Shown: positions 1 to 64,000 of the stretch, in pieces
Numbering within the stretch: position 1 is the stretch's first letter
How the letters are laid out: each line of letters begins with the position of its first letter
Source: Takakia lepidozioides
Taxonomy: Eukaryota; Plantae; Bryophyta
Direction: 5' to 3'
NCBI GenBank assembly: GCA_030704615.1
Contig: CM060731.1
Span: 17,546,001-17,610,000 of the forward strand
DNA length: 64,000 nucleotides
Notes under the pieces: generated by a model
Databases searched by the model: none
Seen by the model: the letters and a program-made list of their open reading frames with translations, nothing else
What the model was told of the DNA's origin: nothing
Program-made: the position numbers and the translations under genes

Positions 1-226
1 GTTTGGTATAGTATGTTTGACAATGCCTGTCAAAGAACTTGTCACGTGTCAGGCACCTGGTCCTTGCAGGAACTGCCTTTGGGGTTGATATTCCCCATTG
101 TCACTTTTTGGGGTTTGCGTTATGGTGCATCTGGTAATATGACATTACGGATGATTCTTATTGAGTATGATTGAGGGTAGAGTCCCAACTGCTCTTTCCT
201 ATCTCATATGGAAATGCAATGGGCAG

Positions 227-3200
227 GTCCAGAACGAAGGGAACGGTGGGGGTTTATATGCGATGGGTTTCCCAGCACCGCAGGTCAGGCTGCAGCTTTC
301 GAGAAGTTCTTGACTGGCTTTGACTATGAGTTTGAAAAACGCCATAAAGCGAGGGCTTCTGTGATCGCCCCTCCTCCAGAGCCTGTGCGTGACAACACTA
401 AAATAAGATGTACTTTGTGGGGCCTTTTGTTTCTCATCTATATCTAGAATATTTGTGAGAAAGCAAGAAGAAATGAAATGATACTTTATAACGAAATGAA
501 ACGAAACAAAATGGTGCTTATAACGAAAGAAAGAAAACAATTTTAGTATCTCGATGGGAGGACCAAAGCCCAAGGGACACAAGAGAGTATGCCGATGATG
601 TCAGCGTTGGCTGCCTATATTGTGACTGTTTTAAATTTTGTATTAATTCATGGCTTTGACACAAACGCAACCCGAGTTGAAACCAGTATAGATGTATATG
701 GGAGAGAGTTCACAAGACTTGCTGCAACTGGTACCCTGCAGCTGTGCCCAATTGGGAAATCCTAGATTGCGGTTTACATTATGTGTGGGTCTACACAGAG
801 ACTAACAATAAAATCTGTCCATTCAAGACCCTTAGCAAGGACATAAATGGATTCTACTTCGGATCCTGTTACAGTAGAAACCCCTGATTTTAAGTGAAAA
901 TACGTTTCAATGGTGTAAGCAGGACTTTGTCCCAAAGCTAATATCCGGACTTGATGCAATCCTTTTGCTGGAGTCTATTATACCAGAAGTAGCACTCGAT
1001 CGAGCAATGGGGAAGGTTATGGATCCCAAGACTGGAACAGTTTATCATCTTGAACTAGACCCCCCTCCTGATAATGACAATACGTGAGTTCCTCTTGTTA
1101 TTGTGGTCTGTCCATCTTTACTCCACTTGCTCTGAAGCCTGTACCTGTTTCTTTTTTCGAAGTCAATGTCAGATTTCCAGTAGTCCAGGACCACCCAGGC
1201 CAGGCACCCCCGTGCAATCTGCATGCAAACCCTTTTCAGGTTCTCAGGTCTATGCGTCATCTTCCAGTATGGCATCAGACAAGCTTTCAAACTCCTGTAA
1301 ATAGTACAATATTTTTTCAAATGGCACAAATTTAGCTTACAACTGAACAGTTTTTTGCTGTGTGTTGATGTTGCAAGCAGGGGTCTGGTGAGCCGGCTAG
1401 AAACAGTAGAAAATGTCGAGACTTCCCACGCCAAGATTGTCGCTGGGTCTTTGTTGTGGCCACCAATCCGAGATTATATGAGCAAGTTTGCTAACGTATT
1501 TTCTGTGCCCAACACTAATATAATCGTGTGCCCACGACATCTTGGCACACGAGGTGAAAACTATATTGTGGATGTTGAAGAGGCCAGCAAGGTGACTGCA
1601 GGAATAGTTGATGGCCGGGGCAAAGGCAGGGGGGCTGCAACGGCAGCTAAGGTTGCATTGGAGGCAGATGCCGCCGCCAACCAGGTCACTGATGCTATAG
1701 GAAAATCATTCTAAACAATTCCACTATTTGATGTTGTGTAGGCTTGCCTCAAAATGCTCAAGGTAGGACTGGATGACAGGTGTTAAGCAAGGAATAACAT
1801 GGAGAATGATGACTCTTAATAACCATACAATCTTACTGAAAGCACGCTGGTTCTACTGAATGTTTACGATTTAGTCTTTGAGTGGCTAGATAAAATTTTA
1901 AAGCCTGGTGCAACTCTGAACACAGGCCTCTAGTGATGCTGAGAGGGGCAGGGCGATGGCTGCAGAGCTTGCACATAAATACTTCAATGCAAAACTGGCA
2001 GAAGTGGAGGCTGAAAAGGCACTAGATGCAATCAAGGGCAGCAGCCCCATTGCAAAGCAGATTTTAAAGGACATGTCAAGTGATTTAGTTGCCAAAATGC
2101 TTGATGATGCTACCAAGGCTGTGCAGGATGTTCAAGATGCCGCAGCGGCAGCTGTGGCTGCGGCTGCACAGGCGCAGAAAGCTGCAGAGGAGGCTGAGGT
2201 AAACCGTGTATGAACTTTGTGAACTTGAATTCAAAATGGCACACTGTTAGTTTTGATCCCAAAGCTAGCTCTTCCTGTCATCTGCTTTTTGAGTAAGAGG
2301 GCATGAGCTGATAGAAGGTTCCACACTTACAATGAGGGTCTGGATGGATATGTTTGATGATGAAATTATGTTGGTCCCCCAGCTCCATTGCCCCAGACAT
2401 CTTCCTTAATCTGTCCCATATATATCCACCTGGTGTGTGGAAGCCCCACATCTTCCAGGAACAAGGATGAACCCAGTTTTGTGGCTTGAATTTAGGCAGC
2501 AGCAAAGGGGTCTGGGAGAGCCGTCCACTGTGAGAGGGAGGCCTATATTGCAGCTGAGATTGCCAAGCAGGCAGCAACAAGGGCATCTGAGGGAAGAGAG
2601 AAAGCTGCAGCAGCATTAGAAGGTGCAGTTGCCTGTCTGGAGCCGAAGCCGGAAGAGCCCCCTGCAAAACCTGAGAAAGGTGGAAAAAAAGAGCCAAAGC
2701 CTGAAGAGCATCCTCGGAAACCTGAGAAAGGTGGGGGAAAAGAGAAAGTTCAAGAGAAAGAGGCCTCAACTAAGAAAGTTGACAAGAAGGACCAGAAGGA
2801 CAGCAAGAAGGAAGCAGAGGTGCGTTTTTCATCAGACACATCTAAATTTAGTGCCAACTATTGCCAGTTATGGAACTCTCATGAACTTATCTTTTTCTTA
2901 GCAGAGGTAGCAACACAATTTCTCTTCAGCATGCAGAAAATTGTAAGATACTTCCAGGAGGGTTTCCAGATGCCAGTACATCGTCCCAGTACAAGCCAAC
3001 AACAAAGGAGTGACGTCTTTATTTTTTTCTGTTTCTCCTTAAGTTTTGGGGTCTAGATTGTTTTCAATGGAGCAAGAACCACGATCACAGAATATGGATA
3101 GGAGGGAAAACAAGCATGTGTGCAATACATCCCTAAGCCTTGGCCAAATTCTGGAAGCCGAAGCCATCTTCCAGCTTACTATCTTCCTGACAAAGTTGTG

Positions 3201-6200
3201 AGGCCTACCACCCAAATGGCTGCCAGCCTGAGGCTCAAAAATGCTCGTTTTAAGACCTCCTGGTATGCTTGGGTCTTCAACTTCTTTGAATGCTGCAGAC
3301 TGTTCGTTGCTTCCCTACTGCCACAAAATACGGAGGGTTTGAAAATTTGATCCAAACATGACCGCAACATACACAGCAGATGGGAGCTGAAGGGATTTCA
3401 TGTTGGGGACCTGGAAGCCACTCAATCTACAACAAAGCTGCAGTTCGAGTATCGGTCCTCCGTGATGATAGAATCTTACAGCCCAATTACATATCTGCAG
3501 CTCTATCTCCCTCTCTTCTAAGGGCATTGGGAAAGTTTAGGGTGGGCTCCCGCAGTCTGCGGATAAAAATACGCTTTGCAATGTGCCAAACAGGCTCACA
3601 CTCCCCCCACCCACGCCGCCCAGATAAGTTGTTCCCTTGCTCGAACTTCGCCAAATCCATTTTTTCCTTCTTTGCCACAATCGGACAGTGTGTGAGAGTA
3701 TAACGTAGAAAAGTGTAGGTGGTACAACCTACAGTGCGCTACCACTTGCACTAGAGATGACGGGCAAAATTGAGACTGAAGAACATTTCTTCTTTCACTG
3801 TCCTTTATACTATGAGATCCGTAGGATATTGAATTGTTTATTCCATGATAACGAATCCCTCACTGAGGTGTTTACCTGATGAGGACAATCCCTTGAACAC
3901 TAGTTGCTTTTGGGCTGCTTGTGGAGGGCCCCTCTCTCTTTCTTGTTTCTTTCTAAAGTACCATTTCATTTCATTTCCTCTTGTCCTATAAGCTCTTTGA
4001 GCTTCCCGTGGACATCATAAAGTTCCATTTCATTTCTTGTCCCATAAGCTCTCTGAGCTTTCTGTGGACGTTATAAGTACCATTTCATTTTATTGCTGGT
4101 CCTCTTTGAGCTTTCGGTGGACGTTAGAAAGTATCATTTCATTTCTCTTTCCTCTTTTTCACTTGAATGCAATTGCAACCTCTTAAGACTGCTACTTTAC
4201 ATTCTCACAGAGCGATTACTCAAATGATATGTCGAGTTGGGAAAAAGCCGGTTAGCATGTGAATGTAGCTGACTCAAATGGCTTTATTCTTGTTTTCTTG
4301 TGAAGGTCAAGAAGAGTGGAGACGAGGAACCAACTGCAAGTGAGGAACAAGCACTGGAGCCTCAGGTGGAGAAGAAAAAGAATGCAGGTGTTAAAACTAT
4401 ATTCTAAAGCACTTCTGCATCCTCACTAAAGAATGCCTGAAGTACACCTTGTGCTGAGAGATCCAGAACCTGGCCTTGACATTAACTTTGGTGATGCTCT
4501 TTTATCAATTAGGCACATTACGAAGCACAACCACAGGGAGTGCCAGCAGCTATTACACCCATTTGAATAATCACAATTTCGTGCTATAAAATTAGTCTGA
4601 GATGATTCTGAGACTCTTTTGCATCATCCAGCATCACCTAAACAGACCTGAAGAAATCATACACTGTAGATTTCTCAACATGTACAACTGAACGGGTTGG
4701 TATGGCATCACAGATGTGGTCCTGCAGAGTTGTGATTCAGTCTATAAATATATGCCATCTAACTAACCTTGTGAGGTACCCGGCGAAGAAACTGATCATT
4801 TGTGCACTGATTAATTGTCCAATGTTGGGTGGTGGCTTAAATGGCAGAGCTGCTTCAGAAGCAGTGGGAGGAAATTGAGGCAAAGTATCTAGCAGCCCTG
4901 CCAGGATTTTTCCAGAAATTGCGGCATGAGCGGTCAATTACGGTCTCTCACTTGACAGAGGTACTTGATTTGATTGATCAGATAGCCTACTTCCAATGCA
5001 GTAATCGTCTTAGAGAATGGAGCCAGTAAGAGAGATGACCTGGATAAGCACCATGAGTTTGTTAGCCCTTTTGTGCTTTGTAGACCTCGGCAAGGGGCAA
5101 GGTAAAGGTAGAGAAAAACAGATACAGCAATTTTAGGTTGTCTAACACACATACAGGACTACGAACAATATGGAAATCCTAAGTAGAGGAATGTTTAGTG
5201 GCGCGAGGGGAGATTCAAATGTCTAAGGTCAAGCAGAGGAATAGATTGTACTCATAAGACGTTGTTTGCCGTAGCCTTGTGGCCATTGACCCCGCGCCCA
5301 GTTTGAGCGGGAACAAAAGGGACAGAACCTACCTCTGTCAGGGGCTGACGTTGGTAGTAAGACTTACCAGAGTCTAGCAGAGGAATAGAGATAGGGATTG
5401 GCATTCTACAACGGGCTTTAACTCCTTGCAGAATTGGCCTATCCTCTAAGCTGGCCCTTGAGATTATTTGGATTTTTTTACCCCCCATAGTTCCTTTGAA
5501 CAAGTAGCTGACCTAATTTCTAGGCTGAAAAATGACGTGCTTTCTCACACAACTGAGGAGTCCGTGGAATAAATTGTATCTTCTGGACTGCACAGATCAA
5601 GTCGAACTTTGTTGAGATACTGAAGCAGGAAGATGATAAAAAGAAGGTCTTCGATGAATACCAGGCAAGGATATTGCTGTCCTAAATCACAGCTGCTGTG
5701 TCCCCTCAGATAATTACCATTTTATCTGTGTGCATTTACATTAAACCTTAGGAAATGTGAAATGCCTGCTTGCTATTGTTTCAAATACAATGTGTGTTCA
5801 TCTGTGTATGAAGTATAATGAGAAAAAGAAGAAGAATACTTATATGGCCCGCAGCAAAGTGCCAATATGACCCAAAAAACCTGCAAAATTAAATCTCTGC
5901 TCGACTCAGTAAGCCCCTGCCTCAGTAAATGAGATTTCAAAAATAGCCTTCCAGCAAAGACTGAACCACCCATTTTTGGTCTATATTCCCTATCTGCTTT
6001 TTGTGGCCATTACCTACACATGAATTCTACTTGGTCTTCTATGCTGGCCTTCTTCTCTGGTTAGGCTATACCAAAAGTGACCTTGTGGTCCAAGCTGTTC
6101 GGTTTATTCGGTGTGTGCCAAGGTTGTGATCGAGGAGTTGTAATTAGTAAAGATTTTCTTGGGTGTTCCCCTTTCTTTGGATCAAAAATACTTGGCAGCG

Positions 6201-9200
6201 TACCTGCACCAGGCCCTGACCCTTAGACAATCCCTTGAGCAGTAGTTGCTTTTGGGCTGTTTTTCTAACTCTGGTTTTGTTTCCTCTCTCATGTTTTTCC
6301 ATTTTGTCCCATAAGCTCTTTGAGCTTTCCGCGGACGTTATAAAGAACCATTTCATTTCATTTGCTGCAGGTTTATTTCGAACAACAGACAGATTGGGGA
6401 AATTATTTTTGGGGTTTTTCTGACAAGGGTTTAATCGTACAGCACAAAACAATTGGCATGTTTGCTGAATTGCTGAGTGATTGCTTTTTTTCTGAAAGGA
6501 AGAAAATCTTTCAACAGGCCAAATACAACAAGATAGAGTATGCAGAATTGCGTGACAAAAAGACAAAACCGAAGCTTGACAAAGATGCAGCAGACGTTGC
6601 AAAGGCCCTGCGCAAGCTTTGCAGTAATCGTCTGGAGGTTCAGCTTCTGCCCTATATCTCCCATATGCAGTGCCTTATGACCTTTTGCAGAAGACAGCAA
6701 GTGATAGGGCATAATCCCTCCATGTTGAATCTACATGTCAGGTGTTTGCGCTAGCATGTCTTCCATGGTCAGTGGCACTTGTTAATGAAACATATATGTG
6801 GAGGCTGTCCAAGGTGGTAAAAGAAATGGCCTGGAAGAATGTTTGTCCATGAAGCAGAAGGTGAGTGCAGAAGGCAGAAGGCATTGGTAAGTGCAATTAG
6901 TGACCGAATATTGAACTTGTCAGAAAAAGATGGCCTTCCAATTAGGATGACCTATTGCAGTTTTCTGTGTGGTCACAACCTCCCCCTTAAACCATGCCCT
7001 ACCTGGTCGTGTATCTGAATTGACTGCTTTTGACTGATATCTTGTAGCAAGGAAAGGCGTATTGTGTGGAAAGTCTCAACCGTTGGCTGGAGGGATGCAC
7101 AGCATCAGTGGCATCTCACTTCACCTCCCTTGTGCAAGCAGAGGTATCTTCACCCCCTGTGGATGCTACGAAACCTCCTTCTTTTTCTCTCTTATTTGCT
7201 TTTTGGAAAAGAAAGAAAAAAACATGCAAACAAAGAACTACCAATCCAGCAATCAGGGAAAAACGTCCAAGTTCAGCCTATCCAGGAGAGAGTGGAGCCA
7301 ACCACTTTCCAAGAAAGAAAGAAACCCTGTTGAAAGGACAGGAGAGGCAGAAGACTTCGAACACCAGCACCTTATCCACCTCTACACAGCTGTGTACAGC
7401 TAAGACTAGGATAGGATTTGTCCTGGATATATATATTTTCAGAGACTTCCCATCCTTGTCAGAGACCTTTCCTCATGAAGACCACCACTGGTGAGCAGTA
7501 TACACACATGAGGCACTCAGTCCCCAGACATTAGTAGGAAGTAGCTTACCGGGTCCAACAGAAACATGTGTCTTATTTTGGGTTTGGACATCTCACTTAA
7601 TACTTCTGATCCCTAGGTTTAGGCTGCAAGTGGCTTCTTTGTTGCCACCTGCTACTTGCAATAATGCCAAACAGTGGAAATTCTCAGTCTCACAAGTGAT
7701 TGAAAGAGACCTGCACGGGGTTGAGGAAGAGTTGAAGGAATTTGAAGAGATCATGCTTATGGAGCAAAGCCAAAAATGTATGTACAATTGTGGGATGGTA
7801 GCTGGATAGGCATCTTGAATCATGCAGCCTTGTACATGAGCTCCTCTCTGGAAAGGTGGGCTCTGCATTTGTGGATAGATTTCGGTGCAGTTTGTTGGAA
7901 GTCACAGCCTTGCCTGCCACGACATTTCCAATGCCTGGCTGGTTATCTTGCCTTTCAACATCCTTCCCACAACTTCATATGGTAACCATTCTTCCAAATT
8001 TTTTGTTTATGCTTTGCAAGTTACCTCCTTCAATTTCCATTTTCATTTTTCCTGAAGCACAAAGAATAGCAATGGATCATCACCTTGGGACATATTCAGT
8101 TGAACCATTCGTCAACAGCTTCAAACAAAGGTCTCTAAGCAGTTTCTACGGAGCCATCTGTATGTTGGGCATTCACTTACTGGTCACTGCAGCTGCCTCT
8201 GCACAATGTTCCAAATGTAGAGACTCCCTTGAAGATTTTGAAGTTCAGATTCCCCCATAGACTCTCAAGAAAGAACATATATCCCTGGCATCTGTTAACA
8301 TGAAGTATGACAGAAGCCAATCTATACGAGGGAAAGCGTTGTGATTCAAAATCTGAATGTGAGGATTTTGATATCAGAATGCTTTAGTCCTCTCAAGAAA
8401 ATTCACTGCATCCTGAAGCTACGGCCATAAGAGTGGCACAAAGAACTCCATAAAGAAAAAATTTCTTTGACAATGAAGTGGCACATAACAACCTGAGAGG
8501 TCTAAAATCAGAAGTCAACAAGGCAAGCACTCCTCAAGGAATGCTACAAACCTGTGGATCAACAATTTGGCAACTATCTTCAGGGACTATGTCAGACGCA
8601 GTCTTTAGCCTACAATATGCTGAATGCAATTGCTGGCAGAGGTGCTACTGAGGCCAAGAAGGATGGCAACAAGGATGTTGGGAAAAAAGACGGAGGAAAT
8701 AAAGATGGGAAGGATGCAGGAAAGAAGGACGGGGGGAAAAAGGAACCAGGGAAAAAGGAGGCAGTACAGAAGGAGGGGAAAGCAGCCGCTACTTCCAGGA
8801 AAAGTAGTGTGAGAAAAATCTCCGTGGTTAGTATTATGTTACCCGTAGAGCGTGAGGAGGTGGCCCTGGACCCCGCTGTTAACCCTGCCATTGCTCGTGA
8901 ACATCAGATTCTGTGCTATCGTCTGGAAATGCTGGGTGACTCTCTCTTTCTCTTATTTGTTTTCTGTTGTTCTTTCTTGTTCTACTTGTGTTTTGGCCCT
9001 TTAGGCCTCCTGCAACACGATCAATTTCTGTCTCTTGTTTCTCTTTCTTTGAGCTTCCTGTAGATGTGAGAAAGTTTCTTTCTTCTGTGGGTTCCCACAG
9101 TCTGGGGATAGAAAATGTACTCATAAGAAGTTGTTTGCCGTAGCCTTGTGGCCATTGACCCCGCGCCCCGTTTGAGCGGAACACAATGGGACAGAACCTA

Positions 9201-12200
9201 CCTTTGTCAGGGGCTGACGCCGGTAGTAGGACTTGCCTTGAATAAACAATTGGTCCGGGTCTTCCAGATATCCTCTAGAAATCCCTTTACACAAGCATCA
9301 ACCTGCTGTGTGTGGTTTGCCCAATAACTAGGCCCCAAAAGGGCCTGGGCTTTTGGCTCTGCCTCGAGACTTTCATTAACTTAGGATATCTGATGTTGGA
9401 CATATGTTGCAGCTGACCCCACCATCTGACCTTGAATTCATCTCATCGGGAGCTTAAGGAAGGGATGCCAAACTCACCCCGAACGGCCACGTTGGCTGTT
9501 TTGGAGCATGCTGACATGCACTCCTTAACCCCCACTTGAATGGATTCTAGAGACTTAGCCTGGTTGGAGTTATCAACCCTTATTGCAGATGCGTACTCCA
9601 AGGCAGGTCGAATAATGCGACAAAGCATGGTTTTTTTCACCTCAGAGATGATCCCTCTGTAGTGGAAATATTTGGTGAGACCCAGCACTTTGCGCTCACC
9701 AGTTTGAACAACTTTCTGAATATGTGCATCCCAATTACAGTTGGAGGAAAACTCAACGCCGAGGTAGGTGTAGGAAGGGAGGACCGGAATCTCTTGGCTT
9801 CCCCACTGCCACTTGAGATCACCTCCTCCCTCCCCTCGGTCGTTGAATGCCACTAACTGCACATTTACTGACATTAGCCTCTAGCCCCCAAAGGTGTCAA
9901 AGTATCTCTTCGCACAATCAATCAACTTCTGGAGATTGGAAGGAGTCTCCCCTATGCCTGTGAAGTCATCTGCAAACATAAGGGCTGGTATGGTGGCATC
10001 ACCCACCCTTAACCGAAATCCCTCACTTTCCACATCCTCGAGGAGTTGATTGATGAAAACATTGAAGAGCAGAGGGGAGAGGGCACATCCTTGAGCTACA
10101 CCTTGGTCTATGTCAAAGAAGTTAGACTTCTGTCCGTTAACAGTGACTGGGGATAGAGACTGGTAGGTGGGACAACCTGCAACGTGAGGACCGCCTGTGC
10201 CCCGCTCGCACTGGGAACAACAGGGAAATCAAAAGTGAAGAACATATGTTCTTTCCCTGTCCTTTCTTCTAAGAGATCCATGGAAGATTCTATTGTCTGT
10301 TACATGATACCCAATCTCTCACAGAGGTCTTCCATCACTTGGATTAGAAATGTTTAGCAGCATACCTGCAGAGGTGCTGACTCTTAGTTTTTTTTGGGCT
10401 GCTTGTGGAGGGCCCTCTCTCTTTCTTGTGTCTTGCTTGCTCTTGTCCCATAAGCTCTTTGAGCTTTCCGCAGGTTTTATGAAGTACCATGTCATTTCAG
10501 TTCTCCACCTTAGAGAATTCCAATTTGTTGTCTGTAACTCTATTTCCAGCTCTTCTAGGGGCATTGGGAAGGTTAGGGTGGGCTCCCACCGTCTGCAGGT
10601 AGAGACTGGTAGGTGGGACAACCTGCCCCGCTTTGCGCTAGAGATGACAGGAGAGATTGAATCTGAAGAGCATTTCTTCCTTCACTGTCCTCTCTACTAA
10701 GAGATCCCAGGGAGTTAATATTGCCTATGCCGAGATAGCCAATCCAGAGTCAGTGATCTTTCAGATCTTTGTGCAGTGATTGATGTCTAGTGCTTCTGTT
10801 TTCATGCATTGCTCTCCTCTTTGGGCCTTTGTGGACATTATGAAGCTCCCTTCTTCTTTCTCTCACACACATGGAGAAGTTAATTTGTGCCTTGTTTGGT
10901 TGTGGATTGCATATAAAGAGAATCTTCACCAACTTCTCAGACGTGCATGCAACCATTCAGGAAGTGTCACTGAGAAGCTGACATGGTCTAGGTTGTGTGT
11001 TATTTTGAGGAAAGAGAGGATGAAAGCCAAGGACCTCTCACCCTCCATGTCATGTCAACGCAGCGAAGAATGCATGTAGTTATATTCAAGAGCTGCAGCC
11101 ACTGATGGATGGAGCACATGGCTTTATGGACGGTTGGCTCATGGCTCGTTGCAATGTACTGCCATTGCTCCTCATGATTTGAGTGTACCTTAGAGAACCA
11201 GGTTCCACAAGGATTGGCATTAGTCTATAGAAGCCTTGTGTTGGTTGGGCATTGCTTTGTGGTCAAACACTTGTTTATGCATGCACCTGCAGCAACACCA
11301 TACAGGCAGACACTCCAGGACAAATCTATGATTCCACAAAAACAAATGCATCAGAAAAAAGAGCTGCATCTGCACTGTCAAACTGAAACGAAGTTATTTC
11401 CACTGACAGGCTGAGTCAGCCATAGTGGAGGCAGCTATTGAACTGATAGAAGGGGCAGTGAGAGAGACCATCCCATTGTGGTACCGTGTGTGGCTGAATG
11501 GTGACAAGTTCCATATTGATCTAACTGAGCTCATGCTGGTGAGTGCATCCCCAAGTAAAAAAACTAAAAGAATAATGCATGCAGGCATTGCTAAGGAACA
11601 TCTCTCGATTGGAACAGTTCACAAAGGAGAATATACTCCATAAATAGCTCCTGCACTGCATTGAACAGTGCAGAAAGGAAAAACTGAAAAACTGCTGAAA
11701 AACTATGAAGGAAGCACCTCTGATCGTGGAGCTCCTCAGCTGACCTGTAAATAGTGTAGATTTTTTACAATAGAACTACAAAAAAATACGTGCGCAGGCA
11801 TATCCTCCACAGCTCCCTCCCCTGGCTTGTACTCTGTACCTCCCTCCTAATCCCCCTCCTTCCCAGCCCCCGTACTGAGAACCTGTTAAGTTGTGCAGGC
11901 GGTTCCTGTGCCGACAGAGCCAAGTGCAGGCCTGATTGAGTGGCATGTCAAGCTGATGGAAGCACTTGCACAAAGCTTCAAAGCATTCAAAGGTAATAAA
12001 TCCACCTGTAAGACTTTCCACAGCAGTGTGTGGATCATGAACCTGTTTGTGCACTTGGCTCTTTGAAACAAGTAGCACCTAGCTATGGAAGTCAGACCAC
12101 TTTTTGCAATCGACTATAAGCCACTGCTGAGAAGCCAGACTCTGATGGTTATTGTGGATCTGTGGATAGTAAAATGGTAGACTATGATAGTAACCTTGTC

Positions 12201-15200
12201 TCGAATGTGAGGAGTGAAGAAGCCTCCTCAATATGTGAATCACAGTGTACTTCCTTTTGAATCTGAATACAAACAATCTCTTAAGCTATTGTGTGTAATG
12301 TCTGTTCTCCTGGGGAAAAATCAGTGTCAGGCAACTCTGACTAAGAAAGGTTCTCCTGCCATGTTCAATGGTGTCTGTCGTGTGCAGGAGGATATGCAAA
12401 GGTAGAGGAAGTAATGCAAGCAGCCTTGAAAGGCATTGACGACACTCACACACATTTTAAGAATGATCCCAAACAGGGCCTAGTACCTCGTCTACCAAGT
12501 GACAAGCTTCGCCCCCATGGCCCTTTCCAACTTTGGGCTGACAAAGTTATTGAGATCCTTGAGGTTTAGATGCTTGTCCAACCCCACTCCTTTTCCTCAA
12601 ACAAAAATATATCAAGTCTCCTTGCTCTCTGACCATGATTCTGTCATTTGTCTTATAAGTACACCTTATTATTACTGAACAACTTATAGAAGCAATAAGC
12701 AGGCTGAGAAAAGACAAACCCCCTAAGTAAGGAGGTGATGGAGTTTCAGGGTTCATGTGGAGATGTGGAGCATGGTTGGAAAAGAATCATAGACTGGAGG
12801 GCCTTCCTTGTGGCTTTGGCTGATGCGCACTTTGACAACTGCATCTCTGCTTCCACCGTCGACAACATTGTGCAAGCACGCGTAGGTGAGCTGCGCTGCG
12901 CCCTCTGAGCGCTTTTCCTCCCTCCAGTAGCAGTGAAATATTCTATTTCTTTCTGTTTATCTCAACCCAATCTTTCCTAACACCCAAGGTATCCTCTTTT
13001 CACATTCCAATCTAGAAGACTGTAGCTTGAGAGTTCTGATGAAGACCAAGACCAGCTTCTGGACAGAGAACCCCCAATTTGATGTGCCATGGTGAAAGAC
13101 ACATAATGGGGCCAGGGTAAGTCATCTGCAGTGCATCACACCTGAGACTTTCTTCGAAGTTTATTCCTCAAACCTGAATGCTGGGCGCACTAATCTCTCA
13201 AAAAAGGCAAAGCCACTATCTACCTCCCGCAGGCACCTCCTGAGGCCCAGGCCTCCAATACTGCGTTCTTGTGGCTTTTGATTGAGCAAGCATTTGATCA
13301 TAGTTCCTCCTTTCCATTTCTACACCACGGCTTTCAATAATTTTGTCTGCCAGGCCGTAGTCGATTGCTTCTTGGGCGCGATAGTACCTGGGCCTCTGAA
13401 TGTCAAGAGCAATTTCCTCTCGCTTCTTCCCTGTACCCTTAGTTAGCAGATCGACGTAGTAGTCGGTGTTAGCATCCAGCTCCTTTGCCTTGATCCACAT
13501 GTCGATGGCAGCTCCACTGGACTGGTTGACCTTGGGAGAATACACCTTGGTTACAGAATTTGGCTGAACTGCGCGGAAACCTTTTTCACCAATTGAGAGA
13601 AGCATAGCTGCCTGCCCGAATGCCATACCACAGTTAACCGTATACACTTTAGACTTTACATATGCAATTGTGTCTGCAATTGCGTAAGCCTCAGTCTCAA
13701 AGCCAATGCTTTCCCTCTTCTCATTCTGAGTACCGGAGGAGTTGATGTAGAAATAAATTGGCTTGCTTGGATTATCATGATCTAACCACAGGAGCTCAGC
13801 AATAATGAGCTCAGTTACTGCGGGCACAATTGGCATACCAAGGTAGCATATGCGCGAATCAAGAAGGAGAGATGGCAAGTCAGGGGGTGAAGTCTTGGGC
13901 CGACCATAGCCGCCCCCTCCTCGGTAAATACTTACGCTCATGCTCAGCCGAGATGGCGCATTCTCAAGGCCAGTAAGATTCCACATCCCAGTCCCCTCTT
14001 TATAGTGGTTCGCTGAAGAAATTGTTGCCTCGGTGACTCGTTCAGCCTGCCGCTTGATCGGGCTATCCTCTGTCATGAACATATCCATCTGAGCAGGATT
14101 CAAGCCATACAAATACTTCGGTACATTCCTGTAGTTCTCAGTTAATGTTAGCGAGAGAAGAGACAACTTGCGTGTCGCCCTCTCTACTCAGATCGTTTGG
14201 GCACCTTTACACCTTTGTGGCTGTACTTTTCCGTCAGGGCCTCTGTCCTTATGAATACATTTCCATTAGAAGCTGGGAGGCAACATAAGCCATAGATAAT
14301 GGCTTTGGCATTTGCCCCAATGGCTTTGGCATTTTCCGACCTTCGATAGCAGGAAAGTGTGTCAGGGCCCCACGGAGGAAACAAACTCGCTGGCTTCTTC
14401 TTTCTTTTCAGCTTGAAAGAGAAGGGAACAATCTTTCAACGGTCACAAAAGCAATCGGCAGAGTATCCCGATGATGTCGAAATCCTTTAGCTTCCAGTTG
14501 AGAGCTCACCGCCGTGACAATGGAAGTGCAGTGAAAGTGATAGTGTGTCCTGGATGAGTGTCTAGTTTGGGCGTTGTTTTAGCTTGCCACATGTTTTCGG
14601 ACTGTATGGACTACTAGCTTGGCTTTAGTGCTGGTAGGGGTTCCGAAGGGGCTCCCATCCAAGAGAGTCCCCCCACAAGGATTGCAAGGGGGGGTTCAAT
14701 TTGCTGTTGTCACGCTGCAGTTAGGCCTTACAGTTATGAAGCTGCTGACTGACTCGATTCTCATGCTTCTTCCCTGAGGTGAAACTACTGGAACCTTCCA
14801 GTTCTCAAAGGACCAATGTGGGACGCCCTTCGGTTCCACATCCTTGTTTCATTTGAGTTATCTGCATAATAGAATTTTCACCACACAATCTGCTGGTCGA
14901 GGTTACAGATTTTAATCTCTCTCTCTCTCTCAGATTTATTCTTGGTCGTGGCCATGAAAGACTCCAGTGATCCGGCTGATGGCTTCATGACCTTGGATGA
15001 CTTTCTCGACACACAGGTTTGGTTTGATCTAGGTAAGATCTTTGTTTTCAATGTGCAACTGGGCCTTCTTACTGCTGCTCAACCCCTCATTATGAAAATG
15101 ACACTTCATAAGTAAATCGAAAAGCAAATGTAAAAAAGTGATGAACTTGAAACACAACCCTACGTACAAATGGGTCTCCTACGTAAGCTTCATAGTTCAT

Positions 15201-15572
15201 CTAATGCTCCTGATCCTGTATGATTTGCCACAAACAAATGTACTCACAAACTTCATTACTCAATTCTCACAGGATCCTCGCAAACTCTCACAGAATACCT
15301 AACTGATAGTCTGACCTTTCTGACTGAGAACCTTACTTGGAAACTGGTCCTGTTAGTGCAGATACGAGTGAGGACAAGGATGAAGTAGAACACAAAGAAC
15401 ACAAGAAAACAGTAGTTGAGTTCGACTTTGGAGCTGCACTGAAAAAGTTTGTCTACCATATGCTTGATAGAGGGGATCCTGGGCTCCCCTGGCAAACCCT
15501 GTTGTTGTACCTATGCCGGGATCCATCTGAACATACTGCACTACAAAAAGTTTTCACAGTGCTTGGCGGCCC

Positions 15573-15603
<31 letters not shown>

Positions 15604-17546
15604 GCTCTCGCCTACCCCACTTTCCAAAACAAAACTTCACTGTAGAATGGAATTATTAAGTTTGTTGTCCTATTCTAGATAAGATAGAACCAAAGCCACT
15701 GACAGCAAACACTCCTGGGCAGTGTTGGTTGACTGTCCCCCCTCCAACATATTTCTTTGTCAAATGTTACACAAGTCTGCCTTGCTTCTGAGTTCTCTTA
15801 ATGGCCATCACCCTTAGTTTTCTAGGGTGGCCCAGGCAATGCAACCTCTACAGAAGGTTTGTACCCACCAGCATCACCTACTTGAATTGTTCTCCAATAG
15901 CAAAGAGTGTAATTCTTGAGAGTTTTGTTGATAGTACCTTCTAGAAAAGACGAGACATGGCCACAACGGCAACAGTCTCCATGCACCATTGAGCTCTCTC
16001 AAGAATATGGCCTTGCCAGTACGACATGGGCTCTATCCTTGTAGTTTTTAAAGAGTTAATTGTTTCTATGTCATTTTTACCCTAAGCAAGGTTGCTATGT
16101 AGAACCAATCAACAATAATCTGAGAGAACGTGCTCCACGCCGTGATTTTCACCGGTCACAAACAAGGTCAAGGGTACCTATGTCCGCAGTCAGGTGCCCC
16201 CCTGATACTGCTCCTTGAAACACTTGTGCAGGTCACCAGAGGAAATTGAGTTGACGGCTGAGGAGTTGCTGTCGGCAGCGTACCCCGATGGTGTGGATGG
16301 AGCAAGGGAGGCAGGCTGCAAGCCTTGGACTACTTATGATATGGAGGTTGGTATCCACTTCCAGGACTGCCAAGATACTCGTCTAAGATTCTTTGAAGTT
16401 GTTGAAGGACACAGGGGCTATCCGATGGAGCCTCTCTCTTTCTCCGCTCTCTTTTCTTTCAATGGGCAACACGCCGGATCAAAAGTAGAGGACAGATTGT
16501 CTCTGTTTTTTTCCGAGGATTAGACAACAGCGCCCCAATCTCTTCCCGGACAAAGGTCTATGCATCCATTTCCACAGTTAAGAAGCTGAGTGATTTAAAG
16601 AACGATTGAGTTCATATCCCACTTACACTGAGAGGATTGCATAAGCTTGCTCCAGGAAGAGGTCCCCCCAAGCTGAAGCGAGTTTTTACTACAAGGTAGG
16701 TAGAGCTAAGAATGTGAGACGTGATGTGCTGCAGGCAATATTGGAGGCTGTGGGTATAGAAAAGATACGACACAGCGAGACTACTTTGGCTGATTCGGAA
16801 CAAAGCAGCACGGATAGCACAGATGACGCTGATGAAATGCCCCAAGAGCGGGTAAGGAAACAAAATTAGATGTACATATGTGTTGGTTAGATAGCATCAA
16901 AGGACGTACTACCCTGCGTTCTAAATCCAACACGAGGCTTTTCCATGCTTAAACCCTTAAAGACACGTAGGAGAGACTCTAAAGCGCAACTTCTTCTCTC
17001 CGCAAAGTGCACACCATCGCCAGTAAAAAAAACCTCTTACCGAGTAGAATTGGATTCAGCAATCAGTTGCAAGTTCCAACAGCTTTGAATGTATGCACGT
17101 GTTGTCTGCAACTGTGTGAGCAGCCCACAGGGAAATTTTCATGCATGAGCCGTGGGGGCGCCAGTGACAAGAGCTCCGAGCTGAGCAAAGAGGCAGCAGC
17201 TGCAGTGGAGGAGTTTCTTCGCGCTTGTGAAGGCAGCTCTCAGATAAGCAATCTGTCGGAACAGGCTGCTCTCACAGTGTCAGAGTTTCTGGAGTCATGC
17301 CAAGGCGACCCCATCCCCATTCCCAAGGGCCTCACTCTGGCCGATGTGCTCAGCTCGTCCGCAACCGCCCCGCTCCGCTCCGCCATCTCTTCCTTCTACG
17401 GACGCCAAACCCTCCGAGTGACGATCGTCGAGAACACACCTCCGTTCCGCGCTCCATCCATCAAAAGCAGAACTCCGTCCCGCGCTCCGTCCGTCAAAAG
17501 CACAACTCCGTCCCGCGCTCCGTCCATCAAAATGGGCAAAAAGTGA
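227..17546 (+). CDS. SPEF2: Sperm flagellar protein 2 / central-pair CPC1-like, multi-exon, 5' end outside window
   Basis: Adenylate-kinase-like GFICDGFPSTAGQAAAFEKFLTG (~250-320) and lid-like AMGKVMDPKTGTVYHLELDPPP (~1005-1070). Phase-consistent exons follow: ..4960 (WEEIEAKY..RHER), 5596-5664, 6518-6637, 7048-7143 (HFTSLVQAE), ~7870, ~8640-8935, ~11410-11538, ..12885 (DWRAFLVAL), 14934-15032 (FLDTQVWF), 15362-~15575 (WQTLLLYLC), ~16232, ~16734-16851 and a last exon ending 17546. The order matches my recollection of animal SPEF2. Several exon borders are approximate. Confidence 0.8.
3500..3880 (+). mobile_element. Decayed LINE 3' end in SPEF2 intron
   Basis: Reads LGKFRVGSR..[insert]..GKIETEEHFFFHCPLY, a LINE C-terminal Cys/His motif. 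Related copies at ~10145-10330 and ~10540-10750. Confidence 0.65.
3901..4160. repeat. Dispersed intronic repeat with ~55-bp tandem subunits
   Basis: TAGTTGCTTTTGGGCTGCTTGTGGAGGGCCC head followed by units like TTGTCCCATAAGCTCTTTGAGCTTTCCGTGGACGTTATAAGTACCATTTCATTT. Further copies at ~6243-6362 and ~10385-10500. Confidence 0.8.
5251..5370 (-). repeat. 3' terminal fragment of the LINE family seen at 9120-10145
   Basis: Near-identical to 9120-9238 (CTCATAAGA..GCCGTAGCCTTGTGGCCATTGACCCCGCGCCC..GTCAGGGGCTGACG). Confidence 0.75.
9120..10145 (-). mobile_element. 5'-truncated non-LTR retrotransposon RT fragment in SPEF2 intron
   Basis: Minus strand reads QGVAQGCALSPLLFNVFI..LMFADD (~9960-10110), then YTYLGVEF..IRPALEYAS..AVRGEFG (ORF 9443-9874). 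Confidence 0.85.
10540..10750 (+). mobile_element. Decayed LINE 3' end
   Basis: KVRVGSHRLQVETGRW..GEIESEEHFFLHCPLY in ORF 10350-10700. Confidence 0.7.
13216..14166 (-). CDS. CLPR1: Plastid Clp protease non-catalytic subunit ClpR1-like; intronless, N-terminally truncated, nested antisense in a SPEF2 intron
   Basis: YLYGLNPAQMDMFMTEDS, PPDLPSLLLDSRICYLGMPIVPAVTEL and SSGAAIDMWIKAKELDANTDYY are ClpR1-type motifs. The 14166 start is TTG, the first ATG is at 14088, and an in-frame TGA lies just upstream, so no transit peptide is encoded contiguously. Confidence 0.88.
   Translation of the reverse strand: MSLLSLTLTENYRNVPKYLYGLNPAQMDMFMTEDSPIKRQAERVTEATISSANHYKEGTGMWNLTGLENAPSRLSMSVSIYRGGGGYGRPKTSPPDLPSLLLDSRICYLGMPIVPAVTELIIAELLWLDHDNPSKPIYFYINSSGTQNEKRESIGFETEAYAIADTIAYVKSKVYTVNCGMAFGQAAMLLSIGEKGFRAVQPNSVTKVYSPKVNQSSGAAIDMWIKAKELDANTDYYVDLLTKGTGKKREEIALDIQRPRYYRAQEAIDYGLADKIIESRGVEMERRNYDQMLAQSKATRTQYWRPGPQEVPAGGR
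15578..15603. repeat. (CT)n microsatellite
   Basis: Direct observation. Confidence 0.9.
17447..17540 (+). repeat. Three 33-bp coding tandem repeats (RAPS[IV]KSxTPS) at the SPEF2 C-terminus
   Basis: CCGCGCTCC(A/G)TCC(A/G)TCAAAA repeated three times. Confidence 0.8.
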
Positions 17547-18579
17547 ACATGGACGTGGACTTAGGAAATAGGACATATCATGGGCATGAACATCATGTGA
17601 CACATGGACTGAGATACATGAGCATGACTACAATATACACACACACAGATACATATTATCTCAATACTTTTTTCTTTTCTTTTTTTTCTTTTTTTTTTAT
17701 AGCGGAAAGGGGACAGGGGCCCTTTTAATCAAATTAATTTAATAACAGTTCACAAACAGGTGGAAAAAATAACCACCAGGAGGCCATGAGGCTAACTCGG
17801 GGGATCCTCTCCCTGACCATAGCGTACGAGCTATCTAAAGAGAAGGAACAAAAGAACAGGCAACGCACGAGAGGAGGATGATCTGACACAAAGCAGCTCT
17901 TATCCAAAGCTTGTACACCAAAATCACATATACACTAACACCCGAGTACACCGCCCTGACCTTGTGTCAGGGCGCCGTCTTTATACAAAAACCCTAGCTT
18001 TAGTGGGCCGCCGCGTGACGAGGCGTCACAAGCCAAAGTCACAAGCCAAAGCCCACACGGCACCGCCTTGTAGCCCTAGATCTGATGAAGGGCCAGGATC
18101 GAGCCACCAGCCAAAACTAACCCTAACCTAGATATCATTGTAACGGTTTAATGGCTTTATATGCCAAAAAAATATACTGCGGATGTGTATCGCCGTTTTG
18201 GATGAATCGGGCCATTTCTAGGCTAAGCAAATATGGGGCTTTACAGGGAGCTGTTCCAGACTGCCTTTAACCATCGGGACTTCCACCTTACCCGGGTTGG
18301 TTAGGGGTCACGACAGGGACCGTTATGCCCTGGTAAGCAGCTCAAGCTCTGGGAGTTAGGCGCGCATCAAACCAAGTAACTATGACTTGGCGGGAGTTTA
18401 CCTAAATGAGGTGCGCGACACCAATAGTAGCATTATTGGTCTTAGGCTCCCTCCCTTCCATCCCACAGATTGTGATAGAAAAGTCTCTCTTTATGCAAAT
18501 GACATTACACTGCTGCTTGATAACTCTTTTAATGATAATCTTCAATCCCCCTGTTAACTTTTTTTTTTTTTTCTTCCAG

Positions 18580-19260
18580 GCTCTCTTCCTATTCAGCTCG
18601 ACAACAGGTCTATCGGTTAACTAGGCCAAATCAGTTGGCATTCTATCCTTGCTGCCGAGGACTTCTGCCACTGCTCACAGCAAACTATTTGGGTCTCAAG
18701 TGGCTAGCTCCGGTTAATTCTCATGCCTTGCTTGGTCATAGAGTTGGTCTTATGTTTTATCCTGGCCATTGCTTCTAGCTGCTGCTAGCGAAGCTTAAGA
18801 AACAGCCATCTTATAATTGGAGCTCTGTTATGCTCTCTTTGGCAGGAAAAGCTTTGGTCCTCAGATTCTCTTGGGCTTTGTCTGGTTCTTTGTTGTTGTC
18901 TAGGCTCCCTCCTCCTCTATTATAAAGGATGCCAAAGCTTTGATGATGAATTTTCCATGGGGAGGTATCCCAGCCTCCCCTCAGATGAGGGCTCTGGTCT
19001 CTTGGGCTCAGTTAAGTCAGAAGAAAATGCTTGGTGGCCTAGGTATCTTAGACCATGTGGCTCAGATTAAAGCCTTGTTAGCTAAGTGTGTTCCTCATTC
19101 TTTTTGCCATCTTCAGGCCCCATGGAGCTGTATTGTCAAACCTCATTTGCTGGGTGCTACTCCCTCTGCTTCTCTACTTTGGTCGTCATCTCTGAAATGG
19201 ATTGTGTAGAGCCCTTAAGTTATACGTTCTATGGGTTCTCCAGCTTGGAATTCAATTCGG
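18580..19260 (+). mobile_element. Decayed L1-type LINE fragment (post-RT region)
   Basis: GLSVN*AKS, WSSVMLSLAGKALV and FPWGG..LVSWAQLSQKKMLGGLGILD, broken by stops and frameshifts. Confidence 0.75.
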
Positions 19261-20050
19261 CAAGCTTGTGGCATGCACCAAGAAATGCCCCCCACACTGA
19301 AGCACCTTGTTTGATTGGCATTGTGCTAATGAAGTCCTTTGCCTCATCCAGTCGCTTTGCACGGCCAAAAAGATCTACCATGCACCCAAAATGCTCCCCT
19401 GTAGGAGTGACTCCAAATTGTTGACTCATGGAATTGAAGTATTCACGGCCTTCATCCACTAGACCCACATGGCTACATGCAGAGAGAAGAGATGTGAAGG
19501 TCTTACTGTCCGGCTGCCAGCCTTCCTGCTGCATTTGTTTGAATAATTGCAGAGCCTCCCTACCAGACCCATGCTGCGCATATCCTGCAATCATAGCATT
19601 CCACGAGACCACATCCTGTTGAGCCATACACTTGAACACATGACGTGCATCCAAATTTGGCATACATATCAATAAGAGTATTCTCCAAAATTATATCTTG
19701 CGCAATTTGACTTTTGCTGATGTCAGCATGAACCATTTTGCCCTTTACCAGGGCTCCTAGGCTAGCACGCGCATGGAGAATGCAAGTAAACGTGACTCTG
19801 TCGGGTGTCACCTCTTCCCACTGCATTTCCTCGTACATCTCAAAAGCCTCCTTGCCCCACCACATATCCTCCAATCATTGCATTCCATGACACTTCCACA
19901 CTCGGCATACATATCAACAAGGGTATTCTCCAGAATCATATCTGGCAAAACTCCGCTTTTCCTGATGTCAAAATGGACTCCTTTACCCTTTTCCAGGGCT
20001 CCTAGGTTTGCATGTTGAGAGCACAGGGCCAACAAAGCACTCAGACACAC
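19229..20050 (-). pseudogene. PLS-class pentatricopeptide repeat gene fragment, truncated at the start of the E domain
   Basis: DVVSWNAMIAGYAQHGSGREALQLF..TFTSLLSACSHVGLVDEG..HFGCMVDLFGRA..VWGAFLGAC, with upstream GKxVH..NTLIDMYA repeats in other frames. Confidence 0.85.
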
Positions 20051-20394
20051 AGACAAAACAGGGCTGCCAGCCATAGTGCAAAAAGTCATATCGATCGTCA
20101 GTTTATTGTTAAATCCCAATGTTCATTTGAATATTTTGAAACACAGATTTCCATAATCTATGAGGCAATCAATGATACACCTGGCAGTAACCCGAAAGCT
20201 GCTCAGGTCTAGCCACAGTTTGAGATCATCCAGGCCTCTGGAAGGAAGCACATGGAGCTGTTGAATGGTTGTTGGGTGTTACACCTACCACAAACATAAG
20301 AAAGATGGCAACAGAGGAGTACAGTGGTGGGATGTTTCCTCGAGAAGGTTACTTACATATGTCTGCTGCGATGAGACAAAAAAAGTGACGAGTC

Positions 20395-22497
20395 TTAGGA
20401 ACCCCTTGTGGCATAGAGGAGAATGCCAGCAATTTGCAATCGAGATTGTGAAGTAGAGTCTCTCACAGACAAGCATCGAAACCTAAAACTGGTGCAGGTG
20501 CAAAGTTTATCTGCAGCAATTTCATAAGTCTTTTTCATAAACCTGTCTTCAAATATTTGGCCCTGTTGTGTATCTAGACACATCCAAGTCTGTCCCCCAT
20601 CATCGCTTCCCTCCAGCACCCAATTTAATGGATCCCGCTCAGGGCAATCATTAGCAGAAGTTACCTCATAGCCAGCAAGTTGCTCGACCATGGTGTCTTT
20701 TGCTAATCTGTACTCTATCCATCCACCACTTGCCCCATTTGGCTCTTCCCATTTGGTAGAGTGAAGACCATCAAAGGCTGCAGAAGCAATTCCGAATGGT
20801 AATTGCTCCCCACTTGCACAGGCAACGCCATTGCCCAATCGTCTACCGTGAATAAGCCATTTGACTTGCACACTAGAACCTCTACTCTTTTCAAACTCCT
20901 TGGTAAGATCTTCCAATTTTTCAAGCACCACTGGGATACCCAGAGCTGTAGTGATAGGGTCTCCATCTAACCCTATGCAAACCTGACCATTTTCCTGCAC
21001 AGCCAACCGCAGACCAAGCGCCTCAAACAGAGGTTGCCCTAGCTTGTCTTGAAGCCAAGCGTCTTTTCCCAATATCACTTGCCGCCTCTTAAAAGGTTGG
21101 GATTTCAGCTGCTCTAATACGCCCTGCCACTGCTTCAATCTCTGCCCAGCCTCTGCAACCTGTAGCAGACATCCCAGTGCCAACCCAATCTGGGTAACAT
21201 GCTCATCTACGCAAGGGCGACTGGGACAACCCTGCAGTTCCGTGGATGTTATATTATGGCTACTTCCGGTCTCCCCCCGAAGTAGGCGCCACTCTTGACT
21301 ACCACTTTGGCGACCTGGCAAGAGGGCCTGGTTGAATTGAGTCTCAGATGCTGCTGTAATCTCTTCCACCTCCTGTCTATCGCGCTGCATGAGAACCTCG
21401 ATTTCTTCAGTTGACTTGAAGGCTCTGGCACGGCCAGTCAACCCTGTGACCACCTCTTGCACTACTGCTTCAGATGCTGCATTGCGCCGCAACAATACCT
21501 GTTGCCATTTCCTTGTGTACCGCTTGGTGACATCGTACACACCGTCGCTAGCAAGAGCAATAACATAACTCAGCTGCTTGTTCCACCCCTCTTCATACAG
21601 CAAAGGCTTATCATACGCGCCCTCACAAGGATCCAGGTGTACCCAGCGACGATGTTGATCCGAGAAGCACTCTGTCCAGACATGGTCTGTAAAATCCAGC
21701 ACTAGTCGTGCTTGATAGCCAAGGGCTCTGCAGTATAATGTAAAGCAATTGGCCCACTCTCCACAGCGCCCGCTTCTTGTTTCCAAAAGCTTAAGAGGAT
21801 CATTGTACCGTGGAAAACGGACAGTTCTCCCACAAGCCCGACATCTAGACTGTTCAACACGGTTGGCACCGAAACGAAGCTCCTCCAAAGTTGGAGACCC
21901 CATGTCAAACCTGTCTGTCTTAGCTCCACAGCCATCGCAAGCAGGGTCATTCACCCATTTGAAAGAACTCTTAAACCAGAAAAGCAGCTGCAATAACAAG
22001 GCATACTTCTGCTCCGCGATTCCGGCATTTCTCTTACCTTCCTTGGCCAAGGCAACCACTGCCTTTTCTTCAAGTTCGTCTAGAGGGACAGATGATCGTG
22101 CTGCATTTTGGCGTGTTGGATCCTCATACAGCATCACTTGTCGTCTGTACGACTCCAGCTTTTTCTCGAAAGCCTGCCGCCCTTGTTCTCTCTGCTGTTG
22201 CATGGATGATGCATCCTCCTCTGCTTGCAAAGCACGTGCCAGCTGCTCGTCCGCTGCGATGTCTGCTGTTGACTGTGGCGCAGAGATCCTTGTGTCCTCC
22301 TTCTTTTCAACCAGTGTAAGGGTGTGTAGCCCAGCGGATGATGCGAGTTGTGATATGCCCATAATCTTCTGATTCTCAGGCAGAACATCCGTGAGTGAAT
22401 ACAGCTGATACTTAAGCACCTCCTCTCCATCATCAGTATCATAATCCACTGTGTGGAATGTTCCTTTGTACTCGATCGCTACCTCGCGAAGCACCAT
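20395..22497 (-). CDS. PNG1: Peptide:N-glycanase (PNGase), single exon, about 700 aa
   Basis: ATG at 22497 (MVLREVAIEY). Zn-binding CxxC pairs (CDGC, CRAC), RFPRYNDP, and an intact catalytic triad in GRCGEWANC / DHVWTE / HLDPCE. Plant-type C-terminal domain (ANDCPERDP). Uninterrupted ORF. Confidence 0.95.
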   Translation of the reverse strand: MVLREVAIEYKGTFHTVDYDTDDGEEVLKYQLYSLTDVLPENQKIMGISQLASSAGLHTLTLVEKKEDTRISAPQSTADIAADEQLARALQAEEDASSMQQQREQGRQAFEKKLESYRRQVMLYEDPTRQNAARSSVPLDELEEKAVVALAKEGKRNAGIAEQKYALLLQLLFWFKSSFKWVNDPACDGCGAKTDRFDMGSPTLEELRFGANRVEQSRCRACGRTVRFPRYNDPLKLLETRSGRCGEWANCFTLYCRALGYQARLVLDFTDHVWTECFSDQHRRWVHLDPCEGAYDKPLLYEEGWNKQLSYVIALASDGVYDVTKRYTRKWQQVLLRRNAASEAVVQEVVTGLTGRARAFKSTEEIEVLMQRDRQEVEEITAASETQFNQALLPGRQSGSQEWRLLRGETGSSHNITSTELQGCPSRPCVDEHVTQIGLALGCLLQVAEAGQRLKQWQGVLEQLKSQPFKRRQVILGKDAWLQDKLGQPLFEALGLRLAVQENGQVCIGLDGDPITTALGIPVVLEKLEDLTKEFEKSRGSSVQVKWLIHGRRLGNGVACASGEQLPFGIASAAFDGLHSTKWEEPNGASGGWIEYRLAKDTMVEQLAGYEVTSANDCPERDPLNWVLEGSDDGGQTWMCLDTQQGQIFEDRFMKKTYEIAADKLCTCTSFRFRCLSVRDSTSQSRLQIAGILLYATRGS

Positions 22498-25400
22498 GTG
22501 TGTCAATGAGAAATAGAGAGAAAGAGAAGAGACTTGCTGTGGCAAAAATTCAAAACTCTGCCGTTTGCTTAAGAGGATATTATGCCATCGGGGGAGTCAT
22601 GGCTTGGACCTGAACATAAAAATTGTGCATCAATTGTGAACCAATGTAAAGATCACAGTATGTGCTGTGAAGTATGAGACAAGATCAGGTTTGTGGCCCT
22701 GTACTCACATCTGACGTGATCCAATGAATCCCCCGGGCTTAGACTCAATCCAGTACGGACCGAAAACCTGCACAAGACCCCAACAAAACCGCCCTCACCA
22801 CCTCTAGGGTTCCAACTGCGTCCGCCAAGAATAATGCAAGATGGAATCTGTCATACAGACTTGGCACCTTTTCTGCCAGCGATATATTCACTCTCAACGA
22901 TGTATCCTTCCCCGACATCCTTCTTCAGCATCTACCTCCAGGAAAGGAAGTTCGTGAAGTCCCAGAGCACCAGACGAGTTATACACGTCCAAGGATCCAT
23001 AAGGAGGTCTAAGTAGTGAAAATGGAGGAGGGGGAATTGGTTCACTTTTCCCCTGTGTTAAAATCAGGGCTTCCAGACCGGAATTTCCCTGACAGGGTTA
23101 CACGTTTTTGCCCGGGCAGAGGGCTGTGTTCGTCGGGCAATTCCGGGAGGGCCCTGGGAACTGGGAATTGAACGAACCTTCCCAAACCTAAAGAGCCGCA
23201 GCTCATTTCCCTAAACGCCCGCATGTAGTTTGACTTTGCATGAAGAAACTGACCCCCTGCTGAAAAATTGCTCGTAATACCGTCCCTGCCCAACCATTTA
23301 GGCGATAATTAATTCAAAAGTGCCTAACGCATTTTGGGAAATTTTCAAATTTTGGCCTGAAAACTTTCAAGCCTCTTCTCATGTTGTTTGTTATAAACGT
23401 GCTGGAATTGGAAACTAACTCAGTCAACTTGCGCCCATCGACCTGCAGCTGCAAGCTCCATCTCCGGTGGGTCTCACTTGGAACCCTTACTCATACTTTC
23501 TTCTCAATGCTCTCTCGAGATATGCCATTGCCTGGCTAGCTCCTCTTGTGCACATTTCCTTGGGTCGCCTTCTCTATCTGCTTGCTTTCTCCTCGATGCA
23601 GATTCATCAGCTTGGTTTCTCTTACATGCGTGCATATCTTATGGTTCTCGTATACTTGGGTTTAGGACCAGGGTCGAATTGGACCCCCTGTATGAATTTC
23701 TCTCCGAATGCTTTGCTCATTTTGCAAGCTGGGGCTCCCGAGATCCCCCACTATGGTTGCCTTGGGTGCGACACCGATTCTCTACCTACTGCCACATATG
23801 CCATCAAATCATGGTTTATCCATGGGTTGTCCCTTCATCCCGCCATGAACTGCAACTTCGTTTCCTGGAACGTGAGGGGCATAGGCTCGGAGGCCTCTAT
23901 GCCTAAACGTAGACGCCTTCAGCAGTGGGCTTCATCCCTTAGTAATCAGAACTCTGTGATCTTTTTCCAAGAACACAAGCTTGATTCCAGGAAGATTAAC
24001 GCTTTAGGCAACTCCTTCTGGCCTCCTCAGGCGGCCTGGTGCAATCCAACCATCTCTGACTCCCGAGGCGGCACAGCAATTTTAGTAGCCCCCGCTCTTC
24101 TTCCTTCCTTTTCGCTGGTTGAAACCTGGATTCAAGGGCGAGTGCAATGTGCTTTCACACACTCACACTCTGCATTCCAGGGTTGTGCTTTTGTTAACAT
24201 TTATGCCCCCAATGTCTCCGATGTGAGGGTGGCTTCCTGGTCCTTTTTGAAAGACAAATTGTTGAGCTTTCCTCTTGTGAATCACTGGGTGATAGGTGGA
24301 CGAGATGCGTGGGAATCCCTTTGCTTGTCAGTAGGTCTGGTGGACTCTAGAGATGACCTCGACAGGGGCCTTCGTTTCACTTGGACCAATAATAGACAGC
24401 CTCCTGAGTTGCGAATGGCCCGTCTGGATCGTTTTTACTGCACCCCTACCCCGTCAATCTGGGCCACTCCAGGGGAGCAAGGACCGGTGCTTCCAAAACT
24501 TTGATCATGCAAGCCTTCAGCTCACAATGTCCCTTCCAGGTGCCCAAGCAAAACGCAAAGGTTTCTTCAGGCTGAACCCGACCCTCCTTAATAACCAGTT
24601 CTTCTTGGATCAGATCAAAGCAACTTGGGCTGCCTCGGGCAATCACTTCCTTTCTCCAACCCTGAGATTCATCAAGAAACTAGAGAATACAATGAAAGTT
24701 ACCCAGAGACTGGCAGCAACCCTTGCCAAATCCAGGAAATGCAGAAAAAGCCTTGGTCAAATGTGTTGCTCAGTGTCAACGGGTGATTGAATCCAATCGT
24801 CTCGGGCCTCAAACCATGTCCTCCTTCACAATGGCTAAGCGCAATCTTGCGGAGCTTCTTAAGGTCAAAGAAGACAACCTCCGCAGGAAAGCTGGGATCA
24901 ATTGGTCACTGAAAGGTGAGAAGATGTCTCGTTACTTCTTTCTTAAAGCTAAGCAAAGGAGTGCTGCGACTTCCATTTTGTCACTTACAAATCGTCAAGG
25001 CCAGAGCCTATCCGATCCCCTACAAATGTCTTCGTTCACAGCTTCTCACTTCTCCAATCTTTTCAGCAAAAGGGCTGCGGACCCCATCCATGCTGTCTGC
25101 CAGCAATCGGTCTTGAATACCATCCCCACTCTTCTTTCACCAGAGGACCTTCAGGCTCTTTCGGCCCCTTTCTCGGATATGGAGCTCGGCGAGGCTCTTG
25201 AGAATCTGAGCTCATTTAAGTCCCCTGGTCTAGATGGTCTTCTTGTTGAGCTATTCAAAGCTATCTGGCTAGGGATTAGTGGCGATTTCCTGGCAATGGC
25301 CAACGACATTCTTCTCAAGAGCATTATGCCTTCTCAGTTTTCTCAAGGTGTTATCACTCTTATCTACAAGAAAAGCAACAGAGATTCTATCTCTAATTAC

Positions 25401-26277
25401 AGGCCAATCACCCTTTTAAATTCGGTTTACAAAGTCATTGCTAAAACCCTGGCTGCCAGGCTCATCCCCATCATGCCAAAGCTTATCCGCCCTGAGCAAA
25501 CTGGTTTTTTGAAGAAAAGAATGATTCTGGACAATGTCCTCTTGGTTCATGGAGCCCTTCACTACGCTCAGGAATCCAACCAGCCGTTGGCTCTGCTGTT
25601 CCTATTTTTCGAGAAGGCCTTCGATAACGTTGATTGTTTGCTGCCCTTGAAAAGCCTTTGAAAAGTGTGGCATCTCGGGTCCCTTCCTATCCTGGATCAA
25701 GATTTTCCTCCAATCTGCTACCAGTAAAGTCATGGTCAATGGGGTCCTATCCAAACCCTTCCGCCTCTTTCGATCTGTAAGACAGGGTTGTCCCCTTTCC
25801 CCCTTCCTATTCCTGATTGCGGCAGACGGGCTTGGCCATCTGATGCACTCCCAACAGGATATTCTAGGCCTCATGGTTCCTTTTCCACCCTCCCCTAGTT
25901 ACAGCATCAAAAACTCCATGTACGCCGACGACACGGTGCTTTTGATGGACAAGAGCTCCAAGTCAAACATCACCAGATCTCTCACTGCTTTATCCACCTT
26001 TTGTCATGCATCTGGTCTAAAGGGTCAGTTGGGGCAAGTCCATCGGTTTGCTCTCAAAGCTGAACGTTAACGCTGCATCTGCGCATTGTCCAGCTTGGGG
26101 TCAAGACTTCAACCTGTCCTGGCTGCCTGAAGGCCGCTCTCATACGCTGTTGGGCCATCAAATAGATCATGACATGTCTGACACTCAAAGATCCCAATCT
26201 ATGCTAGCTAATCTCAAAAAAAGCCTGGCATACTGGAGTTCCGTGCATCTGTCCATTGCAAGGAGAGTATAACTTGT

Positions 26278-26732
26278 TCAACGACGCTACCGCGTGAGCC
26301 TCGAACGCTCACACAAACAATGGTGATGTGGCATGAGCCTACGCTGACGTGGTGCTGATGTGGCGTGAGCCTAGCCAAGGTCGTGCCACATCACCACAAA
26401 GATGGTGGGCTTATAACCGTGGAGCCTATAACTGTGGGATTTCACCATTTGAGGTGAGATCGGTTAAGGGTTTAGGGCGTCCGCAGAGATCAACCTTGTG
26501 TTAACACGAGGTTGATTTCAAGTTCTCGAAATGAACCTTGTGTTAACAAGAGGTTGATTTCAAGTTCTCGAAATCAACCTTGTGTTAGTACGAGGTTGAT
26601 TTCCGAGAATGTTCATTTGAATGTGACTTGATGTGTTCACAAATGAACAAATGAGTTTGAGGGAACGAATGCAACAAATGGTAGACGCACGCACAACACG
26701 ATTGATGACATAACATCCACCGACAGACATAC

Positions 26733-26769
<37 letters not shown>

Positions 26770-27643
26770 CCCTCCTCAGGGGTTGTGATACAAATCAACC
26801 TTGCATAGACGCAACCTTGATTTGAGAAATGAAAGCATCCTTTTTTTAAGATTTATTTTTTTGTTTTTGTTTTGGTTTTTCTCCCTAGGGATGCACATCA
26901 ACCTTGCGTTGACGCAACATTGATTCGAGAAATGAAATCATCATTTTTTGAAGATTCTTTTTTTTCTTTTTTTCCCCTGGGGGTGATGCAAATCAACCTT
27001 GCGTTGACACAACCTTGATTTGAGAAATGAAGGCATCCATTTTTTAAGGTTTTTTTTTTTTTTTTTTTTTTAATATAAAATCTGGGAGGGTGATGCAAAT
27101 CAACCTTGCATTGATGCAACCTTGATTTGAGAAAAGAAATGAAAGCATCCTTTTTTTTTTTTTTAGGACTGTTTTTTGCATTTTGTATGGTTGCTGGCCT
27201 TGTTGTTCTTCGTTTCGTGTCTTGCTTACCTGTTCTGCACCATGTTTTTTCATAAACCGCAAAGACGCTTTAGGGATTTCCTGGTGTTTGTCTGGAGAAC
27301 GTCTATCAATGAAAAATGGATGTGAATTAGGGGAAAAGAACTTCGTTAGAATAAACTCATTCTCCTTCGTGTTCATTAAGCAACAGGACATTGTACTATC
27401 TGAAATATCATGTGCCCGTGGACAAAAACCATCCACAAACCACCCGTGTTTTCTCATCCGACCAAGATTTGGATGAGGGAGGAGACTTCTCGGAAAATAA
27501 AGTTGGCAAATCTGAGGCGTGGTAGTCGCCTACAGTTCCGCGGAAATAGGTGGCATCCGCGGAATTAGGTCATGCACGTAGGAAACCTTGCTAATGTGGC
27601 GTGAGCCTGGCTGGGCTCACAAGCTCACACGCAAGCATTCTCC
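26278..27643. mobile_element. Non-autonomous DNA element (Mutator/hAT-like) with palindromic internal repeats
   Basis: Flanked by 8-bp direct repeat TAACTTGT (26270-26277, 27644-27651) and interrupts the L1 frame. CGTGAGCC motifs at both ends; internal ATCAACCT..AGGTTGAT repeats. Confidence 0.7.
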
Positions 27644-28670
27644 TAACTTGTGGCCAACCAAGTCCTACTCGCCTCCTCCTGGTTCAACTCCTCTATCTGG
27701 TCTCCTGGCACAGAGGTCATTAAGAAGATTAAAAGACTTATCCGTAATTTCATATGGGGAGCCACCCCATCCAGACCCAATCGCCGTGCTCTTGTCAGCT
27801 GGGATCAGCTCACTCAAAACAAGAAAAATGGAGGCCTTGGGCTGCTTGACCCAGATACTCAAATCTGCTCATTTTTAGCCAAATGAATACCTCGATTTTT
27901 TAGCAACCTCTCTAGTCCCTAGAGTATTCTTATCAGCCGACACTTGTTGCAAGTTACTCCTAACTCATCATCGATCTGGTCTGATTCTCTTCGCTGGATT
28001 GTTCAAAGGGGGGCTTCGAATAAATTGCTACAAGTTGGCTCTAAGGCTTGGAGATCAATTTGGGTTGCTTGGATCAGAATGCGCTCCTCTCTTAATCAAG
28101 CTATCCCTTCCATTCGGGAAGAAGCTTTACGCCAACCGCTCTTTGGAAACTCCACCAGGACCTCCCCGAGCCTCACAATCTGCTCAGCCCGCTAGGCTCA
28201 CCAGGAAGCAGCCAATATTATCCATTTCTCTCACATATGGGAATCATGAGCCATTCTAAGCCAGCAAGAGGCCACGATAAATCTATTAGCTAGAAGGACT
28301 GTAGCATGGTGGGAAATCTTGTCTCCAGATATACCCTCCTCTTGGATCTCCCTCTGTTCATTTCCGGTTAATCAGAGAGCTCTGCCAGCCTGGTTGCGAT
28401 TGACCTTGCCAACGGGGAATTTTTTGCGACTTACAGATCTGGTGACGAACTTTGGGGTTGGAAAAATCTGGTTACAGAGTCGGGCTTCTTGTTCTCTGTT
28501 GTGTTTGCTGTTATGTCAAAGAAACAGCTCTTTGCTATCAGGGTTATCTGCTGGATGACTGACAGGTTAACCCCGATGTGTAGAATGGCCGCCATCAGAA
28601 CCCACACCTTCGCTGGTTCTTAGTGGCTCCTATCTCTCTCATCCAATTTGACCCGGGGGAATGGAATTGA

Positions 28671-28679
28671 CACTACAGG

Positions 28680-28710
<31 letters not shown>

Positions 28711-29798
28711 CAACGTCGCGGCAACGTAAAACAGCCCTTTTCGGGCAGGGGGGAAGAACCAAATTTGCGACGCCCGAGCGTCGCAAGCCCGTCACAAGGG
28801 CGTCGCCAAAAAAACGTCGCAAATTTGAGACCACTGGGGGTCGCAAAAAAAGGTTATTATTTAAATTATTATAAATAAATAAATAAAAACCAATCTGCAT
28901 TGCAGAATTAGCACTGTCCGAGGGTCGCAAAGTGTGACGCCCGGACGTCACAATTTTAAGAGGATATATTTGAATTTAGGCGGGAAAATTTGAATTTCAA
29001 AAACTTGGTGACCATTGACTTCGATTCTGTCTATTGGTGATATGTTCATTGTTCTACATATATCATGCAATGCATACTTGAACCTAAGACCTCCACGTTA
29101 TAACATTTCTAAGACACTACAGACTAACCAACACACCTACGCTACATCTATGTATCACAAAAGCAATATATATATCTATAAAGATTTCCTCAAGTTCCTT
29201 CTAAGGGGGTGCATCTAGTGACGTCTGGGAGTTGTAGCCTTCACAGCCTTAATGCCTAGCCCAAGCCCCAGCGTCGTTGCCGTTGTTGCACCCTCCCCCA
29301 CCGCCAGGCGCCCCAATCGACGTCCTTGTGATGACCTAAGCTGACTACAACACCATTGAGACCCCCTGGCGTCGCACGCGTTGGTCGTCTCAGTGTGGGG
29401 CATCATCTGCGACGCTTTTATGAAGTTGAGGGCCGCAAAACCAAAAAACAAAAAAAAACAAAAAAAAAAACAAAACAAACTCTCATTGTGGTGATGTTGT
29501 TGCGACGCCGCTCGGCGTCGCCACGTCCAAATATATTTTTATTTTTATTTTTATTCTTTTTATTCATTTGGATGCGTCGCAAGAAAAAAAATCCGTCGCA
29601 GCAAGGGCCTTCTTTCTCTCTTTCCCCTTTATTATTGCCATCTTGCGACGGTTGGACGTCGCATTTGATGTCGCAGTGGGAAGATTGCGACGCCGGGGCG
29701 TCGTAAAAAAAGTTGACGCGGGCTCAAACGCTGCGCGGCGCGCGCGTGGTGGGGGGCGAGGGCTGGCTTTGCAACCCCCCCCCCCATTTGTTGTAGTG
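28671..29798. mobile_element. Non-autonomous CACTA element
   Basis: CACTACA...TGTAGTG termini, imperfect 3-bp TSD (TGA/TGG), many GCGACG/CGTCGC subterminal motifs, no transposase. Confidence 0.85.
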
Positions 29799-30131
29799 TG
29801 GAATGATAAAAAACACTCTCCCTTCATTTATTATTCCGTAAAGATCATTGATTAATCATATCATCAACGTTAATGACAAATGGTCTGATAGGAGAACTTA
29901 TCTTTATGTTGCCCCTTCTTCGTGGAAAAAGATCTGGAAATATGTTTTGAGAAAAAACCGTGCAGCAAAGATCTGTGGGTTTTTTTTTAAATTGGTAAAC
30001 AGAATTAAGTCGGTGGCAAGCCACTTTCCAGATATCAACTCAAACTGCTCAAACTGCTCAACCTGCCATCTACAAATCCTTAAGACGATTGAACATTGTC
30101 TTTGTAACTGTCCATTGGCCACTAGGGTTTG

Positions 30132-30475
30132 TGTCAAAGACGAGAACATGACTGACCACAAACAACAGATCAGACTGAAGGTACAGGACTAGACAAGAAG
30201 TCAAGATCGGCGTGGCCGAATGCATGGTGGGTAAACATGAATCAAGATGATCTTTATAACAATGGACAAGAGTACAACGTACTGGAACTCGACTCGAATA
30301 CAGGAATGCTGGAAACTGGACTGGGGTTCCAGACACTGGAAACTGGACTAGAGTACTGTAAGCTGGACTGAAGTACTATGACTGGGAACAAAAATAGCTT
30401 GAACTTGTGTTTGAGGAACTGAAGAGTGTCCAGTCTTGCCTCCTATATACATTGGCTACTAAGAAGTTCCCTAAG
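30132..30475 (-). repeat. Partial 3' LTR of the Tcn1-like Gypsy element
   Basis: Matches 53003-~53345 (TGTCAA.GACGAGAACATGACTGA...AAGAAGTTCCCTAAG); cut off by the second LINE. Confidence 0.85.
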
Positions 30476-31501
30476 TTCCCTTAGGGACAACCCGTAGCCA
30501 TGGCTAATTTTTAGGGTCATGTCAACTTTATAGTACTCTCCTCTTAGTTTCCTCATTCTTTAGTGAAGCCACTACTTTAGCCCCCTCTGCAATTCTAGCT
30601 TATGGACTGCCGCCATGGCACGAGCTCGTGCTCGCAGCACTACCACACAACTGCTTCAACAGCTACTCATAACAGGGAGTTCAACGGCCCGCCAGCTCAA
30701 GTTGCGTCCCTGGATACCTCACGGAGTATCGGGCGCAAGCGGCTATGCTTGGCTGAATCCCATGGCTTCAGCTCCTATAGGATGGTCACTCGTTCGCAAG
30801 CCTCTGATTTTCCCACAGAGAGTAACCTTCTCCCGCTCATGAGCACTCCAAGATTCCCTGCGCAAAGATATCACCAGCTCGGGCCTCAAGTTTCTATTCC
30901 AAAGAAGCGACGCTTCATCGGCACAGGCACCAAACAGCTAAGCCATTGCGTTTATGAAGCCCCTGGTCCTAAGCACCAACGTCGGGTTCTACAACAATTC
31001 ACGTAACACCATCGCCTCATGTGATTATGTGGACCAAGACACACCCAGTTCTCGTACAAGGGGAGAGCCGACACTGGCCCACACTTTGTTTGCCCCATGA
31101 TTCACACGCAAGGTCTTCACCAAAGGATTGGGGAGCGCTTCTGCCCATACCCGAATCTGTGCTCGGTGGGGGTACGAGCAGCGGGCGGAATGGCTGGCTG
31201 CGGCTGCTGGCGTAGTGCAGCCTCAGCTACCCCTGTACTGAACCGACCTTCACAGGCTCAATCTACAGATGAGAGCACAAGCGTGCAACCGGACTATATC
31301 AAAGCGGATGTTTAACCTGAAACGACAAGCGGCTCGAACATCCTAAAGACAGATCGAGTTGCCTTGGTGAGCGGTGGTGCGCTAGCACTCAGGAATCGTC
31401 CACATGTCAAACCTCTGCTCCGGCTGTTCAGTTTCATTTTCCAACCCGTATTACCTCCAGCCTCCTTACAAGCATTCATGATCAGCTGCATCAATTTAGC
31501 C

Positions 31502-31581
31502 ACGGGCCCAAACAAATGTGCCTCCGCTTTTAGGGCCACTTACGGGCCCAAACAAATGTGCCTCCGCTTTTAGGGCCACTT
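31502..31581. repeat. Tandem duplication, 40-bp unit
   Basis: ACGGGCCCAAACAAATGTGCCTCCGCTTTTAGGGCCACTT occurs twice. Confidence 0.85.
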
Positions 31582-33658
31582 GTGCCTATCCTCTCCAGGG
31601 TTTGGCTCAGAATCCAGTTCCAGCTGCTACCATTAAAAGCAAATCCTTTCTCAAACAAGTGCAGCCCAAGCAAGAGCCCGGAGTGTCTCACAAAGAAAGT
31701 TCACCAGCAGATCACACCAGTTGGGTTGCTTGCCCACACCCGCACGGATGGTCGCTGTACTTCCCATGCTGTACCGGATGGGGTGTGCCCACACCCTACA
31801 TTCCGTAAGTCTGGCCTTAATAGACACATGTTCTCAGCGGAAGGGCCCAGGCGAACTCTGGGCTGATCTGCCGGAGGTCCTGCCAGGCTGGTGCTATGGC
31901 CACCAACATTAACGTTCCCCAACTGCTGCTGCTTCAGCTTATAGACAGCCCCGACACGACATCACGGCCTGTATCTACTATGAGGCCATCCCAGGCTGGT
32001 ACCCCTTACCCTTTTCTTTTCAAGCTGAATCCACGACAGGCTGATACTTATGTGCTGTTGTCGAACATCTATGCTGCAGCAGGCATGTGGAACAATACAA
32101 TAAAGATGAGAAAAATGAAACTCATTGCTGGACAGTGGCTGGAAGTTGAGCCTTTTTGGCAAGGCACCCAGTCAGACAAACTTTGTTTCAAGCTGGCCCC
32201 CTTTGGCATCGGGGCTTCCCTTGGGGCAAATCTCTCCCGCGGTCGCCCTCCCACTCAGTACCGTAATTGTGTTGCCCTAGAAGCTACAGCACTAGCTGAA
32301 GTCCAAGACAAGCAGCCCTGTGAGGCAGGCCCGGTGGTTGCAGAATCTAGGGTGCAGCTAAAGGAGGCGAAGGTTACATCATTGTTGGGCCTTTCCAGAA
32401 GCAGGGCAGTCCTTCAACTGGATTGGAGCCAGCCAGCCACTCCTCTCATGTGGTACACTGTAAAGCTCTTTGCTTTTGAGTTCAACTCGCTCATGCATAT
32501 GTTCAGCTCTGCCCCCCTCAGCATGCCAGGTGCGCAACGGCATGGACAGGTCTTTCCCCAGCCCCCAGATGCTGCCCTATATACCGATGACGACCTTCTG
32601 GTTCCCCCCTCTGCGACACCCTCTCCAAGCGAAAAATGTGCAACACCAACGCAATCTGCAGATTTGGGGTTGAACATCCTTGGGCATGTAGGTGGGGCAC
32701 TGCCTCCTTTTCTGATGCCACGAAGCTACAAAGGCTGCTCCCCGCACCAAGATCACGAGAACCCCACATTGATCCCCCGCTCTCTTGGTCAAATAGGCAA
32801 GCCAGTGCCTATGCCGCAGCCTGCCCTGCGATTACAAGTGTGGAATCTGCATACAAGCTTTCCCACACAGCGGATCCCGCTGATCTCCCCTCATCGGCCT
32901 TGGGGGCCCCCTTCCTGGAGCCAGATCAATCAAAGTGATCATGTGGACCCTCAAGCTGTCCAATGGTTTTATCGAGTGTACCTTCGTCCCCAATCATCTC
33001 AATGTCCCTTTACACATCTCAGGGAGCACACTCACTCCTCCCCCCAATCTTGGCTACTCCCCTCCTCCTCCTTGATAAAAATACTTCGCTTTGCATACAA
33101 TGTATTGTCATCACTCTCTGATGTACAGTTGTTATGTCCCAGATGGCTTCCCTACTTCAAGTGGCAACCCACTATCCAACAGGATCAGCCACACAAACCC
33201 CAAAGGCACTCTGTTGCTCAAGACCAACAATCTCAACAGACTTCCCCATGTCAATCGCCACCCATGGTAACACCATTTACTTCTCCATGTAAACCTCTTC
33301 CATTTATAAAATATATCCGCTTGAGCTTAGTCTCGCACAGGCCCAACTCGACTTATCTATTTCTCCCTTACTGGTGTTGCCTTACTCTCTGCTGGCATGT
33401 ACCTACTCATGTGGAACCCCTAAACTCTTTTTTGGTGAGCAATCTAGAGTTTGACTGGCTTCTCATGGGATCCTCGATCTCTTCAACCTCCTTCACTTCA
33501 CCGCCCCCTGCCAAGCGTTCAGGTATCCACCCTGCCACCAATATCCCACCATCGCACACCCCACACCTCTTTTTTCTGGTCATATACAGCTGCCCCAAGT
33601 AGAGTAAACCATGACAATGCCATACGTTTGCTTGATATTTCGCCTGGCTATCCTACCT

Positions 33659-33801
33659 CTCATGATTGTTTCTTTCTTCTGCTTCTTCTCTCTTGTTTTC
33701 TTTCTTGTTTTCTCCGTTTCAGCACACACCCTCATGATTGTTTCTTTCTTCTGCTTCTTCTCTCTTGTTTTCTTTCTTGTTTTCTCCGTTTCAGCACACA
33801 C
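33659..33801. repeat. Tandem duplication, 72-bp CT-rich unit
   Basis: CTCATGATTGTTTCTTTCTTCTGC...TTCAGCACACAC occurs twice. Confidence 0.85.
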
Positions 33802-36586
33802 TAGCTCACTGCGTTCAATTCCTGTATTCACAATAGCTGACTCAATTTTCCCGTACTATCTATCCTCTGCAGTGCTGCTCTCTAACACTACCCACCCTGC
33901 CTGGGCGATTGCTTTTGGTGGGTGCTACAACAGGGCTGCCACAGTGAAGGTTACTGGTTTGAGCTGTTGCAGGGCATCCCAGATTTTGCAAGTGGAGTCT
34001 AGCACAACTCAGGCACACCAGTGGCCGCAGCTCATCCCCTGCAGCTCCAGAGACCTCACTCTACCCCAGCTCATCCCCACCCCGGCGCCCAAAGCAAGCT
34101 CTGCACACACCATACAAGTCGCTTAGGGAACGCCACGGCACAACTAGTTTGCTTATCTCATGTGCCCTTGCTAGAATGTGGTCTTCAATCCTTATTATTT
34201 GACTATTACAATTTTAACTACCCACCTGGGGTACACTCAATTCTGGCTCAGTCCGACTACACTACTCTAACGCTTATGCCTCACACTACTTCTTCACACC
34301 ATTTACTCACACTAATTCATACTATTTCCCCACACCACTGCCTTGCGCTGTCTTTCCACACCTGTGATACACAAACACACTATCCCCACATGATTGCACA
34401 CCCTCTTCAGCTATGTACTATACTGCTACATCACCTTAATCAAGACACAGCCAATGCCCATCACAACCATACCTGTCCACCAATCCCATTGCCCACAAAT
34501 ACTCATCCATCGCACCCCTCTACCCGATACCCAATACATTCACTTAAAACTCCACCAAATACAAATACCCTCACACTATCTACAAACAATACACTTTCAC
34601 TAGCACAACGTATCTATCCAATATCCTCACCACTATATTCCCACTACAGCCCACCTACTCGCCTTGTCCCCACACGCGGCACCCGGCCTCACCCCTTCCC
34701 GCATTCCGCGTCCCATACACTCCCCCCACCCCTGGGTGCCGCACTACATGGACTGACCGCCTCTCCACACACATAGCCCGCATGGCCGATACCATATTTA
34801 TCTTGACAAATCTAAACACTCCTACCATCACCCTCCCACATCACTTCAGTCATATATGAATGCATGCCTATACCTAACATTACTCCATTGCGGTGATATA
34901 CACCCTAACCCTGGGCCTACACCCATTAACGACATTATTCAAAATCTTCCCGCCGACGCGCAAGACAGATACTCATTATACTTCCAACCGGACACCTTGT
35001 CGCTCATGCATACCTATAGACACATTGGTGACCACTTCACGCCCTTCTTCCCACCACACCCTCCCGCCGCCCGCACACCCACACAAATCATCACCACCTT
35101 CGAGCTCCCCCCTAGCCATTACCCGACACTTTCTAAAGCACTACAAAAACTCAAATCCTTCCCACAGCCCCATCTTCTCTTCTCCCTTATAATCATCATC
35201 TCACCCCTACCAGAAGCCTGTAATGGATTCCTCTACTCCCACTCCACCTCCCAACTACGCCCCCTCCTCCTACAACTAAAAAGGCTGCCACCACACCCAC
35301 ACAACTACTTAGCCCAACCTCACATTCTATCCTCACTCCATGAATCCCTCAATCTGCTGCAATCCCAACCAGGTGCTATACATAAAATCCTAGGCGACCA
35401 TCTCGCTACCATAACCGCTCGTGATACCGACCTTACCGAGGCCACCCACAAATTCCCCACTCGCCGCAGTTAGTCCGATACCTGGATACAATCCCCCGAC
35501 CTCAGCCACCCCAACCAAGGAAGCGTCATTGGTCAAACCCTCTCCCAACCCTACCCCCCTGCACCCCCGGACATCCACACCTGTGCACTAATTATTACTT
35601 CTTGGAATGTAGGATCCCTTGCTACAAAGGCTTCTCACTCTCCTCACCAACTCCTCTAAACCACATATTTTTCTCCTCCAAGAAACCAAGTTACATACAA
35701 ATAATACTAGCGGTTCCTACATCAACAAGCTCCTACCAGACTATTACCTACTGTACGGTACTCCTCTAACTGCCCAACAATGTCTATCTCGTCGCTCTGC
35801 CCCATACCAACCCACCAAGGGAGGCGTTGCACTAGGTATTCTACGCACACACCACTCTCCCAGCACCACCACAAAACTCACGGTACCCATCTCCCTTCGG
35901 TCACACCTCCAAATTATCCAGCTACACCCCCCAGCACTCTGCCCTATCACTTTGATACATCTATACATGCCCACACACCCCGAGGACCTCCCCCTCATTA
36001 CAGACATACTACATAATATCTCCCAAACAATTACTCATCCAGATAACCAACACCACCACGTCATCCTCGCAGGTGACTTTAACAGAGACATTGCCCTGCT
36101 GGGGCACTCACACAATGGTGCCCACAAACCACCATCCTCTGAGGACCACAAATGGGCTCGATACACCCAGCAACTAGACCTAAGATACATCCCGGCAGAC
36201 CATCACTACTCCCAGCAAGGAGGCCTTAACTACTCTTCCTTAAGCCTTTTGGACGGGTTCTACCTCAAAACCAGCAATACTATCCCACCTTACCTCTTGA
36301 GTCACATTCACCTTAATAGCTTATGCAACTCTGATCACTACCCGATCTCTATCTCCCTCCCCCCCTCCCTCATCCCCTTCCGGCCCATTCCGGATGTGCA
36401 CACCCCACCGCCCCAGCCCCGTATACTTTCACCCATACCGCAAACTAACATCAAGGCCTTCCAACAACACTTCCACTCAGCCTCCTCTTCTTTCATCCAC
36501 AAAATATCCACCATACTCTCTGATTCCAATTTACTACTGTCCCCAGAGGCTGCCTGGAATGAAGCTGTCAAGTTATTTTAATGATT

Positions 36587-36914
36587 TGTCAAGTTATTTT
36601 ACCACTAGTGTGAAAACTAGCTAGGAATAGCTAGCTTTTACATATTGACATTTGGGATTGGCCCAAGTGTCAATCCAGGGGTCAAAGCAGATTTAGGCCC
36701 CTGGAGTGGTTATCTTCACGGCAAGCGCGGGAGCTCATCTTTCTCGAGTTGAGCCTCACCGCGCCTAGCTATGGCGCGTAGTGTGTGGATTCCCCATGGC
36801 GTGGGGTGCACTTGGCTTGACTTGTATTTGAGTGATGAGGTTATATATGCATGAGTTTATGCTTCAGCTTTGTGAGCTCGCATGAGCTTGTGCTTGTATT
36901 CTTCTTCTTTATCA
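36587..36914 (+). repeat. Repeat A1 (328 bp)
   Basis: TGTCAAGTTATTTTACCAC...CTTCTTTATCA, near-identical to 48705-49031. Preceded by a duplicate of its first 15 bp (36566-36580). Confidence 0.95.
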
Positions 36915-36932
36915 CTCGAGAAAGATCAGCTC
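36914..36932 (+). promoter_or_regulatory. Putative self-priming primer-binding site
   Basis: ACTCGAGAAAGATCAGCTC is the 18/19 reverse complement of 36731-36749 inside repeat A. No TGG-type tRNA PBS is present. Confidence 0.65.
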
Positions 36933-38446
36933 GTATCTATGAGTGCTAGATACGAGTTAGTTGTAGCACTTGTGGTTTTTGCTTGAGAATGAGAGAAACC
37001 AAGTTGTTATGCAAGGAGCACCATGGAGCTCTTGGTTGTTAGAAGCGGAGGCGATGTGGGTTACGAGGTGGTAGACCTTGGCATTCGATCTTCAGCTTCA
37101 GAGATGAAAGCACCATGCTGCAGGTAATTCCAGAGCACCTTGATGGTTTCAGATTGTGTACATGCATGAGCAAGCACGATTGGGAAGAGGACCAGTCAAG
37201 AGCAGGTTATAGTGGCTTTGGTGGCAAAAGCTGAGAACTGGACTTGGGAATGCGAGCTTTCATTGTGTGAAGGATTGCAAGACCAAGCGAAAGGCTGATT
37301 TGGCTTGGGGCAAATCAGTGCACTTTGTGGAGTATGGTGAGATTGGGTTTCAATCTCGAGCTTCAGCATTGAGAGGGCTCTTGTCATGGCAAGAGCAGGG
37401 CTGGAACAGGAGCTAAGAGGTGCGGCAAGGCCATGGAATGTGCACCTAGGGTTTCAGAGCTTGGAAGAAGAGCTCTTGCACCACAAGAGAAGTGTCTTGT
37501 GGCTGGAAATGTAAGCCTTAGGGTTTCAGGAGCTTGGCAAAGGCTGTGGAGTGCTTAGTCTTGTCTTAGAGAGCATCAAGGAGCCAAGGAGCCAAGATAG
37601 GGGGCTGATATCTCTTGTGTGAAGAGGTTGCATGTGTGGAATGTATTCAGCTCATTGAAGCTTCCATCTTCAAGCTTGGAGGGGCAAGCAAGGAAGAGGG
37701 AAGGGCTGACTTCCCTTATGTGAGGGCAATGTATGTGTGGAGCATGCTATCAGCCTGGTGAAGGCTTGCACTTTTAAGTGTGGGAGTGCAAGAAAGGAAG
37801 GAAGGGGCTGGTTTCCCTGTAGGGCATGTAGAGCATGCTTTCAGCCTGCTGAAGCTTGTATTATCAGGTTTGTGGTGCAAGAAATGAAGCAAAGGAGCTG
37901 ATTCTCTTATGGTGAGAGTGGGGCATGTGTGGAGCATGCCTTCAGCCCATTGAGGCTCTTGTTTTCAAGCCTTAGAGAGCTAGAACGGAAGGTCTAGGGC
38001 TGGTTTCCACTTGGAGTGAAAGAAAAGCACTTGTAGGGCCTATGTGAGTTGGGGTTTCAACTTCAAGCTTGAAGGAGCGCAACTCTTGAAGCAACAGGTG
38101 TAGAGGGCTGGAATAGGCTCTAAGACAGATGTTATGGCCAATGAGAGGTGCTTGAATGAGTGCTCACAAGGGCTGGGAACCAGCAGGGCTTGGTTGTTTG
38201 CCATTGAGTTTAGTGCGTGTTTGGGGAGGCTAAGTGAGAAAGAAGGCTTGGTTTGTGGCAACCACCTCATGGCTTAGGGCTACTATGGTGGTGTGTGGGA
38301 GCCGAAAGAGCAAGGAATACCTTGCTGATTTCCTCACAGCCACCATAGCTCGGTGGAAAGAAGCCTAGAGTCCAAGAGACACAAACCCTAGCTTGGCGTG
38401 GCTAAACCCCTTGGAGAAATGGCTAAACTGCCAGAGCGGCCATGTG

Positions 38447-40690
38447 TGGGGCTGTGACAGGCTGTGGGCAAGCTGTGACGGCTGTGGGCAAAGCTGTGAC
38501 AGGCTGTGATGGGCTGTGTCAGGCTGTGACAGGCTGTGCCTGTGGCCTTTGGGGCTGTGACGGGCTGTGCGGGCTGTGACAGGCTGTGCCCTGAGGCCTG
38601 TGGGGCTGTGACGGGCTGTGACAGGGGCTGTGCCAGTTGGCCTGTGAGGGCGCTGTGACGGGCTGTGTGACAGGCTGTGGATGGCTGTGATGGGCTTGTG
38701 ACAGGCTGTGCATGTGCCTGGTGGGGCTGTTGTGACGCTGTGACAGGCTGTGCCCAGTGGCCTTTGGGGCTGTGACGGGCTGTTGACAGGCTGTGCCTCA
38801 GGCCCTTTGGGGCTGTGACGGGCTGTGAGGGGCTGTGACAGGCTGTGCCCTGTGCCCTGTGGGGCTGTGACGGGCTGTGTCAGGCTGTGGCGAGCTGTGA
38901 CGGGCTGTGCCGGGGCTGTGACAAGCTGTGCCCTGAGGCCTGTGGGGCTGTGACGGGCTGTGACAGGCTGTGCCCATGGCCTTTGGGGCTGTGACGGGCT
39001 GTGACAGGCTGTGCCCAATGGCCTGTGGGGCTGTGACGGGCTGTGACGGCTGTGGCAAGCTGTGACAGGCTGTGATGGCTGTGATGGGCTGTGACAGGCT
39101 GTGCCCTGTGCCCTGTGGGGCTGTGACGGGCTGTGTCAGGCGTGACAGGCTGTGCCCAGTGGCCTTTGGGGCTGTGACGGGCTGTGACAGGCGTGCCGAG
39201 GCCTTTGGGGCTGTGACGGGCTGTGACACCGTGCTGAGGCCTTTGGGGCTGTGACGGCTGTGAGGGGCTGTGACAGGCTGTGCCCTGTGCCCTGTGGGGC
39301 TGTGACGGGCTGTGTCAGGCTGTGGCGAGCTGTGACGGGCTGTGACGGGCTGTGCCCAGTGGGCCTGTGGGGCTGTGCACGGCTGTGACAGGCTGACGCT
39401 GGCCTGTGACTGTGGCTGTGGTGTGAGACGGCGCTGTGATGTGTGGCTGTTGCTGTACTGTGTGTGGCATGACAGGCTGTGTTTTTGTGCTGGTGACCCA
39501 ACTGTGTGACAGGCTGTTCCTTGAGTTTGCCATTTTGTGTGTGTGTGACTGTGTGTGACGGGCGGCTGTGACAATGCTGTGGCGCTGTGCCCTTGTATGG
39601 CTGTGATGGGCTGTGACAGGCTGTGCCCTGTGCCCTGTGGGGCTGTGACGGGCTGTGTCAGGCTGTGACAGGCTGTGCCCAGTGGCCTTTGGGGCTGTGA
39701 CGGGCTGTGGCGGGCTGTGACAGGCTGTGCCCTGAGGCCTATGGGGCTGTGATGGGCTGTGACGGCTGTGGCGAGCTGTGACAGGCTGTGCCCATGGCCT
39801 TTGGGCTGTGACGGGCTGTGAGGGGCTGTGACAGGCCGTGCTGAGGCCTTTGAGGCTGTGACGGGCTGTGAGGGCTGTGACAGGCCGTGCCCATGGCCTT
39901 TGGGCTGTGACGGGCTGTGAGGGGCTGTGACAGGCCGTGCCTGGGCCTTTGGGCTGTGACGGGCTGTGAGGGGCTGTGACAGGCCGTGCCCATGGCCTTT
40001 GGGGCTGTGACGGGCTGTGAGGGGCTGTGACAGGCCGTGCCTGAGGCCTTTGAGGCTGTGGGGGCTATGAGGGGCTGTGACAGGCCGTGCCCTAGCCTTT
40101 GAGGCTGTGACGGGCTGTGATGGGCTGTGGGGGCCAAGCTGTGACAGCTGTGATGGGCTGTGATGGCTGTGACAGGCTGTGCCTGTGCCCTGTGAGGCTG
40201 TGACGGGCTGTGACGGGCTGTGACGGGCTGTGACAGGCCGTGGCCATGGCCTTTGGGGCTGTGACGGCTGTGACAGGCCGTGCCTGAGGCCTTTGAGGCT
40301 GTGACGGGCTGTGAGGGGCTGTGACAGGCCGTGCCCATGGCCTTGGGGCTGTGACGGGCTGTGAGGGGCTGTGACAGGCCGTGCCCATGGCCTTTGGGGC
40401 TGTGACGGGCTGTGACGGGCTGTGACAGGCCGTGCCTGAGGCCTTTGAGGCTGTGACGGGCTGTGAGGGGCTGTGACAGGCCGTGCCCATGGCCTTTTGG
40501 GGCTTGTGACGGGCTGTGAGGGGCTGTGACAGGCCCGCCTGAGGCCTTTTGGGGCTGTGACGGGCTGTGAGGGGCTGTGACAGGCTGTGCCTGAGGCCTG
40601 TGACGAGGCTGTGAGGGAGCTGTGAGGGGCTGTGACAGGCTGTGCCCAGTGGCCTGTGGGACTGTGACGGCTGTGACCAGTGAGCTGTGT
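38447..40690. repeat. About 2.2-kb minisatellite of a 10-bp unit (GGGCTGTGAC) with higher-order structure, in the Gypsy 5' leader
   Basis: Direct observation. Variants GACGGG/GATGGG/GACAGG/GAGGGG, punctuated by GCCC..GGCCTTTG spacers. Confidence 0.97.
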
Positions 40691-40965
40691 GGGCCTGTGC
40701 TGGTCTGTGGTGGCCCGTGTTGACCTGTGGATGGCCTGTGCTGACTCGTGGAGGCACTGGTGGACTAAGGACTGGCATGTGGTCTGGAAGGCCGAATTTT
40801 GAAGCTCGTGGAGGGCGGTTTGAGGAGTATCTTCATGATATTCCCATGGTCATGCCAGTTCAGGTGTAGGCTATGTTAGGAACTTAGTATTCCAAACCAT
40901 AAGCCGCAACAGGTTCTCTACTCGGTTACCTTGTGGAGAGGGGTTAGGGACATGTTCATGACCGG

Positions 40966-42500
40966 GTGAGTGTCAACACGGAGGTGCCACTAGTTGCTGG
41001 GGACAGTGCCGGTTCGAGCACTAGCGATACTAGTGGGTACATGAGACGAGGTGTGCGGTTTAGGCCACCTTCACCTCCTGTGTCTTCCACGGAAGGTTCT
41101 GATTCGGATTGTGAATCAGGAGGCTCATACCGGCGGTTTGCAAGTTGTTTCTTTGCCATTGTTGTGGGACACAATGGAGGAGATGTATGAGCTACCAAGG
41201 GGACCACGAAGGTACTCTGGGGCGGTGGGCACCATTGAGTTGGATGATTTTATCCAAGAGTTTGATAGTTGGTGTGATTTGCAGCAAATGCGCAATCCAC
41301 AACTATTTACGCCGTTCATGGCATGGAAAGGGCTGTTTCAGCACCTTGAGGGGCCGCCTATGGATGATTACCATGAGTTCAGGCGGGGGCATGAGGTTGA
41401 GATCGAGGAGTGGAGGATGTACTGGTCACCCGACTATGTCTCCATCACTAGGGGCACTAGAGCCACGAGGGCAGTGGCTACACCTGCCGCTGCACCGGCA
41501 GCTTCAGCAAGCAGCAGTGGGACTGGTGGCTACAGTAGCTACGACGTCCACCCAAGCCACTACCGCCACCAGCACTAGCACCCGTGCCTGCCTTCAACCC
41601 TGTTGTGGAGTTCTTCGAAGAGTTGAGAGGGGAACTACCAAGGGGTGAGGACAGAGAAGTTGCGGAGCTTGCAAGAGTTCCAACGGAAGACGACGAGAGC
41701 TTGAGGGAGGCTTTCACTCGCATGAGGCGCTTGATAAATGTAACCCAAGGGGTTACGGAAGCTCAGGCAGTCCAATTCTGGTATGGGATATTGGACAAGG
41801 AGCTGAGGAGAAGGGTGCGGGATGCAACTCTCCTACAAGCGGCCCAACCCACCTTAGCAAATGTGTTTTTGCTGGCAGAGCGGATAGAGCTCAACATGGT
41901 GGAGGAACGAGTGGTCATGGTGGGATTTGCTAAGGAGACACCAAGGGGTAGTGGTGCTCCTAGCCAACCACCACCTCAACGTGCTCAAGGCAACAAGGGG
42001 GCTCAGGTGAAGCTCAGGGGAAGGGCAGAGAGGACCTCAGATGCAGGGGTCTCTCCCTTCATTTGCTGGCCAACAACGGGCGGATGTGGTGTGCTGGACA
42101 TGTGGAGGACCCCATGTCAAGAAGGATTGTCCAGAGGGAGGCAAAGGGCCGGCACATGCACAGCCTGCACAGTTACAGTGTGGGCATTGTGGCAAACACG
42201 GGCATGGAGAGGCTCAGTGTTATGGTTTGCATCCTGAGTTGCGCCCAGGCCAGTTCCAAGGGAACAATGGTGGCCGGGGGCGAGGTGGAGCAGCCCAGAG
42301 GGACGAGGTGCCAGCCACGAGGTGCAGGCCAAGGGCAAGCTCAACGTGGCCAAGGACGCGGAGGTCAGGGTGTTGACCAAGGCATGGCCAACCGGCTTCA
42401 GCAGCTAGAGCAGAGGCTCGCTGCCATGGCTACAGCTCAGGTGGTACCGGCTCTAAGGCCGGATGGTCCACTCCTGCTCCTGAGGGAGGAGATATGGGAG
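40966..42500 (+). CDS. Gag of the DNMT-Gypsy (frameshifted)
   Basis: DDFIQEFDSWC..WKGLFQHL, ESLREAFTRMRRL..FWYGILD, and two zinc knuckles (CWTCGGPHVKKDC, CGHCGKHGHGEAQC). Start uncertain. Confidence 0.8.
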
Positions 42501-43079
42501 GCATGGGATTCATGTGTGGAGCAGCACTACCACTAGTGCAGGTGGAGTCTGCTGCTGCAGCCGTGACTCGAGGAGCAGCACGAGTTCCTGAGCCACGAGG
42601 TGCAGAGGTGGAGTTGGATCCACAGCGTGGGGAGGCAAGCCGTCAGGCTAGGCTTCCTCAGTCATTCACATTGGCGGAGACAGTGTCGACGCCATCCATG
42701 GCACCTAGTTCTCGCCCGACTGTTACCGAGGCGGAGGTTACTATGCATTGGGGAGAGCTACACGGGTAGCACCACTACCTAGTGTTGCCAAGGCTACGGC
42801 AGCTAGTGTGCTGCTAGGAGCGGCCACATCTGTGTGCCAGGCTCCATTGTTCTCGGCTACCATGATTGCGACGCCGGGGGTAAGACCAGCTGAGGTGTTC
42901 AGGCTGGCAGCTACACTCTGTGAGAGTGGGGAGGTTACTTCATCTTCTGCGGAGATAGTAGGAGGTGTAGTGCCGGAGGGATCCTCGGATTTGAGGGTTA
43001 AGACTGCCACGGCGGCGCCATGGCAAGCTGCAGCTGCCAGGTTGATGGAGCTGCCAGCTAGGCCAGCCATTGAGCGCGC

Positions 43080-43530
43080 CATGGTGACACCTGGAGTTGT
43101 CATGTTAGACAACCAGGATGGCATTTTCTGTTTGAGTGGACCGGCAGGCAAGAGGTACCGGCCACTGCGGGTCTTGTTGGACTCGGGAGCTCAGCCATTG
43201 ATGCTGGGCAGAGCTGCTATTGCAGGCTTGGGCCTCACGGAGGCGGATATGGAGCCTTGTCCTTTCCAGATACAGACGTCTCTGGGAGGATCGGAGCAGG
43301 CTCGGGGCATGACACGGCGTGAGTTGGCTATCAGACTACGGCCGGATCACCCTACAGATGGCTCAGTGATGCGAGCCAAGGCCATTGTGACAGACGCAGT
43401 CTTACGATGTCCTGGTTGGTGGGGCAGTGTTGTACCCCATGGGCTTCACCCTGGATTTTTGGGAGGAGTCAGCTTCCTATAGGCCTGCATGGCAGTCAGG
43501 GGAGGGCCGGCGTGTGCAGCTCCCTGTGAC
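43080..43530 (+). CDS. Aspartic protease domain of the DNMT-Gypsy
   Basis: RVLLDSGAQPLMLG at ~43168; YDVLVGGAVLYPMG flap-like motif after a frameshift. Confidence 0.85.
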
Positions 43531-43884
43531 GTTCATAGGAGGAGTTGCGGTTGCCCAGCGAGGCAAGATGCCGACACTAGCAGCATTCACAACGGCAGTG
43601 AGTTGGCCTAGAGAGTTGCTTGAGGGCAATGCTCATTCAGAGGATGTACCACCTCCGGGAGAGCAGGATGACATGTATGGTATGGCGGAGTTGCCTACCA
43701 TGGTTGCTCAGACTCCATTGTGGGGGCACGAGCAAGGATTTGCAGCGGGATGCTGATCGACGGGTGCAACAAGCCTGGGTGGAGGCTTTTGTACCGTCAG
43801 GAGAGGAGGAGAGTGTGGGGATTGCACCAGGACCACCTCAATTGTCTCCATTGGACACCACACCTATTGTGTGGCAGTATCCGG

Positions 43885-44820
43885 ATGAAGGCATTTGTCT
43901 TCTGGACTTGTTTGGCGGATCAGCACCGGATTGGCTGCTGTGTTACAGGCAGGTGTACGAGTTCGGCGTTACCTGTATGTGGAGAGGGATGAGACTGCAC
44001 GACGCGTTTCACTTCGCCATGTTGCTCAGTTGGTTTGCAGCGGTACCCTGAGTTGTTGTCGGTGTCTGCAATTTGTGGATATCAGCAGGCCTTGCCAGCA
44101 GACATTTCGTTGCTGGGGGCGCAGGATTTGGAGCGGGTTGGCTCCATTGATCTGGTAGTGGCAGGTTGGCCCTGCCAAGGGCATTCATCAGCCGGGCATG
44201 GCAATGGATTGCGAGACTCGAGGTCGGGTCTGTTTTGGGAGATGGTGCGGGTTTTGCGCCACTTGCAGCTTCATCAAGCTGTATCTCCAGCATACATCTT
44301 GGAGAATGTGCCACTGATGGGCGATTCTCGGGCCAGGGTGATGGCCAGTGTGCATCAAGTCCGGTCGTGGCTTGGGTCAGCAGTGTTGCTAGATGCAGCT
44401 ACAGTGGGGTCACGGGCTCATCGTCCACGGCTATGGTGGACTAACATGATGCCACCCGCACTGCTCAAGCGTGCATTTGATGGGGTGCAGCGGCCAGCAC
44501 ATCTCACAGTGGATAACATTCTGGACACAGGGAGGCAGTCTCAACGTGTGAGACACGATGACCGTTCGCCTTTGGCAGTGGTCAACAAGGTGGGTCAACC
44601 ACGAGCAGCATTACCTACACTGCTCAGCTTCCCAGGATCGCATGCTTTCCGGGATAGTGGACCTGGCCTCCTGTGGGATGCTCAGTTGCAGCAGTTAGTG
44701 GAGCCTAATGCTGACGAGCGTGAGCGGGCAATGGGTTTTAACCACTGGTACCACGGCGGTGTCGTCTGAGGCATGTCACAAGCAATGGATCTCAATTGCT
44801 TGACCTGGATTATCAGCTTG
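43885..44820 (+). CDS. DNMT3-like C5 cytosine DNA methyltransferase domain within the polyprotein
   Basis: Motif I LDLFGG(I)STG (43902), II YVERD, III ADI, IV GWPCQGHS (Cys 44173-44175), VI ILENV (44302), VIII AHRPRLWWTN, IX ERERAMGF, X QAMD. Small frameshifts and a short deletion before motif X. Confidence 0.9.
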
Positions 44821-45279
44821 GCTCTAGCTGAGCAACGCAGAGTGCGGAATACACTTCCCTCAATGGTCTCTCTGCCTACCGAGACGGTACAGGCAGTGAG
44901 TGGGGGCGAGCATATGAGGACCACGGGGTGCATGCATCCATGGCACACGTGGGAGGTGCTCGAGGTTCAGAGGGAGTTGGCAGCCAAGGCGGCTGTGATG
45001 GATGAGGTTGGGGATTCTTCTCGGGTTGAGGAGGTCCTCAAGGATGAGATGATGGGGCAGGATGAGGCCTTGTCATTGACTGAGCAGGTAGGGAGTACTG
45101 CTCAAGAGGTTGCAGCATAGCAACCACGGGACGCGTCCTCTACCTCTAAGCCCACTGGACTTAAGGTTGTAGTTACGGAGGACAATTGGGAGCCTGACAT
45201 TGGACCCATTGTCACCGGAGGAGAGAGACGACGTATACGGCGGTTCCTGAGGGCTTACAGGAATTGCTTTGCCTTCAGT

Positions 45280-48254
45280 TTGAAGGACTTGGGAGCACTG
45301 AAGGGTCAAGAGATCCGTATTGAGTTGGCCACTGACACGCCAATCTTTCGGAGACCCTATAGATACAGTGACATGGAGAGGTCTTTGATTCAGATGAGGA
45401 CTCAAGATCTCTGGGAGGCAGGTTTGGTGGAGCTCTCTGGTGGAGAGTATGCTTCAGCCACAGTGATGCCAGCCAAGAAGGATGTCTATGGCAATTGGAC
45501 GGAGAGACGTATGTGCGGTGATTACCGGCCTGTAAATCGTCAGACCAAGTCCGATAAGTATGCCATGCCAACACCAGAGGAGATCTTTGATGCCATCGGG
45601 CATACTAAGGCCTTTAGCACTTTGGATTTACGATCCGGATATCACCAGTTGCCAATCAAGGAGGCGGACAAGCAGAAGACGGCATTCTGGGGGATCAATG
45701 AGCACGGCAAGGATTGCCTATATCAGTGGCGGTTCTTACCATTTGGGCTTAAGAATGCTCCTGCAGAGTTTCAGAGAGTCATGGATAGGATTCTAGCAGG
45801 GGTGGACTTTGCTCGGTGCTACATAGATGACATCATCATCTTTAGTGTTACGATGGAGGAGCATGAGAGACACCTTCAGGTGGTATTGGAGCGCTTGAGA
45901 GCGCACGGATTGAAGTTGCATCCGGGGAAGTGCAAGTTTTTCCACGACCAGATTGAGTATCTGGGTCACATGATATATCCTGGAGGATTGGGGGTACAGC
46001 AGACTAAGGTAGAGGCCATTGCACAAATTCCACGCCCCACGGATGTGAGCCGAGTTCGAGCTTTCATGGGGTTGGCAAACTATTATAGACGGTTTGTCAA
46101 GGGATTTAGTACCATTGCAAAGGCTCTAACCAAGCTGACCAAGGTGGACCAGGAGTGGCAGTGGGAAGATGAGCAGGAACGAGCTTTTCAAGAGCTCAAG
46201 GCGAGGTTGACCTCGGCGCCTATCTTGAGACGACCTATCAGGGGGCGTCCTTTCAGCTGCATACGGATTGGAGCATGCTGGGGCTTGGAGCGGTGCTCAC
46301 ACAGGTGGATGATGAGGGAAGAGAGTTCGTAGTGGCTTACGCTAGCCGCTCGAACAACGCTGCAGAGGCTAAGTACAGCTCATATGAGGGAGAGTGCTTA
46401 GCTGCAGTGTGGGCCGTGGCACACTTCAGGTGCTATCTATACGGCAATCTTTTCACCCTTGTCACGGATCACCAGCCACTCAAGTGGTTGATGGAGTCAG
46501 ACAAGCTTACGGGGAAGCTTGCACGGTGGGCACTTATACTCCAGGAGTATGACTTTCAGGTTGTGCATCGACCGGGTTTGGTCAATCGGGATGCGGATGG
46601 ATTGAGTCGCAATCCATGCATGAGCCAGCAGGATGACACTGGAGCTCGGTGGCATGGTGAGACGGACGAGGAGATGGTGCCGGGATGGCACGCATCTGCA
46701 TTTTTGTGTATCTTGGCATCGGGAGGTCAGATTGGACCTACAACAGGGATGACTGTAGACGGAGTGTCTGAGGACCCTGAGGCTAGTGATGAGCTAGGTG
46801 GTGCCAGAGATATACATGAGGATTCGGCTGTGTTGGACTACCTCCGCACGGGAGACACGGCAGCCATTGTGACTGCCAGGGAGAGGGATCGGATCCTGCA
46901 ACGAGCCAAGAGGTTCAAGTGGGAGGGGATACACCTACTTCGAGTGTGGGAGGATGGTCGGGTGAGGATTGTGCCTCACCCCACACAGCGTGCACGGTTA
47001 GTGCGGCATGCCCATGAGGAGTTGGGGCATTTTGGAGTGCGACGCACTCACAGTTTACTGCAGGGGCAGTATTGGTGGCGTGGTATGCATACAGAGGTGC
47101 AACAGTTTGTGGCTAGGTGCATGGTGTGTGACAGGGTGCGTGCTTCATTCAACGCCCCTACACCACAGTTGCATCCTTTACCTATCATGGGATTGGGCTA
47201 CAGGTGGAGTCTTGACTTCGCAGGACCGTTGCCATTGACTATGCGCCACCACAGATATGTGTTGGTGATGGTGGAGCACTTCTCCAAGTGGATTGAGTTG
47301 GTTCCATTGCCTGACAAGGCTAGTGAGGAGGCTGCGTATGCATTCTTGGATCGTGTGCTTAGCCGATTTGGTGCTCCAGCTGAGGTACTCACGGACCAAG
47401 GGAGAGAGTTCTTGGGGGAGTTTCAGGCTTTGTGTGATAAAGCCTTGATCGACCACCGCACCACTTCTCGGGATCATCCTGAGGCCGATGGCTTAGCAGA
47501 TAGAGTTGTTCAGACGGTGAAGAGGGGTTTGCGCAAGTATGGCTTGCAGAAGGGACACCTAGGAGATTGGGATCTTCAGGTTCCTTGGTTAGCCATGGGC
47601 TACAGGTTCAGCAAACAAGCATCACTTGCCTCCTTCTCACCATATTTCCTTCTCTTTGGCCGAGAGCCGGATTTGCCTGCAGCCATTCGTAGGGACACTG
47701 CTCAAGTCCTTAACCTTGACGATCCGGACGTGTGGGTACGTGCATGTGATCAGCGTGCAGAGTTGTTCAAGAAAGTCATGCCCATGGCTTTTGAGAACCT
47801 TGCCATTGCACAGCACCGTGATACGTTGAGGTATGCCACTATACGTGGTGGAGGATATCGTCCTGGGGTTCGGAGGTTTAGCCCTGGTGACTATGTTTAT
47901 TTGCAGCAGACTGCTCCTACGACTCTGGATGTTACTGCAGGGCGTGTTATTCTGAGGGTTCGAGAGGTATTGCCCTCAGGGGTCCTGATCTTGGAGGGTC
48001 GGGATGGCATGACTTGGAAGGACCATGTGCGTAATTGTGCGCCATGTCACCTTCCCAATGTCGATGGCAGAGTTGACCCAAACTTGGCAGTGGTACCTGC
48101 AAGTTTGAGGTGCATGCTCTGTGGGTCTGCCAAAGGGGCAGCCACCATGCTGGTGTGTGATCGATGCTCAAGGGGTTGGCATATGGGATGCTTGACACCA
48201 CCTCTTGAGAAGGTTCCTGACGGAGATTGGTTGTGTCCACACTGCTTGGGATAG
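45280..48254 (+). CDS. Pol: RT, RNase H, integrase, C-terminal PHD finger (one frameshift near 46255)
   Basis: RMCGDYRPVN, LDLRSGYHQ, PFGLKNAP, YIDD; YASRS..ECLAAVWA..TDHQPL; HHCC (HEELGH..CMVC); LDFAGP, TDQGREF, GLADR; C4HC3 PHD CMLC..CDRC..HMGC..WLCPHC. Confidence 0.95.
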
Positions 48255-48503
48255 TGGCAGTGGACATGACTGGAGGCAGCTAACAAGACATGGGAGGCCA
48301 AGCTCATAGGAGTCAATACATGAGATCCCAAGCTCAAGTTCACAGGTTGCAAGACGGCGACTAACGATGGGGCAACTCTTGCACCCGGCCTCTTGATCTA
48401 TCGAGTTTGAGTGTAGTAGGGATAGTGGTGGAGGACTTAGTGAGGCTATGGTCACTATCACATCTTGTGGCTACCTGGACTTAGAGGGACCTAAGCACCA
48501 GCT

Positions 48504-48514
48504 AGGGGGGCGAT
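48504..48514 (+). promoter_or_regulatory. Polypurine tract
   Basis: AGGGGGGCGAT immediately before the TG that starts repeat B1. Confidence 0.75.
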
Positions 48515-48702
48515 TGTGTGGACTAGTGACTGCCATAGTGGGCAGCGTAGTGGCAGCCTAGTGACTGACTAGTTGTAGCCTAGTGGTTGGACTAGTGGCT
48601 GGACTAGTGGTAGACTAGTGGTATACTAGTGTGTGGTGTGCACATGTGTTGTGTGGTTTTGGACAGCGATGTAGTTGTGTAGCGATATGTATGCGCACGA
48701 CA
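48515..48702 (+). repeat. Repeat B1 (188 bp)
   Basis: TGTGTGGACTAGT...GCGCACGACA; appears identical to 49033-49220. Confidence 0.95.
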
Positions 48703-48704
48703 GC

Positions 48705-49031
48705 TGTCAAGTTATTTTACCACTAGTGTGAAACTAGCTAGGAAATAGCTAGCTTTTACATATTGACATTTGGGATTGGCCCAAGTGTCAATCCAGGGGT
48801 CAAAGCAGATTTAGGCCCTGGAGTGGTTATCTTCACGGCAAGGGCGGGAGGCTCATCTTTCTCGAGTTGAGCCTCACCGCGCCTAGCTATGGCGCCGTAG
48901 TGTGGATTCCCCATGGCGTGGGGTGCACTTGGCTTGACTTGTATTTGAGTGATGAGGTTATATATGCATGAGTTTATGCTTCAGCTTTGTGAGCTCGCAT
49001 GAGCTTGTGCTTGTATTCTTCTTCTTTATCA
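48705..49031 (+). repeat. Repeat A2 (327 bp)
   Basis: Copy of A1, separated from B1 by GC and from B2 by T. Confidence 0.95.
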
Positions 49032-49032
49032 T

Positions 49033-49220
49033 TGTGTGGACTAGTGACTGCCATAGTGGGCAGCGTAGTGGCAGCCTAGTGACTGACTAGTTGTAGCCTA
49101 GTGGTTGGACTAGTGGCTGGACTAGTGGTAGACTAGTGGTATACTAGTGTGTGGTGTGCACATGTGTTGTGTGGTTTTGGACAGCGATGTAGTTGTGTAG
49201 CGATATGTATGCGCACGACA
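49033..49220 (+). repeat. Repeat B2 (188 bp), right terminus of the element
   Basis: Copy of B1, followed by the TSD AAGC. Confidence 0.95.
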
Positions 49221-51372
49221 AAGCTGACACGGCAATCACATCCACATTACAAGACATGACTAAGAGTGTGTTAGCCACATGCTCTACCCTCCCTGACCTC
49301 CCCCAAACGATGCGATCAACACAAAACGGAGGATATCTCACCAGAACTCAGAAACGAGAATGGACAGCATATCTCAACATATACCACACCATACGCCGCA
49401 CGCTTGCAGTTATACCTCCCCCCCCCCCCCCGGCCCCCTTATTCAATAACTGGAGGACGGACCCACGCATCACATGCTTAAACACCCTACCTAAATGTCA
49501 ACCAATTATGCCCCCACCTGCGGACGCCCCCACCTGCGGACGCCCCCTCTCTCCCTCAATGGATCGCCTCCCTCTCTAAGCTCGGACGGGAAGCAAAAAG
49601 AGTTGCTTATCTTATCACCAAACAAAAAGCCTCCACCAACCACAAAAAAATTATCGCCTCATTTGGCCAACTACTACATGACCACCCGAAAACGCCCACA
49701 AAGCCATCTTCAACCCTGCCATTAACCCGCCTATCGATTGCCTCAAACACAGACTGGGGCACCTACTAACCAAACCTGCAGACATCAACAAAGAAATCTA
49801 GCACCAAGCCTCTTCTTCCTACACACCTAATGTAGACAGCTGTCTACATCCTAGGCATCACACACCCAACTGCATATGCAAAGTCAAACATTACCCATGG
49901 CATGATCTCGACGGCTATTCTCTGGACAAACGAGGGTCCCCCACGGACCGCATCCTTGACCTCTTCACAATTGGCCTATATGACTCGTGCATAAAAGCTC
50001 TACCCAAAGCAAAAGCCCCCGGCCCAGACCTCATCCATAATGCCATCCTACAGTCGCTTGACCCCCAATTTCATGCTCTGCTCTTCAAATTCTTCCGACT
50101 CTGCTACCAACTTCATCGTATCCCACATGCATGGAAACATAGCCGAACCATTCTACTATTCAAAAAAGGCGACCCCACCGACCTCGGTAATTACAGACCC
50201 ATTGCCCTCGCTAACACTATCTACAAACTATTCACTAGCACCCTCACCACGATGCTATCTTCCTATGGCGAACAACACCGTATTTTAAGCGACCCCCAGA
50301 AGGCTTCCGCGGAACGCGTAGCACTACCAGGCAAATCCAATATGTCTTATCTGCCCTTGAAGACGCCAAACTCACTAAACAAGATATCTACCTCCTCTAC
50401 ATTGACTTTAAGAACGCCTTTGGCTCCATGGACCACCCACGTCTCCTCGCCATCATGACGGACCTAGGCTACCCGCTAGATGCCATCCAACTCATTGGGA
50501 ACATCTACACCAACAGCAGCACCGAATACACTGGCTCATACTATGGCACCACCCCCCCTATCCCCATCCTTCGCGGTACCATCCAAGGAGACACTCTGAG
50601 CCCCTACCTATTCATCATCTTTCTAGAACCTCTCTTACGCTGGTTTGCCCGTGGTAACTTGGGCTACCACTATAAAACCTCCCTTACTGAAATCTCAGCG
50701 GCAGCATATGCTGACGACCTCGCTATCCTAGCACATCAGCCTCAGCACCTCAACCGACAGGCTGACAAATTATATCGCTTTAATCAATGGTCAGGTATGG
50801 AACTAAGCCTAAACAAATGTGCGGTCACCGCCGCCACCCACGGCAGTAAACTCAAATAATCCACGATAGCTTCCCATTGCATGCTCCACCTGCACTATCA
50901 ACAAAAATCTTTCCCCTTCTTAGGTCCGGATGAACCCTACACTTATCTAGGCATACAATTGGTTCCATCCCTAAGTTGGCATATACAAAAGAGCACCACC
51001 CTTTCCAAACTAACCAACAAGAGTTTAGCTCTACTCAACGCCCCAATCTCCATTCGCCCTAAACTAACTATCATCCAAAGAGTTCTCAACCCTCAAATCC
51101 AATACGCATTTCACGCAGCCTCCTTCTCTATACCAGATGTCAAACTACTCGACTCCAAAATTATCCAACTCACCAAACGTATTTGTGGCCTACCCACCAG
51201 CACCCCTAATGTTCTTACCCAACTCCCACAGGACAGTTTTGGGATTGGCACTAGCCCCTTGATCATCTCTTATGCCCGCACCCTCGGCTCACAACTTATA
51301 GAGGCTCTTAACGACCCCGGCCGCCTCGGACTAATCTTCCGAGGTCTCCTTAAACACTTTGCACATAAATAT

Positions 51373-52980
51373 AATGTTGAAGTACATTTGTCTGTTGTGA
51401 TCTTGATCGGAGTCGCATAAAGTGCAAATGCCGCATCCTTTTTGGTAACTCTCATTAAAGCTCTAGTCCAAAGAACAGGGGTTGAAAACCTTGATATTTC
51501 TATATTTTTGTCTTGCAGAAATTTTTCCCGATCGCCAATCGATGTCAGGATTGTGAAGTACGAACCAGGAAAGTCCAAGGATCACATGATTCGTTGGAGA
51601 CTGGATAACGTTGAAAACAATATGTGATGCTTGATCTTTAAGCTTCACTTCAAGTGGTTGAGTTTCATGGTCCACATTTCATGATGCTAACGGTCGTCCA
51701 TCGATGACTTCAACGGGGGCCGAGAGTTTCTTCTTTACGAGCGTTAAATTGTATTGCATCGCAAAGTTTTTGTCCATAAAACAAGCTGAAGCCCCTGAGT
51801 CCAAAAGTGCTTCTATAGAGATATCTCGATTTTGCACTCTGATTTTTACCGAAACTGTGAAGCAAGGTGCAGGGTCTGGAGGTAGAAATAGACATTTTTT
51901 CGGTGAGGAATTTGTGGTGTCCAGCTGCATGGTCCCTACTGTGACTGGACATCTTCATTTTCCGACCTCATCGTATCGAACACTTGAGTTGCGCCCCGAG
52001 CTTTTAATCTTCTCTTGTTGGGATAGTTTAATGTTATGCAATCTTCATCTCCGCAATAGAGGCATAATCCATTCGAGCGTCGTTTTTGTTTTTCTTGTGG
52101 CGTCAATGGCTTGAATCGGACAGCATCAATCTGCATAGGATTACTACCGGATGTCTGATGGATCGTTGTGCTTGGTGCCGTAGTAGCAGCGGCATGATGC
52201 GTCGTCGATCATCCCGATCGCTTCTCTCGACGTCTTTCGAACAAACGATTATCGCATGCAATGACTTGGGTGATGAATTCACTCAGTGTGCTCACGTTTG
52301 GCATTGTCAGCAACAAATCTTTTACATCCTCTTTAAGCCCACATCGAAACTGACTAATGAGGCTCTTCTCATTCCAGTCGAGGTCGCACGCAAGTTGTCG
52401 AAATTCGGTAGCATAAACGGAAGCATGACGTGCTCCTTGTCGAAGATTTCGCATCTTTGTCTCTGTAATTCTTTCTATATCATTCTCTCCAAACGTTGCA
52501 GTGAACTCGGACATGAATGCTTCACAATTTTATAATAAACGTGAATTTTTTTCTAATAGCGGTGCAAACCAAGATAGGGCAGTGCCTGATAGAAGGGTGC
52601 CCACGAATCCCACTTAAATACCTTCATCGGGGTAGCGTTGTGGATGTAGTCGTAGGAACAGTCGTACTTGTTGAACAAAACCGCGAAATCTTAATCTCGT
52701 CCCATAAAATTTCTCGGGCATGCTGACCGTTGGTTCTCCCGTAATCTGTTGAAGAGGAACCGTTGCAGTAGGAGCTCTTGCCGTAGGGACTCGTATGGTT
52801 GAAGATCCATTGTTCGACTCCTTTAACTCTTAAATTTGGTGGAGAGCGTTGCCAAGATCTTGAGACTGATCAGCTTGCAATTGGGCGGTAGAGGTACGAA
52901 GTTCTTGCATCTGGAGCTGAAGACTTTGCAATGTGGCGACCATTTCCGCAAATGTGCCTTCCATCTTAACTATCTAAGGA
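51373..52980 (-). mobile_element. Tcn1/chromovirus-like Gypsy gag-protease remnant (RT/RH/INT deleted)
   Basis: LRQGARHASVYATEFRQLACDLDWNE..FRCGL, PMQID, degenerate CLYCG knuckle, ALLDSGASACFMD, VILGLSWFVLHNPDIDW. Confidence 0.85.
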
Positions 52981-53002
52981 ACAAATTTCAGTCTCGTCAA
53001 AC

Positions 53003-53642
53003 TGTCAAGGACGAGAACATGACTGAACACAAACAAGATATCAGACTATAGGTACAAGACTAGACAAGAAGTCAAGATCAGCGTGGCCGAATGCATGGTG
53101 GGTAAACATGAATCAAGATGATCTTTAAAACAATGGACAAGAGTACAAGGTACTGGAACTTGACTCGAATACATGAATGCTGGAAACTGGACTGGGGTAT
53201 CAGATACTAGAAACTGGACTAGAGTACTGGAAGCTGGACTGGAATACTAGGACTGGGAACAAGAGTAGCTTGAACTTGTGTTGGCGAGACTGAAGAGTGT
53301 CCAGTCTCGCCTCCTATATATACTGGCTACTAAGAAGTTCCCTAAGAAGCTTCCCCTATGGAGGTTTCTTGATGGAGAAGTTTCCAAGATTAAACAAAGG
53401 TTTCTTGATGGAGAAGCTTCCTTAAACGAAAGAGGTATCTTGATGGAGAAGTTTCCTCCAAATGAAGCTTCCTGAGCAGTTTCCCAAGTTATTCTTGGTA
53501 ATTTGGTAAACTCTCGGTAACTTGGTAAGTAATGGTAAATCATGGTGGATCACGGTAAATCATGGTAACTTCCGGTAACATGATAACTTGGTAACTTTTG
53601 GTATTTACCCCTGATAAGTTTCTCTGGGCTATATCTGTGACA
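53003..53642 (-). repeat. 5' LTR (640 bp) of the Tcn1-like Gypsy
   Basis: TGTCA...TGACA ends and a TATATATA box. The adjacent PBS (52985-53001) is complementary to the sequence just downstream of the TATA box. Confidence 0.85.
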
Positions 53643-55688
53643 CTTTTGGATCAAAGTGCTATCATTTTATAGCCACTGGAAAGTATGCAATGTTGCATCA
53701 ACATCAATTATTCTTTTGAACTCTGCCAATGACAACAGCTGGTCTGACTGCCCTGTTTGGGCAACACTAAAGGCGCACACATTGTGGCCTATCTAGAAAG
53801 CCAGATTCGGTCTTGTTTTTTATGCTTATAAGTTGTTTAGTGTGAGATCGGTTCTTTGCAAGATCTACTCAGACCTGTTGTCTGAGGCCAGGAAGGCATG
53901 GTTGTTGCTATGTGAAGTTGTTCGCAGGTGCAACTCTCGAAGGGAACAACAACTGCTCTTTCAATTTGACTCCACTTGGGCCAGTGGAAACGTTATCTGC
54001 TCCATATCCTAGGACACTCTTGTTCAATGGGTTGACTCCATCCCGACAAGCTGGGAGCTCAGCTAATGCTTTGCACTATCCGGCAAATGAGGAGGAATCC
54101 GATGCGAATTGGAGGCATCGTCGTCCTCTGTAAGGAAGACAAGGTCGAGGACTCAACTCTCCTCAGAGACCCAGAAGCGGAAAAGATGAAGTTTTTAAGT
54201 TGTATGGTTTGTGATTTGATTTCTAAGACAAGGCGAAGCTTTCAAGTTGTGTAGGATGTCATCTGCTTTCTGATCCATCGTAGTTAAGCATGCTTAGCTT
54301 CCTCCACCAGAATAGTTAAGCCTGCTCAGCCAGGCTTTCTTTGGCTGTTGTTTTATGGTCATTCACTCAACTCTTTACTGCTCCTCCTTTAGCAGTTAGC
54401 TGCTTCCCAGGGTTTTCTTTGGATGATGTTTTATATTTCTTCACTCAGCTCTCTGCTGCTTCTGCCTTAGTAGTTAGCTGCCTCTACATGATTGGTTCCG
54501 ATTACATTGACATCCTGGGTCAGCCTCTATGACACCCTCTATGGAGGTTATTTTGTCCTCCTTGTTCTCCTTTTGCCACTTAATAAAATCCCAGGGCCTC
54601 TATTCCCTGTTATAAAAATTAAAAAAAAAAATGAAATTTTCATTGAACAAAAAACAATACAAACATATGCGTGCGAAAATATCTTTCTACAAATCCCAAT
54701 CTATTTGCAAGAGCTCCATATAACTTCCAAAGGCCCCTGCATGGACTTGACAATGTCATCATATTCATCCTCATCACTACTTAATCATCATGATCTCTCC
54801 ATCTACCTCGTCCACCACATTCAGATAAGGGATATCCTCATTTTCAATATGCAGATTTGCAAGACATCTATACATAGTTTCCTCTACACCAAGGTCAAGA
54901 TAGATATGAGGTACATCCTGAGTGACTTTAGCATTCCCGTCCACCAAATCATCATTCGGCAGTCGAAACTAATGAGGCGGGGCCGGCTTGGTGCAAGCTT
55001 GGAGGAGAATCAAGATGGGCCTATTGGCAAGGGACAAGGGGCCCATGGGCATTGGGTTTTTATTTTTTATTTGTATTCTTAAGAAAATCAATTTTTTCTC
55101 TTTTCATGTGCAATTCAAAAAACTCATAGCATGAGGATGCCTAATGTGAAGATATGGTTTGAGAAACGTGCATAAGCAGCCTGTTTGTTTTTTTAAAATA
55201 ATTATTAGGCATAAAAATGCCTAAATGATTGGGCAAGGACGATAAAATTCTTGAAATTTGACCGGATAAATTGTGGCCACCTACCCCCTACACCCGCATG
55301 CCAAAATTTGGGCGAATCGGACCACATCTGCAAAAACGCCATGTGGGGCCGAGGGTTGGGTAGCACATCTGCAAGCTCACGCCTCTCACGGGAGTAGAAG
55401 AGGATATGCCGCATATTCCAAGAATATTCTTGGAAAATATTTTAGCGAAACTAAAACGTGCTCATGCCAAACGAAATGCAAAACATTTGGAAATTTTTGC
55501 TCACGTGAGCACAAGCCACACGAAGTTGGGGCATAGAGAATTTCCTGTCAGTGCCCATCTCCATCAACAACTTTTGTTGATTAATAGTTGCATATTTAAT
55601 CATGTGATGTTGACGCTCGTAGCAATCACTAATATGCGAAAGGAGACACAATTCATTTTGTTCCGCCCACGAAAGCATGAGTAATGAC

Positions 55689-56004
55689 CAGTGTTGGGCG
55701 GTTCTTTAAAAAAATTGATAACCTGCGGTTCCAGTTATATACTTAATTTATTTTTTAATAACGTACGGTTCCGGTTAATTGAAATTTTACAAATTCTAAT
55801 AACATTCCAGTTATCAACAATGGATTTTTTTCACCCCTTGTCGGTTATCAATAATCCGGTTACTTCTTGGATGATAACTGGCGGTTATATATACCGGTTC
55901 TCAATTGCCGATAACTAGGATAAAAACCATTGATGCATTTAATTTAGTAATTATTATATATAAGATGATAATTTAATTATTTTAACAGACCGCCTGGAAA
56001 CACT
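55689..56004. mobile_element. Possible MITE
   Basis: Loose inverted termini AGTGTT..GGCGGT / ACCGCC..AACACT with internal CGGTT motifs; no TSD confirmed. Confidence 0.35.
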
Positions 56005-56080
56005 TTTAAGGGCCTGCTGTGGGCCCATGTCCTGCATGGCCCGCATTTAAGGCCTGCATGCATGCACCTCCCCCTCCTTG

Positions 56081-58548
56081 CACTACAAGAAAAGGGGGGG
56101 GGGGGGGGGGGACGGCCACGCAGCCGCGGCGTCGGTAAACCCCCCGTTTCGGGCATGGGCGCGACGCCGATTTTGCGACGTTTGGGCGTCGCAGGCCCAT
56201 CGCCAAAAAAACGTCGCAAATATGCGACGTATGGGGGTCGTGAGCCCCGGGCCCCCTCCCGCAATGCCCGGACGTCGCTTTTCGAGAGGTCCATGGCGAT
56301 GGCAGGGGCCTCCTGCTAGCGACGCTCGGCTGTCGTTGCCCTCAAGCCGACATCATTGGAGGGGGCGACGGCTCGGCATCGCACCAAAATTTTTTTCTAA
56401 ATTGCCCGGGCGTCGCATCCTAAAAACACAAAACACGTGGCGTACGCCGGGCGGTAGGATAAGCGACACCGCTGCATCGCGACTAGCGACTCCTGGGCGT
56501 GGCAAAGAAAAAACACCCGTCGCCGCTGGAGTCGGGCGTTGCGACGCTTGATACCCCACTCCCTAAAGTGAATGTAAATAACATATGAATAATTGGGTCT
56601 TTAAGTTTCATGTATACACCCATATACCCTGCAAACCTAATAACCGCCCAACACTGATAATCACCTACTGCAATAAACACGTAATAATTTGTTAGCGAAA
56701 TAAAACAACCTCACGTTGTCTCTTATATACAACACCAAACACACACTCATTTTGTTTTGCCCACAAAACCATTGGATAATGACTTACGCAACGATACCTT
56801 GAAATTTTTCTTGCGAAACTCGATACGTTGATTTATTTCTTTGGCGAAACCCATTGTTTGCCTCATTATATTAAATGGTTCAATTATTGTTTGATATTTG
56901 TGTGTTTTGGATGGTGTTGGTTGTTGTGACTTTGTTTTTCCTCAATGTGTTATTCTTTTGTAGGATACCAAAGCTGTAAATATTTGGAACTTGGAGCCTG
57001 TAGTTATACATTAGGGGTGCATATTTCGCTTTAGGGTTTAAGGTTTAGGGACAGAAATAGGGACAAAAAGATGCACAAAAACCCTTTTTTCGTGTGTAGG
57101 AACAATATTTGTGTGTATACTACTTCTGTGGAAACATGGGTACCCTAATGCTGTATTTTGTGCTCACGACTCCATTTTCCTGTACTCACGTGAGTTATGC
57201 GCACAGAGCAACCATTTCAATTTGACATGAGTGAAGGCGATTCTGATGAGAACGACATGAGTGAAGACGATTTTGATGAGAATGACATGGATTCAGATCT
57301 AGATCCAAGACAGATGGAGGGAGCATTTGTGGATCCCCAACATCAAAAACTGATGGAAGAATCAAAAATCAAATTATACAGTGGCAGTAAGCACAGTCGT
57401 CTTTATGCAACGTTAATGATCTTGAACGCATGCGCAACACATGGTTGCTCCAACTCATTTGTTGATGAGCTCTTGTCTCTACTGAAGAACTCCATTTTAC
57501 CTCATGGGAACACCCTACCAGTCTCGCATTATGAGGCCAAGAAATTGATTTCCCGATTGGGATTGGCGTACTCGACCATCCATGCTTGTGAGAAAGGTTG
57601 TGTACTGTTTAGAGGGGCGCTTAAGGATTCACTTACCTGTCCTAAATGTAACAGCTCCAGGTATTTTGTGGGTCGTGGCAACGTTCCAAAGAAGGTGTTA
57701 CGTCATTTCCCCCACATACCGCGATTACAAAGGTTGTACAGATGCAAGAGTATTGCCGAGCTACTGACATGGCATCATAAGAACACCAGTGTTGATGGTC
57801 TGGTTCGGCATCCCGCAGACTCAAAGGCCTGGAGTCACATTGACAGTATGTGGCCAGACAGCTGAACCTCGCAATGTACGCCTAGGCCTTGCTTTGGATG
57901 GTGTGAATCCATTCGGCCAACGATCGACAACATGGTCAACATGGCCAGTTCTATTGTTTAATTACAATTTGCCGCCATGGTTGACAACAAAAAAATTCTT
58001 CACCATGATGGCATTGTTGATACCAGACAAAGAATTCTCGAATCAGTAACAAGTGCAAACATAGATGTGTACATGGCGCCATTGGTGGACGAGCTGCAAA
58101 TTTTGTGGAGCACAGGCGTAATGGCACACGATGTGTCTAGGCCCCGATTTCAGAGAGATTTTCAGCTATGGGCTACGTTGATGTGGAGCATTCACGACTT
58201 CCCTGCGTATGGTTGTTGGCTGGCCAAGTGACGAAAGGGTACGTAGGATGTCCCAAATGCGGCCCAAATGTGGACTCGCATTATTTGCATCATAGCCAAA
58301 AATATATATTTGCAGGTCACCGCAGGTACCTTCCCTGCAACCATGCATATAGAAGGTCAAAAAGCTTCAATGGTTTCACGAAACAGAGGTCAGCTCCCCC
58401 CACTGTGACAGCAGCTGATATCGAAAGGTTTGCCATACAGTATGCAAAATGGGTTGATGTAGGCAATGGGAGAGCCATAGGCCGAACATCCACAGTACCA
58501 GATCCTTCCAAAGCTAATGGGGTGAAACGACGGACGTGTCTATTCGAC
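56081..58548 (+). mobile_element. CACTA transposon: left end plus degenerate Tnp2 transposase
   Basis: CACTACAAGAAA terminus and GCGACG subterminal repeats. 57197-58548 reads HACEKGCVLF, CPKC, RHPADSKAW, LALDGVNPF, NYNLPPW, HDFPAYG, HRRYLP..H, GVKRR, with frameshifts. Confidence 0.92.
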
Positions 58549-58939
58549 GAGCGTAGCTACGGCGTGAGCCCAGCCCCGTGAGCCTGGGAGCTGAGCTCAC
58601 GTTCAAGCTACAAAGCGTGAGCGGCACGAATCTGCTGGAGAAGAAGGTCCTATAGGCGAGGATTGCAGGAAGAGGGCCTATTACCGTGGACAAAACAAAG
58701 GGGGCCAACACACACCATGTGTGCAATGCCCGCTCAAAAACAGAAATATGAAAACATGGCAGATTTGAGCTCAGAATGATTGTCACAGTTTATTTCAATT
58801 CACAGATAGACGCTTACAATGAATTGCATGTGCATTTGCCTTGGTTCCGTAAACAAAATCCATATGTTTGTCAGAAATGCAAAGTCTTCACACGGCAACC
58901 TGCAAACCAGCATGGGCAGCGGGCATGGCTCGTATGTGT

Positions 58940-61900
58940 TCAAAGAGAAGTTGGTGGAGCTCCACGCGAGGTGTCCCGCTGTAGAAGGGTGTTCACTTCT
59001 CCATAGCCTAGTGTGGCTTGGTGGATGAATTGGTCTCTCTTACCGTCGCAACACATAATCACAAGGTATATGTAATATTGATGCTTGCAGGGGACCCACT
59101 TCCCCCTCATGCCGAGAGCGCCCTCACGCATCGTTACAAAGTCCGGACAAGTGCACGAAGGGAAATTCCCGATGGTAACCTGATATTCTTTGCCATGAAG
59201 AACTGACCCAATTGACAGCACTGTGTAAATCCGTCCATACCCCGGAGAAGGGACTTCGGTGATACGAGACACCCGAGCCTGCAAAATTCTAGCAGATTCC
59301 ATCTTGCATTCGTGATCTGCACCCGAAGCGAAACGGCGCACTGTTTTTCCATCTCTTTTTGTTGGGTGGGAGTCGGCACAGGGTGGTGGCATTGCCGGAG
59401 CATGTGGCACATCTGTGCCGACAGTGCATGAGGGCACCACCCGGGACCGTGCAAGACAGAACCCTCCCTCCTCCAGCATGCTTATCTCGGTTGATGACAG
59501 CGACGTCCCAATTTGCACAGGCCAAATTGCGGGGGGAGGGGGTTTCATTATCACCGAAGGATGAACTGTTCCCTTCACGCATCGTGCCATATCGTCTGGG
59601 CAGAACCAAAATTTGTGGTCCTTTGACTCCCCACTATGATAAGGTCGGAACAACCCTGTGAATGTTGGAGCTGGAGTCCCCCTGGAGCCTTTGCATATCT
59701 TTGATTTGCATTTCTTGAATGAGGGGGTCCGAATTGCCATGCAAGCCACTCTAGATCCTGGTGGGGTGCGTTCTATATGCCACTCACTATCAATGCAATC
59801 GGATTCCTGCACCATGGCCACCGCCTCCTCCAATGGGATTCCCGCTGCTGTGCTTGTATGTTCTGCACGTGCTCCACTGGAGGAGGACCCACCTGGGAAG
59901 GGGCGGGCACACGACTCAGTCTGCAGTGGAGACACCTTTGGCACAGAGAAATTGACCCTGTCTGGCCGATGGGAATCTCCATCTGACCCTGGAAGAGTGT
60001 TCAATTTCCTTTTGCATGATCCAAATCTTTCCTCGCCTTCCAAACGGGGGATCCTGGATTGTAGAGCGGACCCTTCAGTGCATCTGTTTAGAGCTCTGGC
60101 CATCTTTGACGGGACTCCGGACCTACTCGCAGCCCTTAGCATCAACAAAGTCGTATCAGGGCCCTTGCCTCCACCCCGTCCCATCAGAAAATTGCGGTAC
60201 CTGGTTTGTTGTGTAAGTGCACGCACCATGTCATCAGCAGTGGCCACATACAAGTCACGACCTGCTTTGGTAGACTGCTGCATCCAGGCGTTGTGAACAG
60301 TCTCCGCCAAATTACAGGATGGCATGTCGGCCAAGTCCTCCAAGGACATGTCCTGCAGGAGGCATTGCATGGATATGTCAGGAACGAAAACAAATGGTAG
60401 AGGTTCTTCAAGTGACAATCGAAGAACCCCAAATGAACAGGCACGATGCAAAATTTCTGTTTTTGGGATTGAAGAGGCTTACCGTCGTCATGAAAGCTCC
60501 CCACTGTCTGTACCTAAGTGCCAGAAAACCAACCAGTCCTCCAACTCCTTTACGTGGGTACCTGTTGCAGCACCAGAGGAGAACCACCAAGCCCGGATTG
60601 CCTGGTAAGTGCTCTCAGCTTCTCCCATTGAGGTGGCATTCTTGTACTTGAGACAGAGCCTTCTGTGCTCCAACTGCAGGTCAGGGCGAATGCAGCGCTT
60701 TGTATGACGTGCCAGAGATTGAGTCCAATGGAAGAGGCATGTGCGCTCCCTATTTTCCATTGGGACCTTAGGATCCCCCGAACCAAACACGCGTCGCACT
60801 GCATTGAAATTTGCCTGTGCACTATCAGCCATGAAGCCCGCAAAATTTGTGTTTTGTATTCCATTGCGCTGCATGACGGCCAAGAGCGAATTCCACATGA
60901 GCATTTGGGATTCAGTGTCCTCCGACTGCATATCACAAATTGCTATGGAGAGCACACGCTGGTACGCCGGATCATACACATGGCACGCCATGGTTGTCCA
61001 ACCCTTCACCCGTTTGCAGTGATCAAACATTAACCAACATTTAGCCAAATCTCCTCCTGGTTGCATACGGCGGACAATGCTCACACCACTGCCTTCGCCC
61101 ACAGCGGACATCTTGAACAAATACACCTTGGACGAGCCCTGGCCAGGGAAGATACTGTTTTGAATGAATTCATAGCGACTCCTCCGTTTCAGGTCCATAA
61201 TGTTGTCCATGAATCCAGCAGTGCCTGTGCCCATTCTGAGTGCAACCTGGTTTCGAATATTGGGAGAGCTCAACACGGAGAAATGGTCCATGACTGCATT
61301 AAGCGAATCTGCATCCAACATAAGTTCTGTCGCATCCCCTTCACCCAGTATGTGTTTCTCCAAGAATGCCTTGCTAGCTGCAAGCGCTATAGCAGAAGGT
61401 GTTGCACAAGGGGCATTGTGGAACTCCTGCTTCAGCAGATTTCTAGCGATGTCCACGCTATCCCTGCAACTTCCTTTGGACACAGGATGCTCGTGTGCAC
61501 CCATATGAATGCAGGCACGAGTCATTGTCTTGCATCGGTGTGCCACCTGATACATACGAGCGTGGCACACAGAAACACAGGACGGGGAAAGTTTGCAGAA
61601 CCTGCACACGAAAGTATTGGTCCTGGGAGGGGCAAGCCCTGGGGTGAAAGGATTCAGGGGCACACCTTCCCACTCACTTTCGTTTGGTTGAGCGCTGTTT
61701 CTCAGGCGAGGGCAAGAAATATTCTGGCACTTACAATGCCCAACGCAGACTGACCTCCGAAATTTCAAGCCAATGTCGTTATGGATGTTCGACGTTTTTG
61801 TCCTGCACCAAGGATGTCCGTCATGTTTCTTGTCCATGCCCTGTAAAAGCCCAGCCAGTCCAGTGGAAGAGGTGGGAGGGTTGAGCTCAAACAAGATGTC

Positions 61901-62499
61901 CCCATCAAACTGTGCTGGCACGTATTGAACCCGTTGCACAGGAAGGGACTCCCAGTCAACAAAACGCAGCTCGCTCTTGCACCCAGGCACACCTGCGAGG
62001 GCTTTCAATTTTGGAATGACACTCGTTATCTCTTGCAATTCGTCATCATCCAATGACGGAGTTGCACTGGCGGAGGAATCTCAGAAACATCCTCCGAGGA
62101 CGAGTCTGAAAGAGTCACGAAGGTAGTGGATGTGCTCACCTCTTGTTTCACAGGAACTGTGCCCTTCTGTTGCACGACCGATGCTGCAGTGCCAGGGGTA
62201 ACGACCGATCCTGCTGATTGTCTTCTCTCTTTTCCAAGGACACGGTATGTGCCTGGAAGGACTCTCCACTTCCTTCCACACTTGCCAACCAATGGTTTCT
62301 CCAAGTGCCCAGAATCCAAATTCCCATCCTCGTCATACACCTCTTTTTGAACAAGGAGAGAACCCAACTCCAGCGGGAACACTGTAACCAGCTCATCCTC
62401 ATGAACAACTGCAAACCCATCGTCGTCTGCAGTGGCAGTCAGTGGAAGAGTACCTGCATTGGAATGGAATCGAGCAAGTGTATCTCGCTCCCTCGACAT
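58940..62499 (-). CDS. MULE-type transposase: GCM-like Zn domain, DDE core, SWIM finger (one intron, two frameshifts)
   Basis: CVGHCKCQNISC..CRFC..HMGAHEHP; MFDH, FMADSAQA, CLFHW, NLAETVH; SWIM CTCPDF..CKH. GT-AG intron 60482-60353 is in phase; frameshifts at ~62055 and ~60515. Confidence 0.75.
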
Positions 62500-63355
62500 G
62501 TTTTCCCTCACTGAACGAAAGTTGCGGAATCCTCGAACTGATAGCCCGCAATTACCGAAAGGGGAATTAAGACAAGCAAACCGAGGTCAACAAGGCTAGC
62601 TCCAATCCAAAGGTTGCAGGTGATGCATGAAAGGATGTAGGGATGAGATGCACCTTCACTTCGGAAACAGCAACGCCAAGAGGCACTAACCAGAAAAACT
62701 GTTTTCAAATACTACAAGAAGCCGTGCTGTTTATGGATGAAAACAAACACTGAAAACGACATGAAACCATCCATTATGAAAAGATGACAACAACCCTGGA
62801 GAGCAGTAAACAGGAAGACCACAAATGTCATGAGGTTGTGCTGTGCCAGAAGAGCACAGCACAAACACTGACACTGCAGAAGATACCTCGCACGAATGCG
62901 TGCCAGACATGGTCGTATCCGACAGAACCCTTTATGCCGAATGACCCCATGGCGACGGTAACGGTAAACTGCAAACCACAGGGTAGGCAGTACAACACAC
63001 GTGGATGCATATGTGAAGCATAACAATTATTGCGGATCTGCAAGAACTGCTCAAAAATGAACTAGCATTAGATTTCTACGGCACATCCGAATTTGAAAGA
63101 AAGCAAGAAGGCCGCGGTGTATTGGCAGGCGGCGCAGTACATCTGACATATATCGCTAGTGCATGCAACGGATGTACTTTTTTTCTTGCGCTTTATTGTT
63201 TGGATAATACGGAGACGACGGAATGGATGAATTCCGTTCGCACACAATAACAACACCCGCATCCAAATATGGTTGATAACGTCCAATTTTGATTTTGGTT
63301 ACATGCCATAGCAGCACTTGTTACAAACGTCAAACTGGAGAGCTCTAGAGGCATC

Positions 63356-63760
63356 GTGGGGAGCCCTTGTTTCCAGCGTAGGAGGAAGAGAAGGAAGTCA
63401 CTATACTTCACGAGCTCTAGAAACAGGAATAGAGCCAGAGATAGAATGAGGATGGAAAGAGTGGACGAAGAGGAAAAGGAGATAGAAGAGGGAGTAGAGG
63501 AAAGTGTGGCGATGGAGGAGCAGGAATCAGCAGAAGAACAGCAGCCCGCCATAGTTCCAAGGACAGATGAAGAGGACACTGCATCTGAGGGAGAGACAGA
63601 CGAGATGGAAGAGGATGTTGAAGGTGGCCTCACGAGGAGTCTGCCTGCGGGAAGAGGAAGGGGGAGAGGCTCACGTACACGCTCGGCGCAGAGAGCAGCC
63701 CGAAGCGCAAAGGGTCCCCGACAATTGCGGAGTCTTCTAGAGCAGCCAAGAAAAAGGTGA
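63356..63760 (+). CDS. Acidic low-complexity ORF, possible divergent second gene of the Mutator-like element
   Basis: E-rich 134-aa ORF ending near a GT donor; no recognisable domain. Confidence 0.3.
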   Translation: MGSPCFQRRRKRRKSLYFTSSRNRNRARDRMRMERVDEEEKEIEEGVEESVAMEEQESAEEQQPAIVPRTDEEDTASEGETDEMEEDVEGGLTRSLPAGRGRGRGSRTRSAQRAARSAKGPRQLRSLLEQPRKR

Positions 63761-64000
63761 AATTCTTAAGACCCACATTTCTGTTTCGTTGCTGATATGA
63801 ATATAGCCCACACAGGACATCTGCACCACGCTGAAAGCACCGCAAACTGGAAGCCCAAACAGTGTGCGACAACGCACACTGTTTGGGCCTACCAATTTGC
63901 TTGATTGTTCAGGTGCGAAACGCCCAAACTTGGGCACTACAGCAGGTTCAACACAACCCAAATTGCAACCTCAAACAGTGTGAGTTGAGCTAAACATTTC

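Follow-up and report, generated by a model that had tools for sequence, protein, structure and literature searches.

The 64,000-nt stretch of Takakia lepidozioides DNA analysed here (the window; features lie on the plus strand unless stated otherwise) contains a broken Ty3/Gypsy retrotransposon belonging to the KnitGypsy-Dnmt3 type. Its first open reading frame (ORF1) joins Gag, an aspartic protease (PR) and a DNMT3-like cytosine methyltransferase, an enzyme predicted to be packaged and to methylate the element's own newly made cDNA. We give this reading a probability of about 0.68. An enzyme of this sort in a Gypsy element is not new in principle, and the Takakia element is a land-plant variant of the KnitGypsy-Dnmt3 kind. 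What is added is a wide spread among bryophytes, two positions of the domain within pol, a readthrough-type stop and a replication anatomy, which together make up a testable mechanism.

The element measures 12.65 kb (36566..49220), has TG...CA ends read from the sequence and, in the window sequence, interrupts a LINE. The 5' part of this host LINE (35613..36565; AP endonuclease, Exo_endo_phos E 2.2e-6) has a frame that stays open to the junction, and the frame is picked up at the far junction by the 3' part (49221..51420; RT, RVT_1 E 2.2e-22). A 4-bp target-site duplication, AAGC, flanks the insertion on the left (36562..36565) and right (49221..49224), and the empty site was found in sequencing run X2 from the same organism (joint 36561->49221, 'both = 4'). 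The left end also carries a 21-nt partial duplication of itself (36566..36586), either real or an assembly artefact. By CpG/CHG depletion, the element could not be told from its flanks (CpG 0.53 in the element vs 0.48-0.70 in the flanks), and no tRNA gene was found within the 64-kb window. Another LINE fragment, likewise encoding endonuclease and RT, lies at 23419-25661 (+).

The 5' untranslated region holds an internal tandem-repeat array (38450..40750) with a 10-nt subunit and a higher period of ~51 nt. The gag region (41183..42500) is frameshifted and without a Pfam match; it matches the N-terminus of the Marchantia and Sphagnum relatives and includes two zinc-knuckle-like motifs (42092-42130 and 42179-42220). 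Next comes the aspartic protease (43099..43400; motif 43174-43194), for which ORF1 of a relative, L023, gave an Asp_protease_2 match at E 2e-4, below the cut-off. Downstream of the methyltransferase lie the reverse transcriptase (45121..46244; RVT_1 45505-45975, E 1.6e-33; YIDD 45820-45831), RNase H (46245..46550; RT_RNaseH E 3e-35), an integrase (IN) with an H2C2 finger and a DDE core in which the D-D-E positions were located (46980..47900; Integrase_H2C2 E 1.2e-16; rve E 9.4e-15) and a C-terminal PHD finger (48111..48251; PHD E 9.9e-11). The PR-RT-RNase H-integrase order, the Gypsy-type RNase H, the H2C2/DDE integrase, the TG...CA ends and the 4-bp target duplication are all those of Ty3/Gypsy elements. 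Two full co-linear LTRs at the ends are lacking, the repeats being split as A...B-A-B. Neither the element nor the scanned ORFs of its relatives gave a Chromo domain match, and the PHD finger stands in that place. REM1 of Chlamydomonas is reportedly a PHD-bearing Gypsy element. Gypsy-7a_cRei, also from Chlamydomonas, resembles the Takakia element in having a PHD finger in a green-lineage Gypsy polyprotein; the likeness is one of description only, and the portion of the source that bears on it mentions no DNMT (PMC9940879).

The methyltransferase domain (43860..44860) sits between PR and RT. The first-pass annotation had noted C5-methyltransferase motifs in canonical, non-permuted order with PC, ENV and RxR, and all of these were located on the plus strand: motif I DLFGG (43905-43919), motif II (43970-43990), motif III (44101-44115), motif IV AGWPCQG (44161-44181), motif VI YILENV (44293-44310), motif VIII AHRPRLWWTN (44416-44445), motif IX (44716-44739) and motif X AMDLN (44782-44796). 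A profile search bears this out, with Pfam DNA_methylase (PF00145) matched at E 2.2e-13 (50.8 bits vs a cut-off of 22). The same annotation had called the domain DNMT3-like and set aside the permuted order of plant DRM, and both points held. Judged by profile and predicted fold, the domain is DNMT3-like and not DRM-like or bacterial. A profile of 19 family sequences found DNMT3A in the PDB at E 1.8e-23, as against 7e-10 for the next non-DNMT3 entry, 7.7e-8 for DRM2 and 8.7e-8 for HhaI; with a Calypogeia relative, DNMT3A was likewise best (E 8e-11; DRM2 2e-4; HhaI 3e-3). The predicted structure of the open part (237 aa, pLDDT 82) had DNMT3C, DNMT3B and DNMT3A as its top folds, and matches to phage enzymes were limited to motifs IV-VI (best E 4e-13).

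As assembled, the Takakia copy is unable to give an active enzyme, because breaks near 43917, 44034 and 44740 scatter its DNMT domain across three frames and part of the motif IX-X stretch has been lost in a short deletion near 44779. The damage is not a family trait, since contigs of sister copies differ from this copy at all four places. Moreover, the indels between the two A repeats comprise six events, all of them run-length changes, a pattern indicative of long-read error; it suggests that some of the element's single-base frameshifts are spurious. Some frame breaks of the Takakia copy may thus be errors of assembly.

ORF1 is closed by an in-frame TAG followed by CAA CCA (45118..45126), a predicted readthrough signal that is conserved in the family. 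The TAG (45118-45120) is kept in a sister contig, whose 26 differences all fall elsewhere. Fifty-four loci have a DNMT followed by the pre-RT region, and in every one of the 29 that are close to the Takakia element a stop lies 16-27 codons before that region. The stop is followed by CARYY in 24/29 and by the full CARYYA in 5/29, against a background of 9/541 for CARYY after premature stops elsewhere; 20 of the 24 are near-copies of one Sphagnum-like family, with a context of mostly CAACCC, one base off the consensus. A more distant family (the L039 type) has the signal in 0/25 loci and no stop at that point in 18/25. The layout is intact in L023, where two open frames, a 1369-aa Gag-PR-DNMT and a 1047-aa RT-RNase H-integrase-PHD, are parted by TAG CAGTTA; L111 has TAG CAATCA at the same point. 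Stop-bearing elements form one RT clade (SH-aLRT 98, quick tree), and the proteins of the liverwort relatives end ~90 residues after motif X. Folding of the 120 nt after the stop in four families gave no shared structure by eye.

In tobacco mosaic virus (TMV), CAR YYA after UAG is the readthrough signal, and 6-10% readthrough is reported from stable transgenic plant lines (PMC2754532). The stops of SIRE1 and RIRE2 are likewise described as UAG then CAR YY(A), as in the DNMT clade (PMC2754532, PMC2194720), whereas the signal of the DNMT clade comes after a methyltransferase in a Gypsy ORF1 and often misses the final A. RT and integrase are thus likely to be made by readthrough of the stop after DNMT. 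A conserved stop of the leaky type at this point would make ORF1 Gag-PR-DNMT and place packaging of the enzyme at the level of Gag rather than with Pol. We infer that DNMT is made at Gag level, with RT and integrase at a few percent of it. The first-pass annotation had the enzyme packaged with pol; it does lie inside a Gypsy element, but it is not continuous with RT/Pol, as it closes ORF1 before the conserved stop. Dosage at Gag level is not required by all members, given that the L039 type is without the signal and that KnitGypsy-Dnmt3 has DNMT and RT in one ORF.

The repeats are split in a regular way. Repeat A1 (36587..36914, 328 nt; predicted to comprise part of U3, R and U5) opens the element, and the PHD finger is followed by a polypurine tract (PPT; 48502..48512), directly before repeat B1 (48513..48702), then by two bases, repeat A2 (48705..49031) and repeat B2 (49031..49220), which has one base in common with the end of A2. 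A1 is 97.6% identical to A2 (1 substitution, 7 gap columns). B1 and B2 are 100% identical over 190 nt, and the insertion is therefore likely young. A G-run similar to the polypurine tract occurs in 21/24 loci. Where B1 meets A2, both element ends are reproduced around a 2-nt spacer, giving a fused att junction, CGACA-GC-TGTCA (48698..48709). The complete A-coding-B-A-B order was found in 5/27 loci (the window, L037, L039, L045 and L065; L labels denote metagenome loci) and one of the two repeats in 7 more, many of the 27 being truncated or decayed. Four of the six loci with both ends shown have a 4-bp target-site duplication (the window, L039, L050 and L065; no match in L037 and L045). With one mismatch allowed, the CA-nn-TG motif of the B1|A2 junction was present in 12/24 loci vs 12/125 coding stretches; with two, the figures of 17/24 loci vs 9/22 controls are too loose to use.

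Directly after A1 lies a site resembling a primer-binding site (PBS; 36915..36932). A tRNA PBS typically begins with TGG, and this one does not. By reading, it is complementary at 17/18 positions to a stretch within A1 (36731..36748), the predicted self-primer at the 5' end of the transcript. Indeed, 7/7 loci, from three unrelated sequence families, have a mid-A site that can pair with the 14-18 nt following A1, at 12-14/14 positions and with 0/200 nulls reaching this in each. The Takakia element scores 13/14 against a null mean of 9.1 (0/200), and its self-primer and PBS-like site are paired in the MFE fold (z -6.18). A clear TATA box lies ~30 nt upstream of the self-primer in 5/7 loci; the Takakia A repeat has no clear one. 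On this pattern of bases, the complementarity is the signature of self-priming of the Tf1/Tj1 type. Tj1 and Tf1 of fission yeasts and plant Tcn1 all have a PBS that pairs with the transcript's 5' end (PMC4600332, PMC6317226). Tj1 also needs an in-frame stop for activity, placed after Gag and not, as in the Takakia clade, after Gag-PR-DNMT. In the accounts of them consulted, Tj1, Tf1 and Tcn1 have ordinary LTRs and no DNMT, and Tcn1 has a chromodomain where the Takakia element has a PHD finger.

The observed A...B-A-B order follows only if the ends of the cDNA are joined and a single internal CA-GC-TG is cut after each CA, from which we infer that the integrase opens end-joined cDNA. Integration from joined cDNA at CA-nn-TG would correspond to the circle-junction route that was proposed for retroviruses and then, as the source has it, abandoned in favour of linear DNA (PMC11054761). 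A relative (L050, 14555-14600) and a sister copy (run X2, joint 49030->49106) have deletions where A2 meets B2. De novo formation of that joint by end joining would be expected to leave such deletions; most joints seen are precise.

The lineage is widespread. Among 94 longer protein relatives, with Marchantia and Calypogeia at 72%, 36 carry the DNMT after gag/protease or before RT, as in the Takakia element (Marchantia, Calypogeia, Sphagnum, Closterium and environmental sequences); 41, among P0040-P0094 (P labels denote protein relatives), carry it ahead of the integrase, mostly as RT-RNase H-DNMT-integrase-PHD; and in 17 only the DNMT is visible, the gag counts in this classification being undercounts. 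The relatives with DNMT ahead of the integrase form one clade in both trees (SH-aLRT 98 for DNMT, 94 for RT), and two positions within the same DNMT clade mean that the domain moved within pol at least once. Chromochloris is among them, so that the DNMT-Gypsy lineage seems, from these proteins, to extend to chlorophytes. The Takakia DNMT itself groups with those of Marchantia, Calypogeia and Sphagnum (18 rows, SH-aLRT 98) in a quick tree of 85 rows made up of transposable-element and prokaryotic/phage sequences only, with no host DNMT3, DRM or K. nitens sequence. A quick RT tree of 43 rows, restricted to family and fetched sequences with no reference-lineage RTs, agrees with it; two of its rows labelled 'other' (L068p and L041o) are members of the DNMT family.

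The best 80 of 202 metagenome loci repeat the domain order of the Takakia element, and only 4 of these 80, several of which lie at contig edges, passed a test for a fully open DNMT domain. In four sequencing runs from the host, the DNMT is covered to the same read depth as RT, integrase and gag. Summed family depth in run X2 is ~1e6 vs 60-110 for single contigs, a measure of high abundance and not of copy number. The DNMT domain is under purifying selection across the family, as sequence comparison tells it. Against Sphagnum-type copies, synonymous sites are saturated, with dN ~0.21 for DNMT, 0.37-0.41 for PR and 0.15 for RT. Of 18 pairs computed, three pairs of distinct copies (window/L040, L023/L024, L034/L039) gave an omega of 0.10-0.12, and other near-copies gave 0.19-0.83, with RT decayed alike; for the decayed near-copies the range is 0.29-0.83. 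A scan of prokaryote genomes returned only one close match, itself one of these retrotransposons. Locus L111, whose contig bears the title of a Synechococcales MAG, shares with L023 the stop signal and 73% identity across 6.1 kb, and P0022, labelled Obscuribacterales, is likewise one of these retrotransposons. Both look, from their sequences, like eukaryotic contigs misbinned into bacterial MAGs.

The closest known system is KnitGypsy-Dnmt3 of Klebsormidium nitens, which has Gypsy domains, DIRS-like repeats and a DNMT with Ka/Ks <0.2 that is encoded together with RT and RNase H in a single ORF (de Mendoza et al. 2018, PMC5890265). It has in common with the Takakia element an intronless, non-permuted Dnmt3-like domain in a Gypsy element, the A-coding-B-A-B order and purifying selection. 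The Takakia host, in contrast, is a land plant, and a conserved stop parts DNMT from RT. An ORF that unites DNMT with RT and RNase H is absent from the Takakia clade but present in the L039-type sister family and in P0235. The passages of PMC5890265 on KnitGypsy-Dnmt3 give no PHD finger, target-site duplication, priming mode or att junction, and the two elements are likened here by description only, not by sequence; the protein search returned no relative named as K. nitens. SymbioDIRS-Dnmt3 of a dinoflagellate likewise combines a Dnmt3-like domain in a retrotransposon with A-B-A-B repeats, and differs in having a tyrosine recombinase where the Takakia element has a DDE integrase (PMC5890265).

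The most serious competitor to cDNA methylation, though an unlikely one, is that the domain is retained for binding and not for catalysis on DNA: inside the particle it would attach to or protect cDNA or RNA, or it would depend on a partner from the host, and it would not mark new copies on its own. In yeast, no methylation was obtained with the K. nitens domain, a result its authors call inconclusive; human DNMT3B was negative in the same test, and SymbioDIRS-Dnmt3 was active there, with de novo CG methylation (PMC5890265). Past motif VIII, the target-recognition region looks different by eye from that of DNMT3A and is poorly aligned by HMMER, and motif IV reads EC rather than PC in many type-B relatives. 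That said, the catalytic Cys, the Glu of ENV/ENT and RxR are kept across families whose synonymous sites are saturated. The stop raises a question of its own: it might be a true one that splicing or a separate transcript for pol circumvents, rather than one that is read through. The commonest context is CAACCC, not the full CARYYA, and the gag-pol stop region of Tca2 showed no readthrough in yeast (PMC2194720). We consider bypass improbable, as a single stop is all that parts ORF1 from ORF2, which are exactly in frame, and five families with otherwise dissimilar linker proteins retain CARYY.

The repeats could also be taken at face value. Their layout is that of DIRS-order elements (PMC5890265), and a DIRS/PAT-type element would replicate from the 3' end of its RNA with a tyrosine recombinase supplied in trans. 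Such elements are marked by a tyrosine recombinase and by the lack of a target duplication. The Takakia element, however, has a DDE integrase, with no recombinase domain among the ORFs scanned, and TG...CA ends with a 4-bp target-site duplication, a polypurine tract before B1 and a PBS-like site after A1. The target duplications already largely refute this alternative, which we hold to be very improbable. Finally, a broken copy with run-length errors typical of long reads might be a one-off, a fragment of a host or bacterial methyltransferase in one Gypsy copy, or a chimera of the assembly. Dozens of independent loci, as well as named proteins of liverworts and mosses, have the DNMT at the same position, the DNMT and RT trees agree, and depth is equal over gag, DNMT, RT and integrase; the family-wide position and equal read depth refute a one-off insertion or chimera. 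The domain is thus integral to a Gypsy family and is not missing from the sister elements, an absence that the first-pass annotation had named as grounds for giving up its view.

Under the favoured reading, a packaged ORF1 enzyme acting on the element's own cDNA, ribosomes would mostly stop after DNMT, with a few percent reading on into RT-RNase H-integrase-PHD. Each Gag would bring one DNMT, so that DNMT would outnumber RT and integrase. The RNA would prime itself as in Tf1, and the plus strand would start at the polypurine tract, so that ordinary reverse transcription would yield a cDNA of the form B-gc-A...B-gc-A whose true terminal repeat is B-gc-A. Its ends would be joined by ligation or by an end-to-end jump of RT (the A|B joint), and the integrase would then cut after each CA of the internal CA-GC-TG palindrome, leaving 2-nt 5' overhangs and an A...B-A-B insert. 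DNMT released by the protease would methylate cytosines of the cDNA before or at integration, and new copies would thereby arrive resembling the methylated DNA of the host. The PHD finger would probably steer insertion by reading histone H3. Methylation of the cDNA or of the insertion site by DNMT is a predicted role. A broader proposal, which we put forward tentatively and at somewhat under even odds, is that an ancient green-lineage Gypsy clade is alive in land plants and combines Gag-level DNMT3 behind a leaky stop, tRNA-free self-priming and joined cDNA opened by the integrase at CA-nn-TG; its DNMT may pre-mark the new copy and possibly determine at which of two identical att palindromes the cut is made.

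The idea of self-methylation was already proposed in PMC5890265. Our literature search, which left subscription papers, theses and Repbase outside its scope, found no description of a DNMT-carrying Gypsy element in land plants, and the article text of PMC5890265 does not name Marchantia. Later mentions, in the text consulted, are of 'streptophyte' elements only (PMC12344493; bioRxiv 10.64898/2026.05.21.726589), and the supplementary trees of these papers may include bryophytes. The first-pass annotation had not known such elements to be established in land plants; with relatives in Marchantia, Calypogeia and Sphagnum and no land-plant paper found, that assessment appears sound. The searched literature likewise held no description, for these elements, of a stop with CARYY after DNMT, of self-priming or of a fused att site, and searches on split repeats with an integrase and on CARYYA in retrotransposons turned up no description of such elements.

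The finding extends self-methylating retrotransposons, as they are predicted to be, beyond algae to Marchantia and Sphagnum. Genetics and methylomes are available for both, so that a transposon's use of its own DNMT becomes testable. In bryophytes, de novo methylation depends on DNMT3 (PMC10952607). Annotated 'DNMT' genes in bryophyte genomes are in part these elements. Two predictions follow: enzyme dosage from the conserved stop, and from the repeat anatomy an integration through joined cDNA ends, which is not the accepted route for LTR elements.

The window holds several further frames. At 31824-33602 (+), an otherwise low-complexity frame has a short PPR E-motif match (E 9.6e-6, below the cut-off). 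Inspection by eye of two long frames of 512 and 530 codons at 58940-62080 (-) suggests MULE-like transposase motifs and a weak SWIM finger, without a significant Pfam match, and a frame at 57194-57865 (+) resembles a CACTA/EnSpm transposase by eye, with no Pfam match at E 0.01. An intronless 733-codon open frame at 20395-22596 (-) encodes a plant peptide:N-glycanase (PNGase) whose closest named match, among the 7997 best candidates scored, is from the moss Ceratodon (55%), followed by gymnosperm (52%), lycophyte (49%) and angiosperm (44-50%) sequences; this ranking fits a land-plant host, probably one of bryophyte grade. A ClpP/ClpR-like frame of 323 codons at 13216-14187 (-) is also intronless, and the two may reflect intron loss or be retrocopies.
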